From: an uncultured delta proteobacterium
GTDB lineage: Bacteria; Desulfobacterota; Desulfomonilia; UBA1062
NCBI GenBank assembly: GCA_963785235.1
Contig: CAWAUM010000005.1
Coordinates: 128,001-192,000 of the forward strand
Length of the DNA stretch: 64,000 bases
Direction: 5' to 3'
Part shown: piece by piece, positions 1-64,000 of the stretch
How the letters are laid out: each line of letters begins with the position of its first letter
Numbering within the stretch: the stretch's first letter is position 1
Made by a program: the position numbers and the translations under genes
The notes under the pieces: model-generated
Told to the model about the DNA's origin: nothing
The model's input: the letters and a program-made list of their open reading frames with translations, nothing else
Databases searched by the model: none

Positions 1-397
1 ATAGGCCAAGATGTGAGTTGGGATTTTAAAACCATAACTTACGCGGTATTATGCGTGGTCAGTAATGAGGCAGATTTTAGTATTAGGTTACATTAGCAGA
101 TCATTGGTTTTCAGATTCTTATAAAGTCTCCATCTATCCCAGTTATCAATGGTTCATGATCTGAGTTTGGAACTAGCAATTTATCGAAGGAATCAACAGC
201 GACAGAGTATCCCTCAATATATAGAGGTTCCACCAATTACTGAGGCTAAACAAATCATTTCTTACTTTTCCACTGTTCAATCCTATTAAGCTAACCCTCT
301 ATCTTTAAGTGATTAAACCAAACTTATGATTTTTAATCGGCTACTGGCCTGCCAATTGCTCTAATAGCCTGGGAAAGGATTCCATTAAGGAGAAAAC

Positions 398-781
398 ATG
401 ATCAAAATAAATCAGATTATTAAAGTGTTACTTTGTCTTACTCTCTTATCAGCATTACTTGTGTTGCCCGCTTGTGGAGGTGGTGGAAGCAATGGTAGTA
501 ATTTAAACCCGGAGGCGGGAAGTGATTTTGTCGCTAAAATTATTACTCCTCTTGAACCGGATGTGTCTATCCACCCTGGAGACTACGTTTATTTCACTTG
601 CTTGCACCTTGTACAGACAGACGTTACTTACAGATGGGATTTTGGCGATGGCACTACATCGGAAGATAAAGATCCAGGCAAGGTTACATTCATGGAGGAA
701 GGTGACTTTACAGTAACACTGACTGTGAGCAAGGGTGAAATTGTAAAGACTGATACCCGCGAGGTCAATGTAGCCCAATAA
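398..781 (+). CDS. PKD-domain lipoprotein
   Basis: Hydrophobic N-terminus ending in lipobox-like LPAC-GGGG; PKD signature YRWDFGDG..S and FTVTLTV; AAGGAG upstream. Confidence 0.8.
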   Translation: MIKINQIIKVLLCLTLLSALLVLPACGGGGSNGSNLNPEAGSDFVAKIITPLEPDVSIHPGDYVYFTCLHLVQTDVTYRWDFGDGTTSEDKDPGKVTFMEEGDFTVTLTVSKGEIVKTDTREVNVAQ

Positions 782-794
782 TTACAAAGGGGGT

Positions 795-823
795 AGCTTA
801 GACATCCTTAAAATATCTAAGCT
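795..823 (+). terminator. Hairpin after PKD gene
   Basis: AGCTTAGA...TCTAAGCT inverted repeat just after the stop codon; weak U tract. Confidence 0.35.
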
Positions 824-982
824 CTTAATGAAGATGTTGATTTCTGTAACTTGAACATTATTATTTTATTACATGTTTTGGCAATGCCTGCTGCATGGAT
901 TTCACGAAGTGAATTATGAGAGAGGTTGTCTGCATCAGCATGTTTGTCGGAACATGAAATAAAAAATCAGAGGAGAGAGCTT

Positions 983-1846
983 ATGATTACAGGGAGAATG
1001 CGTAGTAAGGGATTACAAGCTGTTCTGGTCTCGTTTTTATTGGTCCTCAGCGTCCTTTCATTTGGGGGCACGGCTTTTTCTTTCCACGATATCCTCAGCT
1101 TTGGAGACAGTCTGACCGATAACTACGTGGGACCCACTGGCTACGATAACTTATATGATAGCTATGGGCTCGGGCGCTATACAGATGGGGCTGAAGTCTG
1201 GGTTGAGTATCTCGCCGATGATCTGAACCTGCCTCTCTACGATATGGCATTCGGTGGTGCTACCACAGCATATGACGACCCGGCAGCTAATAACTCACCT
1301 ATTTATGGGTTGCAATGGCAGGTGGATACATTCCTGTCTTTATATGCCAAAGATACCAGAAATTTAACCAACAATACCCTGGTGGTCGTCTGGGCGGGCG
1401 CCAATGATTTCTTGCAAAACAGATCGCCTATTGACGCTGCAAATAATGTAGCATTAGCAATCACGAAGCTCGCTGATAATAAATTCAAGAGATTCCTGGT
1501 CATTAACGTTCCTGATATCGGGATGACCCCGGCATTCATGTACCTGAATACGTTGTATCCTGGTATAGCCGCAGGGGCAACGCAATGGTGCCAGATTTTT
1601 AACACAGCGCTCCAGACAAACGTTAACACTCTGCGTAATCAGAAGATAATGAATGGTAAAACTATCTACTGGTTTGATGCGTTCGAAATGATTCATGAGG
1701 TTGTTGTCGATCCCGCAGAATATTTGAAATATGGAGTCACATCATACCAGGGTTGGTTCTGGACTGATGGGTTCCACCCGTCGGGGGCAGCCCATCTCGC
1801 GATTTCCGACTTTGTATATGAGGTCGTCAACAAAAAGAATAAGTAA
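983..1846 (+). CDS. Secreted SGNH/GDSL-family lipase/esterase
   Basis: Block I FGDSL, block II GGATT, block III GANDF, block V DGFHPS; signal peptide; start taken at ATG 983 after AGGAG. Confidence 0.9.
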   Translation: MITGRMRSKGLQAVLVSFLLVLSVLSFGGTAFSFHDILSFGDSLTDNYVGPTGYDNLYDSYGLGRYTDGAEVWVEYLADDLNLPLYDMAFGGATTAYDDPAANNSPIYGLQWQVDTFLSLYAKDTRNLTNNTLVVVWAGANDFLQNRSPIDAANNVALAITKLADNKFKRFLVINVPDIGMTPAFMYLNTLYPGIAAGATQWCQIFNTALQTNVNTLRNQKIMNGKTIYWFDAFEMIHEVVVDPAEYLKYGVTSYQGWFWTDGFHPSGAAHLAISDFVYEVVNKKNK

Positions 1847-2027
1847 TGATCCTCTTCGGCTCGGGGGATGCTCGGCCTGCTTGTGACCAGGGGGGAACTG
1901 AACCACTCAAAGCATCTCCATCCTTGGTGGCACGGCCCGAGTTTTTCTGCTTCAGGCCCTGAAAACAGCCCGGACCTACCCATTCCGTGGGCGTACCCGG
2001 CAAGTGGACGCTAGTACAAGCAAGAAA

Positions 2028-2061
2028 CGCTGGGACACGTTGAGATCGACGTGTCCCAGCG
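2028..2061. terminator. Probable bidirectional intrinsic terminator
   Basis: Perfect 13-bp stem CGCTGGGACACGT/ACGTGTCCCAGCG with 8-nt loop, between the convergent GDSL and hbd genes. Confidence 0.65.
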
Positions 2062-2173
2062 CATTTTCTGTGGCATATGCGGCACAGACAAAAAAATAAT
2101 GAATATGCTGTCCCTAGTATTGCAAGAAAGTCTTTTTCCCGAACTCACCAATTACCTATTCCCCATTTCATTT

Positions 2174-4273
<2,100 letters not shown>

Positions 4274-4300
4274 TGTGCCTCCTCTAGTAATATAAAATAC

Positions 4301-4420
4301 AGCTAATTGCGAAACTCAAAATAAAGTGTCACCCCCGCGAAAGCGGGGGTCAAGAAGTTCTTGAAAATACTGGATTCCCGCTTTCGCGGGAATGACGACT
4401 CGCGAATTTTGCAATTGGCT
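4301..4420. repeat. REP/MITE-like palindromic element with imperfect terminal inverted repeats
   Basis: Ends AGCTAATTGCGAAACTC / GAATTTTGCAATTGGCT (14/17 inverted match) enclose two opposed GAAA-loop hairpins, ACCCCCGC-GAAA-GCGGGGGT and ATTCCCGC-TTTC-GCGGGAAT. Confidence 0.7.
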
Positions 4421-4434
4421 CAATAGTCGTGATT

Positions 4435-5754
<1,320 letters not shown>

Positions 5755-5764
5755 TTAAGGTTTA

Positions 5765-6415
5765 CTATGCCTTTTTCTTGCCTCGAATAGACCAGTGGCA
5801 ATCCATGGTAAACATTTTAAAGGTTTTTATTTCATCAATCTCAAAGCCCAATGATTTTAAGAGGTTTGGATAATCATATATGGGATGCACGGCATTATCC
5901 GCTGTAACCCAGTAGATTGTGGCGGCCAGGTACCAGTAGATATTTTGAAATGCCTTATAGAACAATCCACCGTCATACGGCAGCTTGAAATCACCGATTA
6001 CCATGGATCCGCCGGGTTTTACAAAGGTTGTGAGATGGGTAAGAATTTTGAGCATCTTTTCTCTTGGAAATACATTCAGAAAATAATTAGCAATAACCAT
6101 GTCGAACTCTGGTTCATAGTTTACTTGAAGGATGTCATTGTTTATGATCCGGATCGGTGTATTCAGGTTTGCCTTATCAATCTTTTTCTGCATGTACTTT
6201 AACATGGTTTCAGAAATATCAACCGCTGTAACATTAATCCCTTTTCTGGCGGCGGCTATTGCCTCGGTACCGTGTCCCACGCCTGCAATGAGAAGCTTAT
6301 CACCCGGGTTCAAATGATCCAGCATTGCGACTTTACATTTTGGAATCTGCCCCAGGCTGTAAAGACTGCCCGTAAACTCATACTGAAATCCCATTAACTT
6401 GTAGCCGTCTTTCAT
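5765..6415 (-). CDS. Class I SAM-dependent methyltransferase
   Basis: Motif I LIAGVGHG, VDISETML, FDMVIANYFL, VKPGGSMVIGDF. Confidence 0.85.
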   Translation of the reverse strand: MKDGYKLMGFQYEFTGSLYSLGQIPKCKVAMLDHLNPGDKLLIAGVGHGTEAIAAARKGINVTAVDISETMLKYMQKKIDKANLNTPIRIINNDILQVNYEPEFDMVIANYFLNVFPREKMLKILTHLTTFVKPGGSMVIGDFKLPYDGGLFYKAFQNIYWYLAATIYWVTADNAVHPIYDYPNLLKSLGFEIDEIKTFKMFTMDCHWSIRGKKKA

Positions 6416-6567
6416 GTGATTCCTCCCACTTTATTCTTATCACAATGTATACCCGTGGAGAATATAAAACAACCAATTACACTTGTATAATATCCAAGAC
6501 TTCAGAACCTGGATTCCAATGTTTCAAAATTAATATTTCTGTTATCGAATAATAAGGCAGCTCAATT

Positions 6568-7206
6568 TTACAGGCCCACGACTAAGCATGTGAGCCCTTG
6601 TGAGGTGCATTTTTGCTCAAAAGACTTGGCAAGGTCCAAGGTGGTGAATGCACCGAACCGTACGCGGTATACAGTATTTCCATAGACCTTGGCTTCCTCG
6701 ATATTTGCTGTGTAGCCCTTCGACTCGAGCATGCCGGAGAGCTTGCGGGCATTCTCTTTATCGGCAAAGGAACCAAACTGCAGGGTGTATCTGCCGCCTG
6801 AATAATACCTGGGCATATCAAGCACCTCGACCCTTACCTTTGCAAGTCCGCAATCAACCATGTCGAGCTCTTTGGCTGCGCCATATGACATGTCGATGAT
6901 CCTGTCTCCCACAAACGGGCCCCGGTCATTGATGGGGACTATGACCTGGTTTCCGTTGGCAAGGTTGGTTACGCGCACCCTGCACCCGAGGGGGATGGTC
7001 TTATGGGCTGCAGTTACCCCGTACATGTTGTAGGGCTCGCCTGAAGCCGTGGGCTTGCCGTGAAAATCCTGGCCATACCACGAGGCTGTCCCGGTCTCTA
7101 CATATCCCGCGCCGGGACGCTGATAGTGTGCGCAACCAGAAAGAAAGACAATAGCGGCGATGATGAATACATGATGTCTATACTTCCAGATATCCCTCGA
7201 TCTCAT
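6568..7206 (-). CDS. rlpA: Septal ring lytic transglycosylase RlpA lipoprotein (DPBB + SPOR)
   Basis: Lipobox LSGC; GTASWYG, TAAHKTIP, INDRGPF, RIIDMS; C-terminal SPOR (LQFGSF, YRVRFG); start uncertain. Confidence 0.92.
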   Translation of the reverse strand: MRSRDIWKYRHHVFIIAAIVFLSGCAHYQRPGAGYVETGTASWYGQDFHGKPTASGEPYNMYGVTAAHKTIPLGCRVRVTNLANGNQVIVPINDRGPFVGDRIIDMSYGAAKELDMVDCGLAKVRVEVLDMPRYYSGGRYTLQFGSFADKENARKLSGMLESKGYTANIEEAKVYGNTVYRVRFGAFTTLDLAKSFEQKCTSQGLTCLVVGL

Positions 7207-9655
7207 GAACAAGCTCCTTGATAGGACGCTCATCTTTGATGCGGTTCTTGTCATCGATGAGTCCCTTTGCCCTGAATGTATCCAATGCCCCTTTATACAC
7301 CGGAAGGCACAAGGACTCGAACCGCTTGATTTCCCCCATTTTGAACATCCTGGTGGCATGACGGTTGATTGCCTTGAGGATGTCTTTATTGTTTACGCCC
7401 TTGACCTTTTCGAGGTTCCTGGCCACGCAGAGGTAGGATTCCAGGTAGTTCTCGATGAGTCCGGCGTACATCTTGAGGATATCAGAGGTCCCGGCGCTTC
7501 CGGCATACATCCCTTTCGTAGTCGTAACAATCCCTGTTTGGGTCATGAACTGTACTGCCTTCTCCACGCTCTTACTGTTGAGAATAAATTCATTCTCCAG
7601 GAGAGCGGCCAGGTTCCTTACCTGTTCTTGAAAGCCCTTCTCGGCAATACCGCCAGGATTCTTTAAGAGTACACTTGAAATGAGCGAAGCCGGGACAAAG
7701 AAATTGAGTATGGTATTTTTATAATACTCAAGGTGAATCCGGTCTTCACTGCCGACAGTTATGAGGTTTGATTCCGGCTCACCTGCAGTTTCGTCAATGG
7801 TGATAAGCCCTTTAACCTTCATCAGGATAAGGGCGTCCCGGAACGAATCCTCCTCACTGGCAAGGGTAGCGCTGAGGTTGCACCCGAGGTGCTTGAGGTA
7901 CTCCAGATAGACATGGAAGCCCTTTTTCAGCGCAACCTCTTCCATGGACGAGGCAGTGCTCATGAGCAAGCACGACATGATGGCAAACGGAGTGGCAACG
8001 GTCTGCTCGTAGATGGCCTGGATGATTTCGTCCGCTACGTTGTCATTTACCCCTTCCTTCTGTCCTGAATCCATCTCAGAATAGGCAGACCTTTGAACCA
8101 TATAGTCATTGAGCGAGATGGGCTTTGCAAAGCGGATATACACCTTGCCGTAGCGGTTTTTCAGGATTGAACCTGCCTGGAGGAGCTGCCATACGTTTTC
8201 CTTCTTTTTCGTTGCGCCCTTCATCTCACTGATATGCGAGTTTTCCTCCACTACCGTGTCATAACCCACATAGACCGGAACAAAGATAACGTCTCTGCTC
8301 ACCCCGGACTCCCAGCCCTGGATGATCATGGACAGAAGCCCTTTTTTCGGGAGCATGAGCTTGCCGGAACGGCTCCTGGTACCTTCGATGAAAAATTCCA
8401 GGGGGATGCGCTCGCCCAGCAGGGTCCTCACATAGGCGCCGAATGTCTGGGCATAGACGGGATTGTCCTTGAAGCTGCGCTTCATGAAAAAGGCGCCGCC
8501 TTTCCTGAGCAGGGTTCCGATGGGGAAGAAGGCGAGGTTGATGCCGGCAGCGATTACAGGCACGCTCATCCAGTTCTCATACAACCAGTAAGACAAGATG
8601 AGGTAGTCGATATGGCTCTTGTGGCAGGGCACATACACGAGAGAGCCTTTCCTCGCGATATCCCTGAGTGCCTGTATCCCCTTGGGGTCAATATCTATGC
8701 CGTCGAATATATTGTTGAAGATCCAGTTAAGCGATTTGGCCATGAAATTGATGACAGCAGGGGTCAGGTCTGCAGCGATCTGTTCGAGGTTTTTCTCCAC
8801 GGAGTCTTCGAGTTCTTTGAGCGATTTTCCTGATTCAGTGGAGAATGACTTCAGAAAAGACTGGAGCATGGGGTCACGTATGGTCTTCTCGATAAGGAAA
8901 GACCGCTCTCTGATGGGTGCGCCTGAGATATTGCTGCCCAACACTGCCAACCTGTGAAGAAGTTCGCCCCTGATCTCGACGGCGATTTCCTCAAAGAATT
9001 TACGCCCGGTCTGGGCCCGTTTGAGCTCATCTAAAAGGTTGATGGGCTCACCATGCTCAACGAAGCCGTGTTCACGCCCCCTGAAAAGGGTTATGAACTT
9101 TCTGAAGCCCGTGACCCGTACCTGTTCTTCGTCCGAGGTGTCCTTGAGCTTGAGCGGGGCGCGATGGTAGACTATGCGTTGGGGAACGAGGAAGATGGGC
9201 GTGTCAGTTTCCCTCTGGACCTTGAGAAGCTCCAGGACAGGGTCAGGCGATTTTTTGGATGGCTCGCTATCGAGAAAGATCAGGGATGCGTTGTGCTTGC
9301 TCTCCATAAATGCTCGGTAGAATCCGTGATCGAATGGGGATGAACCTGCAAGTTTGCCCAGCAGGCGCAAAAAGGCCTTTGTGATCGGCTGGAGCAGCGG
9401 GAAGGAGCGCCCGAAGATGAGGTCAGGGTAGGGCAGGCCGTCGCGTTTGAGCCTGAAGTTGAGCAACAGGGCGTCAATGGTGCTTTTTGAGCCATGAGCG
9501 AAAACGATATGGCCCTGCCCGGCGAGCGCGGTAATGGATTCCTTGTAGAGCTCCGGGAGGTTGATGGGGGAAAAAATGCGCCTGATGAAGGGTCTCAGCA
9601 GCGGCCCGTACGTGCCGGCAAATAGAAAAGGCGAGTCTTTATCTTTCTCTGTCAT
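7178..9655 (-). CDS. plsB: Glycerol-3-phosphate acyltransferase, long PlsB type
   Basis: PCHKSHIDY (HX4D), GAFFMKR, FFIEGTRSRSGK; 825 aa. Confidence 0.88.
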   Translation of the reverse strand: MTEKDKDSPFLFAGTYGPLLRPFIRRIFSPINLPELYKESITALAGQGHIVFAHGSKSTIDALLLNFRLKRDGLPYPDLIFGRSFPLLQPITKAFLRLLGKLAGSSPFDHGFYRAFMESKHNASLIFLDSEPSKKSPDPVLELLKVQRETDTPIFLVPQRIVYHRAPLKLKDTSDEEQVRVTGFRKFITLFRGREHGFVEHGEPINLLDELKRAQTGRKFFEEIAVEIRGELLHRLAVLGSNISGAPIRERSFLIEKTIRDPMLQSFLKSFSTESGKSLKELEDSVEKNLEQIAADLTPAVINFMAKSLNWIFNNIFDGIDIDPKGIQALRDIARKGSLVYVPCHKSHIDYLILSYWLYENWMSVPVIAAGINLAFFPIGTLLRKGGAFFMKRSFKDNPVYAQTFGAYVRTLLGERIPLEFFIEGTRSRSGKLMLPKKGLLSMIIQGWESGVSRDVIFVPVYVGYDTVVEENSHISEMKGATKKKENVWQLLQAGSILKNRYGKVYIRFAKPISLNDYMVQRSAYSEMDSGQKEGVNDNVADEIIQAIYEQTVATPFAIMSCLLMSTASSMEEVALKKGFHVYLEYLKHLGCNLSATLASEEDSFRDALILMKVKGLITIDETAGEPESNLITVGSEDRIHLEYYKNTILNFFVPASLISSVLLKNPGGIAEKGFQEQVRNLAALLENEFILNSKSVEKAVQFMTQTGIVTTTKGMYAGSAGTSDILKMYAGLIENYLESYLCVARNLEKVKGVNNKDILKAINRHATRMFKMGEIKRFESLCLPVYKGALDTFRAKGLIDDKNRIKDERPIKELVHEIEGYLEV

Positions 9656-9706
9656 ACCTGTGTATATAGAACAGCACTTTGAAAATGTGAAGACAGGAGT
9701 TTATAC

Positions 9707-11471
9707 TCATCCTTCTAAAAAAAATGAGATGATGTTCCTGATATCCTTTTTGCTCAAACCTTTAATGCCTTGAAGGTCTGCAGGCGTGATCCGCGAAAGG
9801 TCAGCCAGATGAGATGTGTGCATAAGCAAATATCCGGCCTTTTTCGGTCCGATACCCCGGATACTTTCAAACGCTGAAGTAAATCTGCTTGGAGCGCAGT
9901 TGCCGGTGGTATTTGACGGCAAAGCGGTGCGCCTCATCCCTGAGCCGCTGCAGTGTCCGCAGCCCCACGCTCCGCTCGGGCAGATGGATGGCATCCTTTC
10001 TGCCTGGAAGGAAGAACCGGTCATTCTTTGAACCGTGGGCCTTTGCTATGGAGACAACCGGTATTTTAGGCACACCAAGGTCTTCGAGCACCTTCAGAAA
10101 CACGCCCAGCTGGCCTTTGCCGCCGTCTATCACGATGAGGTCGGGCCGGGTTTCATCATGGTTAAGCCTGCGCTCAAAGACCTCCTTCAGCATGGCGAAG
10201 TCGTCCTGACCGGCAATTGTGCGGATGCGGTAGTGGCGGTACAGGGTTTTGTCCGGCTCACCATCCATGAACACAACGCGTGAGCCTGTCCCCGATCCTC
10301 CCTGGAGATTGGATATGTCATAGCACTCCATCCGGTAGGGGATGGAGCCCAGGTGAAATGCCTTGGCGATCTCTTCAAGTGCCGAGGAGTCCGAGCCTCG
10401 TGCGTGGGTGCGTGCGTTATCCTGTGCCATGGCCATCCACTGCAGAGGTTTTCCCCTGGAAGGCTTTGTTATCTTCACCAGGCTGCCTTTGAGTGTGCCC
10501 AGCACCTCTTGAAGCATGCGTTTGTCCCGGGGCAGGGTATCGGTAAGGATCTGTCCGGGGATCTCACTACCCGCCAGGTAGAACTGGAGCATGATGGTGG
10601 TCATGAGGTCTTCGGCGGCCGCCTCTTTTACCAGGATATTGCGGCTGTCCGTGAGTGTGCCCCGGGCGATCTGCAGCACTGCAACCTGGACATGGTTACG
10701 TGAACGGAATGTGGCGAAAACATTCGTGTCGCCGCGTCCCTGGCCTACTATCACCTGGGGAACAAGGGTTATGCGGATGGCCTCGATCTGGTCCCTTATC
10801 CTGGCTGCCTTTTCAAAGTTGAGTGCTTCGGATTCCTTGAGCATGCGTCCCTGCAGGAGCTTTTCCAGTTCCTTGTCCCTGCCCTCGAGGAAGGCCAACA
10901 GGTCTTTTACCGCCTGGTCATATTCTTTTTTCACAGTCTTGTAGACGCACGGCGCCAGGCACAGGCCGATAGAGTGATAGATGCACGGCCTGGTGCGGTT
11001 GGCGAATTCCGTGTCCTTGCAGCGTCTGATGGGGAAGATGCGGCCGATGGCTGACAGGGTGTTGCGGGTGGCCTGGGCCGAGGAGTAGGGGCCGAAGTAG
11101 CGTGATCCGTCCGAGGTCACCTTGCGGGTTATGGATATGGAGGGCCACTCCACATGGGTTGTTACTTTGATGCGGACATAGGTTTTGTCGTCTTTGAGGT
11201 CGATGTTGTACCTGGGCTTGTGTGCCTTGATGAGCTGGTTTTCCAGCAGCAGGGCCTCGGCCTCGTTCTTGGTGAGGATATAGTCCACGTGTTGCGTAGT
11301 ATCCACGATGCGGCCGACCTGGAGCCGGTCGTCCCCCTTGAGGTATGACCGCACACGGGTCCTTAAATCTTTTGCCTTGCCGATGTAGATGATCTTGCTG
11401 GAAGGGTCCCTGAGTATGTACACGCCCGTGGCCCTGGGCAAACTCTTGATAAGTTCCTCTGTCAGCGCCAT
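9707..11471 (-). CDS. uvrC: Excinuclease ABC subunit C (frameshift near 9890)
   Basis: GIY-YIG (GVYILRD..IIYIGKAK), LNFEKAARIRD, ECYDIS, DGGKGQ, RDEAHRFA; HhH tail IRGIGPKK in another frame. Confidence 0.95.
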
Positions 11472-11531
11472 GGCTGTCGATGATAGCATGTTCACCCCAT
11501 GCAGGCAAAGCCGGCTTGCATGAATTCATAA

Positions 11532-11574
11532 ACCCCCTCTCCCCGAGCGGGAGAGGGTCCGTGGAGAGGGGGGT
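11532..11574. repeat. GC-rich REP-like palindrome
   Basis: ACCCCCTCTCCCCGAGCGGGAGAGGGTCCGTGGAGAGGGGGGT; CCCTCTCC can pair with either of two downstream GGAGAGGG copies. Confidence 0.6.
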
Positions 11575-11670
11575 ATCATGATATTTAATAGACAATGATA
11601 TTTTTCATGGAATATGATTCAATACAGCGAGATATAACAGTCATAATACTTTGAGAATAGTGGTGCAGTC

Positions 11671-12249
11671 ATGAAAGTTATTTACGGTCTCGGCAATCCG
11701 GGCAGGAGCTATGAGCTGACCCGGCACAACGTGGGCTTCATGGTGGTGGACCACCTTACCAAGAAGTGGGGCATCCCCATGAAGAAGAAAAAGGCGGATG
11801 TCATCTACGGCACAGGCAAGGTGGCAGGCATAGAGGCCATGCTCTGCCAGCCACAGACCTTCATGAACTTGAGCGGAGCGCCGCTGAATCCCCTTTACGT
11901 CAAGTCGGAAGACCTCATTGTGATCCACGACGATATGGACATCCCGTTAGGCCAGGTGCGCGTGAAAACAGGGGGCGGCACCGGGGGCCACAAGGGGCTC
12001 ATTTCCATAAAGGGGGCGCTTTCTACCGGTGAGTTCCTCCGCATCCGCTTCGGCATAGGCAGGCCGCCTTCAGAATGGGACCCCAGCGACTACGTCCTGG
12101 GCAGGTTTGCGAAAGAGGACCACGACACGGTACAGGAGCAGATCATCAAGGCAGCCGAGGCGGTGGAGCTGTGCCTCAAGGGCGAGGTGACAAGGGCCAT
12201 GAACACCTTCAACAAGCGCCTGGGCGTGGGCGCGGAAGAAAAAGAATAG
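11671..12249 (+). CDS. pth: Peptidyl-tRNA hydrolase
   Basis: GLGNPG..Y..TRHNVGF, PQTFMNLSG, IHDDMD, GGHKGL, DYVL. Confidence 0.97.
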   Translation: MKVIYGLGNPGRSYELTRHNVGFMVVDHLTKKWGIPMKKKKADVIYGTGKVAGIEAMLCQPQTFMNLSGAPLNPLYVKSEDLIVIHDDMDIPLGQVRVKTGGGTGGHKGLISIKGALSTGEFLRIRFGIGRPPSEWDPSDYVLGRFAKEDHDTVQEQIIKAAEAVELCLKGEVTRAMNTFNKRLGVGAEEKE

Positions 12250-12348
12250 CATCAAAATTTATGAAGGTACTTGCCTGGGCAAAGGCATGGATTATTCTAT
12301 TATGCACTACAATCGCTTGTCCCTGCTTTGAAAGGAGAGCTTGATACT

Positions 12349-12744
12349 ATGAGAAATCTCTTTTACCTCCATGTCTTCTTCATGGCCGCAACGTTCATCA
12401 TCGTCATCTCTGCCGCCACCATCGCCCACAGGAAGAAACAGGGCTGGTTCATGCTGCACCGCAAGGTGGCACTTACAGGGGTGGTGACCGTCCTGGCCGG
12501 CTTTGCTGCAGAGTTCACCTTTAAGGCTGTCTTGCATTACCCGCATTTCCAGTCCCCCCATGCCATAGGAGGATTGATCACTTTGGCCTTGCTGATAATT
12601 ACCCCGGCAGCCGGTTTGCTGATTGCAAAAAATCCTGAAAAGATCAGGCCGATCCACATTACCCTTGGAAAGATCGCCTCTGTTGCCGTCATTGCTACCG
12701 CACTCATGGGGGTAGTTCGCTTTATCGAGATCTCCAGTAATTAA
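12349..12744 (+). CDS. Small 4-TM membrane protein, cytochrome b561-like
   Basis: Four hydrophobic segments, each with a nearby His (LHVFFM, WFMLHR, SPHAIGG, PIHITLG); AAAGGAG upstream of ATG 12349. Confidence 0.65.
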   Translation: MRNLFYLHVFFMAATFIIVISAATIAHRKKQGWFMLHRKVALTGVVTVLAGFAAEFTFKAVLHYPHFQSPHAIGGLITLALLIITPAAGLLIAKNPEKIRPIHITLGKIASVAVIATALMGVVRFIEISSN

Positions 12745-12757
12745 TTGAAAAAAACCA

Positions 12758-14908
12758 TCACCCCAGTATCCCGGTCTCGGTTGAAGTCGCGCTGGCTGCG
12801 GGCATATAGAAGCGCTCCGCATAGTCCTTGACCATGCGGTCTGCAATGAAGCGCCAGCCAAGGGTCTGCATGGCGTGCTTCATGCGTTTGACCCACTGGG
12901 AGGGGATGCCGTGGATGTCCCGCTGGTAGTAGAGCGGGATCACTTCCTTTTCAAGTGTCTCATAGAGATATCCGGCATCCCTTGTATTCTGTACGGCCAG
13001 GTCGTTGTGCATGCCTCCGTGGCCGATGGCAAAACCGTTTTTGCCGTCGTACGCCTCGTTCCACCACCCGTCCAGCACCGACAGGTTGAGGCCGCCGTTC
13101 AGGACGATCTTCTCCCCGCTGGTGCCGCATGCCTCAAGCGGTCTGCGCGGGGTGTTCAGCCACACATCCACCCCCTGTACCAGGTGGCGTGCAACGTTGT
13201 AGTCATAGTTCTCCACGAACACGATGCTGCTCCTGTAGTTTTTGGTGTAGCTGAGCTGGGCGATCTTCTGCAGGAGCAGTTTGCCCTCGTTATCCATGGG
13301 GTGGGCCTTGCCTGCGAAGATGATCTGGATGGGGCGGCGGGAGTCATTGATCAACTTGGTAAGGCGCTCCATGTCCGAGAGGATCAGGTCTCCGCGTTTA
13401 TAGGTGGCAAACCTGCGTGCGCAGCCTATGGTCAGCACATCCGGATCCAGGATGTGTTCGACCTGTTTGGCCATATCAAGGTCTCCTCTGCGCTCGGCCT
13501 GTTTGAGTAAGCGACGCCTTACAAAACGGATGAGCCGCATCTTCAGGCTCTGATGAGTCTCCCACAGCTCCCCGTCTTCGATGTCTTCCACACTCTCCCA
13601 GATATCCGGGTGCACCATGCGCGTGGCCCAGTCCTGGCCGAGGCGCGTCTGGAACAGCTGGTACATCTGGGGAGCCAGCCAGGACAAGACATGCACCCCG
13701 TTGGTGATGTGGCCGATAGGCACCTCCGCCTCTGGCCGCTCCGGCCAGAGGCTGTTCCACATGAGGCGGCTCACTGTCCCGTGGATGGCCGAGACACCGT
13801 TTGCATGACGGCAGCTCTTCAGGGCCAGCACGGTCATGCAGAAGGTTTCAGTCTTATTGCCGGGATCGACGCGGCCAAGGGCCATGAAATCATCATGGGA
13901 CAGCCCCAGCCTCTCCCGGAAGAGGCCGAGGTGCTCTTCAATCAGCTCAGGCGAGAAGCGGTCATGGCCTGCAGCAACAGGGGTATGCGTGGTAAAGACG
14001 GTATACAGAGACACACGCCGGTGTGCGCGCTTGAATGGGATCTGGTCATACTCCATGATCCGGCGCACCTCTTCAAGGATGGCAAAGGAGCTGTGTCCTT
14101 CATTCAGGTGGAGCACACCGGGGAAGATGTTCAGACCCTGAAGGATGCGGGCACCACCGATACCCAGCAGAAGTTCCTGCCGGATACGCAGTTTATTGTC
14201 GCCGCCATAGAGACGGCGAGGTCAATTCCCGGTCTTCGGTGGAATTGCCTTCTATGTTGGAGTCAAGGAGCATCAGTCGGATGCGTCCCACCTGAATCTG
14301 CCAGACGCGGGCCAGCAGGGGTGTACTCCTGGTATCCACCCGTACGATCAATGGCTGCCCGATGGAGTCCATGACCGGCTGCAATGGAAGCTTGGCTAAC
14401 ATCGAGGTTGACATACTCTTCTTCCTGCCACCCTTCCTTGTTCAGACGCTGGGTGAAATAGCCCTGCTGGTAGAGAAGCCCGATCCCGATCAGGGGGATC
14501 CCCAGGTCAGAGGCGCTTTTCAGATGGTCACCCGCCAGGATGCCCAGGCCCCCGGAATAGATCTGCAGGGATTCATGCAGGCCGAATTCGGCAGAGAAAT
14601 AGACCACCGGCCGGTTGTTCAGATTGCCGCAGTGAATGGCGCCCCAGGTCTTCTGCAGCTCGATATATTCATTGAGCCTGCCTGAATGCATAGTTTATAC
14701 GGCTGTGGAGCACCAGTTCAGAGGCGCGTTCCTCGACCTGAGCAGGGGTGATCTGATTCATGAAGGCAACCGGGTTATGTTCGACCTGTCGCCAGATATG
14801 GGGGTCCAGGTCGGTGAAGATGCTTATGACCTCTGGATGCCATGTCCACCAGAGGTTATCGGCCAGTGCCCGGAGACGTTTATGAAGATTGATGTTCATG
14901 TCTGTCAT
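12758..14908 (-). CDS. glgP: Alpha-glucan (glycogen/maltodextrin) phosphorylase, copy 1 (frameshifts in the 5' third)
   Basis: [50 protein letters not shown] motif EACGTSGEK. Confidence 0.93.
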
Positions 14909-15046
14909 AGGTAAACCCCTCAAAAGTTTAGTGTGTAGAGAATCTGCCAAGACAATTGTAAAACCATAGGTAATATTTATCATTAATATTCTATTACAGG
15001 AAACGGTAAAATATAATATATTCAGTATTCATCACCGCCAAAGAGT

Positions 15047-15292
15047 GTGATAATAAATGCTTCCATGATTGAAAAAATCCCTTTCATGCACCGGGGCAAG
15101 ACGTATAACATCATCGTAGAGGACGACATCTCTTTTGCGGCCCTGCATTCCATCCTGGACGACCTCATGAGGCAGGGTGCATTCCCGGCAGAGGAAGGAT
15201 GTGCAGAACTTTATCAAGTGACCCACGAAGAGTTGTGTTACACGATCGGTATTGACGGCATTGATGTCATTATCTCGGTGAGCGCGATGTGA
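15047..15292 (+). CDS. Hypothetical protein
   Basis: Acidic 81-aa ORF ending 3 nt before the next gene; start may be ATG 15066. Confidence 0.6.
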   Translation: MIINASMIEKIPFMHRGKTYNIIVEDDISFAALHSILDDLMRQGAFPAEEGCAELYQVTHEELCYTIGIDGIDVIISVSAM

Positions 15293-15295
15293 TCC

Positions 15296-16097
15296 ATGGT
15301 CGATACCCACCTGTGCCAGCCTGATGCCACAAAATCATGCGCTGCCTGCTGCGGAATCTATAATTACGTGGACAACACCAGGGACTCCCTGGAAAAACGC
15401 TTTGAATCCCGCACGCAACTTTTCTCCAGGGTAAGGGAAAACACGCTTCCCATAGAAGACTATCAGGCCATTATCCGTCACAAGGAGAACCCCAAGCGCA
15501 TCTATGCCACCATCTATACCTGCGAGTTCGTGGGTTTTCTGGATGATGGCTTCAAACGGGTAGGGTGCATGCTCCATCCTCTGATGAATCACGGGGAAGA
15601 CCTGCGAGTGATAAGTTTTTACGGTAGGGATATCTGTGAAGGCCACTTCTGCCCCAGCTACCAGAAGCTCGATGCACATGAGGCGCACATCCTCCTGGCA
15701 GCCCTTGATGACTGGTACCTCTACGGCAGCGCCATTACGGATATCGACTTTGTGAAAAGCTTTTTCAAAATCATCCAGGACCGTCTTGGCGAGACACTGG
15801 ACGTGAAGAAAGGTCCGGTCCACACCTGCACTCCTTGACATTATCAGACGCTATTGCGGCCTGAAGGTATCCTGGCCGTTTCGGGATACTCTCAGGCCCC
15901 GGTTCGGAAAGTATTACTTCGTGGGTGAGGAGTATGATATTGCCCGCATCGACTATGCATCGCTTTCTGCCCCTGTCTCTGTCTATGACGCCATCTTTGT
16001 GAGCCTGTCCTCCCGGTTTAAAAGCAAGGTTGAGCTGGACAAGGCCGCACGGATGATAGATGCTCTCATGGAGGAGTTCTGCCTTGGATACAGCTGA
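15296..16097 (+). CDS. Cys-rich putative Fe-S/Zn protein (frameshift near 15810)
   Basis: LCQP..SCAACCG, YTCEF, GCMLHP, ICEGHFCP; a shifted frame continues KVRSTPALL...FCLGYS* to 16097, overlapping the nadC start. Confidence 0.7.
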
Positions 16098-16915
16098 GCT
16101 GATGGATGATATCATTCAACTGGCGCTGGATGAGGATGGAAGGGACATCACCACCGAGGCCATCTTCTCCGAGGAAAACTCTCTGCAGGCCGTCATGAAG
16201 GCAAAGGCGGACGGCATCATAGCGGGCGTACAGGTGGCCGGAAGGGTCTTTACCCTGGTAGACCCCGGCATTACCTGCAAATTCGAGGTGCACGACGGAC
16301 AATCCGTGGTTGCAGGCGCTACGATCGCTGTTATCACAGGCCCTGCAAGGGGCATACTCAAGGCGGAACGGGTGGCGCTCAATTTTTTGCAGCGCATGAG
16401 CGGCATTGCCACCAGAACTGCAGTATATGTGAAAAGGCTTGAGGGCACCAAGGCCCGCATCCTGGACACCCGCAAGACCTCACCGGGACAGCGCGTGCTC
16501 GATAAGATGGCCGTGCGGCTCGGAGGCGGAAACAATCACCGCATGGGGCTCTTTGACATGGCGCTCATCAAGGACAACCACATCGATGCGAGCAGGGTCC
16601 ATTACAGAGGCGGTGAACAGGGTCAGAAAGGCTTCCCCCGGTGTTGCCATTGAGGTGGAGGCCAGGAATCTTGATGACGTGAGGACTCTGCTGGGACTGG
16701 ATGTTGACAGGATCATGCTGGATAACTTTTCCATCAAAGACATGGAACAGGCAGTTTATCTTGTACATGGCCGCATCCCGCTGGAGGCCTCGGGAGGCAT
16801 AACGCTGGAGACCATCCGGGCAGTGGCCCTGACCGGGGTGGATTATATCTCAGTGGGCGAGATCACCCACTCGGTCAAGGCCCTTGATATATCCATGATC
16901 ATCGAGGTGGAATAA
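16084..16915 (+). CDS. nadC: Nicotinate-nucleotide pyrophosphorylase (frameshift near 16590)
   Basis: ERVALNFLQRMSGIAT, LDTRKT, HRMGLFD, IKDNH, then IEVEA, IMLDNF, EASGGI; TTG start after GGAGGAG. Confidence 0.95.
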
Positions 16916-17949
16916 TGACGGACCAAGAGGCTCGCGATATCATAATCAAGGTGAAACAGGACCTGGGCAGCAGGCTCGTCATCCTGGGCCACCACTACCA
17001 GAAAGACGAGATCATCGCGTTCGCTGATTATGTGGGGGACTCTCTGGAGCTTGCCAGGAAGGCCTCGCAGATTGAAGCAGCCGAGTACATCATGCTCTGC
17101 GGGGTGTACTTCATGGCCGAAACGGCTGCCATCCTGGCGCCTGCGAAATCCGTGTTTATCCCGGAAAGGGCGGCAGGCTGCCCCCTGGCTGACATGGCGA
17201 AGATGGATGATGTGAACACTGCCTGGGATGTCATCACGCGTATAATTCCCGAAGTGATACCCGTCACCTATGTAAATTCCTCGGCCGAGCTCAAGGCCTT
17301 TTGCGGCAGGAACGAAGGTGCGGTCTGCACCTCGGCCAATGCAAAAAAGGTTGTGACCTGGGCCCTGGAAAAAGGCACAAAAGTGCTTTTCATGCCTGAT
17401 ATGAATCTTGGCAGGAACACGGCCCGGACGATGGGTATCCTCGATGAAGAGATAGCAACCTGGGACCCTGATCTGCCGGGTGGGGGGCTCCAGACAGCCG
17501 AGGTAATAAGGGCGCGGATGATCCTGTGGAAGGGCTGGTGCCCGGTGCATTGCCCGGTGTTCACCGTGACGGATGTGGAAAGGGTGCGTGCACTTTACCC
17601 CGGCATCTCCATCATGGTGCACCCGGAGACAGACCCGGCAACGGTCAAGGCGGCCGCGTCATCGGGTTCCACCTCCCAGATGCTTGAATATATTGCATCC
17701 ATGCCCATAGGGGGGCGCCTGGCAATGGGGACCGAGGCAAACATGGTCCTGCGTGCTGCAAAAAAGAATGCCGGCCGTGTTGAGATTATCCCCTTAAAAG
17801 AGGTATACTGTGACGATATGGCCAAGATTACGCTTTCAAAACTGGCCGTGTCATTGACGGGCATGACGAAAGGGCAGGGCAGGGTCGAGCTGCCTGCTGC
17901 CGTCGCGGCAGAGGCCAAAAAGGCACTGGATGCCATGTTGAGGATATAG
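16915..17949 (+). CDS. nadA: Quinolinate synthase
   Basis: ILGHHYQ, GDSLEL, CGVYFMAE, GCPLAD, YVNSSA, CTSANA, WCPVH, YCDDM (three Fe-S Cys). Confidence 0.96.
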   Translation: MTDQEARDIIIKVKQDLGSRLVILGHHYQKDEIIAFADYVGDSLELARKASQIEAAEYIMLCGVYFMAETAAILAPAKSVFIPERAAGCPLADMAKMDDVNTAWDVITRIIPEVIPVTYVNSSAELKAFCGRNEGAVCTSANAKKVVTWALEKGTKVLFMPDMNLGRNTARTMGILDEEIATWDPDLPGGGLQTAEVIRARMILWKGWCPVHCPVFTVTDVERVRALYPGISIMVHPETDPATVKAAASSGSTSQMLEYIASMPIGGRLAMGTEANMVLRAAKKNAGRVEIIPLKEVYCDDMAKITLSKLAVSLTGMTKGQGRVELPAAVAAEAKKALDAMLRI

Positions 17950-17951
17950 CC

Positions 17952-19584
17952 ATGGGCACCAAACGCAAAGAGACCGAATGCCTTGTCATCGGCACGGGTA
18001 TTGCGGGCACAACGTGCGCGCTCATGGCTGCCAAGATGGGTATCAAGGTCTGCCTTATCACCAAGCGTTCCGACATCTATGCCACCAACACCAACCGGGC
18101 CCAGGGGGGCATCGTATACAAGGGCAGCGGCGATTCTCCAAAGTTGCTCGTGGACGACATCATGCGGGCAGGCAGGGATATCAACTCGGTCGAGGCCGTG
18201 GAATTCCTGGCCACCAGGGGGCCCGACGTCGTCAAGGAGATGCTCATCGACGAGCTCAAGGTGGACTTCACCCACCTTACCGGTGCAAGGGACGAGGATT
18301 TCGACCTGACCCGGGAGGGGGCGCACTCGGTCAACCGCATCCTCTACTCGGCAGACAACACCGGAGAGGTCATCGAAAAGGCACTTATCAAGGCGGTGAA
18401 GGCGCACCCCAATGTGGAGATCATCACCGAGGCCACTGCCATCGACCTTATAACCCTCCACCATCACTCTAAGGACATACAGGCATCCTACCAGCTGGAC
18501 AACCGCTGCCTTGGTGCATATGTATTCCGGAACCGGAAGAAGGAAGTCATGGCCATCCTGGCCCAGAACACCGTGCTGGCCACGGGCGGCCTCGGGGACA
18601 TCTACCTGCACACCACCAACGAGAAGGGCACGGTGGGCGACGGCATGGTCATGGCACAGCGCGCAGGAGCCCGCATGATCAACATGGAGTTCATGCAGTT
18701 TCACCCCACCACGCTCTACATTCCAGGGGCAAGGAGGTTCCTCATCTCGGAGGCGGTTCGCGGCGAGGGTGCCACGGCTCAAAAATCTTCGAGGCGAATA
18801 TTTCATGGAGCGCTACAATCCCGAGCTCAAGGACCTGGCTCCCAGGGACGAGGTGGCCCGCGCCATCTGGGAGGAGATGCTCCACAATTCCGAGGACCAT
18901 GTCCTGCTTGATGTTGCAAATTATGTCCATGAGGATATTCCAACCCGGTTCCCGACCATCTATGCCACCTGCAAAGAAGCAGGTATTGACATCACCAGGG
19001 AGCCTGTGCCCGTAGTACCTGCAGCCCATTATTTCTGCGGAGGGGCGCACGTGGACATACGGGGCCGGACATCCCTGAAGGGACTCCACGCAGTGGGAGA
19101 GGTCTCCTGCACCGGGCTCCACGGCGCCAACCGGCTTGCCTCCACCTCGCTGCTCGAGGGCCTCACCTGGGGATACTATGCGGCCATCGATATCACGGAG
19201 CGGATCAATGCAGGCAAGACCGTGAGTCCGTCCGTGCTCGGCTCGGCCCGTGACTGGATCCCTGCGGGCAACATTGAAAATGAAGATCCGGCTCTCATCG
19301 CCCAGGACTGGATGGCCATCAAGAACACCATGTGGAATTATGTGGGCATTGTACGGACACCGCCCAGGCTTAAGCGCGCCATTGAAGACATGCGGCACAT
19401 GTACCTGAGGATCGAGGAGTTCTACAAGGAGACCCCGGTATCCAAAGACATCATCAGCCTGTTCCAGGGCACCCAGTCGGCCATCATGGTGGCAGAGGCC
19501 GCCTTAAGAAACCGCACCTCCATCGGGTGCCATTACATAGCACCCTCGCGGGGATTGGAAGGCAATTTTCCGGCGATCAGGTAG
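17952..19584 (+). CDS. nadB: L-aspartate oxidase (frameshift near 18780)
   Basis: VIGTGIAG, AQGGI, REGAHS, MEFMQFHPT, LISEAVRGEG, LAPRD, PAAHYFCGG, GLHGANRLASTSLLE. Confidence 0.95.
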
Positions 19585-19687
19585 TGTCAAAGGTAGACAT
19601 GGGCGATCCTGGCTCTGTAATAACCATTGGCATTGGCATATTATCATGCTCCGGCTGCATAGCGTGTTTCAACCTTAGACATTCAGT

Positions 19688-20533
19688 TTACTCCCTCCGG
19701 TGTGCGGTGATAATAGAAGCTATTATTACCGCCAGTACAATTATTCCGCCCCCTATAAGTGCATGAGAGCCCGGGGCTTCCCCTATTGCAAAGAACACCC
19801 ATACGGGATTAAATACTGGCTCGATGACTGCTATGAGATTTGCTTGAACCGCAGAAACGCGTTTGATCGCAATGGAAAATAAAATCGCCGACAGGCCGAT
19901 CTGAACAACTCCCAGCACCGCGATGGCGCCAATCGATTTCATTGTTATACACGGCAATGGAAGAAAAATCGATATGATGAAACAGACCCCTGCCGTAAGC
20001 CAATGGGAGAGAAGGATCGATTCAAGCGGGGATTCGTCTTTCTGCATACGCATGAACACAAAATAGAAACTGAAGGTTATGGCCGACATGATCGCAAGGA
20101 CATTACCGAACAGTTTTCCCCCGCCGAGTTTGTCAAAAAACATGAAGACCATACCTGCCACAACCAGAGGGATTGCCGCGTAATGCTCCGCATGTGTTTT
20201 CTCCCTCAGTAAGATGGCACCGATAAAGGCAGTGAACACCGGGGCGCAATATTGAAGCAGAATCGCGTTGGCCGCAGTTGTAGTTTTATTGGCGGATACA
20301 AAAAGGAGCATGGTCACCGCATTGGCTACAGCAGCGGCAATCTGTGGGAATGAAAGATGAATCCTGGGATGCCTTAAATAGATGTAAATGACGATCGATG
20401 CAATGAAGCTGCGCATGCCTGCTATTGCAATGGGGTTCCAATCCATTATCTTGATAAACAGACCCGCACTGCTCCAGAGAAATGCCGTAACGGCCATTGC
20501 CAGAATGCCCATACTTTTATATGAATTCACCAT
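19688..20533 (-). CDS. DMT/EamA family transporter
   Basis: About 10 TM segments in two EamA-like repeats; ANAILLQY.AP, IEPVFNPVWV. Confidence 0.88.
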   Translation of the reverse strand: MVNSYKSMGILAMAVTAFLWSSAGLFIKIMDWNPIAIAGMRSFIASIVIYIYLRHPRIHLSFPQIAAAVANAVTMLLFVSANKTTTAANAILLQYCAPVFTAFIGAILLREKTHAEHYAAIPLVVAGMVFMFFDKLGGGKLFGNVLAIMSAITFSFYFVFMRMQKDESPLESILLSHWLTAGVCFIISIFLPLPCITMKSIGAIAVLGVVQIGLSAILFSIAIKRVSAVQANLIAVIEPVFNPVWVFFAIGEAPGSHALIGGGIIVLAVIIASIITAHRRE

Positions 20534-20721
20534 TCAATATCCCATATGAACCCGGCATTGATGAAGGGCATGAATGCTGTGGCAAGGAGCAGCAGGACAA
20601 ACAGGGCAATAAGAGCGTGATGAACAGGGACGATGGTGTATTCGAGGGCATGCGCATCCGTGCTCAGGAAGGAGATAATGAGCGGGATAAAAGCCGCCTG
20701 TGCCATGCATGTCTTTCTCAT
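20527..20721 (-). CDS. Possible small membrane protein
   Basis: Signal-like segment ending AHA plus one TM helix; stop overlaps the DMT start (ATGGTGA); weak RBS, start uncertain. Confidence 0.3.
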   Translation of the reverse strand: MRKTCMAQAAFIPLIISFLSTDAHALEYTIVPVHHALIALFVLLLLATAFMPFINAGFIWDIEW

Positions 20722-20879
20722 CTTGAGCATCCAGCAACTCGATCCGTATGGAATAATCTTCTCAACCATCACAGAGCATAAAACCCAAACGGTGTCCCTC
20801 GTTTAAGAGGGTTGCACCTCGGCTCCCCATTGTCCTGTGTCCTGTGCAGTGGATATAAAGAACCAGTTCCCGGCTGGAG

Positions 20880-21869
20880 TTACCTGACGAGACCTTCGGG
20901 CGTGTGCCCCATCAGGATGTCTCTGGCCTGCCGGACCACGGAATCGGAGAGGCGGTCCCCCGCTTCTCTGCTCAAGGCACCCAGGTGGGGAGAGAGGATC
21001 ACATTCTCCATTCCGGTCAGGGGATGACCGGGACTCAGGGGTTCACGGGTGAATACATCCAGTGCGGCCCCCTCGATCCGGCCTTGCTGCAATGCCTCGA
21101 GGAGGGCCTCTTCATCGATCACCCTTCCACGGGACGTGTTCACCAGGATCATGCCAGGTTTCATCATTGCCAGGGCGCGTGAATCGATAAAATTTTCCGT
21201 GTCTTTAGTAAGTGGAATATGGATGGTGACTATGTCCGAACGAGACAACAGCCCGGGCAGATCAACCGTTTTCACTTCCAGGGCGACACACTGCTCAGGA
21301 CTCATGAACGGATCATGCCCGATTATTTCCATGTCAAAGCCCCTGGCGATCCCTGCTACTCTCGATCCGATCTGGCCCAGGCCGATAATGCCAAGGGTCT
21401 TTCTCCATAACTCTCTGCCGGATGCCCATTCGGGCAAAGCCCTTCCTGCCTGTGCCCAATCCCCTGATCTCACCCACAAGTCGGCCTTGTGGATTCGCCT
21501 CAAAAGACAGAGCATCAGGGCGAAGGTCAGCTCGGCAACAGACTGGGCATTCTGGCCCCGGCAGTTGCATACCTGAACGCCGCCTTTCTTCATGGCCCCC
21601 ACATCGATGTGGTCGTACCCGGCCCCATAGGCGATCACCCCCTTCAGGGCAGGCGCTGCCCTCAAAACCGCATCATTCACCGGAACATACTCGGAGACGA
21701 TGAACTGGACCGATGATGATCCCCGGATCTTGTCCGAGAGGTCTTCGGCATTCTTCGCGTCGGCAAAGGCATAGCCCCCCAGGCCGGAGAGTTCGGCAAG
21801 GGCCTTTTCAGACATGTAGAACCGGTCGGCAAAGACGACCGCAGCGGAAGATACACTATGAGCGTTCAT
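20880..21869 (-). CDS. D-isomer-specific 2-hydroxyacid dehydrogenase (hydroxypyruvate reductase/SerA-like)
   Basis: GAGYDHID, GIIGLGQIG, VNTSRG, LDVFTREP, SPHLGA (Arg/Glu/His catalytic set intact). Confidence 0.92.
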   Translation of the reverse strand: MNAHSVSSAAVVFADRFYMSEKALAELSGLGGYAFADAKNAEDLSDKIRGSSSVQFIVSEYVPVNDAVLRAAPALKGVIAYGAGYDHIDVGAMKKGGVQVCNCRGQNAQSVAELTFALMLCLLRRIHKADLWVRSGDWAQAGRALPEWASGRELWRKTLGIIGLGQIGSRVAGIARGFDMEIIGHDPFMSPEQCVALEVKTVDLPGLLSRSDIVTIHIPLTKDTENFIDSRALAMMKPGMILVNTSRGRVIDEEALLEALQQGRIEGAALDVFTREPLSPGHPLTGMENVILSPHLGALSREAGDRLSDSVVRQARDILMGHTPEGLVR

Positions 21870-21884
21870 CACTGGACTGAGAGC

Positions 21885-23239
21885 CTACATGACCAGCATC
21901 AGCTTGATGTCGTTCACGTTGGTGCCGGTGGCCCCGGTGATGACGGCATCACCCAGCTTTTGCAGCACAGGGGTCACGTCGTGACTCCTGAGCGCGGCAT
22001 AGATGTCTATCCCCAGAGCCCTCGCACGTTCGAGCGTGAAGTTGTCCACAACCCCGCCGGCAACGTCCGTGGGACCATCGGTCCCGTCCGAGTCCTGCCC
22101 GACGATGACCACATCGCCGATTCCATCGATCCAGAGTGCGGCCCCCAGCGAGAACTCCTGGTTCGGCCCTCCCTTTCCCGCTTCGCCCGTGATCCTCACC
22201 GTGGTTTCCCCGCCGCCGATGATCGCACATGGAGGCTTCAAAGGACGCCGGTTCAGGAGGATCTCCTTGGCAATGGCTGCAAAGGTGCTCCAAGTTCCCT
22301 GCTTTCCCCCTCCAGCATGGTGGAGAGGATCATGGTCTCGAAGTTCAGCTCCCTGGCCTTTTCGGCAGCGCCCTCACAGGCCGCGGTACCGGCAACGATA
22401 ATGAAGTTGTCCATATTGTGGTCCGAGAGGTCCTTGGGTGTCTCCTGGGCCGGGCCTCCTTCCTTCAGATACCGGCTTACCGAGGCCGGGACCTTGTCCC
22501 AGAGTTCGTATTTGGTGAGCGTCCTGCGTGCATCGTCAAAGCTCGACGTGTCGGGCACCGTGGGACAGGTGATGTAGTCCAGCGGATCGCCGATCACATC
22601 TGAAACCGTGAGGTTGATGAGATGGGCCTGGGGATGGATGGCCTTGGCAAGCCACCCTCCTTTGATCCGGCTCAGGTGCTTGCGCACCGCATTGATCTCG
22701 ATGATATTGGCGCTGCAGGTCAGAAGCAGCTTGTTAACCAGCTTTTTTTCATCCAGACTGACCCCTTCGACCGGATAGGGCATGAGTGCCGAGCTCCCAC
22801 CGGTGATGCCTGCAAACACGATGTCTCCCGGCAGGGTCTTTCGGGCCAGAGCCAGCGCCTCCCCGGCTGCCTTGTATCCGGCCTCGTCGGGAATGGGGTG
22901 GCTTGAAAAGTAGAGCCGGGAGCGCCTCAGGGCGCCTTCCTGGCCGTATTTGCAGATGATCACCCCGTCTTCTATCCGGTCTCCCAGGATATCTTCCAGC
23001 GCTTTTGCGATGGGGTAGGTTGCCTTGCCGGTGCCAAGGAGGAAGAGCCTTCCCTGCTTCTTCAGATCAAGGCGTATCTCGCCCACCTGCAGGATATCCC
23101 CCGTGAGGTGGACCAGGTCTTTTACTGCCTTGTAGGGATCGGCCTTGGCGAGCGCATGATCCACAATGTCAAATGCTATTCTGCGTAGCCGCTCGTTGCC
23201 GTGCGCCAGCAGCGTATCCAGGTTTCTGATATAGCTCAT
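21885..23239 (-). CDS. Glycerate 2-kinase family (TtuD/MOFRL) (frameshift near 22290)
   Basis: GTGKA, SHPIPDE, ITGGSSAL, INAVRKHLSRIKGG, SDVIGD, GGETTV, GGPNQE, DGTDG, TGTNVND. Confidence 0.93.
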
Positions 23240-23391
23240 GAGTTGACCCTCCTGACGTTCCCCGTGCCCGGTAAGGGGCACGGGGTTGGATCTGCTCTCG
23301 TGCACTGCAGGGGAATTACAGGGACGGATACGGTGATCCACAGGGGTGTGGTCTCCCCGTAATACCCCTCTTTATCGTGTCTCCCATATCA

Positions 23392-24666
23392 TTAGAATGC
23401 AGCCTTGAAGTTCCTCCCGGCATAGACGGCCTGGGACCCGAGCTCTTCCTCGATGAGCAGGAGGCGGTTGTACTTGGCGGTCCTTTCGCTGCGGACACCT
23501 GCGCCTGTCTTGATCTGTCCGGCATTGATGCCCACCACGAAGTCCGCGATGATGGGGTCCTCGGTCTCTCCCGAACGCTCGGAGACCATGATCCCGAATC
23601 CCTGCCGGTAGGCAAGCTCTGCAGCGTCGAGCGCCTCGGAGAGCGTCCCGATCTGGTTGAACTTCCACAGAAGGGCATTGGCTGCGCCCTTGGGAGCCCG
23701 CTCCCTGATGCGATCCGGGTTCGTGCAGTAGAAATCGTCGCCCACGATCTGGATCCCCAGCTCTTTGGTCGCCCGGGTGAAGCCCTTGATGTCGTCTTCT
23801 GCAAAGGGGTCCTCGATGGATATGATGGGGTAGTCCTTGCAGAGCTTCTTGTAGTAGTCGAAGAGCTGATCCGTGGTGTAATCCACGCCTTCGAGCGTAT
23901 ACTTCTTGGTCTTGGCATTGTACCAGTGCGTGGCCGCGCAGTCGAAGCCGTAGCCGATCTTCTTGGCGTACCCGGAGCGGTCCACCGCCTCCACCAGGCA
24001 CTCCATGGCCTCGCGGACCTTCTTGATGGGCGTGGCGAAGCCGCCTTCGTCACCCACGTTGGCCGCTATCTTGCCGTACTTCTTGATGATGATGTCGCGG
24101 AGCTTGTTGTTGACCGCGTTTCCGATCATCATGGACTCGGAGAATGTCTCGGCGCCAATGGGGTAGATGCAGAACTCCTGAAAGTCGAGGTCGTTCGAGG
24201 TCAGCTTGCCGCCGTTGAGCAGGTTCAGCAGCGGTACTGGCAGTATGTGCGCATTGCAGTTGACGTACCGGTAAAGCGGCAGCTGGACCGCATTGGATGC
24301 GGCGCGCGCCACGGCCACCGAAACGCCTGCGATGGCGTTGGCCCCGAGCTTGGACTTGTCCTTGCTCCCGTCAAGAGCGCGGAGCTTCTCATCCACTTTG
24401 CGCTGATCGGTCACATCCATGCCGATCACGGCGGGCCCGAGGATAGCGTTGATGTTCTTCACTGCCTTGCGCACACCCATGCCGTCGTAGCGCTTCTCCT
24501 TGTCACGGAGCTCCTTGGCCTCGTTGGCCCCTGTTGACTTGCCTGCAGGGACATCGGCCCTGCCCAGTATCTCGTCGTTCACGAGCACGTCCACCTGGAC
24601 CGTCGGATTCCACCTGCAGTCCAGTATCTCCCTGGCAAAGACGTCTGTGATTTTGAACTTTTTCAT
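23392..24666 (-). CDS. eno: Enolase paralog with divergent active site
   Basis: Full-length enolase (GDEGGFA, IEDP, VGDD, KFNQIG, QIKTG, RSERTAKYN) but with NGGKL and SERSGETED variants. Confidence 0.93.
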   Translation of the reverse strand: MKKFKITDVFAREILDCRWNPTVQVDVLVNDEILGRADVPAGKSTGANEAKELRDKEKRYDGMGVRKAVKNINAILGPAVIGMDVTDQRKVDEKLRALDGSKDKSKLGANAIAGVSVAVARAASNAVQLPLYRYVNCNAHILPVPLLNLLNGGKLTSNDLDFQEFCIYPIGAETFSESMMIGNAVNNKLRDIIIKKYGKIAANVGDEGGFATPIKKVREAMECLVEAVDRSGYAKKIGYGFDCAATHWYNAKTKKYTLEGVDYTTDQLFDYYKKLCKDYPIISIEDPFAEDDIKGFTRATKELGIQIVGDDFYCTNPDRIRERAPKGAANALLWKFNQIGTLSEALDAAELAYRQGFGIMVSERSGETEDPIIADFVVGINAGQIKTGAGVRSERTAKYNRLLLIEEELGSQAVYAGRNFKAAF

Positions 24667-24699
24667 GATATTGCCACTCCTTTCGAATTTTTGGATTTA

Positions 24700-26001
24700 T
24701 TATGAAATGGTACTGTCGAGGACAGTTAACGCCCGCTGTGCCTGGGGGAAGAACAGCACCGACGGGTCGGGTTTTGAAACCATGTCGAAGGCCTTCTCGA
24801 GGGCCTTCTGCGGTGATGCAGCGGAGTTCAGGAGCATCTTGTGCAGTATGGCGTCTTCCACGTTCGGCGTAGACACCACGATGCGGACGCCCTTCAAGAG
24901 TATCTTACCCAGCAGAAGGGCGTGATCCATCTGGATCTTATAATCTGCATTCAAGCGCTCTATGACCTCGTTCACGTCATGGGCACCCTCGTAGGGTATC
25001 AGCATGTCCGCCGTGCCGATCCCGTCGTAGCAGGAACTGTACAGGACGAGTACCCCTCCTGAAGCCATGACCGGGGCCAGGGCAATCAGGGGTTTGACGG
25101 ACTGGTAGAAATTGATGTTGAGCGGCCTGCCCGGCGTGGTTACGATGATGTCGGGCCTGGCCTTCAGGGAGATCTGGCAGAAGGACCTCATGAACTCGAC
25201 TGCCGCCAGGTGCGCCTCGATAACGTCGCCGGTGAATATCCCGATGGTTTCGCCTGCCTGATTCAACACCAGGTTGATGGTGAAATGGATCTTCATCATC
25301 CCGGCCGCTTCGATCATGTCGAGATGGATAGGGTTGTTCAGGAGCTGACCGGGACGGGCCTCGGCCGACATGAGCATCTCCGGCCGGTGGTTTATTTCGA
25401 TGGACCTCTCGCTCGCGACCCCCGGGAGCACAGACTTCCTTCCTCCGGAGAATCCTGCGAATTCATGGGGCTCCACCTTTCCCACGGAGATCCTCAGGTC
25501 CGCTTCATGAACGGTCCTGGATACCTCGATGGGTGTGCCGTATGAGGTCTTTCCCAGATACACGAGCTTTCCGGCGTCATACGGGTCATGGCTGATGACC
25601 GTGATCCCGTCCAGGTTCTCTTTGCCCACGATGTCGCTGATCTCGGCATCCGTAGCCGGGCGGTGCACCCCCGTGGCTATGACTACCGTGATGCAGCCTT
25701 TGTCGACCCCGGCACAGGTGAGCTCGTCGAGAATCAGGGGCATGACTTTTGCGGTGGGGACGCCCCGGGTCGAATCGGCGACGATGACGGCAACCCGCTT
25801 GGCACCCCGGGCGATATCACGCAGCAGCGGGGTACCCCTGGGAGATCCGAAGGCACTCCTGAAATCCCCGGGCCAGGAAACCCCGGACGGCTCTTCGAAT
25901 CCGATCAGGCCGAGGCAGCGCTGCCTTTGAGTCGAAATTTCAACGTCCTCGATCCCGTCGTGATAGACGAGATCGGATCCCTGTTCATGGATTCTGTACA
26001 C
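24700..26001 (-). CDS. larA: Nickel-pincer 2-hydroxyacid racemase/epimerase, LarA family
   Basis: DSTR, ATGVHR, PHEFAGFSGGRKS, INH, FYQSVK; GTG start after AGGAGG; symbol denotes the family, substrate unknown. Confidence 0.9.
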   Translation of the reverse strand: MYRIHEQGSDLVYHDGIEDVEISTQRQRCLGLIGFEEPSGVSWPGDFRSAFGSPRGTPLLRDIARGAKRVAVIVADSTRGVPTAKVMPLILDELTCAGVDKGCITVVIATGVHRPATDAEISDIVGKENLDGITVISHDPYDAGKLVYLGKTSYGTPIEVSRTVHEADLRISVGKVEPHEFAGFSGGRKSVLPGVASERSIEINHRPEMLMSAEARPGQLLNNPIHLDMIEAAGMMKIHFTINLVLNQAGETIGIFTGDVIEAHLAAVEFMRSFCQISLKARPDIIVTTPGRPLNINFYQSVKPLIALAPVMASGGVLVLYSSCYDGIGTADMLIPYEGAHDVNEVIERLNADYKIQMDHALLLGKILLKGVRIVVSTPNVEDAILHKMLLNSAASPQKALEKAFDMVSKPDPSVLFFPQAQRALTVLDSTIS

Positions 26002-26011
26002 GAGAGGCCTC

Positions 26012-26536
26012 CTATTCCCTGAGCTCCGCATGGTTTGCGTTCAGAGGGGGCAGGCCTTTTAGGTCCCGGATGATATGCATGATACCGTAGATGGTCATGA
26101 GGAAGAAGCTGAGCGGAATGGCCGCATAGGGCAGTGCCGTGGAGATGCCCAGCGCCGGGGTGACCTGCTCCCATGTCTCATTCACCAGGATGGCCCCTGC
26201 CACCGTTACGATACCAACGGTAACGGTCGCCAGGTAGATGACCATCCGCTCCAGGAACTTCTGCAGCCCCTTGGGCATCATCTCCCGGAAGATGGTGATG
26301 CCCAGGTGCCCGTTGCGCTTGTGCAGTATGCTTGCGCTGAGCAAGGCAAACCAGACGATGGTGAAACGCAGGAATTCCTCCGACCAGGTCAGCGCACTGT
26401 TGAAGACATACCGCCTGATCACATGCATCCAGGCGACCATGAGCATGACTGCGCAGATGACCATGGTGACGTCGAGCGTTGCCTTTTCGACCAAGTCACA
26501 GAACCGTTCCAGCCTTGATTTTTCCATTTCAGCCAC
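26012..26536 (-). CDS. dctQ: TRAP transporter small permease
   Basis: VIRRYVFN..LTWSEEFLR, HLGI, four TM segments. Confidence 0.92.
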   Translation of the reverse strand: MAEMEKSRLERFCDLVEKATLDVTMVICAVMLMVAWMHVIRRYVFNSALTWSEEFLRFTIVWFALLSASILHKRNGHLGITIFREMMPKGLQKFLERMVIYLATVTVGIVTVAGAILVNETWEQVTPALGISTALPYAAIPLSFFLMTIYGIMHIIRDLKGLPPLNANHAELRE

Positions 26537-26594
26537 TCCTTTGAATCACTCTTCCCGGCTTTGTATTGCGCTTCCGGATCGGTGCAATTCAATC

Positions 26595-26634
26595 AAAGGG
26601 GCGGGGCTGCCTTTCGTGCAGACCCCGTCCCTTT
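26595..26634 (-). other. Intergenic stem-loop after dctP
   Basis: AAAGGGGCGGGGCTGC...GCAGACCCCGTCCCTTT imperfect inverted repeat between dctP and dctQ. Confidence 0.5.
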
Positions 26635-26642
26635 CTCACGGA

Positions 26643-27674
26643 TTAGAAGCCGGCATTCACGTCCTTGTTAACGGCGGTAATCGCTGCGAGCCACTGATCC
26701 ACGAAATTTTTGTCCGTGCTCGCCTTGATCTTCGCCACCACGGCACCCTGGGACTTGAGTCTCATCTTCTCCTTGTTGGCAGGGGTGACGTCGTTCACCT
26801 TCATGCCCTTGGTCCGCAGCTTGTCGATGATGGCATCCTCACGGGCCCTGTTGATGAACCGGCTGTAATTCTGAGCAAGGACAGCTCCCTGCAAAATGAC
26901 TGCCTGCTGATCCTTGGGGAGCTTGTTGAACCAGGTAAGATTCGCCACCAGGGGCATGGGGTCATAGATATGGCCGGTCAGCGAGGTGAACTTCTGCACC
27001 TCGAACATCTTGACTTCCCAGATGTTGGCCAGGGGGTTTTCCTGTCCGTCAACGACCTTCTGCTGCATGGTCAGGTAGAGCTCGGTCCATGGGACAGGAG
27101 TCGGGTTGGCGCCCAGCGTCTTGAAGTTCTCCATGTGCATGGGGGCTTCCATGGTGCGGATCTTGATTCCCTTCAGGTCATCGGGGCCGTTGATGGGGCG
27201 CACATTGTTCGTCACATGACGGAACCCGTTTTCCAGGTAGGCCAGGCCCTTGAGCCCGATGCCTTCACTGGAGTTGAGCAGGTTCTGCCCCGTGGGGCCG
27301 TCGAGCACAGCCCAGGCGACATCGTAGCTGTCAAAGGCAAAGGGGATGTCCAGGACCATGAACTTCTTGTTGAAGGTCGTGAGAGGTCCTGCTGAGGCAG
27401 TGGCCATCTCCAGCGAACCGGCTTTCACCTGCTCCACCGATTCCCGCTCTCCGCCGAGCTGGGAGTTGTAGTACAGCCCGACCGAAATCGCGCCTTTGGT
27501 CTTGTCCTCCACATACTTCTTGAATACCTGCATGCCTATGGACTGCGGATGTGACGGGGCGTTGCAGAGGGATACCCTGATCTTCTTGGGTGAAGCGGCG
27601 AAGAGCATCCCGGAGAAAAGGAATGAGACTGCCACAGCCAGAACCACCATAGTGAACCATTGAGACTTCTTCAT
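26643..27674 (-). CDS. dctP: TRAP transporter solute-binding protein
   Basis: Signal peptide; QLGGERE, ENGFRH, DLKGIKIRT (carboxylate-binding Arg), VDGQENP. Confidence 0.95.
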   Translation of the reverse strand: MKKSQWFTMVVLAVAVSFLFSGMLFAASPKKIRVSLCNAPSHPQSIGMQVFKKYVEDKTKGAISVGLYYNSQLGGERESVEQVKAGSLEMATASAGPLTTFNKKFMVLDIPFAFDSYDVAWAVLDGPTGQNLLNSSEGIGLKGLAYLENGFRHVTNNVRPINGPDDLKGIKIRTMEAPMHMENFKTLGANPTPVPWTELYLTMQQKVVDGQENPLANIWEVKMFEVQKFTSLTGHIYDPMPLVANLTWFNKLPKDQQAVILQGAVLAQNYSRFINRAREDAIIDKLRTKGMKVNDVTPANKEKMRLKSQGAVVAKIKASTDKNFVDQWLAAITAVNKDVNAGF

Positions 27675-27755
27675 AAGCTTACCTCCGTGATAATTTTTTT
27701 GGCTTGCATAGTTGAGTCTGCGTTTTCCAATGTATTGTTCTCCAAAAACCGCCGC

Positions 27756-29036
27756 CTAATATCCGAACATGCGCGGCAGCCACAACGTGAGGGGCGGGAA
27801 GTAGGTCAGCAGGAACAGCACGGCCATGCTGGCCACGAGCATGGGCCAGCTCCCCTTGAAGGTGTCCTCCACCGATACCCCGGCCATGGGGCTCGTGACG
27901 AACAGGACAATCCCGAAAGGTGGCGTAGCCAGGCCGATGACCAAATTGACGCAGATGATGACGCCGATCTGGAGCGGGTCCACACCCAGGGCCCAGGCGA
28001 TGGGAGCCAGGATCGGGCCCAGCACGATGACCGAGGCGTAGTCGTCCATGAACATGCCGTTGATCAGAAGGCCGATGTTCAACAGAAGGAGAAAGCCCCA
28101 CAGCGGGAAGTTCGCGAGCGAGGCGGCCAGGATGTCGACGACCTGCTCGTTGGCGATGGCCCAGGCCGTCACCGTGGCGCTCCCGGCAAGCAGGATGACA
28201 AGGCCCGAGGTGACCGCCGTCTCCATGAAAATGGCGGGAAGATCGCGCCACTTCACATCTTTGGCAAAGAACATGGAGATGACGAAGGCATACGCCGCAG
28301 CGGCCGCCGAGGCCTCGGTCACGGTGAAGATGCCCCCGAAGATGCCGCCCAGGATGATGACCGGCAGGAACAGGGCGGGCAGAGCCTTCTTTAACTGCCT
28401 GCCCCGCTCAGGCCAGGCGACCCGTTCGTGCCTGGCCAGCTTGTCCCGCCTGGCGATGAAATATATCACCAGCATCTGGGCCACCGCGATGAGAACGGCC
28501 GGGATGATGGAGGCAAGGAAGATCCCGGCAATGGAAGTACGTCCCACCGAGATGCAGTAGAGGATCATGAGCACGCTGGGCGGCATGATGGGCCCCAGCA
28601 GCGAGGCGCTTGCCATGACGCCCGAGGCGAACGCCGGCTTGTACCCATCCTTCTTCATCATGGGGATGAGGAAGGAACCCAGAGAGGCTGTCTCGGCCAC
28701 GGCCAGGCCCACGATGGCACCCATGAACAAACACGTGCCCACCGTCACCAGGGCCAGCGCCCCCCGTACGTGCCCCACAAAGGCGTTCACGAAATCCGTC
28801 AGGTCCCTCAGAATTCTCCCCTTGGCCATGAGCTGTCCTGTCAGGATGAAGAAGGGGACGGCGAGCAGCGCGAACCCGTTCATGCCCTGGAACATCCGCT
28901 GGGGGATCAGGGTGAGCGGGTAGCCGCCGACCAGGAGGTAGATGAACGAGCTGAAGATCAGATTTAACGCAATGGGAAACCCGATGATGAGCAGAAAGAC
29001 GAAGCAGATGATCAGGGCTAGCAGGGCCGTGGACAT
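27756..29036 (-). CDS. dctM: TRAP transporter large permease
   Basis: LLAVPFFILTG, IMPPS, GGIFTVTE, TPPFG; highly hydrophobic 426 aa. Confidence 0.95.
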   Translation of the reverse strand: MSTALLALIICFVFLLIIGFPIALNLIFSSFIYLLVGGYPLTLIPQRMFQGMNGFALLAVPFFILTGQLMAKGRILRDLTDFVNAFVGHVRGALALVTVGTCLFMGAIVGLAVAETASLGSFLIPMMKKDGYKPAFASGVMASASLLGPIMPPSVLMILYCISVGRTSIAGIFLASIIPAVLIAVAQMLVIYFIARRDKLARHERVAWPERGRQLKKALPALFLPVIILGGIFGGIFTVTEASAAAAAYAFVISMFFAKDVKWRDLPAIFMETAVTSGLVILLAGSATVTAWAIANEQVVDILAASLANFPLWGFLLLLNIGLLINGMFMDDYASVIVLGPILAPIAWALGVDPLQIGVIICVNLVIGLATPPFGIVLFVTSPMAGVSVEDTFKGSWPMLVASMAVLFLLTYFPPLTLWLPRMFGY

Positions 29037-29218
29037 AGCCTAAACCTCCTTCAGAAACCAGGCTCTCTTCCGTTTCAGAAAATCCGTTGAACTGGGCTGT
29101 ACCGGTGGTAATCCGACGATGACCTCATTTTCTCCGCAGCCGAGAGGGAAAGCCTCACTCCTAACATGTAATAATAATCTCTCGAATTTAATATGCAATG
29201 GACAAGACGGTTGCATGA

Positions 29219-29998
29219 TCATGCACGTCCCCCTGCATCTCTCTCGGAGCGCCCCAGCAACAGGGAGATCTCCGCTGCGGCATCCAGCGCCGCCTGGATG
29301 TTCTTCTTTTTCTGTTCGTCCGAGAGACGGAAGATGGGCCCGCTGATGGTGAGGCTCGCCACGATTTTCCCCTTTTTCCCCAGGACCGGCGCCACCAGTG
29401 AATAGCTCCCCGGCTCCCGCTCTTCCAGGCTGACCGCATACCCGTCATGGCGGATCTTCTCCAGGTCCGCCTCCAGCTCCTCCGGGTCGGTGATGGTGCT
29501 CGCCGTGAACGTTTCCAGGGGCTTCCCGAAGATGATACCCCGCCGGATTTTTTCAGGGAGATACGCAAGGAGCACCTTGCCCGAAGCACCGCAATGAAGC
29601 GGAAAAACCTTTCCAACCTGAGTCACCTTGGCAACACCGTGGTGACTCTTTACTGCCTCGATGCAGATCCGGGTGCCTTCACCGGGTACATAGAGGGAGA
29701 CTTCTTCGCCACAGAGGTCCCTGAGTCTCTCCATTACCGGCCGCGCCAGATCAGTGAGGGTTGTCTCCTGAGAGATGATGCTTTTCCACTGATGGAATTT
29801 GATGCCCAGCCGGTATTTGCCCCCGGGTGTTTCACGCTCCAGGCACTTCTTCTTTTCCAGTGTGGCCAGGATACGGGAGACCGTGCTCTGGTTGAAACCT
29901 GTGATGATGCTTATCTCCGTGACGTTGAGTGAGGGGGTTTCCACCGTGAAGCAGGAGAGGATGTCAACGGCCTTCTCGACGGATTTGATGTTCGTCAC
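29219..29998 (-). CDS. IclR family transcriptional regulator
   Basis: SVEKAVDIL and STVSRILATL HTH; PLHCGASGKVLLA, IRHDGYA, SLTISGP. Confidence 0.95.
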   Translation of the reverse strand: MTNIKSVEKAVDILSCFTVETPSLNVTEISIITGFNQSTVSRILATLEKKKCLERETPGGKYRLGIKFHQWKSIISQETTLTDLARPVMERLRDLCGEEVSLYVPGEGTRICIEAVKSHHGVAKVTQVGKVFPLHCGASGKVLLAYLPEKIRRGIIFGKPLETFTASTITDPEELEADLEKIRHDGYAVSLEEREPGSYSLVAPVLGKKGKIVASLTISGPIFRLSDEQKKKNIQAALDAAAEISLLLGRSERDAGGRA

Positions 29999-30009
29999 CG
30001 CATCTCCTT

Positions 30010-30072
30010 ATGCACATATGTGATATGACCATGCACATCATGCATATTGCACAATCGTTTTATTGTTGTCAA
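30010..30072 (-). promoter_or_regulatory. Putative sigma70 promoter with repeated operator-like sites for iclR
   Basis: TTGACA (30072-30067), 17-nt spacer, CAATAT; two ATGCACAT-N5-ATAT repeats at 30010 and 30031. Confidence 0.5.
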
Positions 30073-30147
30073 CATATTTTTACAGTACATGAATAATCCT
30101 GGATTCCCCTCCACCCGGAGGCTGGTTTCTGGTAAGAGAAGAGGAGT

Positions 30148-31134
30148 ATGGAGTACGAAATCATCGCAACCCTGGGGCCCGAGAGCAGTACAGAGCCGCT
30201 CTGGCTCAGCCTCATCTCTGCAGGAGCCTCCTCGTTCCGGCTGAATACTTCCCACCTCTCCCTTGAGCAGATCGAACACTGGCTTTACAGGCTCCTTCCT
30301 TTCCTGAAAGGGCAAGGTCTTTTTAACCGCCTCGTTCTTGACCTTCAGGGGAGCAAGTGGCGCCTCGGAGATTTTGCCCAATTCTTCATGGAGCCAGGCC
30401 AGCTTGTCGAGCTTGTATGCGCCTCGTCGGCCAAGAGTGCCGGCATAGTGCCGGTCCCGCACCAGGACTTTTTCCAGGCCGTCCTCTCCTCCGACGGGAC
30501 CATCGTGCTGAACGATGCCAGGATCGTCCTGGCTGTGGAAAAGGCTGACGCCCTCACCTTACAGGCACGCGTAGTCAGCGGTGGAGAGATCTCTTCGCGC
30601 AAAGGAATCACCTGCTCCTCGACAAGTTTCCGCAGAGAATCTCTGGGCGACAAGGACGTTGCAATACTCAATCTCACAAAGGGCATGGATGGTGTCTGCT
30701 ATGCCGTATCCTATGTGAAGGATGCACAGGAGATGGCCTGGTATCGGACCAGGACCGGCGATCAGACATATGTGATCGCCAAGCTCGAACGCAAAGATGC
30801 CCTCGAAGGGGTGGAGGGGATCGCGATGTTCTCGGACGAGCTGTGGCTCTGCAGGGGTGATCTTGGTGCAGAGATGGGGCTGGTAGCCATGGCCGAGGCG
30901 GTCCACCGGTTCTCCCACAGGGTGCGCTCCATGTCCAAGCCCGTACTTCTGGCTGGGCAGGTTCTGGAGCACATGACAACATGTCCGATCTCAACCCGTT
31001 CCGAGGTGTGCTGTCTGCATGATGCCCTGGCTAAGGGATACAAGGGCATAGTCCTCTCCGACGAGACTGCTATAGGCAAATATCCAGTCGAAAGCTGCCA
31101 TACGGCGGCCATGTTCAAGACAAGCGCTCCCTAA
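30148..31134 (+). CDS. pyk: Pyruvate kinase family protein, short and divergent
   Basis: IIATLGP, FRLNTSH, DLQGSK, IAKLE, RGDLG, LSDETAIGKYP; 328 aa, ending before the usual C-terminal domain. Confidence 0.88.
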   Translation: MEYEIIATLGPESSTEPLWLSLISAGASSFRLNTSHLSLEQIEHWLYRLLPFLKGQGLFNRLVLDLQGSKWRLGDFAQFFMEPGQLVELVCASSAKSAGIVPVPHQDFFQAVLSSDGTIVLNDARIVLAVEKADALTLQARVVSGGEISSRKGITCSSTSFRRESLGDKDVAILNLTKGMDGVCYAVSYVKDAQEMAWYRTRTGDQTYVIAKLERKDALEGVEGIAMFSDELWLCRGDLGAEMGLVAMAEAVHRFSHRVRSMSKPVLLAGQVLEHMTTCPISTRSEVCCLHDALAKGYKGIVLSDETAIGKYPVESCHTAAMFKTSAP

Positions 31135-31328
31135 AAACCGGGTTTTGAAGGTTGCAGAAGTATTCATTACTAGAAAGCCTGTCCTATGGTTAGAAAACAT
31201 TCAGTAATCAGAAACCATTGCCCCCGGCATACGTGATCTATGGTTCAAGTATCTTGGCCTTGCATTCAATATAATGATATACAGCAAAGGCGCAGTATAA
31301 AAAAATGAGACACTTATAGGAGAAATAA

Positions 31329-32036
31329 TTGTCTGATCCGACTATAGGCATCCTCGCAGGAATGGGGCCTCGGTCGACGGGTTCCTTTCTCGACTTGGTA
31401 GTTACAGCTTGCCAGGACTTGTATGGGGCGCATCATGACATCGACTTTCCCAGGATGCTGATCTGCTCACAGCCTGCACCGTTCTATGAGGATCGTCCCA
31501 TCGACCATGCTGCGCTTGAGGCTGCAACACTCAATGGTCTGAAGTACTTGGAGTCAGCGGGTGTTGATTTCCTCGCAATGGCGTGTAACACAGTGCACAT
31601 TTATTACCATCGGCTCGCCGCTTCGGTTTCTGTTCCCTTGCTCAATATTGTTGATTCGGCCGTACACGCAGTGCCTAGAACGACTGGGCCAGTCGCCCTT
31701 GTAGCCACGCGGCCAACCGTTGCATCATACATCTTTCAGAGTGCGCTGCAGGCCGCAGGCCATAGCTGCGTCGAATTGGATTGGCAAGAACAGGTTGACG
31801 CCATGCTTTCGGGCGTACGCGAATCAAGCGATCCCGCGTTCTTTCGTCGCCAATGGGCACTTATCCTCGAGAAGGCTTACGCGGCGAAAGTCGGGGCTGT
31901 TTTGGTCGCCTGCCTCGACCTCAGTGGAGTCTTACGCTTCGCTGAAACTAAATTGACTGTCGTTGATGCCGCAGAGTGTTTGGCGCAGGCCTTAGTGAAT
32001 CAGTGGTTGTCCATGCGCACGATTACCATGGACTGA
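31329..32036 (+). CDS. Aspartate/glutamate racemase family protein
   Basis: IGILAGMGPRST, MACNTVH, second Cys in VACLDLS; TTG start after AGGAG. Confidence 0.88.
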   Translation: MSDPTIGILAGMGPRSTGSFLDLVVTACQDLYGAHHDIDFPRMLICSQPAPFYEDRPIDHAALEAATLNGLKYLESAGVDFLAMACNTVHIYYHRLAASVSVPLLNIVDSAVHAVPRTTGPVALVATRPTVASYIFQSALQAAGHSCVELDWQEQVDAMLSGVRESSDPAFFRRQWALILEKAYAAKVGAVLVACLDLSGVLRFAETKLTVVDAAECLAQALVNQWLSMRTITMD

Positions 32037-32287
32037 GGCGCTTTGAAACAGCATCGGTATGCCTGCTCAATATGCTCAAGCGCAGCAGGTGGCTAACCCT
32101 TTCATGGCTGATTCCTGCGATAGTATGTTTGAACAGCAAGGCATCAGCTTTAAGCCATTCTAAAACCACTACCAAGGTTACTCACGCGAAAAGCCGACAA
32201 ATGAACTGGGTCAAGGCTTTAAGTTAGAAGAATCATTTTCCGATAGTATTTGTATAAAATATCAATTGGATTACTTTTGGGGGGCTT

Positions 32288-32593
32288 ATGGATTTAATAT
32301 CAGAGGTAAGTGGAGATACTCATTTTATTAAAGTCATCGGTGCCGTTGACACTATTGCAGCAGAAAGCCTCAGATCCGATCTCAAAAAGATCATTCTTCA
32401 AAAACCTCAGAAAGTAGTACTGGACCTTTCTATGGTACCGACTATGGGATCGTCAGGCATAGGGAAGATACTGATGTTCTTTAAAAGCCTTAAGGATCGC
32501 AATTCTATTTTTGAAGTTAAAGGAATTCATGAAAATCTTTACTCATTTTTCAAGGTAATAAAGCTGGACAAACTTTTTCCCATTTCTCAATAG
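32288..32593 (+). CDS. STAS domain anti-sigma-factor antagonist
   Basis: VVLDLSMVPTMGSSGIG, KLDKLFPI; 101 aa. Confidence 0.88.
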   Translation: MDLISEVSGDTHFIKVIGAVDTIAAESLRSDLKKIILQKPQKVVLDLSMVPTMGSSGIGKILMFFKSLKDRNSIFEVKGIHENLYSFFKVIKLDKLFPISQ

Positions 32594-32875
32594 GCTGCCC
32601 ACAGCAAGAGAAATATATAAATCCGAAGTGTAGCGTTCGCACCAATAACACACTCTAATATGGGGCGCCCTGCAGCATAGGTTTCAAACTAAAATCAGTT
32701 TTCTGCCATCCTAAAACAAAGATGGAATCCCGGTTATATGAACTCTGATATGGATTTGATTTACATCTCATGATATAAAGATGAGTGGTTATACAGCTGT
32801 GATCCTACATCAAAAAATCACTGATCACATTCAATGAGAATGCTGATGTAATTCGATTTATTTTAAGGAGAAGAA

Positions 32876-33415
32876 ATGAGTCCCAATATACCACTCCCCA
32901 GCATTAAGAGCCTTCCCCAGGAAATCAAAGTACTCGTTGAAGCATTCCCACTCAACGTTTTCTTAATGACAGCGAATGCGCCTTCAAGCTTTAAAGGGTT
33001 AGGTGAATTAGCTCGTTCCATTTTATTTGATAGCGAATTCGAACCACGAAAACGCGAAATTGCTGTGCTCCGAGTTGCCCATGTAACACGCTCAATCTAC
33101 GAGTGGACCCACCATGTTGCTGTTGCAAAGGGTTATGGGCTCACTGATGATGAGATCGTAAAGATAAGAACCGAAGACCCGGTGATATCCCTTGGCGATG
33201 AAGGCAATCTCCTGTGCCGCGTTGCTGATGAAATCAGCAGAGACGTCAAGCTCAGTGATGAGGCCCTCACCCAAATCCTCAGTCATTATGGCGTTCGTGG
33301 TGCGACTGAACTCATCTTATGCGTAAGTTACTTCAATTTTCTCAGCAGATTCCTTGAATCCACTCGAGTAGAACTGGAAGATGAGGGTGTATTTAAAATG
33401 ATTCATAAAACATAG
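32876..33415 (+). CDS. Carboxymuconolactone decarboxylase/AhpD-like family protein
   Basis: REIAVLRVAH..SIYEWTHH..A...GL; lacks the AhpD CxxC. Confidence 0.8.
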   Translation: MSPNIPLPSIKSLPQEIKVLVEAFPLNVFLMTANAPSSFKGLGELARSILFDSEFEPRKREIAVLRVAHVTRSIYEWTHHVAVAKGYGLTDDEIVKIRTEDPVISLGDEGNLLCRVADEISRDVKLSDEALTQILSHYGVRGATELILCVSYFNFLSRFLESTRVELEDEGVFKMIHKT

Positions 33416-33419
33416 AATA

Positions 33420-34580
33420 TCATTGTGATGTCGTGAAGACCCCGCCGCGTTGCCGGATCAGGTCGATCAACGCCTGTTTCTTGCCAATGACCGCCAGATC
33501 GCCCACGGTGTACCTTTCTCCTCCGGACAGGTAGTGCCGCTTGAGGTCACATCCCGATTCAATGAGGACGCGGGCGATTTCGTCATGGCCTTTTATGATC
33601 GCCCTGAACACAGGGGGATCTTCATCATTCTCTCCATCGGGCAGTGCACCCTTCGAGAGTAACAAATTGACCATTTCAAAATTCCCCGATTGTATCGCTA
33701 TCTCCAGAGGCGTACTGAGTATCATTTTGTTTTTCATGTTTACATTCGCACCGGCTTCAATGAGCAGGCGGGCCAGGTCCGGCCGATTTTTCTCCAGCGC
33801 CAGATGCAGCGGACTCTGATCGTGCTCGGTGAGAGTGTTGATCCCCTTTTTCTTCATGATCAGATCACGGGCCTCATCAAAGCGATTTTGTTCCAAGGCC
33901 TCTATTAATCCGTAACCAAAGCCCAATCGCATCTGTTTGACAAAAGGAATCAGTGCACCAGCCAGCGCGACAATGAGCACCACCGCTATGAAAATTCCTG
34001 TCCCCTTCATGAGAGCTCTGACGGTTATGGGGCCAACCTTGTCAGACAGAATCGAGTTGTACTGATCAGTTGCAAATTTTGACATCTCCATACCGGCCGG
34101 GGTATCCAGGGAAGGAATGACAATGTTTCCTATGAGTAAAGGAATGAACACAAAGCAAAGGCCGAACATAAGGATGCAGAGGTCTCGAAAATACAGAGAG
34201 TAGAACCCTGCCAGACGATGTTCTCCGTATGGCAATGACGAGACGATGATTTCAACCTCCTGTCCGGGCTTGAAATGCGTGATGATGTGATGTTTGGATT
34301 CTCTCACCTGTATTTTCTGACCATCTTTTGCGATAAACTCGAATTCAGGATAACTCATATAAGAAGTGGTGTCTTGAAAATCCACTTCGCCGAATTGGTT
34401 GGTGCTGGAACTCCGCGATACGACCTCCTCGTCATAGTAGCCCTTAAAGATGCCTTTTGTCCGCTCCGGAGTGTTTTTGACAAAAGTATACGTGGATAGC
34501 ATCTCCCAACCTCCGTAAAGAGAGATTAAGATGCCGGCAATAATGAATACAGCCAGGATACATTTAAGAACAGTTGCCAT
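33420..34580 (-). CDS. Membrane protein with DUF3592-like N-terminal domain and C-terminal ankyrin repeats
   Basis: N-terminal TM, YPEFEF..DG..GQEVEI, two more TM; SPLHLA..LARLLIEAGANVN, TPLEIA..MVNLLLSKGA. Confidence 0.82.
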   Translation of the reverse strand: MATVLKCILAVFIIAGILISLYGGWEMLSTYTFVKNTPERTKGIFKGYYDEEVVSRSSSTNQFGEVDFQDTTSYMSYPEFEFIAKDGQKIQVRESKHHIITHFKPGQEVEIIVSSLPYGEHRLAGFYSLYFRDLCILMFGLCFVFIPLLIGNIVIPSLDTPAGMEMSKFATDQYNSILSDKVGPITVRALMKGTGIFIAVVLIVALAGALIPFVKQMRLGFGYGLIEALEQNRFDEARDLIMKKKGINTLTEHDQSPLHLALEKNRPDLARLLIEAGANVNMKNKMILSTPLEIAIQSGNFEMVNLLLSKGALPDGENDEDPPVFRAIIKGHDEIARVLIESGCDLKRHYLSGGERYTVGDLAVIGKKQALIDLIRQRGGVFTTSQ

Positions 34581-34906
34581 GAATATTTACCTCCACGTTC
34601 AACCGGTCAATTTATGTCCGAACTTTGTTCCAATGAAGCATGTTGAAGTGTGGAACTTTATATCATTTTATTTCGTGGTTTAACAGGGTACTGAAGTCAA
34701 ATCCCCAAACTTCGGTTTTCAGAAGGGATGAAACCGAGATGAACCAGCGATCTGTAATCCAACCTCAGGAGAAGATGACCGGGGTTTTTATGAAAGGCAG
34801 GGTCTGTCAACGCTTTTTAGAAATGTCCCCATCATGTGATTCATGGTAGAGACCTAGCCCTATCTTAGGTACATTCAAACTTAGAATCTGTGTTTACTGA
34901 CGGGTT

Positions 34907-36304
34907 CTAAGAACAGCAGATTTTCTTCCCACGCTTGCGGAAGTGCTCTTTTGCAGCAGATAAAAAAGCGACACAGCGGGCCATCTCATCGAAGACCGGG
35001 ATGCCCATGTCTTCAAGCCCGGACCTGCAGTTTTTCATGCGCTCGCCTATGCCTGTAAGCCATGCAACAACAGGCTTCCCGAGTTCATCCTTCAGCCTGG
35101 CCAGATTCTTGAACATGGAGCTTTCCACCATGCCGGTGAAGATGTGAATAATGACAGAGTCCACCAGGTCATCATGCATGATTGCCTCGGAAACCGAGGT
35201 GTAAACCTTTTCTATGCCGCTGTATTCGATGGCCGGCCATATGTCTGCCGGGTTTGACGGGTCCATCCAGGGGGGATAGACTTCTTTAAGGGCAGTAAGG
35301 GTTCCTGGGCTCAGTTCTGCAAGGCTTAACCCAGACTCATAGATCATATCGGAGGTGACTATGCCTCCGCCGCCTGAAAAGGTTACTACGGCAGTACCGG
35401 CATGGTCGTAGACCCTGCAATGTCTGGTCTTTGAGAAGCCCCTGAGAAAATCCATGAGCTCAGTCACATCCGTTACCTCTGTGATGCCCGATTGTCTCAT
35501 GGCCGAGCGGAGAATCGTGTGGTCGCCTGCCATGCTTGCCGTATGGCTCATGGCCGCCTTTGCACCGCCGGGGCTGCGACCGCCCTTGAGCAGCACAATG
35601 GGTTTGTCAGTTCCGGATGCGAGTTTGATGAATCTTCTGGGATCGGCGATGGACTCTGCATAGAGCCCGATAACATCAGTGGTTGCGTCATTGATGAAGT
35701 ACTCTAAAAGTTCTGTCTCGCTCACATCGCACTTGTTGCCGATGGAGCACATCTTGTTGATGGCGAGCCCTCCACGTTCAAGGATCATCATAAGAAATCC
35801 TGCCGAGAGCATGCCACTCTGGACGGTCATGGAGACATCGCCGGGCTTGAGGAGCGTCTTCCAAATGTCTGTGTACATGAATGATAAGACATGGCCCGTA
35901 TGGGAATCAAGCAGCCCCATGCAGTTGGGTCCCCAGAGCCTTATGCCATGCATTTTCGCAAGGGCGACACACTCTTCCTGCATCTTCCTTCCCTCAGGCC
36001 CCGCCTCGGCAAAGCCTGCTGACTCGATGATGATGCCCTTTACCTTCTTTTTTGCGCATTCCTCGATGGTCTTTATAAGAGCGGGGGCCGGGATGAAGAA
36101 AATGGCCAGGTCGAAGTGGGCAGGGATTGATGATACATCAGGAAAGCAGTGCCTTCCAAGGAGAGATTCATAGCGCGGGTTGACCGGGTAAACATCCCCC
36201 TTATAGCTTTGCAGCGTATTGTTGAGGAGGTGAAACCCGCCCTTAGCCTTGTTGTCGCTGGCACCGATGACTGCAATGCCCTTGGGTTTGAAAAAAAAAT
36301 CCAT
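34907..36304 (-). CDS. ADP-forming acyl-CoA synthetase, alpha (CoA-binding) subunit
   Basis: IAVIGAS, YPVNP, SAGFAE, GPNCMG, QSGM, SIGNKCD, AAMSHTASMAG (phospho-His), SGGGG, NPAD. Confidence 0.9.
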   Translation of the reverse strand: MDFFFKPKGIAVIGASDNKAKGGFHLLNNTLQSYKGDVYPVNPRYESLLGRHCFPDVSSIPAHFDLAIFFIPAPALIKTIEECAKKKVKGIIIESAGFAEAGPEGRKMQEECVALAKMHGIRLWGPNCMGLLDSHTGHVLSFMYTDIWKTLLKPGDVSMTVQSGMLSAGFLMMILERGGLAINKMCSIGNKCDVSETELLEYFINDATTDVIGLYAESIADPRRFIKLASGTDKPIVLLKGGRSPGGAKAAMSHTASMAGDHTILRSAMRQSGITEVTDVTELMDFLRGFSKTRHCRVYDHAGTAVVTFSGGGGIVTSDMIYESGLSLAELSPGTLTALKEVYPPWMDPSNPADIWPAIEYSGIEKVYTSVSEAIMHDDLVDSVIIHIFTGMVESSMFKNLARLKDELGKPVVAWLTGIGERMKNCRSGLEDMGIPVFDEMARCVAFLSAAKEHFRKRGKKICCS

Positions 36305-36547
36305 AGATGCTTTAACCCTTTTTATGCATGCGGATAACCATTGCATAGAGGATTTAACACCCCTTGTCAATTATGGCCCGAAGACCAAACTATGGTGAAG
36401 AGGCATAAGGCGTCAATGGCATAACATGGCCACGTTCATTTCCATTAGATTTCGCAATATGATGATATCATGATGCCTTATCCAGTTATCAAAGGTGGCA
36501 TGGCATTCGCAAATACCTTTATAAAAACCAATATGGGATTCTATTAG

Positions 36548-36844
36548 ATGGGATCTGACAGCACAGGCATGAACTTATGCGGCATCTGCAATGAAAGGCA
36601 GGCCATCACAGAGTGCGATGGCTGCCTGAGGCCTTTATGCAAGAAATGCCGGGATATTGAAATATGGCGTACTGCACATGAGGAGATCATCATCAAGTCC
36701 TTCTGCCGCGAGTGCAGGGATAATGATCAGGTGAACCCGCATGGCCGGGAAGTCAAAGTGTTCGGCCTTGGCCAGGTAACGGATATGGTCAACCAGGAAC
36801 AGCATAAGATGCATAAGTTCAAGATCAGGCTGAAGATCAGATAG
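36548..36844 (+). CDS. Small putative Zn-finger protein with four CxxC pairs
   Basis: CGIC, CDGC, CKKC, CREC in 98 aa. Confidence 0.7.
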   Translation: MGSDSTGMNLCGICNERQAITECDGCLRPLCKKCRDIEIWRTAHEEIIIKSFCRECRDNDQVNPHGREVKVFGLGQVTDMVNQEQHKMHKFKIRLKIR

Positions 36845-37097
36845 GAAAGAAAAACCATAAGGTTATGGTTTTCTGACCATAAATAATAAATGACTTATTG
36901 GGTGCAGCCACCAGACGGATGGAAATCATAATAACAGAATAAAGTATAATCAGCATGTTACAAATAAAAAGCCCATGGCATGCATTTAGCAATATATAAT
37001 GAAGAAAGACAGCAATGATAACGGGAGCCAGAAAAAACTGAGGAAAGAATAGGAAAGTCAATACTCAAAAAAACAAAGTAACTGAAACCTCCTTTTA

Positions 37098-37154
37098 ATG
37101 CCAGAAGATGGGACACTCCATTCCGCAACCGTCCCTACCTAATTCTTCTGGCAT
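37098..37154 (+). other. Structured intergenic element/possible terminator
   Basis: ATGCCAGAAGA/TCTTCTGGCAT 11-bp stem with inner GGGAC/GTCCC pairing, followed by a T run. Confidence 0.45.
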
Positions 37155-37375
37155 ATTTTTTTGTCTTAATATGTTTAAGGCATAAATGTACAATTAATAA
37201 GGTTAAAGGGGTAATGACATCTACCAAACCTAGAGACCATACACTTGAGCCTCATAACCTATCCTTAAGCCCTGCACCTTAAACATAAACTTTTAAGGCC
37301 TTTTTCCTTGACAACACCCGGTACATTCATTAATAGCTCTTCATTCTTTGAACGACCATGTTTTCGAGGTGCGTC

Positions 37376-37687
37376 ATGTATGCGGTTATAAGGACAGGCG
37401 GCAAGCAGTACAAGGTAGAAGAAGGCGATACTCTGCGAGTAGAGAAGCTGGAAGCAGCCAAGGGTGATACGGTAACCTTCGGCGATGTCCTGCTCATAGG
37501 CGGAGAAGACTACACAATCGGATCACCCACAGTCAAGGGTGCCCAGGTCAGCGCTTCTGTAGTGCGGCAATTCAAGGACAAGAAGATCATCGTGTTCAAG
37601 ATGAAGCGCAGGAAGAGATACCGCAAGACACAGGGACACAGGCAAAACCTGACTGAAGTCCGTATCACCAAGATAGCGAAAGAATAG
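37376..37687 (+). CDS. rplU: 50S ribosomal protein L21
   Basis: [28 protein letters not shown]. Confidence 0.98.
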
Positions 37688-37702
37688 GAGGCGAGTCGAG
37701 CC

Positions 37703-40097
<2,395 letters not shown>

Positions 40098-40098
<1 letters not shown>

Positions 40099-41351
40099 TG
40101 TCGAGTCAGGAGATTAAGGATATCGCTGTCAATGCCAAGAGGGCTTCCCGTGTTCTTGCCGGATTATCCAGCATGAAGAAGACCGAGGTCCTCAAACACA
40201 TGGCAGGCTCATTGAGACAGAAGGCCGGCTTCCTCAAAAAAGAGAATGCAAAGGATCTGGAGCAGGCTGCAAAAACAGGCCTGAGCGGCGCCATGACGGA
40301 CAGGCTCACATTAAGCGACAATGTCATTGAAGGCATGGCCCGGGCACTTGATGACATAGCAGACCAGGCCGACCCGGTAGGCAAGATTACGGACATGATC
40401 AGAAGACCCAATGGACTTATGGTGGGCAGGATGCGCATCCCCATCGGAGTGGTGGCGATTATTTACGAGTCGAGGCCAAATGTCACGTCTGATGCAGCAG
40501 GGCTGTGCCTGAAGTCGGGAAACGCCGTTATCCTGAGAGGCGGCTCAGAGGCCATTCACTCAAATATGGCAATCATAGAGGTCTTGAAAGATTCTTTGAC
40601 ACATTCCGGCATCGATCCGGATGTGATCGGTTTCATCCCGGTTACTGACCGGCAGGCAATTCTGGACATGCTCAAGCTGGAAGATTTCATCGACCTTGTC
40701 ATCCCCAGAGGAGGGGAGGGCCTTATAAGAACGGTTTCACAGAATTCACTCATCCCCGTGCTCAAGCATTATAAGGGTGTGTGCCATATCTTCGTGGACA
40801 GGCAGGCTGACCTTGAAAAGGCCTATTCCATCTGCCTCAATGCAAAGGTCCAGCGTCCAGGAGTATGCAATGCCATGGAAACGCTGCTCATCGATGGGCC
40901 TATTGCGGGTATATTTCTGACCAAGATGGCCCAGATCTATACGCTCCATGGCGTTGAACTCAGGGGTTGCCCAAGATGCCAGGCGTTCTTCCCGGAAATG
41001 AAGGCAGCTACAGAGGATGACTGGTATGCAGAATTTCTTGACCTGATCCTTGCCGTGAAGATCGTAGAAGACCTCAACGAGGCCATTGACCACATCGAGA
41101 AATACAGCTCAAACCATACCGAGGCCATCATAACGGAAAATTATTCAAGGGCCATGGAATTCATAAACCAGGTAGACTCATCAACGGTCCTGGTGAATGC
41201 AAGTACACGTTTTTCCGACGGTGGCGAGTTCGGCCTGGGTGCGGAGGTGGGCATCAGCACCTCAAAGGTTCATGCATATGGGCCCATGGGGATAGAAGAC
41301 CTCACAATCCGGAAGTTCGTCTGTTTCGGGGACGGTCAGATCAGGCAATGA
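40098..41351 (+). CDS. proA: Gamma-glutamyl phosphate reductase
   Basis: IIYESRPNVT, LRGGSEA, VCNAMETLL, NASTRFSDG, GISTSKVHAYGPMG. Confidence 0.97.
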
Positions 41352-41990
41352 GGCTGGGAATCTTCGGCGGAACCTTCAATCCGATCCACATGGGGCACCT
41401 GCGTGTTGCGGAAGAGGTAAGGGAGGCGCTTAGGCTGGAAAAGATCATCTTCGTACCTTCCTATCTCCCGCCGCATAAAGAACTCTCCCATAATGTAACA
41501 GGGGCAAGGCGGCTCGAGATAGTAAAGATGGCGCTGAAGTCGAATCCTTTTTTCGAGATATCGTCCTTCGAGGTGGACAGTCAGGGAAACTCATATTCCA
41601 TTAAAACCATCGAGCATATCCGGGGATTGTACGATTGCACTCCCTATTTCATCCTCGGCCGGGATGCATTCAATGAGATATCCAGCTGGTATCAGTCACA
41701 GATGCTCTTCGACCTCGCCCACTTTGTGGTCATGTCACGTCCCGGTGCGCCTGTTTGCCCGCTGATTGAAGTGCTGGGTGAAGAAGCAAAGATCTTCCAG
41801 GTCAACCCCAAGGGGGTTTATCAATGAGCTTGGTAATGAGATTATATTTGTAGAAGTAACGTCCTATGCGGTATCATCTTCCCGGATCCGCGAACTATGT
41901 AAAAAAGGGAGATCCATAAGATATCTCGTACCTGAGGAGGTGCATGATTATATCAGACAAGAAAAAATCTACAGCGAGGATCAAGCCTGA
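41348..41990 (+). CDS. nadD: Nicotinate-nucleotide adenylyltransferase (frameshift near 41800)
   Basis: FGGTFNPIHMGH, PPHK; VSSSRIR and SIRYLVPEEV in another frame. Confidence 0.95.
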
Positions 41991-42297
41991 TTGGAGTGCC
42001 TATGTTGCGGCATTGGAAGACAAAAAGGCAACTGACATCGCCGTGCTGGATGTGCAAGGGGTTTGCTCCTTCACGGATCACATCATCATCTGCACCGGCA
42101 TGTCCGACAGGCAGATCAAGGCCATGGCTGATCATATCATCGGCACCTTCGGAAAGCCCTTGGGTAAAGAGGGCATAGAGCAGGGGCGGTGGGTGCTCCT
42201 GGATTATTTTGATGTAGTCATACACATCTTCCAGGACGAATTACGGCACTACTATGATATGGAAAGCATGTGGTACGAGGCCAAAAGGATTCGTTAG
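41944..42297 (+). CDS. rsfS: Ribosome silencing factor
   Basis: DKKATDI.VLDV, WVLLDY.DVVIHIF, R.YYDMESMW; start uncertain. Confidence 0.95.
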   Translation: MIISDKKKSTARIKPDWSAYVAALEDKKATDIAVLDVQGVCSFTDHIIICTGMSDRQIKAMADHIIGTFGKPLGKEGIEQGRWVLLDYFDVVIHIFQDELRHYYDMESMWYEAKRIR

Positions 42298-42708
42298 GTG
42301 AAGATCGTCTTTAGCTTTTCGAATAAAACCCATCAGGGGCCCATCAAAGAATTAGTGGATGAATATGCCAAGAGATTACAGAAGTATGCGCCCCTCGAAA
42401 TCATCGAATCAAAGGAACTTCATCCGCAATCCAGGGAAGGCAAACATATTGTTCTCGTGCCGAATGGAAGCACTCTGAGCTCTGAAGGTCTGGCTAAGCT
42501 TCTTGAACGATACCAGATTTCAGGGACCAAACATCTTTTCTTCTATGTGGGAGGCCCTGAAGGGCTTCCGAAAAGTGTGCTGGACAATGCCGACATGTCG
42601 TTGTCCCTTTCAAGTATGGTATTCAATCACCAGATCGTGCGAATAATGCTTTTGGAACAAGTCTACCGGGCCTTCACGATTATACGCGGCGAGCCCTATC
42701 ATAAATAG
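42298..42708 (+). CDS. rlmH: 23S rRNA (pseudouridine1915-N3)-methyltransferase
   Basis: VGGPEGL, LSLSSMVFNHQIVRIMLLEQVYRA..I..GEPYHK. Confidence 0.93.
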   Translation: MKIVFSFSNKTHQGPIKELVDEYAKRLQKYAPLEIIESKELHPQSREGKHIVLVPNGSTLSSEGLAKLLERYQISGTKHLFFYVGGPEGLPKSVLDNADMSLSLSSMVFNHQIVRIMLLEQVYRAFTIIRGEPYHK

Positions 42709-42867
42709 GTTACATAAGAAGCATAGAGAATTGCTGATGTGTGTTAATTGTGATCCCTGTTGGTGTTTTTGACCGTTGCTCTTTTGCAGAGAATCAATGT
42801 ATTATAAGAAGAAAAAGACGGGTTTGGAAGAAGCGCACGTCTAGTATACTTGGGAATTGGAGGAGTC

Positions 42868-43356
42868 ATGCTTTATTTGAAGATTATGGATGTTCTGAAA
42901 ACCGATGCCGAGCAACTGTCCAAAAGGGTTGTAAAAGATTTATTGAACAGAGGCGAGACGGATTACCATAAGAGGTATTCTGAAGATATTATGTATGAGC
43001 GGGTATATGATGTGTATAGCACATTGAGCTACTGGCTTGACAGGGCCCGTCCTAAAGAGGAGATACAGAAGCACTTCAAGGAGATTGGGAAAAGGCGCTT
43101 TGAAGACGGCATCCCGCTGCATGAGGTAATCATGTTCTTGATGCTCATTAAAAGACATCTCTGGCTGTATCTGCTTGAGAAGCACTTCTTTGAATCTTCT
43201 TATGAGCTTATGAAGAGTCTTGAGATAAACAACCGTATCGTGCTTTTCTTTGACCGGGCCATTCTTGCATCGAGCATCGGGTATGAGGAAGAGCTTGTCA
43301 AATATGTGAAGTCGGGTTCCGAGAGCCTGCTGAGCAAGTTCTTCAAGAAGAAGTAA
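42868..43356 (+). CDS. Hypothetical helical protein, RsbRD-N-like (paralog A)
   Basis: GKRRFEDGIPLHEV..LIKRHLW..FFDRA; GGAGG RBS; family call tentative. Confidence 0.7.
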   Translation: MLYLKIMDVLKTDAEQLSKRVVKDLLNRGETDYHKRYSEDIMYERVYDVYSTLSYWLDRARPKEEIQKHFKEIGKRRFEDGIPLHEVIMFLMLIKRHLWLYLLEKHFFESSYELMKSLEINNRIVLFFDRAILASSIGYEEELVKYVKSGSESLLSKFFKKK

Positions 43357-43499
43357 GCCCGGGAGATTTCCCGGAAGGCCATTGGTCAGGCATGGCTGTC
43401 CATTTTGTAAAAAAATGGCTTTGAACTCTTCCTTTGTTCAAAGATTACTATATAATAACTCAATATACAGGTGAAGATCTCAACTATGAGGGAGGCCAT

Positions 43500-43982
43500 A
43501 TGATATCAGAGAAGCTTGTTGAAATGATCAAGGAAAACGCTGACACATTGACCAACCGTCTCTGCAAGGACCTGCTGAGCAGGGAGGAGACCAAGGGCTA
43601 CAGGAAACTGAATAAAGACAGCGTCTATGAACGTGTGTACGATGTATACAGCAGGCTCGATTCCTGGCTCGTGGGGGACAAGGTAAGAGGCGAGATCAAG
43701 GATCATTACATGAAACTGGGGAAACAGCGGTTTCATGAGGGTATCGAACTGAGCGATGTGGTTATGGCGCTTCAGCTCATCAAAAGGCATCTATGGCTCT
43801 ATGTGCAAGAGGTGAATTATTTTGATTCATCGTTTCAGCTCATGCAGGCGCTTGAATTCAACAACCGGGTCGTGTGGTTTTTTGACCGCGCCATTTATTT
43901 TACCTGCGTGGGATATGAAGAAGAAGTGATTAAAACTCAGGGGAAACCCCAAGGCAGTATCATAGCCAGGATGTTTAAATAA
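43500..43982 (+). CDS. Hypothetical helical protein, RsbRD-N-like (paralog B)
   Basis: Clear tandem paralog of the preceding gene; GGAGG RBS. Confidence 0.7.
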   Translation: MISEKLVEMIKENADTLTNRLCKDLLSREETKGYRKLNKDSVYERVYDVYSRLDSWLVGDKVRGEIKDHYMKLGKQRFHEGIELSDVVMALQLIKRHLWLYVQEVNYFDSSFQLMQALEFNNRVVWFFDRAIYFTCVGYEEEVIKTQGKPQGSIIARMFK

Positions 43983-43996
43983 AGCTTGCTCTGAAA

Positions 43997-45214
43997 TTAT
44001 TGGCTCCCGGAGCAGACCGAATCGGCCCACCCAAGGGCATCAAGGTATATCTTCGGAAGTTTGTCATGTGATATGTGCAGAGTTTCGGCAAGGCTGCTCA
44101 CCTCTTCCCATGCGGCATTCTGATAACTCATTGCAAGATCGAGGTAGTTACTCAAGGCGTTCTTTTTGCCCAGAAGGGCCTTTTTGATGTTATCAGCAAG
44201 AGGAAGTTTTTTCATAATATTTTCCATGGTGTTGTCCAAGATGGCATCAATGTGGGAGAACATACCAAGGGTGAAAAGCTCGGAAGTGTCAGGGCCTATG
44301 CCCTGTTCCAGTCTCAATTTTTCACACATGCGGGCGCGTATGACCGAGCTCTTGAGCAGTTCATCCGGCTTGTCCTGGCTTAGCTCAGAAAGGATGATTA
44401 CCGACAGAAAGTTTCCGACCCCTTTTTCTCCAAGCATGACAATGGCCTGATGGATGGATGATATCTCCTGTCTCCTCCTGAAAAAAGGTGAGTTGAGGTA
44501 TCGTAACAACTTATACGATATACCCACATCCTGTTCGATGAGCTTTTGCAGCTTTGATACATTAAAAGTGTCGCCTTTAACTTCGGCTATGATCCTCAGG
44601 AGGTTCATCTTGAGCGCCGGAATCTCAGTCTCTTTGATAACCTGGGGTTTGCTGAAAAAATATCCCTGGAAATAGGTAAAACCCATCTTGAGGGCTTCCT
44701 CGAATTCAATTGCCGTTTCAACCTTTTCTGCAAGGAGCTTGATGTCTCTGGGGAGAAAGAGCCTGCAATAGTCATCAATCTGTTCTTTCGTGCTCTTCAT
44801 GAAATCGACCTTGATAATTTGTGCAAGGTCGATAACCGGTTCAAGGGCGGGCATGTACTCGAAATCGTCCAGGGCAATGTCATAGCCCTGGCGTGAAAGT
44901 TCTGCACACACGTCTATAACTTGTGCATCTGGTTCTACGTCCTCAAGAATTTCTATAGTGGTAAACTGTGGAGGGAACATCAGGGGAATCTTTTTTACAA
45001 GAAGTGATTTTGTGAAATTGATAAAGGCCCTTTTCCCACTGGTGAGTTGATCTACACCCGTGTTGAAGAAGGTGTTGGAGAGCACTCGGGATGTTGCGCT
45101 GTCGCCGTCTATACCGGTAAAATAATTTTCCGTACCCCCCCTGAAGAGGAGCTCATAGGCATAAATATCCTTCGTTCTGGTGAAGATAGGTTGCCGGGCT
45201 ATATATATGTCCAT
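43997..45214 (-). CDS. EAL-HDOD domain protein (putative c-di-GMP phosphodiesterase)
   Basis: IARQPIF, YELLFR, IALDDF, KVD, AEKVET, FQGYFF; HDOD LLRYLNS, SIHQAIVMLG. Confidence 0.92.
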   Translation of the reverse strand: MDIYIARQPIFTRTKDIYAYELLFRGGTENYFTGIDGDSATSRVLSNTFFNTGVDQLTSGKRAFINFTKSLLVKKIPLMFPPQFTTIEILEDVEPDAQVIDVCAELSRQGYDIALDDFEYMPALEPVIDLAQIIKVDFMKSTKEQIDDYCRLFLPRDIKLLAEKVETAIEFEEALKMGFTYFQGYFFSKPQVIKETEIPALKMNLLRIIAEVKGDTFNVSKLQKLIEQDVGISYKLLRYLNSPFFRRRQEISSIHQAIVMLGEKGVGNFLSVIILSELSQDKPDELLKSSVIRARMCEKLRLEQGIGPDTSELFTLGMFSHIDAILDNTMENIMKKLPLADNIKKALLGKKNALSNYLDLAMSYQNAAWEEVSSLAETLHISHDKLPKIYLDALGWADSVCSGSQ

Positions 45215-45513
45215 GGGTTTATCACTATATCGACTATGGCAAGTTGTATCTTGATTCGGAGTTTTGTAATGCAAGTACCCTTGGTCTTTAGGATGATCCT
45301 GAAGTCAGTCATCTCCTGGTCGAAACGTGATGTGTACGAGAGATGACCAAAGGGCTTGTGCTGAAAATCAATCAGAAAATATCTATAAAATTGATTTTAG
45401 TGTTATACCGTATTCACCGCTGAGAACTAACGAAAACAAAGGTTTATTATGTCTTATGTGATCAATATTAGTGAGTTATGAAAGTAAATAACATTACTAA
45501 AAGAGATTTGTCC

Positions 45514-45543
45514 TTGACCCAACTCGTATTTTACCATTATAAT
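45514..45543 (+). promoter_or_regulatory. Putative sigma70 promoter for the ADH-ferredoxin-reductase operon
   Basis: TTGACC-N18-TATAAT about 165 nt upstream of the ATG. Confidence 0.45.
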
Positions 45544-45709
45544 ACAATGGGTAAGAAAGCGGGGTATAATCTCTGGGTCGGAAAGGGAGACTTAATAAGC
45601 CTTTATTGTTTCTACCTGACTTCAGTTATGAATACAGTTCGCTCCCCAAGTTCAATGCTGTACTAGAAAAGGTCGCTGACCTTGATCTGCTGGGGGATAA
45701 GTATCGGCC

Positions 45710-47590
45710 ATGTTTCCTGACTATTTTGAATTCAGCCTTCCGACAAAACTGATCTATGGCATTGGGGTCTTAGGTAAGCTCGAAAATCTCATCAAGCCTT
45801 TCGGTGTGCGCAAGGCCATACTGGTGACAGATAAAATACTGGCCAAGGCAGGGCCTGTAGGCAAGGTCAAGGAAGGGTTCAAGGGCAGCAACATAGATAT
45901 TGTATGCACCTTTGACAAGGTCCCACCCAACTCCACCATCAATACCGTTGAAGATTGCGCCCTCTTGGCCAAAAAGAACGGCTGTAACATGATTATTGCC
46001 GTTGGTGGCGGGAGTGTAATCGATACGGCCAAGGTAGCAAACATCCTTATTGTTAAGGGTGGGCGAGTCGAGGACCACATGGGCGCCTACCTTCTTGACA
46101 AGAATGAAGTATTGTTACCCACTATTTTCATTCCCACGACCGCCGGAACAGGATCGGAGGTAACGAAGGTTGCCGTCATTGCAGATCCCGACCATGATGT
46201 GAAGCTTCCTTTTGCAGAAGATCAGTTCCTGCCCAACCTGGCCATTCTCGATCCCGAGGTAACTGTGTCCATGCCCCCCATGCTCACAGCCACTACGGGA
46301 ATGGATGCCCTTACGCATGCCATTGAGGCATATGTAGACAAAGAATGGTCGCCAGCCTCGGATGCCATGGCGCTGCATGCTATTAAACTCATTATCAACA
46401 ATCTTCTCTTGGCATGCGCTCATCCTGAAAACTTACAGGCCAGGGGTGGCATGCTCATTGGAAGTTTCCTGGCAGGGGTGGCATTCTCTCATTCCATGGT
46501 GGGAATGACCCATGGTATTGCCCATGCCCTTGGGGGTGTTTATCACATCCCCCACGGTCTTGCCAATGCCTTGGTACTGCCCGAGGTTATGGAATACAAC
46601 CTGGAATCACAACCGGAGCGTTTTGCCGATATCGCAATTGCCCTGGGCATCAATTTTCCACAGGTGGTCACAGAAAGCAGGAATCTGCTCAAGTCCGACT
46701 CCATGGACATCTTCATCAAGCTCTTTAGGAAAATGGATTTTACCTACCTGAGGGATAAATTAATCAGCGCATCCTCCTGGCTGCGCGGATCTGCAGCCGA
46801 TGCTGTGGGCAACCTCGATTTCATTGACCATTGGTTTCGACACCAGGCTGCCCGGGCAGGTATTGAAAAGATCCGAATGCTGAACCGTCAGCTTGCCTAT
46901 CTCACCAAGATGCCGCTTAACCTTGAACAGGCGGGCGTTCAAGACGACCTGGCAAGACTTGATCAGGTTGTAGCAACAGCCATGGAAGACGGTTCCATGC
47001 TCTACAACCCCATCGAACCGACACGGGAGATGGTCGAGGATATCATCAAGAAGATATTTGTGTCAGAAGCCAAACCGCAGCCTGTTTCACGTGAAGACCT
47101 GCACCCCCAGGATACGACCCTTGGGGGAGGTGACATGACCAATGTCTTTAAAGACTCAAAGATGCTCTACGACGTTCTTATAGGATTCTACAAAGAACTT
47201 AAGGATGATCCTGATATCGGACCGGCACTGGCTGAGACCAACATGATAGTGCAGTTCATATATAAAAACCCTTCCGCTGTTATCACCATTGATTCTACCG
47301 GAGACGATATCGTCATTCACAAGGGTGACTTTGCAGGGAAACCCGAGGTCAGCATGACAATGAATGCCGATTTTGCACACAAATTTTGGCATGGCAGGGC
47401 CAACCTTGTGACTGCCTTGACCCTCAGGCAGGTCAGCGCCAAGGGGAATGTTCCGAAGACATTGAAACTGTTGCCGATATTGAAACCGGCCTATGAAAAA
47501 TATCCACGCTTCCTCAAGGCCAAGGGTTTGGAGCACCTGGTCATGTATTCGATGGAAACCGAAAAAGAGGATCAAGAAGAGGACCTATGA
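45710..47590 (+). CDS. Iron-containing alcohol dehydrogenase fused to a C-terminal SCP2 lipid-binding domain
   Basis: GGGSVID, PTTAGTGSE, metal ligands GMDALTH, THGIAH, PHG; C-terminal ADFAHKFWHG.ANLVTAL..RQVSAKGN. Confidence 0.88.
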   Translation: MFPDYFEFSLPTKLIYGIGVLGKLENLIKPFGVRKAILVTDKILAKAGPVGKVKEGFKGSNIDIVCTFDKVPPNSTINTVEDCALLAKKNGCNMIIAVGGGSVIDTAKVANILIVKGGRVEDHMGAYLLDKNEVLLPTIFIPTTAGTGSEVTKVAVIADPDHDVKLPFAEDQFLPNLAILDPEVTVSMPPMLTATTGMDALTHAIEAYVDKEWSPASDAMALHAIKLIINNLLLACAHPENLQARGGMLIGSFLAGVAFSHSMVGMTHGIAHALGGVYHIPHGLANALVLPEVMEYNLESQPERFADIAIALGINFPQVVTESRNLLKSDSMDIFIKLFRKMDFTYLRDKLISASSWLRGSAADAVGNLDFIDHWFRHQAARAGIEKIRMLNRQLAYLTKMPLNLEQAGVQDDLARLDQVVATAMEDGSMLYNPIEPTREMVEDIIKKIFVSEAKPQPVSREDLHPQDTTLGGGDMTNVFKDSKMLYDVLIGFYKELKDDPDIGPALAETNMIVQFIYKNPSAVITIDSTGDDIVIHKGDFAGKPEVSMTMNADFAHKFWHGRANLVTALTLRQVSAKGNVPKTLKLLPILKPAYEKYPRFLKAKGLEHLVMYSMETEKEDQEEDL

Positions 47591-47847
47591 AACAGGGGGC
47601 ATTGTTTTCAATAAGACATAGGATTAGAGAAAATACCCCGGGAAAGTATTATATTACTGAACAATGTATCGGTTGCTCACTCTGCTATGAATTATCGCCT
47701 AAAAATATCGGAATGAATCTGGATGAAGGTTATGGTTTCGTATTCAAACAGCCTGAAACGCAGGAGGATGAAGCACGATGTCTGAAAGCCATGCTATCCT
47801 GTCCTGCAGACGCCATAAGGGATGATGGATTTGGGCCATTGAAATAA
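47587..47847 (+). CDS. Single-cluster ferredoxin
   Basis: CIGCSLC...P and SCPADAI; ATGA overlap with the ADH stop. Confidence 0.9.
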   Translation: MKQGALFSIRHRIRENTPGKYYITEQCIGCSLCYELSPKNIGMNLDEGYGFVFKQPETQEDEARCLKAMLSCPADAIRDDGFGPLK

Positions 47848-47862
47848 CAAAGGGGGATTATC

Positions 47863-50070
47863 ATGAAAAAGATCATCAGCATCAGCCTTGGAACAAGCGA
47901 ACGGGATTACGAGATCACCACGAAATTTTTAGGCAAGGATTTTTTTATAAAACGTATGGGCACCGATGGCGATGCGAATGAAATGGTTGAGCTCCTATAT
48001 GACTGGGAGCAGCAGGCCGACGCCATCGGACTTGCTGGTATAAAGTTTCCCAGTGAACTGGGCTTCAAGCGCAAAGCTGAAAAGCGCGACATTCGGATCA
48101 AAGAATTAAGTTCCGAACTCAAAATACCCGTCACCACCGGAGAGGCATTCAGAAATGTAGCCCAGGAGTGGGTCGCCCGCTATGTTCAGGAAACGCAGAA
48201 AGATTTTTTCACCAATGCCAGGGTCCTGGTCCTTTCCGGGATGACCGACTACAGCGTTGCAGCTGTCATTAACGGATATACGGATAATATACAGTTCGCC
48301 GACCCGGTCTTTGATCATGGAATTCCAAAATTTATCAATTCTTTAAAAGATATGGAGCTCTATGCCAAAGGGATACATGATGTGCTCTCCCTGTCCCCGG
48401 CCAAGGTGATATCTACTTCTTTGCCAATGGTTAATGAATGGAACAAATACATCTTACGGAAGGCAATGCAGAAGGCCACGGTTATAGTCGTCCCGTATGA
48501 GGGTTTTTATAAATATCTGGATAAGTGCACCCTGGAGGAACTGGGCGGTAAGATCATCCTCACATCCACTGCATATGATGATCGGGTCGAATTCCTGAAG
48601 AAGAGAGGCGTGGATGTCATTGTCGATGCCACTCCCCAGATACTTGATCGGATGGTCCAGGTGGATGTTCTCGAGGCTATGGTCATTGCAGCCTTGGGTA
48701 AGAAAGATGCCAAGATAAACAACGATGATCTTCTGGAGGTCATCAGCGAACAGGGCATACATCCCAGGATAGTCTATCCTTCCGGAAAGGTCAGGCGCGT
48801 GAACCGCTTTTCTTTTGTCATTCACCCCCTGTCCCAGGAACACCTGAAAAAGGAAAAGGCAGTGGAACTGATCGCCAGCATGACGCCTCCCGTAGCCATG
48901 GACGCTGTGGAGAAGATTATCGCCTATGCCCCGCCGTTTGTTTACTCCAAGGTGACCGGGATCAAATCTCCTACCGGAGTGGAAGCGGAAGGATGGCTGA
49001 TTACCGTTGGCGGAACGCCCAAGCAAATGCTCTCCCATCCGCCCGAGTTTACCTACAAGCGACTATTAGAGGCTGCTGCCATGTCCAAAAGGATGGGTGC
49101 ACAGATCATGGGTCTGGGGGCTTTTACCAAGGTCGTTGGTGATGCAGGGGTTACGGTGGCAAAGCTTGCGGATATTCCTATTACCACAGGAAACTCTTAC
49201 AGCGCATCTGGTGCGCTCTGGGCCGCAGCCGATGCAGTGCGTCGTATGGGTCTGATCAAGATCGAAGAGGGAAAGAAGATTAAGGCAAAGACCATGGTCA
49301 TCGGGGCCACAGGTGCCATCGGGTCGGTTTGCTGTCGTTTGCTTGCTCTTGCCTTTGAGAGTGTCTACATGGTCGATATCCGTGATGCCAGGCTTCTCAC
49401 CTTGAGAGATTCCATATTGAAGGAGACCCCGGATGTAGATATTCATGTCTCCACGAGGGCTGATAAGTACGTAGGAGATATGGATGTGATTGTAACGGCC
49501 ACATCTGCCGCAGGGAAGAAGATACTCCACATCGAGAAGGTCAAGCCGGGATGTGTCATCACCGACGTGGCCCGCCCGCTCGACCTGTCTCGGGAGGATG
49601 TGGCCAAGCGACCTGATGTGTTGTATATTGAATCCGGGGAAATTCTCCTGCCGGGTAATCCTAAATTCAAGGAAATCGGCCTGCCGCCGAAGGTTGCCTT
49701 TGCCTGTCTTGCTGAAACCATCGTCCTAGCCCTTGAGGGTCGTTTTGAAGTCTTCACCATAGGCCGTGAGATCGAATGGCAAAAGGTGAAGGAAATTTAT
49801 AAAATGGGCCTGAAGCACGGCATGAAGCTAGCCGCTATATCAGGTGTAAACGGGGTTTACAGCGATCAAGATATCAAAAAGGTTGTAACACTAGCCCTCA
49901 AAGCGAGAGCCAAGTGGAAAAAAGCAGAGGAAAAGCCACCCTTAAAGAAAGTTGCGACAAAAGGGGCGACCTCACCGAATAAAGTATCCAGCAAGACAAA
50001 GGCCACCGCCAAAAAAACAGCGGTGAAAGGTAAACCGGCCACTGGTGCTTCTCAAGAGAGAACCATTTGA
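47863..50070 (+). CDS. Two-domain protein with C-terminal long-chain acyl-ACP/CoA reductase (AAR)-like domain
   Basis: FVIHP, GLGAFT, ITTGNSY, VIGATGAIGS, DVARP, FACLAETIVLALEG, KHG; Lys/Ala-rich tail. Confidence 0.75.
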   Translation: MKKIISISLGTSERDYEITTKFLGKDFFIKRMGTDGDANEMVELLYDWEQQADAIGLAGIKFPSELGFKRKAEKRDIRIKELSSELKIPVTTGEAFRNVAQEWVARYVQETQKDFFTNARVLVLSGMTDYSVAAVINGYTDNIQFADPVFDHGIPKFINSLKDMELYAKGIHDVLSLSPAKVISTSLPMVNEWNKYILRKAMQKATVIVVPYEGFYKYLDKCTLEELGGKIILTSTAYDDRVEFLKKRGVDVIVDATPQILDRMVQVDVLEAMVIAALGKKDAKINNDDLLEVISEQGIHPRIVYPSGKVRRVNRFSFVIHPLSQEHLKKEKAVELIASMTPPVAMDAVEKIIAYAPPFVYSKVTGIKSPTGVEAEGWLITVGGTPKQMLSHPPEFTYKRLLEAAAMSKRMGAQIMGLGAFTKVVGDAGVTVAKLADIPITTGNSYSASGALWAAADAVRRMGLIKIEEGKKIKAKTMVIGATGAIGSVCCRLLALAFESVYMVDIRDARLLTLRDSILKETPDVDIHVSTRADKYVGDMDVIVTATSAAGKKILHIEKVKPGCVITDVARPLDLSREDVAKRPDVLYIESGEILLPGNPKFKEIGLPPKVAFACLAETIVLALEGRFEVFTIGREIEWQKVKEIYKMGLKHGMKLAAISGVNGVYSDQDIKKVVTLALKARAKWKKAEEKPPLKKVATKGATSPNKVSSKTKATAKKTAVKGKPATGASQERTI

Positions 50071-50083
50071 TTCAATAGTTCGT

Positions 50084-50121
50084 TTGTTCAGGGTGGAGTT
50101 TTTTCTATCCACCCTGAACAA
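50084..50121 (+). terminator. Stem-loop after the reductase gene
   Basis: Perfect 14-bp stem TTGTTCAGGGTGGA/TCCACCCTGAACAA; no clear U tract. Confidence 0.6.
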
Positions 50122-50276
50122 CCTGCTCTAGATGTAGACAGAGGCATCACTGATCTTTGAAATTTAGAATACAGCAACCCGCTTCTGTGTGTTGGAATCT
50201 TGACATATTTTTGCTAATATGATTATTCATAATGTGAAATTAAGGAAATAGATGAAATATTCCGAGTCAAAAGGGC

Positions 50277-52145
50277 ATGATGAACTATAACCTATCTCCA
50301 GTGACCCTTTCAGAACAATCATTCCTTCCCGATCAAGAATTAATATTCATCCCTGAGTTGGAAGAGCAGGTCTTTGATTTTATAAGTAAAATATGGCACT
50401 CCTTTGTCAACAAGACCGTTTCGCTTACCTTCACTGAAAGGGACTATTGTTTCGACTATGGTTTGTTCGAAGTTATCGATGGTGAAGACACTCGCATCGC
50501 CGCTGTTTCCAGCCAAGTCCGGTTAGGTGACATCGCGAAGCAGAGGATACCCAAGGAGTTTGCTCAATTCAAAAAGATGACCCGTTCCACACCATTGAGC
50601 TACAAGACCAGCTTAACATCGAATATCCTCAGGGAAGCCATCATCAACAAAGGAATCGGAGAAAAGCCTCCCGTAGTCACGGTAGATCTGAGAAATGACA
50701 AGCGGGTCCACCCTAAGCTGAAAGAAATTATTACTGAGGATATGAACTTCAGTGTTGGTATAACACTCTTTTTCGGCGAAAATCCCATCGGCGTCCTGTG
50801 GGGTGTCCGTCGGGATCCATTGACTCCCAAACAGAAAGCGCTTTTATTTCCCCAGTTGCATTCCTTGAGCAATGGTATCTCAACTATTATGGCCCTGGAG
50901 TTCAACAGGGGTAAATATAATTTCAGATCTGTCCGGAAAACCATAGAAAAGATCGATACCAACTCCAGCATCCTCAATCTTTTCTATACAAAAAAAGCCG
51001 GCCAATCTACCCCGGTACGAACGATCATCGGAAGATCAAATCTTTTTAATTCTAAATTCCGGCTGGATGCGAGCTACGTTGTCCCCACATCGCACGGTTA
51101 TTCCATCAGTTTGAAACGGTTTTTACCCGAACGTGAAAATAAATCAGGGAAAACACTGCTCATGATCCCCGGATTCTTTTGCAATCGCTCGATATTCGAT
51201 CAGATGGCCAGGGAGATGGCGTTCAGATACGGGTATAAGGTTATCTCCCTTGACTGCCGGGGAAGGGCCAAAAGTACTCTGCCGGACGGCTGGTTTAACA
51301 AGGCCTGGTCTATTGACGATTTTATTAACGAAGACTTTCCCAAGGCATTAGCCTGGATACATGAACAGTATCCTGATGAACGTATAGTGGTTTACGGTCA
51401 TAGCATGGGCGGAATCATCGCCCGTTGTTACACAGGTTCATATCAGGCAATTCAGCAGATGACAAACCGCGATGATTTGCCCGACCCGGACACCCACATA
51501 GCAGGTATTGTCTCTATTGCCTCACCGGATTATGTGGATGTGAAACTCGGTATTCCCGGCACCAATCTCATGAGATATTGTACGAAGCTCATTCCGGAAA
51601 GCTTTAACCTGCATACTATGACCGGTAATGTCTTCAACAGGCTTCTTGCCCTGTCCATATCAAAAGTAGTCCCTACGATTAACCTGAAAAATATATTTTC
51701 CCACCTTTTTGATTTCCATGAATCCATACGCCAGCTCACTTTCGATCTGAGCACCCGGGTCCTTTCTCTTCATGACATTATCGGTTTTCCGCAGATTACA
51801 CCCCCAGAGGTCTATCTGTTGATGGAAGACATCATCTGCGAGGAATCCACCAAGGTGATGATACAATTCTTACGCTCTCAGGTTTTCGGCAACAGCATCA
51901 TGTCTTTCGACGGAAAAATCAATTATACTGAAAATCTGAAGAATATAAAATTACCTGTCTTTCACATCATGGGCAGCCTTGATATAATTGCCCCTCCCGA
52001 TACCATCAAATATGGTTACAATGCAATTTCATCCACCAATAAGCATCTGAAGGAATTCAAACAAGGGCATATCGGACTGGTCATGAATCCGAAAACCGTC
52101 CGGGAAATTGCAAAAACCACTGATCAATGGATAGACACACTTTAA
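50277..52145 (+). CDS. GAF-like domain fused to Ser alpha/beta hydrolase
   Basis: GAF-like VGITLFFGENPIGVLWG; hydrolase IPGFFCN, GHSMGG, GSLDIIAP, GHIGL. Confidence 0.78.
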   Translation: MMNYNLSPVTLSEQSFLPDQELIFIPELEEQVFDFISKIWHSFVNKTVSLTFTERDYCFDYGLFEVIDGEDTRIAAVSSQVRLGDIAKQRIPKEFAQFKKMTRSTPLSYKTSLTSNILREAIINKGIGEKPPVVTVDLRNDKRVHPKLKEIITEDMNFSVGITLFFGENPIGVLWGVRRDPLTPKQKALLFPQLHSLSNGISTIMALEFNRGKYNFRSVRKTIEKIDTNSSILNLFYTKKAGQSTPVRTIIGRSNLFNSKFRLDASYVVPTSHGYSISLKRFLPERENKSGKTLLMIPGFFCNRSIFDQMAREMAFRYGYKVISLDCRGRAKSTLPDGWFNKAWSIDDFINEDFPKALAWIHEQYPDERIVVYGHSMGGIIARCYTGSYQAIQQMTNRDDLPDPDTHIAGIVSIASPDYVDVKLGIPGTNLMRYCTKLIPESFNLHTMTGNVFNRLLALSISKVVPTINLKNIFSHLFDFHESIRQLTFDLSTRVLSLHDIIGFPQITPPEVYLLMEDIICEESTKVMIQFLRSQVFGNSIMSFDGKINYTENLKNIKLPVFHIMGSLDIIAPPDTIKYGYNAISSTNKHLKEFKQGHIGLVMNPKTVREIAKTTDQWIDTL

Positions 52146-52171
52146 TGTTTGACTTTTTTAAGATTTAAATC

Positions 52172-52200
52172 TTGACTTGAACAGGTTTACCCTTTAAAAT
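52172..52200 (+). promoter_or_regulatory. Sigma70-type promoter for WS/DGAT-phasin
   Basis: TTGACT-N17-TAAAAT, 35 nt upstream of the ATG. Confidence 0.65.
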
Positions 52201-52235
52201 TAAAGTCTTTTCACATGCTCGCTGGAGGTGACTAT

Positions 52236-53708
52236 ATGGGGCGCACTGTAAAGCTTGAACCTATGTCGAGTATCGACAGTTTCTGGTTAAGCATGGACGA
52301 ACCGACCAACCTCATGGTCATTACGGGCATTATGGAATTTGATGAAATGCTCGATTTTTCTTCGCTGCGGGCACTGTTTGAAAAACGCCTGCTGTGTTAT
52401 GACCGTTTCAGGCAGAGGGTCGTATGGCCGACATCTAAACTGGGCAGACCATTCTGGGATGAAGACCCCAATTTCGATATCCGAAACCACATTTCCCGCG
52501 TGGCACTGCCGACCCCCAGGGATAAAGCCACCCTGCAGCGCATGATAAGCGATCTCTCCATTATCCCCCTGGATAAGACAAAACCGCTATGGCAGATTCA
52601 CCTTATTGAAAACTATGGCCAGGGGTGTGTCCTATTTGCGCGGATACACCATGCCATCGCCGATGGGATCGCTCTTATACGTGTATTGCTTTCCATGGCT
52701 GACACGGAACCGAATCTGTCTTATCTAAGCACGGATGATACAGGCGAAGAAGAGGGTGTCAGACAGCAAAAGCGGCAGTCGGGTTTAAATCTTTTCATGC
52801 GGGCAGCCCTGAACACCACTGTCAAGACCACGGGGTTTGTGTACGACGAAGTCATGAAGACCATAGCAGCCCCATCTCATCTGCCAAAAATGGCCAAGCT
52901 CTATGGGGAAATAGGCTTGGAAAGCTCCACCGTTTTGACAAAACTCGCTCTGATGCCCTCTGATTCCAAGACATCCCTGAAAGGAAAGCTGGGGGCACAG
53001 AAAAGTGTCTGCTGGTCCTCCCCAATGCCCCTGGCCAGCGTCAAGCAGATCGGTGTATATTTCAGGTGCACGATCAACGATGTCCTTATGGCCGCTGTTT
53101 CAGGGGCGATCAGGAGATATCTCCTGGAAAAGGGCGATGATCTGGATGATGCGGAGGTACGGGTGGCCATACCGGTCAATGTCCGTCCTGAAAGTTTTGA
53201 AATTGAACTGGGTAATCAATTCAGTCTTGTGATATTGTCTCTCCCGGTCAACATGGATGATCCGGTTCGCAGATTACGTGAGACGAGAAAGAGAATGCGA
53301 TCCATCAAGGAGTCTGCCGAGGCCTTTGTAGGGTTCCAGGTCATGAAGATCATGGGCATTCCCCCCCAAGCCCTTTCAAGGAAGGGGGCTAGATTCTTTG
53401 CCAGTAAGTTCACCGGTATTCTTTCAAATGTCCCCGGGCCCAGGCAAGCGCTCTATTTCACCGATAAAAGGATTAAAAACATGATGTTCTGGGTCCCCCG
53501 CTCAGGGGATGTGGCCATCGGTATCAGTATCATCAGCTATGCCGGCGAAGTGACACTCGGAATTGCCACAGATACCCGTGTCGCACCTGACCCTGAAAAG
53601 ATAACAGAATATTTCAGTGAAGAATTTTCTCATTTACTGCAGCTGGCAAAGGAGGATGTACTGCACAGATCTTCTCCGAGCGACCAAACTTCAGAACAAT
53701 CACCATGA
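52236..53708 (+). CDS. Wax ester synthase/diacylglycerol acyltransferase (WS/DGAT)
   Basis: KPLW, catalytic HHAIADG (HHxxxDG), TINDVLMA, PVNVR, GNQ, SNVPGP, ISIISYAG. Confidence 0.95.
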   Translation: MGRTVKLEPMSSIDSFWLSMDEPTNLMVITGIMEFDEMLDFSSLRALFEKRLLCYDRFRQRVVWPTSKLGRPFWDEDPNFDIRNHISRVALPTPRDKATLQRMISDLSIIPLDKTKPLWQIHLIENYGQGCVLFARIHHAIADGIALIRVLLSMADTEPNLSYLSTDDTGEEEGVRQQKRQSGLNLFMRAALNTTVKTTGFVYDEVMKTIAAPSHLPKMAKLYGEIGLESSTVLTKLALMPSDSKTSLKGKLGAQKSVCWSSPMPLASVKQIGVYFRCTINDVLMAAVSGAIRRYLLEKGDDLDDAEVRVAIPVNVRPESFEIELGNQFSLVILSLPVNMDDPVRRLRETRKRMRSIKESAEAFVGFQVMKIMGIPPQALSRKGARFFASKFTGILSNVPGPRQALYFTDKRIKNMMFWVPRSGDVAIGISIISYAGEVTLGIATDTRVAPDPEKITEYFSEEFSHLLQLAKEDVLHRSSPSDQTSEQSP

Positions 53709-53764
53709 AGGATTGTTGAGCTGTGTTGATCCTTGTTTGATAAAAAATAAAAAGAGGGGGGATT

Positions 53765-54247
53765 ATGGCTGACAAGAAAACAACATCCAAAGCAAAACCA
53801 AAAACCGTTGCAAAACCTGTAACCAAAGCAAAACCCGTATCCAAGAAAGAAGATGTAGCTGATGCGGCTAACAAGATCTGGAAGGCCGGCCTTGGTGCTC
53901 TGCGTACAGCCGAGGAGGAGGGCTCGAGGATCTTCAAATCCCTTATGGAGAAGGGTGAGGATTTTCAGAACGCAAGCAGGAAAGGGAGCCAGAAGCAGAT
54001 CGACAAGGTGAGTAAGATTATTAAAGGGGGCGTAGGGTCCGTAAAGGGGAAAATCGATGACATCACAGATCAGAAGGAAGGCATTTGGGAAGTACTGAAA
54101 TTGGAAGATGCCTTCACCTCAGTCATGAAAACCTTTGGGGTAGCCACGAATAAAGAGATTGATATACTGAAAAAGAAGATTGATGCCCTTTCAAAGGTCG
54201 TCAACGAACTGAGAGGAGATTCTCAGAAGCCACCTGTAAAGAAATAA
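53765..54247 (+). CDS. Phasin (PhaF/PhaI-like granule-associated protein)
   Basis: KIWKAGLGA...EEEGSRIFKSLMEKGE, GVATNKEIDIL..KIDAL; N-terminal AKP repeats. Confidence 0.85.
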   Translation: MADKKTTSKAKPKTVAKPVTKAKPVSKKEDVADAANKIWKAGLGALRTAEEEGSRIFKSLMEKGEDFQNASRKGSQKQIDKVSKIIKGGVGSVKGKIDDITDQKEGIWEVLKLEDAFTSVMKTFGVATNKEIDILKKKIDALSKVVNELRGDSQKPPVKK

Positions 54248-54267
54248 GCCGTGCAATGCAATAAATC

Positions 54268-54320
54268 ATAAGATGAAAGGAGGTGACATGGGCAGGCAAT
54301 GTCACTTCCTTTCATCTTAT
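54268..54320 (+). promoter_or_regulatory. 22-bp hairpin between the phasin and hydrolase genes
   Basis: ATAAGATGAAAGGAGGTGACAT / ATGTCACTTCCTTTCATCTTAT (21 Watson-Crick pairs plus one G-U), 9-nt loop. Confidence 0.7.
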
Positions 54321-54365
54321 ACCCTGCACAATTCCATGGAATCATTATCATAAAGGAAATTGTAG

Positions 54366-55404
54366 ATGAATCATATAAGGAGATACCGTTATCTTTTGAC
54401 ATACGGGCTGTGGTTCATGATTCTCGCAGGTTGCGGCCTCATTCTCAAGATGTGGTTAAATTCGCGCTTACGCCACAAAGCCGGAGAAATCCCGGAAAGA
54501 CAGATTATTGTGCCGACACCCGAGGATCATTTCGTGAAGATCGGGAAAAGTTGCTACCACTACACGGAATATCCGGCAATCGGAAAGGATATCCTTTTCA
54601 TACACGGCTTTGCCTCATCAACCTACACGTGGGAGAAAGTGGCCCCAGTACTCAATAAGCTGGGATACCATGTCTGGGCCTTGGACGTAAAAGGCTTTGG
54701 CTGGTCTGATAAGCCAAAGGATACATCATACGATATTTTAACATTGACTGAAGAGGTTTATCAATGGATGGAGGCTCTTGGTTTAGATGACGTCGTGCTT
54801 GTGGGTAATTCCCTCGGGGGTGGAATTGCAACGCTTATGGCCCTCCTGCATCCGGAAAAAGTCGGCCGTATGGTACTTATTGATGCTGCAGCCTACGATA
54901 CAAAATTTCCTTTGATAATGGAACTGGCTCGTTTGCCGTTGTCTGCTCAAATGACGAAACTGTTCTTCAGCCATTGGGTGGTAAAGCAAACATTATCCGA
55001 GGTCTATCATCATAAAGCCTGGATAACGAAAGATCAGGTGGATGCTTATTATGACAGGCTGCGAACAGATAATGCCCTGAACGCCCAGATTGCAGTAGTG
55101 AGGGCCCTGGAGTTCTCCAGAGTGGAGAAATATGTCGATCGAATACCGGAAATAAAATCCAAGACCCTGATCATCTGGGGCGAACATGACGGATGGATTC
55201 CGCTTGAGTAGCGCTTACAGGTTCAAGGCGGAACTCCGGGACTCAACCCTTGTAATCATACCGGAGTGTGGTCACATGCCGCAGGAGGAATTTCCGGATA
55301 TTACGGTAAGACTGATTGATGCCTTCATTCAGGACAAGCCTGTGGCAGGTATTAATGAATCTAAAACAACAGATGGTTTGCAAGAACAGGCATCTCTCAA
55401 CTAA
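54366..55404 (+). CDS. Membrane-anchored alpha/beta hydrolase (lipase/esterase) (frameshift near 55208)
   Basis: N-terminal TM, IHGF, GFGWS, GNSLGG, WGEHD; catalytic CGHMPQEE in another frame. Confidence 0.88.
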
Positions 55405-55438
55405 TACGAGAATGCTCGTTTAAAAGGGTGATTGCCGT

Positions 55439-56155
55439 ATGGTAAAAGTGAACGGAAAACAAATCGGCACAAAGCCGGTAAAGTCTCGCAATGCTGCCAA
55501 AAAGCAAATGACTCGGCTGCCTGATGAGGAACGATCCCTTGTTTTACAGGTAGCCTCATTGGCGGCAAAGGCCTTTAGGCTTGCGGCAAAGGCCGGATAC
55601 TCTTCGGTTAAAGTCGGCAAGGCACTGCTCATGTCTTCATCAGGCGACACAAAATTGATGCAGGAAAGCGGCGCCTACCTCAAGGATGTTCGTGAACTGG
55701 CGGGATTAACCCAGGCTGAACTCACTGAAGCGCTCCATTTGTCGGACCAGTCTCTCCTTGCTGCCGTTGAGAAGGGTACGGCCACGCTGTCTTTTGAATT
55801 GATTCTGCGCTTGGCTGCCTTGCTTGCCAGACATGATCCCGTGCCGTTTATCATCAAGTTCACCAGAACCTATGATCCGGAGATCTGGGCTATTCTCGAA
55901 AGATGGGGTATTGGCCACATCCCTGTTCATTTTGAGAGAGAACGGGAGTTCATAAACATCTATCGTGGTCACGATGCTGCCCGGAAACTGAGTGACAAGG
56001 GTTTCGAAAAGGTGCTGCAATTTACCAGGGCAGCCTTTGAGACTGCCCTGCATTTCGTCTCAGAACAACAGAAAAAGGACTCTCATATCAGCCTGAACAG
56101 AAAAGCGAAGAAGCCTTCAGGGACAAAACCTAAAAAGCATCGTAAGGACACATGA
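55439..56155 (+). CDS. XRE-family HTH protein
   Basis: LKDVRELAGLTQAEL...LLAAVEKG; basic N- and C-terminal tails. Confidence 0.8.
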   Translation: MVKVNGKQIGTKPVKSRNAAKKQMTRLPDEERSLVLQVASLAAKAFRLAAKAGYSSVKVGKALLMSSSGDTKLMQESGAYLKDVRELAGLTQAELTEALHLSDQSLLAAVEKGTATLSFELILRLAALLARHDPVPFIIKFTRTYDPEIWAILERWGIGHIPVHFEREREFINIYRGHDAARKLSDKGFEKVLQFTRAAFETALHFVSEQQKKDSHISLNRKAKKPSGTKPKKHRKDT

Positions 56156-57839
56156 ATGCGAATTCGCAAAATCGGTATTATCCCCGGAACATACCATAAC
56201 CTCGATCGCTATCGGCAGATTCTTGTAATCCTGTTCAAGTATGGCTTTGACAGCATGCTCGACAGGATCAATCTGGGTTGTTATTTTGAAACGGGTTTAC
56301 AGACGATCTCCCGAAAACGTGGTGAGCAGATTGAAGGCCTGAGCGATTATGAACGGCTTCGTATGGCCTTTGAAGAACTGGGCCCAACGTTCATTAAAAT
56401 GGGGCAGATCCTTTCCACCAGACCTGACCTTGTACCGCTGGATCTCATCTTGGAACTGAGCAAATTGCAGGACAAGGTGCCGCCGTTTCCCATAGCCCAG
56501 GTAAAAGAGATCTTGGAACAGGAACTTCGGGCCCCCATGGATAAATATTTTGCAAGGTTTGACGAGATTCCCCTTGCAGCGGCCTCAATCGGCCAGGTCC
56601 ACCGTGCTCAGTTGGTTACCGGTGAAGAGGTAATCGTGAAGGTCCAGCGGCCGGGGATCAAGAAGGCTATTGAAGTTGATCTTGAGATTCTCCACCACCT
56701 GGCCATATTGATGGAAAGACACATAGGAGAGGCCAAAGTATTTCAGCCGACAAAAATCGTCGATGAGTTTGCAGTCAGCATAGAAAAGGAAATCAATTAT
56801 GAGGTTGAGGCCCAGCATGCAGAGCGTTTTGCCAGGCAGTTCGCCAACAACAAATTCATTTACGTCCCGAAGATATACAAACTGACAACAACGAAACGCG
56901 TCCTAACCATGGAGTATGTGGACGGCATTAAGGTCTCTGATGTCGGCCTCCTGGAACATTCGGGCCTTGACTGTAAAATAATAGCCTCCCATGGCGCAGA
57001 CCTGACCTTTGAACAGATCTTCAAGCATGGTTTTTTCCATGCAGATCCTCATCCGGGAAACATCTGCATCTTGCCGGGAAACGTTATCTGCTATCTTGAT
57101 TTCGGTATGATGGATTATGTTGATAAACGATCAATAGATACATTTACCGATATCATCTTAGGCTATGTCAAATGGTGATAAGGCAGTCGTCGCTGAGGCT
57201 ACCATGCGGCTCGTGGAGTGGGACGAGAATCCTGACCTCCGAGCCCTGGAAGGTGATATCGAAGGGTTCATCGACCGGTATCTCAACAAACCGCTCAAAG
57301 GAATGCATATAGGTGATATAGTGCGGGAATCCCTCAGGCTTTTTGCGCGGCACGGTCTGAGGCTGCCGCCGGACATCTTTTTCATGATCAAGGCCATATC
57401 AGAAGTACAAAGCATCGGACTCATACTGGATCCTGCTTTCGATATATTCACCAAAGCGGCCCCATTTATTAAAAAAATTCAGACAGAGCGCATGAATCCC
57501 AGTCGTTTCATAGATGATTTCCTTACCTTGAGCAGTCATCTGAGGCAGTTTCCTCTAGATCTTCATGACCTTCTGAAACAGCTTAAACAGGGAAAAGGCA
57601 AGGTGCGAATTGAGCACAGAGGACTCGAACCACTCATTTTCGGTATCTACCGTTCCTCCAACCGCATCGCATTCTCATTCATTATTGCTTCCTTAATAAT
57701 AGGTTCCTCACTAATCATTACAACCCATGCAGGTCCGTCTATTTACGGGCTTCCCTTCCTTGGCCTTCTCGGCTTTTCCATAGCTGCCATTTTATGCTTG
57801 TGGCTTCTTATTCTGATCCGGCGATCCGGCAAACTCTGA
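56156..57839 (+). CDS. ABC1/UbiB/AarF atypical kinase (frameshift near 57172)
   Basis: LGPTFIKMGQ, AAASIGQVH, VKVQRP, FHADPHPGN, LDFGM; two C-terminal TM segments. Confidence 0.93.
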
Positions 57840-57857
57840 GCATTGTCAAGCCGGTCT

Positions 57858-60008
57858 TCAGCCTAACATCCCTGTCTCTGTTGAAGTAGCATTTGCTGCC
57901 GGCAGGTAAAAGCGTTCGACATAATCTTTTACCATTCGATCCGCATTGAAGCGCCAGCCAAGGGTCAGCATTGCATGCTTCATCCGCTTGACCCACTGTG
58001 ATGGGACACCATGGGCGTCTCTCTGATAATACAGGGGGATTACCTCCTGTTCGAGTGTATCATAGAGATATTCAGAATCCCTCTGGTTCTGAACCGCCAG
58101 GTCATTGTCCATGCCGCCATGGCCGATGGCAAATCCGTTTTTACCGTCATATGCCTCGTTCCACCATCCATCCAGCACTGAGAGATTGAGGCCCCCGTTG
58201 AGGATCACCTTCTGGCCGCTGGTGCCGCAAGCCTCCAACGGACGCCTCGGGGTGTTCAACCACACATCCACACCCTGAACAAGATGGCGTGCAACATTAT
58301 AATCATAGTTCTCCACAAATACGATACTGCTCCTGAACTTTTTCGAATAGCTGAACTGGGCGATCCGCTGCAGGAGGTGCTTACCTTCGTTGTCCTGGGG
58401 GTGTGCCTTGCCGGCAAAGATGATCTGTATGGGGCGCCCCCTGTCCTTGATAAGACGGGTCAGACGTTCGAGTTGTGATAAAATCAGGTCTCCCCGTTTG
58501 TATGTGGCAAACCTTCGGGCACACCCGATGGTCAGTACATCAGGGTCAAGGATATGTTCTATCTTTTTTACAATATCTCTGTGTCCCAGGCGCTGGGCCT
58601 GTATCTTCAGGCGACGTCTCACAAAGTGGATGAGACGCATCTTCAGAGTCTGGTGTGTCTCCCATAGCTCTGCGTCGTCAATATCAGCAACCTTTTCCCA
58701 GACATCCGGATGTATCATGCGTGTGGCCCAGTCCTCGCCAAGGCGTGTCTGAAACAGCTGGTACATTTGGGGAGCAAGCCAGGATAACATGTGTACTCCA
58801 TTGGTGATGTGACCTATGGGAACCTCTGATTCGGTTCTATCCGGCCAGAGGCAGTTCCACATGAGACGGCTCACGTCACCGTGGATTGCCGAGACACCGT
58901 TGGCCAGGCGCGAGCTCTTCAGTGCCAGGACTGTCATGCAGAAGGTCTCTGTGTTGTCAGACGGATTGACCCGTCCGAGCGCCATAAAATCTCTATGGGA
59001 CAGCCCTAAATTATCCCTGAAGAGACCAAGATGCTCCTCAATCAGATCCGGGGAGAACCTGTCGTGACCGGCCGCAACAGGGGTGTGCGTGGTAAAGACG
59101 GTATACAGTGAAACACGCCGGTGGGCTCGCTTGAATGGAATGTGGTCGTATTCCATAACCCTTTTTACCTCTTCGAGGATGGCAAATGCGCTGTGTCCTT
59201 CGTTCAGGTGAAGCACTCCCGGCGAAATATTAAGCCCCTGCAGGATTCGAGCCCCGCCGATTCCCAGCAGCAGTTCCTGGCGAATACGCCTTTTCTGGTC
59301 GCCGCCGTAGAGCCTGGAGGTTAGTTCCCGGTCTTCTTGTGAGTTGCTCTCAATGTTGGAATCGAGCAGCATCAAACGGATGCGGCCTACCTGAACCTGC
59401 CAGACCCTTGCCAGGAGAGGGTTGGTCCGGGTATCTATCCGTACGACCAATTGTACACCGCTGGAATCCATAACCGGCCGTAGCGGCAGTTTGTGGACAT
59501 CGAGGTTGATATAATCTTCTTGCTGCCACCCGTCCTTGTTCAGGCGCTGAATGAAATAGCCCTGGTGATAGAGCAGGCCGATCCCGATCAGAGGAACACC
59601 CAGGTCAGAGGCGCTTTTCAGATGGTCTCCCGCCAGTATTCCCAAGCCCCCTGAATAGATGGGAATTGATTCATGAAGGCCGAATTCGGCAGAAAAGTAT
59701 ACAACGGGACGGTTGTTAAGATTCCCGCAATGAATGGCTCCCCAGGTATTTTGCTGTTCCACATACTCGTTAAGTCGTCTGAAGGCATAGTTTATCCTGC
59801 TGTGGAGAACAAGTTCGGATGCGCGTTCCTCAAGCTGTGCAGATGTAATCTGATTAATAAAGGCAACTGGGTTGTGCTCCACCTGGCGCCAGAGAAGGGG
59901 ATCCAGGTCACTGAGTCTGTTGCTGATAAGTTCAGGGTGCCATGTCCACCAGAGATTATCAGCCAGAGCACGAAGACGATTATGAAGATCACTTTTCGTA
60001 TCTTTCAT
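57858..60008 (-). CDS. glgP: Alpha-glucan phosphorylase, copy 2 (uninterrupted frame)
   Basis: Same motifs as copy 1; PLP motif EACGTSGQK. Confidence 0.95.
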   Translation of the reverse strand: MKDTKSDLHNRLRALADNLWWTWHPELISNRLSDLDPLLWRQVEHNPVAFINQITSAQLEERASELVLHSRINYAFRRLNEYVEQQNTWGAIHCGNLNNRPVVYFSAEFGLHESIPIYSGGLGILAGDHLKSASDLGVPLIGIGLLYHQGYFIQRLNKDGWQQEDYINLDVHKLPLRPVMDSSGVQLVVRIDTRTNPLLARVWQVQVGRIRLMLLDSNIESNSQEDRELTSRLYGGDQKRRIRQELLLGIGGARILQGLNISPGVLHLNEGHSAFAILEEVKRVMEYDHIPFKRAHRRVSLYTVFTTHTPVAAGHDRFSPDLIEEHLGLFRDNLGLSHRDFMALGRVNPSDNTETFCMTVLALKSSRLANGVSAIHGDVSRLMWNCLWPDRTESEVPIGHITNGVHMLSWLAPQMYQLFQTRLGEDWATRMIHPDVWEKVADIDDAELWETHQTLKMRLIHFVRRRLKIQAQRLGHRDIVKKIEHILDPDVLTIGCARRFATYKRGDLILSQLERLTRLIKDRGRPIQIIFAGKAHPQDNEGKHLLQRIAQFSYSKKFRSSIVFVENYDYNVARHLVQGVDVWLNTPRRPLEACGTSGQKVILNGGLNLSVLDGWWNEAYDGKNGFAIGHGGMDNDLAVQNQRDSEYLYDTLEQEVIPLYYQRDAHGVPSQWVKRMKHAMLTLGWRFNADRMVKDYVERFYLPAANATSTETGMLG

Positions 60009-60619
60009 ATATCCCCCCCCACGCATTAATTGAGATGTATGAGAAATTTGTAAAAACAAGGTAATGCATAAAAATATATCATACATTCATCATTAATAAC
60101 AAGGGGGAGGGAGCATATAAGACCTATTTCAAACAAACTGATTCAAAAAGTCGTTTAATGAGAAAGGTACAATTCCTGGAAACCACATATCTTGTGCTAA
60201 TGTATTAGGTTCAATATCCACCACGTATGCTGGTGGATGATATTAAAGGGTAAAAGCTCAGAGAGTCAGTGTTTACCTGATCGCATATTGAAAATTGATT
60301 ACATGGAAAAACAATCACGGAAAAACAAGTCGATGCTGATTTCCATTCCTATCAACAGTAACTCAATGAAATCAATAATACCATTTAATATATAGTCGAT
60401 GAAATTTGCGAAACTTTTCATAGTGCGATCTCCATTTATAAACAGTGTGGAAAGTATACTATCCAGTTTAGTATGAGAAAGAAAATATCATGTCAAGTTA
60501 TTAGTTAATTATAACAAGGGCTGAATTCATGGATTTCGACGGATATGAGTTGCTTTCTCTGCCAGGCCGTTTTATATCCGATCATTGGTGCTCAAAACCT
60601 TATAAAAAGGAGAAGTGAG

Positions 60620-60781
60620 ATGACCCTGTGTCCGATTGCCTTAGTTGCCAGCTGCAAGAAATGTCCAATATTCACAGTCTGCCCCCTGAAAAGCGTCATC
60701 GGAGATTACAAGAAGCCGGACCAGAGGCAAACGAAGCAGCGCGAAAAAAAAGCACCGAGCAGCTCGAAACGTAAAAGGTAG
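60620..60781 (+). CDS. Small Cys-rich protein
   Basis: AAGGAG RBS; MTLCPIALVASCKKCPIFTVCPLKSVIGDY followed by a basic tail. Confidence 0.65.
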   Translation: MTLCPIALVASCKKCPIFTVCPLKSVIGDYKKPDQRQTKQREKKAPSSSKRKR

Positions 60782-60884
60782 ATTGAGACGACGAGGACTT
60801 TGGAAATGCCAAGATCACCTTCTCCCTTTTTAATACAGATGTCAGCCACTAACCGCCACTGAGATCCATCGTTATTCTAAGAAG

Positions 60885-61748
60885 GTGCAGACAATGCCCT
60901 CACGTGACTCGGGGAAAATATTGGCCACATCAAAAAGCCTAACCGTTTACGAAAAGAATCAGATAAATACAATAAAGGCCTGGAAAATGAAAACCCCGGA
61001 TGTTATCAGCCAGGCCGTTGGTTTGTTATCATATCCGGCTACAAGGGCGATACAACAAGCAATTCCGGAAACCGCTATTTTATTGATATTCCATGCAGTA
61101 AATTTTTTAGCCAATGAAATAGCCGATATAGGTGACATAGAAAAAGCCGCAGGGGTCAGCCAAATACGTGACCTGAAGAATAAAGATCTCAAACTTTCAG
61201 ATGAACTTTCAAATAGCATTCATAACTGGGCTATCGGGATAGCTGTAGCACAAGGAGGAGCGGCAGGCGCTGCCGGGTTGGTTGGGTTGGCTGCCGACAT
61301 TCCTGCAATTATTATGCTTGCACTCAGAACAATCCATAAAATCGGCCTGTGTTATGGCTACGAATGCCGCTCGGAAATGGACAAGAATTTTGCTTTGGGC
61401 ATTCTTTCTGTTTCAGGGGCCAACTCAATGAGTGAAAAAATCGAGGCATTAGAAACGCTGCGTTTTATCGAACTCACCATCGCAAAGCAGGAGTGGAAAA
61501 CCATAGCTGAAAAAGCAGCCGGTCGACAACTTTCAAAAGAAGGTGGCATCATTGCCTTAAGAAACCTTGTAAAACAACTTGGCATTAATATTACCAAGCG
61601 TAAGGCCATGCAGGCGGTCCCTGTCATTGGGGCTGCTGTCGGTGCCTCCGTGAATGGCTGGTATCTTAAAGATGTGGGTTGGACGGCACGCAGGTCATTT
61701 CAGGAAAGATGGTTGGTTGATAACAAGAAAGTCAAAGGAATTTATTGA
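60885..61748 (+). CDS. EcsC family protein
   Basis: GGAAGAAGLVGLAADIP..LRTIHKIGLCYGY, QAVPVIGAAVGASVN; start uncertain. Confidence 0.85.
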   Translation: MQTMPSRDSGKILATSKSLTVYEKNQINTIKAWKMKTPDVISQAVGLLSYPATRAIQQAIPETAILLIFHAVNFLANEIADIGDIEKAAGVSQIRDLKNKDLKLSDELSNSIHNWAIGIAVAQGGAAGAAGLVGLAADIPAIIMLALRTIHKIGLCYGYECRSEMDKNFALGILSVSGANSMSEKIEALETLRFIELTIAKQEWKTIAEKAAGRQLSKEGGIIALRNLVKQLGINITKRKAMQAVPVIGAAVGASVNGWYLKDVGWTARRSFQERWLVDNKKVKGIY

Positions 61749-61754
61749 AGTATT

Positions 61755-62963
61755 ATGCCTAAGAATCCCCATGTTCGACCGTCCGACATTCGTGGCTTCA
61801 GCCGACTCGCTATGGACGCGATTATCGCTCTGACAGACCTGGTAGAGACCATGCACCACAACATCAGCCGCGTTCCGGGCATTCTTGGCACAACCACTCT
61901 GGATCGCACGACCGGTATGACAGGGTTGGTTTACCAGATCATCAGGGGAGTTACCCGCCTGGTGGGAGGAGGGATCGACTCGGTGCTCGCGCAGCTGGTT
62001 CCACTTATCGGGCATGGGCCATCGTCAGGCGAGCGCGAAGCCGTGCTGGCGGCCCTGAACGGTATCCTGGGCGACCACCTCGCTGCCAATGGGAATCCAC
62101 TGACGATTTCCATGAGGCTGCGATACCACGGGCAGCCGCTTGAACTGACAAGGCAGTCTTTAACTGCAGCGATCCTTAAGCCCTGCGGTAAAATACTCAT
62201 TCTCGTGCATGGGCTGTGCATGAATGATCTGCAATGGCGGCGCAACGGGCATGACCACGGCGCGGCCCTGGCTATCACTGCCGGTTTCACGCCGGTGTAT
62301 CTGCATTACAACAGTGGCCTTCATATCTCCACAAACGGTCGCGATCTTGCCGAAATGATTGAGGACCTGCTTCAGGCCTGGCCGGTACCTGTGGATGAAC
62401 TGGTCATCATGGGACATAGTATGGGCGGGTTGGTTGCCCGCAGCGCCTGCCATTACGGCAAGGCTGAAGGGAACGATTGGCTGCGATACCTGCGTAAACT
62501 TGTCTTCCTCGGTACCCCACACCATGGTGCCACACTGGCACGGGGAGGCGCCTGGGCAGGAGTCATTCTGGAGGTCAGCCCATACACGGCCGCCTTTGCC
62601 CGTCTCGGAAAAATTCGCAGCTCAGGCATTACCGACCTCCACTACGGCAGCCTGCTGGATGAAGACTGGGAGCATCAGGACCGTTTTGCACGTTCAACAG
62701 ATATCAGGCAAGACGTACCTCTGCCGGACGGTGTGCAGTGCTACGCCGTAGGGGGCTCGATCGCAAAGAAAGCGAGCACTCTGAGCGAGCAACTCCTTGG
62801 CGATGGACTGGTGCCTTTGCGCAGCGCGCTAGGACAGCATGCAAATCCCAGGCGGAACCTGCCTATCTTAGAATCGCAGCAGTGGATCGGGTACGGCATG
62901 AATCACATGGACTTGTTGGATAGCCCAGAAGTTTACGAGCAGGTCCGACAGTGGCTGTCATGA
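61755..62963 (+). CDS. PGAP1-like alpha/beta hydrolase (lipase)
   Basis: LVHGLCM, YNSGLHIS.NG, GHSMGGLVARSA, LGTPHHG, GDGLVP, NHMDLL. Confidence 0.88.
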   Translation: MPKNPHVRPSDIRGFSRLAMDAIIALTDLVETMHHNISRVPGILGTTTLDRTTGMTGLVYQIIRGVTRLVGGGIDSVLAQLVPLIGHGPSSGEREAVLAALNGILGDHLAANGNPLTISMRLRYHGQPLELTRQSLTAAILKPCGKILILVHGLCMNDLQWRRNGHDHGAALAITAGFTPVYLHYNSGLHISTNGRDLAEMIEDLLQAWPVPVDELVIMGHSMGGLVARSACHYGKAEGNDWLRYLRKLVFLGTPHHGATLARGGAWAGVILEVSPYTAAFARLGKIRSSGITDLHYGSLLDEDWEHQDRFARSTDIRQDVPLPDGVQCYAVGGSIAKKASTLSEQLLGDGLVPLRSALGQHANPRRNLPILESQQWIGYGMNHMDLLDSPEVYEQVRQWLS

Positions 62964-63139
62964 CCTTCATGTGCCGGTTTCAAACGTCTTAACAGGATTG
63001 CAAGCCGTATCTGCCGGCGGTTAACCTTGCTGTTACGAATCCCTGGAAAGTCGCATTCTTAAAGGCGCAACCATCTGTTGACAGCATGAGTTATCTATGG
63101 TCTAGATATAACTTATCGTTATAATAAGGGGTGAGGAAT

Positions 63140-63370
63140 ATGGAAGACACGGATCTTCAGTTGATTCGTAAACTCATCTCCAAAGACAAGGATCTCAAAG
63201 GTCTTTGGGATGAACATCAGGGGTATGAGGAAAAACTTGCGCTGTTGAACAAGAGAAGATACCTGAGCACCGAAGAAGAAATACGGCGCAAGGAAATCCA
63301 GAAGCTCAAGCTGCAAGGTAAAGACAAGATTGAGGACATCCTGCGCAAATACCGTAACGAATTAGGGTAG
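63140..63370 (+). CDS. DUF465/YdcH-like coiled-coil protein
   Basis: LWDEH..YEEKL...EEIRRKEIQKLKLQGKDKI; upstream of ilvB. Confidence 0.75.
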   Translation: MEDTDLQLIRKLISKDKDLKGLWDEHQGYEEKLALLNKRRYLSTEEEIRRKEIQKLKLQGKDKIEDILRKYRNELG

Positions 63371-63417
63371 AGCGGCTAAGGATACCATTGAATTGACGTT
63401 GAGAGGTTTCAGAACAG

Positions 63418-64000
63418 GTGAGTGTTAAAAAGATTACAGGTGCATACGCATTTATTGAGGCCCTGCGGTGCGAAGGTGTCAAGCACATCTTCGGCTATCC
63501 CGGAGGGGCGGTACTGGATATATTTGATGCCATCATGGATGCGCCGGATATCCAGTTCATTCTGTCCAGGCACGAGCAGGGTGCGGTTCATGCTGCAGAC
63601 GGATATGCCCGGGCCAGCGGCAGGGTGGGGGTGGCACTGGTCACCTCTGGTCCCGGCGCTACGAACACGGTGACGGGCATCGCTACTGCCTGTATGGACT
63701 CGATTCCCATCGTGGTTTTTTCCGGGCAGGTGTCGACAAATCTTATCGGAAACGACGCATTCCAGGAGGCGGATACCGTAGGCATAACACGTCCTTGCAC
63801 CAAGCATAACTATCTTGTCAAGGACTGCGCCGATCTGCCCAGGGTCATCAAAGAGGCCTTCTACATAGCCGCCACCGGAAGGCCCGGCCCGGTTCTGGTT
63901 GACATCCCCAAGGATGTCATGAAAGGTCTCATCGCCTTCAAATATCCTGACAAGGTCCTGCTGGAAGGCTACTGCCCCAACTATCGGGGCCATCCAGGCC
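63418..64000 (+). CDS. ilvB: Acetolactate synthase large subunit (5' part; runs off the window)
   Basis: Translated by hand from GTG 63418: [56 protein letters not shown]. Confidence 0.96.

What the first reader, a model, noticed from the sequence alone, without database searches (positions are those of the whole stretch)
20880..31134. Parallel lower-glycolysis pathway for a 2,3-dihydroxy acid, with a LarA-family racemase
Seen: co-oriented iclR-dctM-dctP-dctQ-larA-eno2-glycerate kinase-D-2-hydroxyacid dehydrogenase, with a divergently transcribed pyruvate kinase. Established: TtuD/MOFRL kinases make 2-phosphoglycerate, enolase and pyruvate kinase take it to pyruvate, and LarA homologs invert C2 of various 2-hydroxy acids. 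Inference: uptake, racemisation, 2-phosphorylation, dehydration and ATP recovery for L/D-glycerate. Because eno2 and pyk both have altered active sites, the substrate may instead be a larger analogue such as 2,3-dihydroxybutanoate or a tetronate. I cannot confirm from here whether this pathway has been described.
Basis: partly seen in the sequence, partly recalled or inferred. Interest (0 to 1): 0.82.

Follow-up and report, generated by a model that had tools for sequence, protein, structure and literature searches.

The report
Racemase, kinase and private enolase operon
This is a real gene cluster, shared by many anaerobic bacteria, that imports a small hydroxy acid, flips its mirror form with a nickel-cofactor enzyme, and feeds it through its own copies of late glycolysis enzymes; the true substrate is still unknown.

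Summary
The genes are there as described: iclR, dctM, dctP, dctQ, a LarA homolog, a second enolase, a MOFRL glycerate-2-kinase and a D-2-hydroxyacid dehydrogenase on the minus strand, with a short pyruvate-kinase-like gene opposite. Two corrections apply. The kinase is split by a 1-nt frameshift that relatives lack. The pyruvate kinase has no C-terminal domain.

The core is strongly conserved. Of 79 loci found with the LarA clade, 63 hold both an enolase paralog and the kinase, 62 hold TRAP genes, and 9 fuse kinase and enolase. The PK-like gene is adjacent in only two contigs, but it co-occurs with the operon in 13 of 16 carrier genomes.

The genome also has housekeeping enolase, pyruvate kinase and a second glycerate kinase. 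The operon's copies are therefore private paralogs with altered active sites.

My best reading is uptake of D/L-glycerate, racemisation, 2-phosphorylation and dehydration to PEP. A C4 or other analogue is not excluded. I found no description in print. This scan has noted the same module on other DNA.

The parts
20880..21872 (-). D-isomer-specific 2-hydroxyacid dehydrogenase (330 aa), last gene of the operon
   Evidence: PF02826 and PF00389. Best NCBIfam hits are PGDH at 255 bits and glyoxylate reductase at 240 bits, both below cut-off. Nearest solved structures are archaeal PGDH and glyoxylate reductases. Present in 24 of 31 type-A loci.
21885..22241 (-). C-terminal (MOFRL) part of the glycerate-2-kinase-type gene, in another frame than the N-terminal part
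   Evidence: PF05161 MOFRL, 113.6 bits. Read by hand, the frame continues the N-terminal ORF if one base is added near 22286.
22253..23341 (-). N-terminal (DUF4147) part of the glycerate-2-kinase-type gene. The probable true start is the ATG at 23239 (MSYIRNLDTLL...).
   Evidence: PF13660, 229 bits. NF041176 glycerate 2-kinase scores 147 bits against a cut-off of 550. The intact ortholog in L006 is 85% identical.
22286..22287 (.). Site of the 1-nt frameshift in the kinase gene
   Evidence: Contigs of runs X1, X2, X3 and X5 (about 94-96% alike) all carry one extra C behind 22286 or 22287. Other genes of the window are also split, so an assembly error is likely.
23392..24666 (-). Enolase paralog Eno2 (424 aa)
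   Evidence: TIGR01060 scores 518 bits against a cut-off of 300. It is 47-50% identical to the housekeeping enolase of the same window. The best solved relative is M. jannaschii enolase 2pa6. Two active-site histidines are replaced by Leu and Glu, while the metal ligands, both Lys and both Glu are kept.
24700..26031 (-). LarA homolog (NPN-dependent 2-hydroxyacid racemase/epimerase type)
   Evidence: Lar_N and LarA_C domains. It scores below all NCBIfam LarAH cut-offs; the best is the LarAH6 malate racemase model at 341 bits against 500. Catalytic and cofactor residues are kept, and the specificity positions read E, F, D, H.
26012..26536 (-). TRAP small membrane subunit DctQ
   Evidence: PF04290, 100.6 bits.
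26643..27674 (-). TRAP solute-binding protein DctP
   Evidence: PF03480, 292 bits. Nearest solved SBPs are 4p47, 4p9k/4pak, 4pdh, 4xeq, 7bbr, 4nq8 and 4pdd. PMC11668362 describes this group as bound to pantoate or erythronate, and 7BBR as sugar-acid-binding (passages read).
27756..29036 (-). TRAP large membrane subunit DctM
   Evidence: PF06808, 364 bits.
29212..29229 (.). Palindrome TGCATGATCATGCA and a 15-nt word shared with 30025-30039: candidate operator ahead of dctM
   Evidence: The 12-mer ATGAYCATGCAC has exact matches only at 29215 and 30025 in the 64 kb window. It was not found at intergenic places in relatives.
29219..29998 (-). IclR-family regulator
   Evidence: PF09339 and PF01614. 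The best NCBIfam hit is BhcR at 160 bits against a cut-off of 350. An IclR hit is present in 15 of 31 type-A loci; other lineages have GntR or RpiR regulators in their loci instead.
30025..30039 (.). Second copy of the shared word, in the divergent iclR / PK-like promoter region
30148..31134 (+). Short pyruvate-kinase-like protein (328 aa, A and B domains, no C-terminal domain)
   Evidence: PF00224, 147 bits. TIGR01064 scores 180 bits against a cut-off of 306. The AF2 model has pLDDT 89.4. The best structural match is 8iw2, Entamoeba histolytica pyruvate kinase, 321 aa, Z 34.7. It co-occurs with the LarA homolog in 13 genomes.

Best explanation
This is an IclR-controlled catabolic operon for a small polar 2,3-dihydroxy monocarboxylate, most likely D/L-glycerate.

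Proposed steps:
1. The TRAP system (DctP/Q/M) imports the acid.
2. The nickel-pincer (NPN) LarA homolog inverts C2, so that the L form is turned into the D form.
3. The MOFRL-type kinase phosphorylates the 2-hydroxyl, giving 2-phosphoglycerate.
4. The private enolase paralog removes water, giving PEP.
5. PEP is used by the short PK-like enzyme (pyruvate plus ATP) or by other PEP-using enzymes.
6. The D-2-hydroxyacid dehydrogenase probably links hydroxypyruvate or glyoxylate to the same pool.

Shown: gene content, order, conservation, fusion, residues, and cofactor genes in the genome. Inferred: every catalytic step and the substrate.
For: Conservation:
- 63 of 79 LarA-clade loci carry both an enolase paralog and a MOFRL kinase, and 62 carry TRAP genes.
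- 9 loci encode a kinase-enolase fusion of about 895 aa.

LarA homolog:
- It keeps the residues equivalent to R75, H108, H174, K184, H200 and K298 of LarA.
- larB, larC and larE are present in the genome.
- LarA-family enzymes racemise glycerate in vitro (PMC11770544, abstract and sections 5-6 read).

Kinase:
- The characterised class II (MOFRL) kinases compared there make 2-PG. The T. tenax enzyme accepted only glycerate among the compounds tested.
- They prefer D-glycerate; L-glycerate gives 13-34% of that rate (PMC2063504, passages read).

Eno2:
- It passes the enolase model at 518 bits against a cut-off of 300.
- It keeps the metal ligands, both lysines and both glutamates.

Context in variant loci:
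- Aldehyde:ferredoxin oxidoreductase lies directly before Eno-GK-LarA in L064.
- A PEP carboxykinase-subfamily gene follows the kinase in L026.
- A DAHP synthase lies beside LarA in L064.
- Hydroxypyruvate/glyoxylate-reductase-like D2HADH is present in 24 of 31 type-A loci.

Binding protein: it falls among binders of small hydroxy monocarboxylates.

PK-like gene:
- It co-occurs with the operon in 13 genomes; 1 genome has only LarA, 2 have only the PK-like gene, and 106 have neither, out of 122.
- Two flanking control genes occur in 3 and 7 genomes with other patterns.
- Co-organisation of class II glycerate kinase with pyruvate kinase is known from Pseudomonas, M. extorquens and A. vitis (PMC2063504).
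Against: - The genome already has a housekeeping enolase (675 bits, window 4435-5724), a full-length pyruvate kinase, and a second intact MOFRL kinase. That second kinase is closer to T. maritima glycerate kinase than the operon's copy is: 327 against 249 bits to 2b8n. For plain glycerate, only the importer and the racemase would be needed.
- The LarA specificity positions (E, F, D, H) differ from the F, F, W, E/Q pattern of the enzymes shown to act on glycerate.
- Two active-site histidines of Eno2 are replaced.
- In the 'type B' loci (gut Clostridia, Collinsella, Spirochaetia, Planctomycetota), the same LarA signature goes with an enolase-like protein that lacks the catalytic Glu of the GDEGG motif.
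- Four loci have a Na+:alanine-family carrier instead of TRAP.
- The kinase scores below the equivalog cut-offs and is frameshifted in this assembly.
- The PK-like gene is adjacent in only two contigs.
- No assay, expression data or ligand data exist.
Confidence: 0.5

Rival explanations
1. The pathway logic is the same, but the substrate is an analogue. Candidates are a C4 2,3-dihydroxy acid (D-erythronate/D-threonate, L-forms, or the 4-deoxy forms, that is 2,3-dihydroxybutanoate). The private kinase, enolase and PK-like enzymes would make and use a homolog of 2-PG and PEP. This would yield 2-oxobutanoate or 4-hydroxy-2-oxobutanoate plus ATP.
For: - All three downstream enzymes are diverged paralogs kept beside housekeeping copies.
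- The changed residues lie in the active sites. In Eno2, His becomes Leu and His becomes Glu. In the PK-like protein, ATQM..SM becomes AGQV..HM, which is invariant in the family.
- The LarA signature E..H recalls the sugar-acid epimerases (GntE: E, V, A, H) but has bulkier residues, which fits a shorter polyol chain.
- The nearest solved binding proteins hold erythronate or pantoate.
- LarA enzymes epimerise 2,3-dihydroxybutanoate isomers in vitro (PMC11770544 abstract).
Against: - No MOFRL kinase is known to act on anything other than glycerate. T. tenax GK was 'absolutely specific' among the compounds tested, though C4 acids were not among them.
- The neighbours in L026 and L064 (PEPCK subfamily, DAHP synthase, aldehyde oxidoreductase) point to PEP and glyceraldehyde.
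- No enzyme for the further fate of a C4 2-oxo acid is conserved in the loci.
- L026 and L064 enolases keep the first histidine.
Confidence: 0.28
2. The enolase paralog does not dehydrate. After 2-phosphorylation it removes another C3 leaving group, for example ammonia from a 3-amino-2-hydroxy acid such as isoserine. Alternatively, the pathway starts from a small amino acid that an OCD/SbnB-like or saccharopine-dehydrogenase-like enzyme converts first.
For: - Acidic residues (E, D) line the LarA specificity positions, and Eno2 gains a Glu.
- Type-B enolase-likes lack the general-acid Glu.
- 25 loci carry an OCD/mu-crystallin-family gene. Its best matches are NF004848 at 443 bits, then the SbnB family and archaeal alanine dehydrogenase.
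- 10 loci carry glutamate dehydrogenase.
- 4 loci carry an AgcS-type amino-acid carrier instead of TRAP.
- L033 and L038 carry saccharopine-dehydrogenase-like genes and an Asp/Glu racemase.
- The window itself has an Asp/Glu-type racemase right after the PK-like gene.
Against: - The window's own operon (type A) has none of these amine-handling genes inside it, and Eno2 keeps the full acid/base set.
- TRAP binding proteins of this cluster bind hydroxy acids.
- Isoserine is rare in nature (recalled).
- The Asp/Glu racemase is found in only 3 of 122 related genomes.
Confidence: 0.1
3. There is no dedicated pathway. The enolase, kinase and PK-like genes are ordinary isozymes of central metabolism that happen to sit by a TRAP/LarA lactate- or malate-racemase unit.
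For: - Eno2 passes the curated enolase model.
- The best NCBIfam hits of the LarA homolog are the malate and lactate racemase models.
- A listed reference title says that the yeast H159A enolase mutant 'has significant activity' (title only, seen in the reference list of PMC5237310).
Against: - The set is conserved together across phyla in 63 of 79 loci, is fused in 9, and two unrelated enolase lineages are recruited to the same LarA and kinase families.
- The LarA homolog lacks the Lys that marks malate racemases and the F, F, W pattern of lactate racemases.
- All LarAH model cut-offs are missed.
Confidence: 0.06

Closest known systems
Glycerate branch shared by the non-phosphorylative Entner-Doudoroff pathway, the serine cycle and tartrate/glyoxylate utilisation (class II glycerate 2-kinase, enolase, pyruvate kinase). 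Examples are the P. fluorescens PFL1594-1598 cluster and the A. vitis ttu genes.
   Same: It uses a MOFRL kinase that makes 2-PG, followed by enolase and pyruvate kinase. Gene linkage of the class II kinase with a pyruvate kinase is already reported (PMC2063504, passages read). A hydroxypyruvate/glyoxylate-reductase-type dehydrogenase often accompanies it.
   Different: Here the kinase is joined to a LarA-type racemase, a TRAP importer and its own enolase paralog. Both the enolase and the PK are diverged second copies. No glyoxylate carboligase, tartronate semialdehyde reductase, tartrate dehydrogenase or serine aminotransferase is in the operon.
LarA superfamily of NPN-dependent 2-hydroxyacid racemases/epimerases (LarA, Mar1/2, Hgr, GntE, LarAH10, LarAH43, etc.)
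   Same: It has the same two-domain fold family, the catalytic histidines and the cofactor-binding residues. Cofactor genes are present in the genome. Glycerate and 2,3-dihydroxybutanoate are proven in-vitro substrates of some members (PMC11770544).
   Different: The specificity signature is E, F, D, H. This is none of the published patterns: LAR F, F, W, E/Q; MAR x, x, H/Q, K; HGR Y, F, H/Q, T; GntE E, V, A, H. It scores below every NCBIfam LarAH cut-off. No member of this clade is named as characterised in the parts I read of either paper.
Canonical enolase (EC 4.2.1.11); nearest solved structure M. jannaschii 2pa6
   Same: It scores 490 bits to 2pa6 and is above the TIGR01060 cut-off. It keeps the Ser/Asp/Glu/Asp metal ligands, Lys345, Lys396, Glu168 and Glu211 (yeast numbers as listed in PMC5237310; mapping by motif).
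   Different: His159 becomes Leu and His373 becomes Glu, along with DSRG to DCRW and SGASTG to AGKSTG. Among the 150 best cluster representatives plus the two window enolases, 116 have the H/H/E pattern and only 3 have L/E/E. It is always next to, or fused with, a MOFRL kinase in the loci examined.
Short pyruvate kinase of Entamoeba histolytica (PDB 8iw2, 321 aa)
   Same: The best sequence match is 170 bits and the best structural match is Z 34.7, rmsd 3.2 over 317 residues. Both lack the C-terminal regulatory domain, and both have A-G at the place of A-T in ATQM.
   Different: It is only 28% identical. No activity data for either protein were seen here, and a 2020 review still lists E. histolytica among organisms without PK (PMC8100219 passage).

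Membership tests
LarA superfamily (NPN-dependent racemase/epimerase) | Lar_N and LarA_C domains | tested here: met
   PF09861 at 181 bits and PF21113 at 52 bits.
LarA superfamily (NPN-dependent racemase/epimerase) | Catalytic His108/His174 and cofactor residues R75, K184, H200, K298 (LarA numbering) | tested here: met
   All are aligned and kept against 5huq. They are near-invariant in 70 clade members. The residue list is from PMC11770544 section 6.
LarA superfamily (NPN-dependent racemase/epimerase) | Cofactor synthesis genes larB, larC, larE in the genome | tested here: met
   LarB 221 bits, LarC 183 bits and LarE 300 bits, all over cut-off, elsewhere in the genome.
Lactate racemase (LAR) / malate racemase (MAR) / GntE subgroups | Signature at F175, F176, W358, T359 (LAR F, F, W, E/Q; MAR ..H/Q, K; GntE E, V, A, H) and the NCBIfam cut-off | tested here: not met
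   The residues are E, F, D, H. Scores are 341 against 500 (LarAH6), 306 against 460 (LarA), 289 against 462 (LarAH5) and 263 against 540 (LarAH10).
Enolase, EC 4.2.1.11 | Curated model score, metal ligands, Lys345, Lys396, Glu168, Glu211 | tested here: met
   TIGR01060 at 518 bits against 300. Motif table.
Enolase, EC 4.2.1.11 | His159 and His373, listed as required for yeast enolase activity (PMC5237310) | tested here: not met
   Leu and Glu stand at these places. Some type-A relatives (L026, L064) keep the first His.
Enolase, EC 4.2.1.11 | Conversion of 2-PG to PEP | not testable with these tools
   This needs an enzyme assay.
Class II (MOFRL) glycerate 2-kinase | DUF4147 plus MOFRL domains in one chain | tested here: inconclusive
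   Both domains are present but in two frames in this assembly. Relatives and four metagenome contigs are intact.
Class II (MOFRL) glycerate 2-kinase | Equivalog-level similarity to characterised kinases | tested here: not met
   The window N-part scores 147 bits and the intact L006 ortholog 212 bits, against a cut-off of 550. It is 37% identical to the genome's other MOFRL kinase.
Pyruvate kinase, EC 2.7.1.40 | Barrel domain with the Arg, Lys, Glu and Asp of the phosphoryl-transfer site | tested here: met
   PF00224 at 147 bits. RLN.SH, KLE, RGDLG and LSDETA are aligned with three full-length PKs. Residue roles are recalled.
Pyruvate kinase, EC 2.7.1.40 | C-terminal domain, curated model score, Thr of the ATQM motif | tested here: not met
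   There is no PK_C. TIGR01064 scores 180 against 306. AGQV replaces ATQM and is invariant in 27 family members.
TRAP transporter | DctP, DctQ and DctM genes together | tested here: met
   TIGR00787 scores 252 against 175, and TIGR00786 scores 379 against 268.

The most novel reading that the evidence does not exclude
The operon and its unlinked PK-like partner form a complete 'shadow' lower glycolysis with private kinase, enolase and pyruvate-kinase paralogs. It would act not on glycerate but on an analogue: a C4 2,3-dihydroxy acid, or an amino-hydroxy acid in the lineages whose enolase-like protein has lost the catalytic glutamate. It would make a PEP homolog and harvest ATP from it. That would be the first enolase-subgroup and pyruvate-kinase-family enzymes with a physiological substrate other than 2-PG and PEP, and a new catabolic route present in gut Clostridia and sediment anaerobes.
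Probability: 0.3. Interest if true: 0.85.

Novelty: new variant of a known kind. Interest (0 to 1): 0.62.

Why it matters
The glycolytic enolase subgroup is, as far as I recall, treated as doing one reaction only. Databases name every member 'phosphopyruvate hydratase', including relatives here that lack a catalytic glutamate yet still pass the curated model.

This is a conserved, cross-phylum module in which a nickel-pincer racemase, a glycerate-kinase paralog and a rewired enolase always travel together. It gives a direct, testable handle on three questions:
- the unknown substrate of a whole LarA clade;
- whether enolase and pyruvate-kinase paralogs have diverged in function;
- an uncharted acid-utilisation route in gut Firmicutes, Synergistota and sulfate-reducer relatives.

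If the substrate turns out to be plain glycerate, the result is still a new way to use both enantiomers.

Tried and rejected
1. 'The PK-like gene is unrelated.' I first concluded this from adjacency: 1 of 79 LarA loci and 1 of 13 PK-like neighbourhoods. Other contexts were M16 peptidase or UDP-glucose-dehydrogenase/DUF218/patatin. I withdrew it after the genome-by-genome co-occurrence count and the two controls. Related genomes are not independent, so this is suggestive only.

2. A compensating His/Glu 'swap' in Eno2 (SHRS to SERS together with AASEF to AATHW). I rejected this because the second position varies among canonical enolases (E, S, N, Q, H).

3. Dicarboxylates (malate, tartrate), suggested by the best NCBIfam hit. 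I judge these unlikely because the Lys of malate racemases is replaced and two acidic residues line the site. This is inference only.

4. Sulfolactate, suggested by the CuyB-like racemase next door. I dropped it because that gene is absent from the other 79 loci and from 119 of 122 related genomes.

5. A shared operator. The 12-mer is exact only at 29215 and 30025 in the window. However, the 10-mer core hits in relatives lie inside dctP coding sequence, not in intergenic DNA, so conservation is not shown.

6. Literature. Vetting et al. 2015 (PMC4310620) and Crouzet & Otten 1995 (PMC177504) are not held. The ligand names of the nearest SBP structures rest on PMC11668362 and PMC5812351 passages only.

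7. Sequencing runs. The best holders share about 0.3 of the words at most. They are relatives, so no habitat or expression claim is made, and no RNA run was laid.

8. Complex prediction, the protein-atlas search and the second structure job were not used.

Full report
**1. What is in the window.**

ORF listing and Pfam/NCBIfam scans give, on the minus strand from 29998 down to 20880:
- an IclR regulator (29219-29998);
- DctM (27756-29036), DctP (26643-27674) and DctQ (26012-26536);
- a LarA homolog (24700-26031; Lar_N and LarA_C);
- an enolase (23392-24666; TIGR01060 at 518 bits, cut-off 300);
- a DUF4147/MOFRL kinase (22253-23341 and 21885-22241);
- a D-isomer 2-hydroxyacid dehydrogenase (20880-21872).

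Gaps between genes are small: DctQ and LarA overlap, and there are 33 nt between LarA and the enolase. Opposite iclR, 149 nt away, lies a 328-aa protein with only the pyruvate-kinase barrel (30148-31134).

Two details were missed.
- The kinase is in two frames. Reading the DNA shows that one base is missing near 22286.
- Contigs from four public metagenome runs, about 94-96% alike, all carry one extra C exactly there.

Because nadB, a thiolase, a glycogen phosphorylase, the quinolinate phosphoribosyltransferase and the genome's full-length pyruvate kinase are also split, an error-prone assembly is the simplest reading. A real mutation in this strain cannot be excluded.

**2. These are second copies.**

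The genome has:
- a housekeeping enolase in the same window (4435-5724, 675 bits);
- a full-length pyruvate kinase on another contig;
- a second, intact MOFRL kinase beside alanine dehydrogenase, an amidohydrolase and two class-III aminotransferases.

That second kinase is closer to the T. maritima enzyme (2b8n) than the operon's kinase ortholog is: 327 against 249 bits, and the two are 37% identical to each other. There is also a second LarA homolog elsewhere. larB, larC and larE are present, so the nickel-pincer cofactor can be made.

**3. Active sites.**

LarA homolog (compared with L. plantarum LarA, 5huq, and Mar2, 6d6z):
- It keeps the catalytic histidines and the cofactor residues.
- At the four positions that the Desguin group uses to predict specificity (F175, F176, W358, T359) it has E, F, D, H.
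- These are invariant or nearly so in the clade.
- They match none of the published patterns, and all NCBIfam LarAH models are missed.

Eno2 (compared with the housekeeping copy and M. jannaschii enolase):
- It keeps the metal ligands, both lysines and both glutamates.
- It has GGKLT for GGKHA and SERSGETED for SHRSGETED. These are His159 and His373 of the yeast list in PMC5237310; the mapping is by motif.
- Among the 150 best 50%-cluster representatives plus the two window enolases, 116 show the canonical pattern and 3 the Leu/Glu pattern.
- Relatives in L026 and L064 keep the first histidine, so the His-to-Glu change is the constant mark of this lineage.

PK-like protein:
- It keeps the phosphoryl-transfer motifs but has AGQV..HM for ATQM..SM, invariant in 27 family members.
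- Its best structural relative is the 321-aa Entamoeba histolytica pyruvate kinase 8iw2 (Z 34.7).

**4. Conservation.**

A scan of one genome per species with an alignment of the LarA clade gave 79 loci.

tblastn with the window's proteins and clustering of all ORFs show:

| Component | Loci (of 79) |
|---|---|
| Enolase paralog | 64 |
| MOFRL kinase | 66 |
| Both | 63 |
| TRAP genes | 62 |
| D2HADH | 27 |
| IclR | 16 |
| PK-like gene | 1 |

Of the 15 loci without an enolase hit, 8 are short contigs of under 15 kb. The other 7 are long and truly lack it within 10 kb; five of those 7 have a GlcD-like FAD oxidase next to the LarA homolog instead, two of them with M20 amidohydrolases as well.

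*Type A* (31 loci with an enolase at least 58% identical to Eno2):
- Taxa by record title: Thermodesulfobacteriota/'Deltaproteobacteria', Desulfuromonadales, Bacillota MAGs, Atribacterota, Synergistota.
- Order: regulator, DctM-P-Q, LarA, (GntR), Eno2, kinase, D2HADH.

*Type B* (31 loci):
- Taxa: Faecalicatena, Blautia, Ruminococcus, Oscillospiraceae, Collinsella, a spirochaete, Planctomycetota.
- It has the same LarA signature and TRAP genes.
- It has an ornithine-cyclodeaminase-family gene (25 loci), often glutamate dehydrogenase (10 loci), and a divergent kinase-enolase pair.
- In 9 loci that pair is one fused protein of about 895 aa.
- Its enolase-like part lacks the glutamate of GDEGG (GGSYGW or APSYGY) and has SGRSGGVVG, yet still scores 381-384 bits on TIGR01060.

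In a FastTree of 78 enolases, type B is one long-branched clade. Type A sits inside another clade, together with six representatives whose active-site patterns also depart from the canonical one and one canonical-pattern representative. So the two are not sisters in this tree (midpoint root; long-branch effects are possible).

**5. The PK-like gene.**

It is a member of a large family of about 325-aa proteins. Among 13 neighbourhoods fetched from relatives, only one (the same contig as L009) has it directly after the D2HADH gene. Six full 20-kb neighbourhoods lack the operon, and six contigs were too short to tell.

Among the 122 genomes of the class, however, the picture is different:

| Gene | Genomes (of 122) |
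|---|---|
| LarA homolog | 14 |
| PK-like gene (at least 56% identical) | 15 |
| Both | 13 |
| LarA homolog only | 1 |
| PK-like gene only | 2 |
| Asp/Glu racemase (flanking control) | 3 |
| EamA (flanking control) | 7 |

This includes the window's own genus, where only 2 of the 15 scored genomes (the window's own genome and one relative) have either gene, and both have both. The two flanking control genes show other patterns. Related genomes are not independent, so this is suggestive and not proof.

In the window, an exact 12-mer (ATGAYCATGCAC, part of a palindrome) occurs only twice in 64 kb: ahead of dctM, and in the iclR/PK-like promoter gap. I could not show this word at intergenic places in relatives.

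**6. What the context says about the substrate.**

For glycerate:
- The characterised MOFRL kinases compared in PMC2063504 make 2-PG from glycerate and prefer the D form. The T. tenax enzyme took no other compound tested (PMC2063504).
- LarA enzymes can racemise glycerate (PMC11770544).
- The nearest solved binding proteins hold erythronate, pantoate or sugar acids.
- In L064 an aldehyde:ferredoxin oxidoreductase precedes Eno-kinase-LarA and a DAHP synthase follows.
- In L026 a PEP-carboxykinase-subfamily gene follows the kinase.
- The D2HADH resembles glyoxylate/hydroxypyruvate reductases and short PGDHs.

Against plain glycerate:
- All three downstream enzymes are private, diverged paralogs.
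- The LarA signature is new.
- The type-B enolase-like protein lacks the general acid.
- Four loci have an AgcS-type amino-acid carrier in place of TRAP.
- Amine-handling enzymes (OCD/SbnB-like, saccharopine-dehydrogenase-like, glutamate dehydrogenase) occur in other lineages.

**7. Verdict.**

The operon is real, ancient or widely transferred, and functionally coherent.

| Reading | Probability |
|---|---|
| D/L-glycerate to PEP | about 0.5 |
| A C4 analogue | about 0.28 |
| A non-hydroxyl leaving group or an amino-acid-derived substrate | about 0.1 |
| Mere co-location of ordinary isozymes | about 0.06 |

**8. Known or new.**

[quoted passage not shown] Full-text searches found no paper that joins a LarA homolog with glycerate kinase or an enolase paralog:
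- LarA, racemase, superfamily and glycerate;
- enolase, glycerate 2-kinase, lactate racemase and TRAP;
- enolase paralog, enolase-like, second enolase, glycerate kinase and MOFRL;
- glycerate racemase, L-glycerate, nickel-pincer and TRAP transporter;
- lactate racemase and glycerate kinase, with 0 papers.

The supplementary gene-context table of Desguin et al. 2020 could bear on this, and I could not see it.

Earlier notes of this scan, on other genomes, describe the same module (e1-5221487, e1-2325502, e1-4146149, e1-935287). One of them is marked 'part of it fell' on a later check, without saying which part. I treated them as leads and re-derived each point here.

Noticed in passing
window 17952-18911 and 18769-19584 (nadB); 16060-16653 (nadC); 12758-14983 (glycogen phosphorylase pieces); 3485-4273 (thiolase N-half); G000:C13:126104-127062 (pyruvate kinase): Many ordinary genes are split into two or more frames. 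For nadB, reading the DNA suggests one extra base near 18775. The assembly seems to carry frequent single-base indels, which also affects the kinase of the operon.
   Followed up: partly
L063:3838-6525 (also L054, L058, L059, L067, L068, L072, L073, L079): Single proteins of about 895 aa fuse a DUF4147/MOFRL kinase to an enolase-like domain. They occur in gut Clostridia and a Collinsella aerofaciens assembly.
   Followed up: partly
L070:2661-3980, L051:12834-14105, L055:2118-3389, L037:629-1903: These enolase-like proteins lack the glutamate of the GDEGG motif (GGSYGW or APSYGY) and have SGRSGGVVG for SHRSGETED. The one scanned, L070:2661-3980, and the fusion L063:3838-6525 still score 384 and 381 bits on TIGR01060, above the cut-off of 300, so annotation pipelines will call such proteins phosphopyruvate hydratase.
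   Followed up: partly
L044:8521-9882 (also L047, L049, L050): In four Bacillota MAGs an AgcS-type sodium:amino-acid carrier stands where the TRAP genes stand elsewhere, between the OCD-family gene and the LarA homolog. An isopropylmalate-synthase-like (HMGL-like) gene follows.
   Followed up: no
G000:C5:503740-510313 (locus L123:3740-10313): The genome's second LarA homolog sits after its own IclR gene. It lies divergent from two 2-hydroxyacyl-CoA dehydratase subunits, their BcrAD-type activator and an SDR. This is another racemase-plus-hydroxyacid module.
   Followed up: no
G000:C5:211610-218668 (locus L122:2610-9669): The second, intact MOFRL glycerate kinase lies divergent from alanine dehydrogenase, an amidohydrolase and two class-III aminotransferases.
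   Followed up: no
window 31329-32036: An Asp/Glu-type racemase lies directly after the PK-like gene. Its best hit is the cysteate racemase CuyB model, at 123 bits against a cut-off of 190. It was found in only 3 of 122 related genomes, all of which also carry the LarA operon.
   Followed up: partly
L033:4276-6563 and 11377-14665: In Thermovirgaceae/Synergistales loci, the LarA-GntR-enolase-kinase block is flanked by an Asp/Glu racemase, two saccharopine-dehydrogenase-like genes and an arginine-deiminase/DDAH-fold gene.
   Followed up: no
window 50277-54247: An alpha/beta hydrolase, a wax-ester synthase/DGAT and a phasin gene lie in a row, which hints at storage-lipid or PHA metabolism.
   Followed up: no
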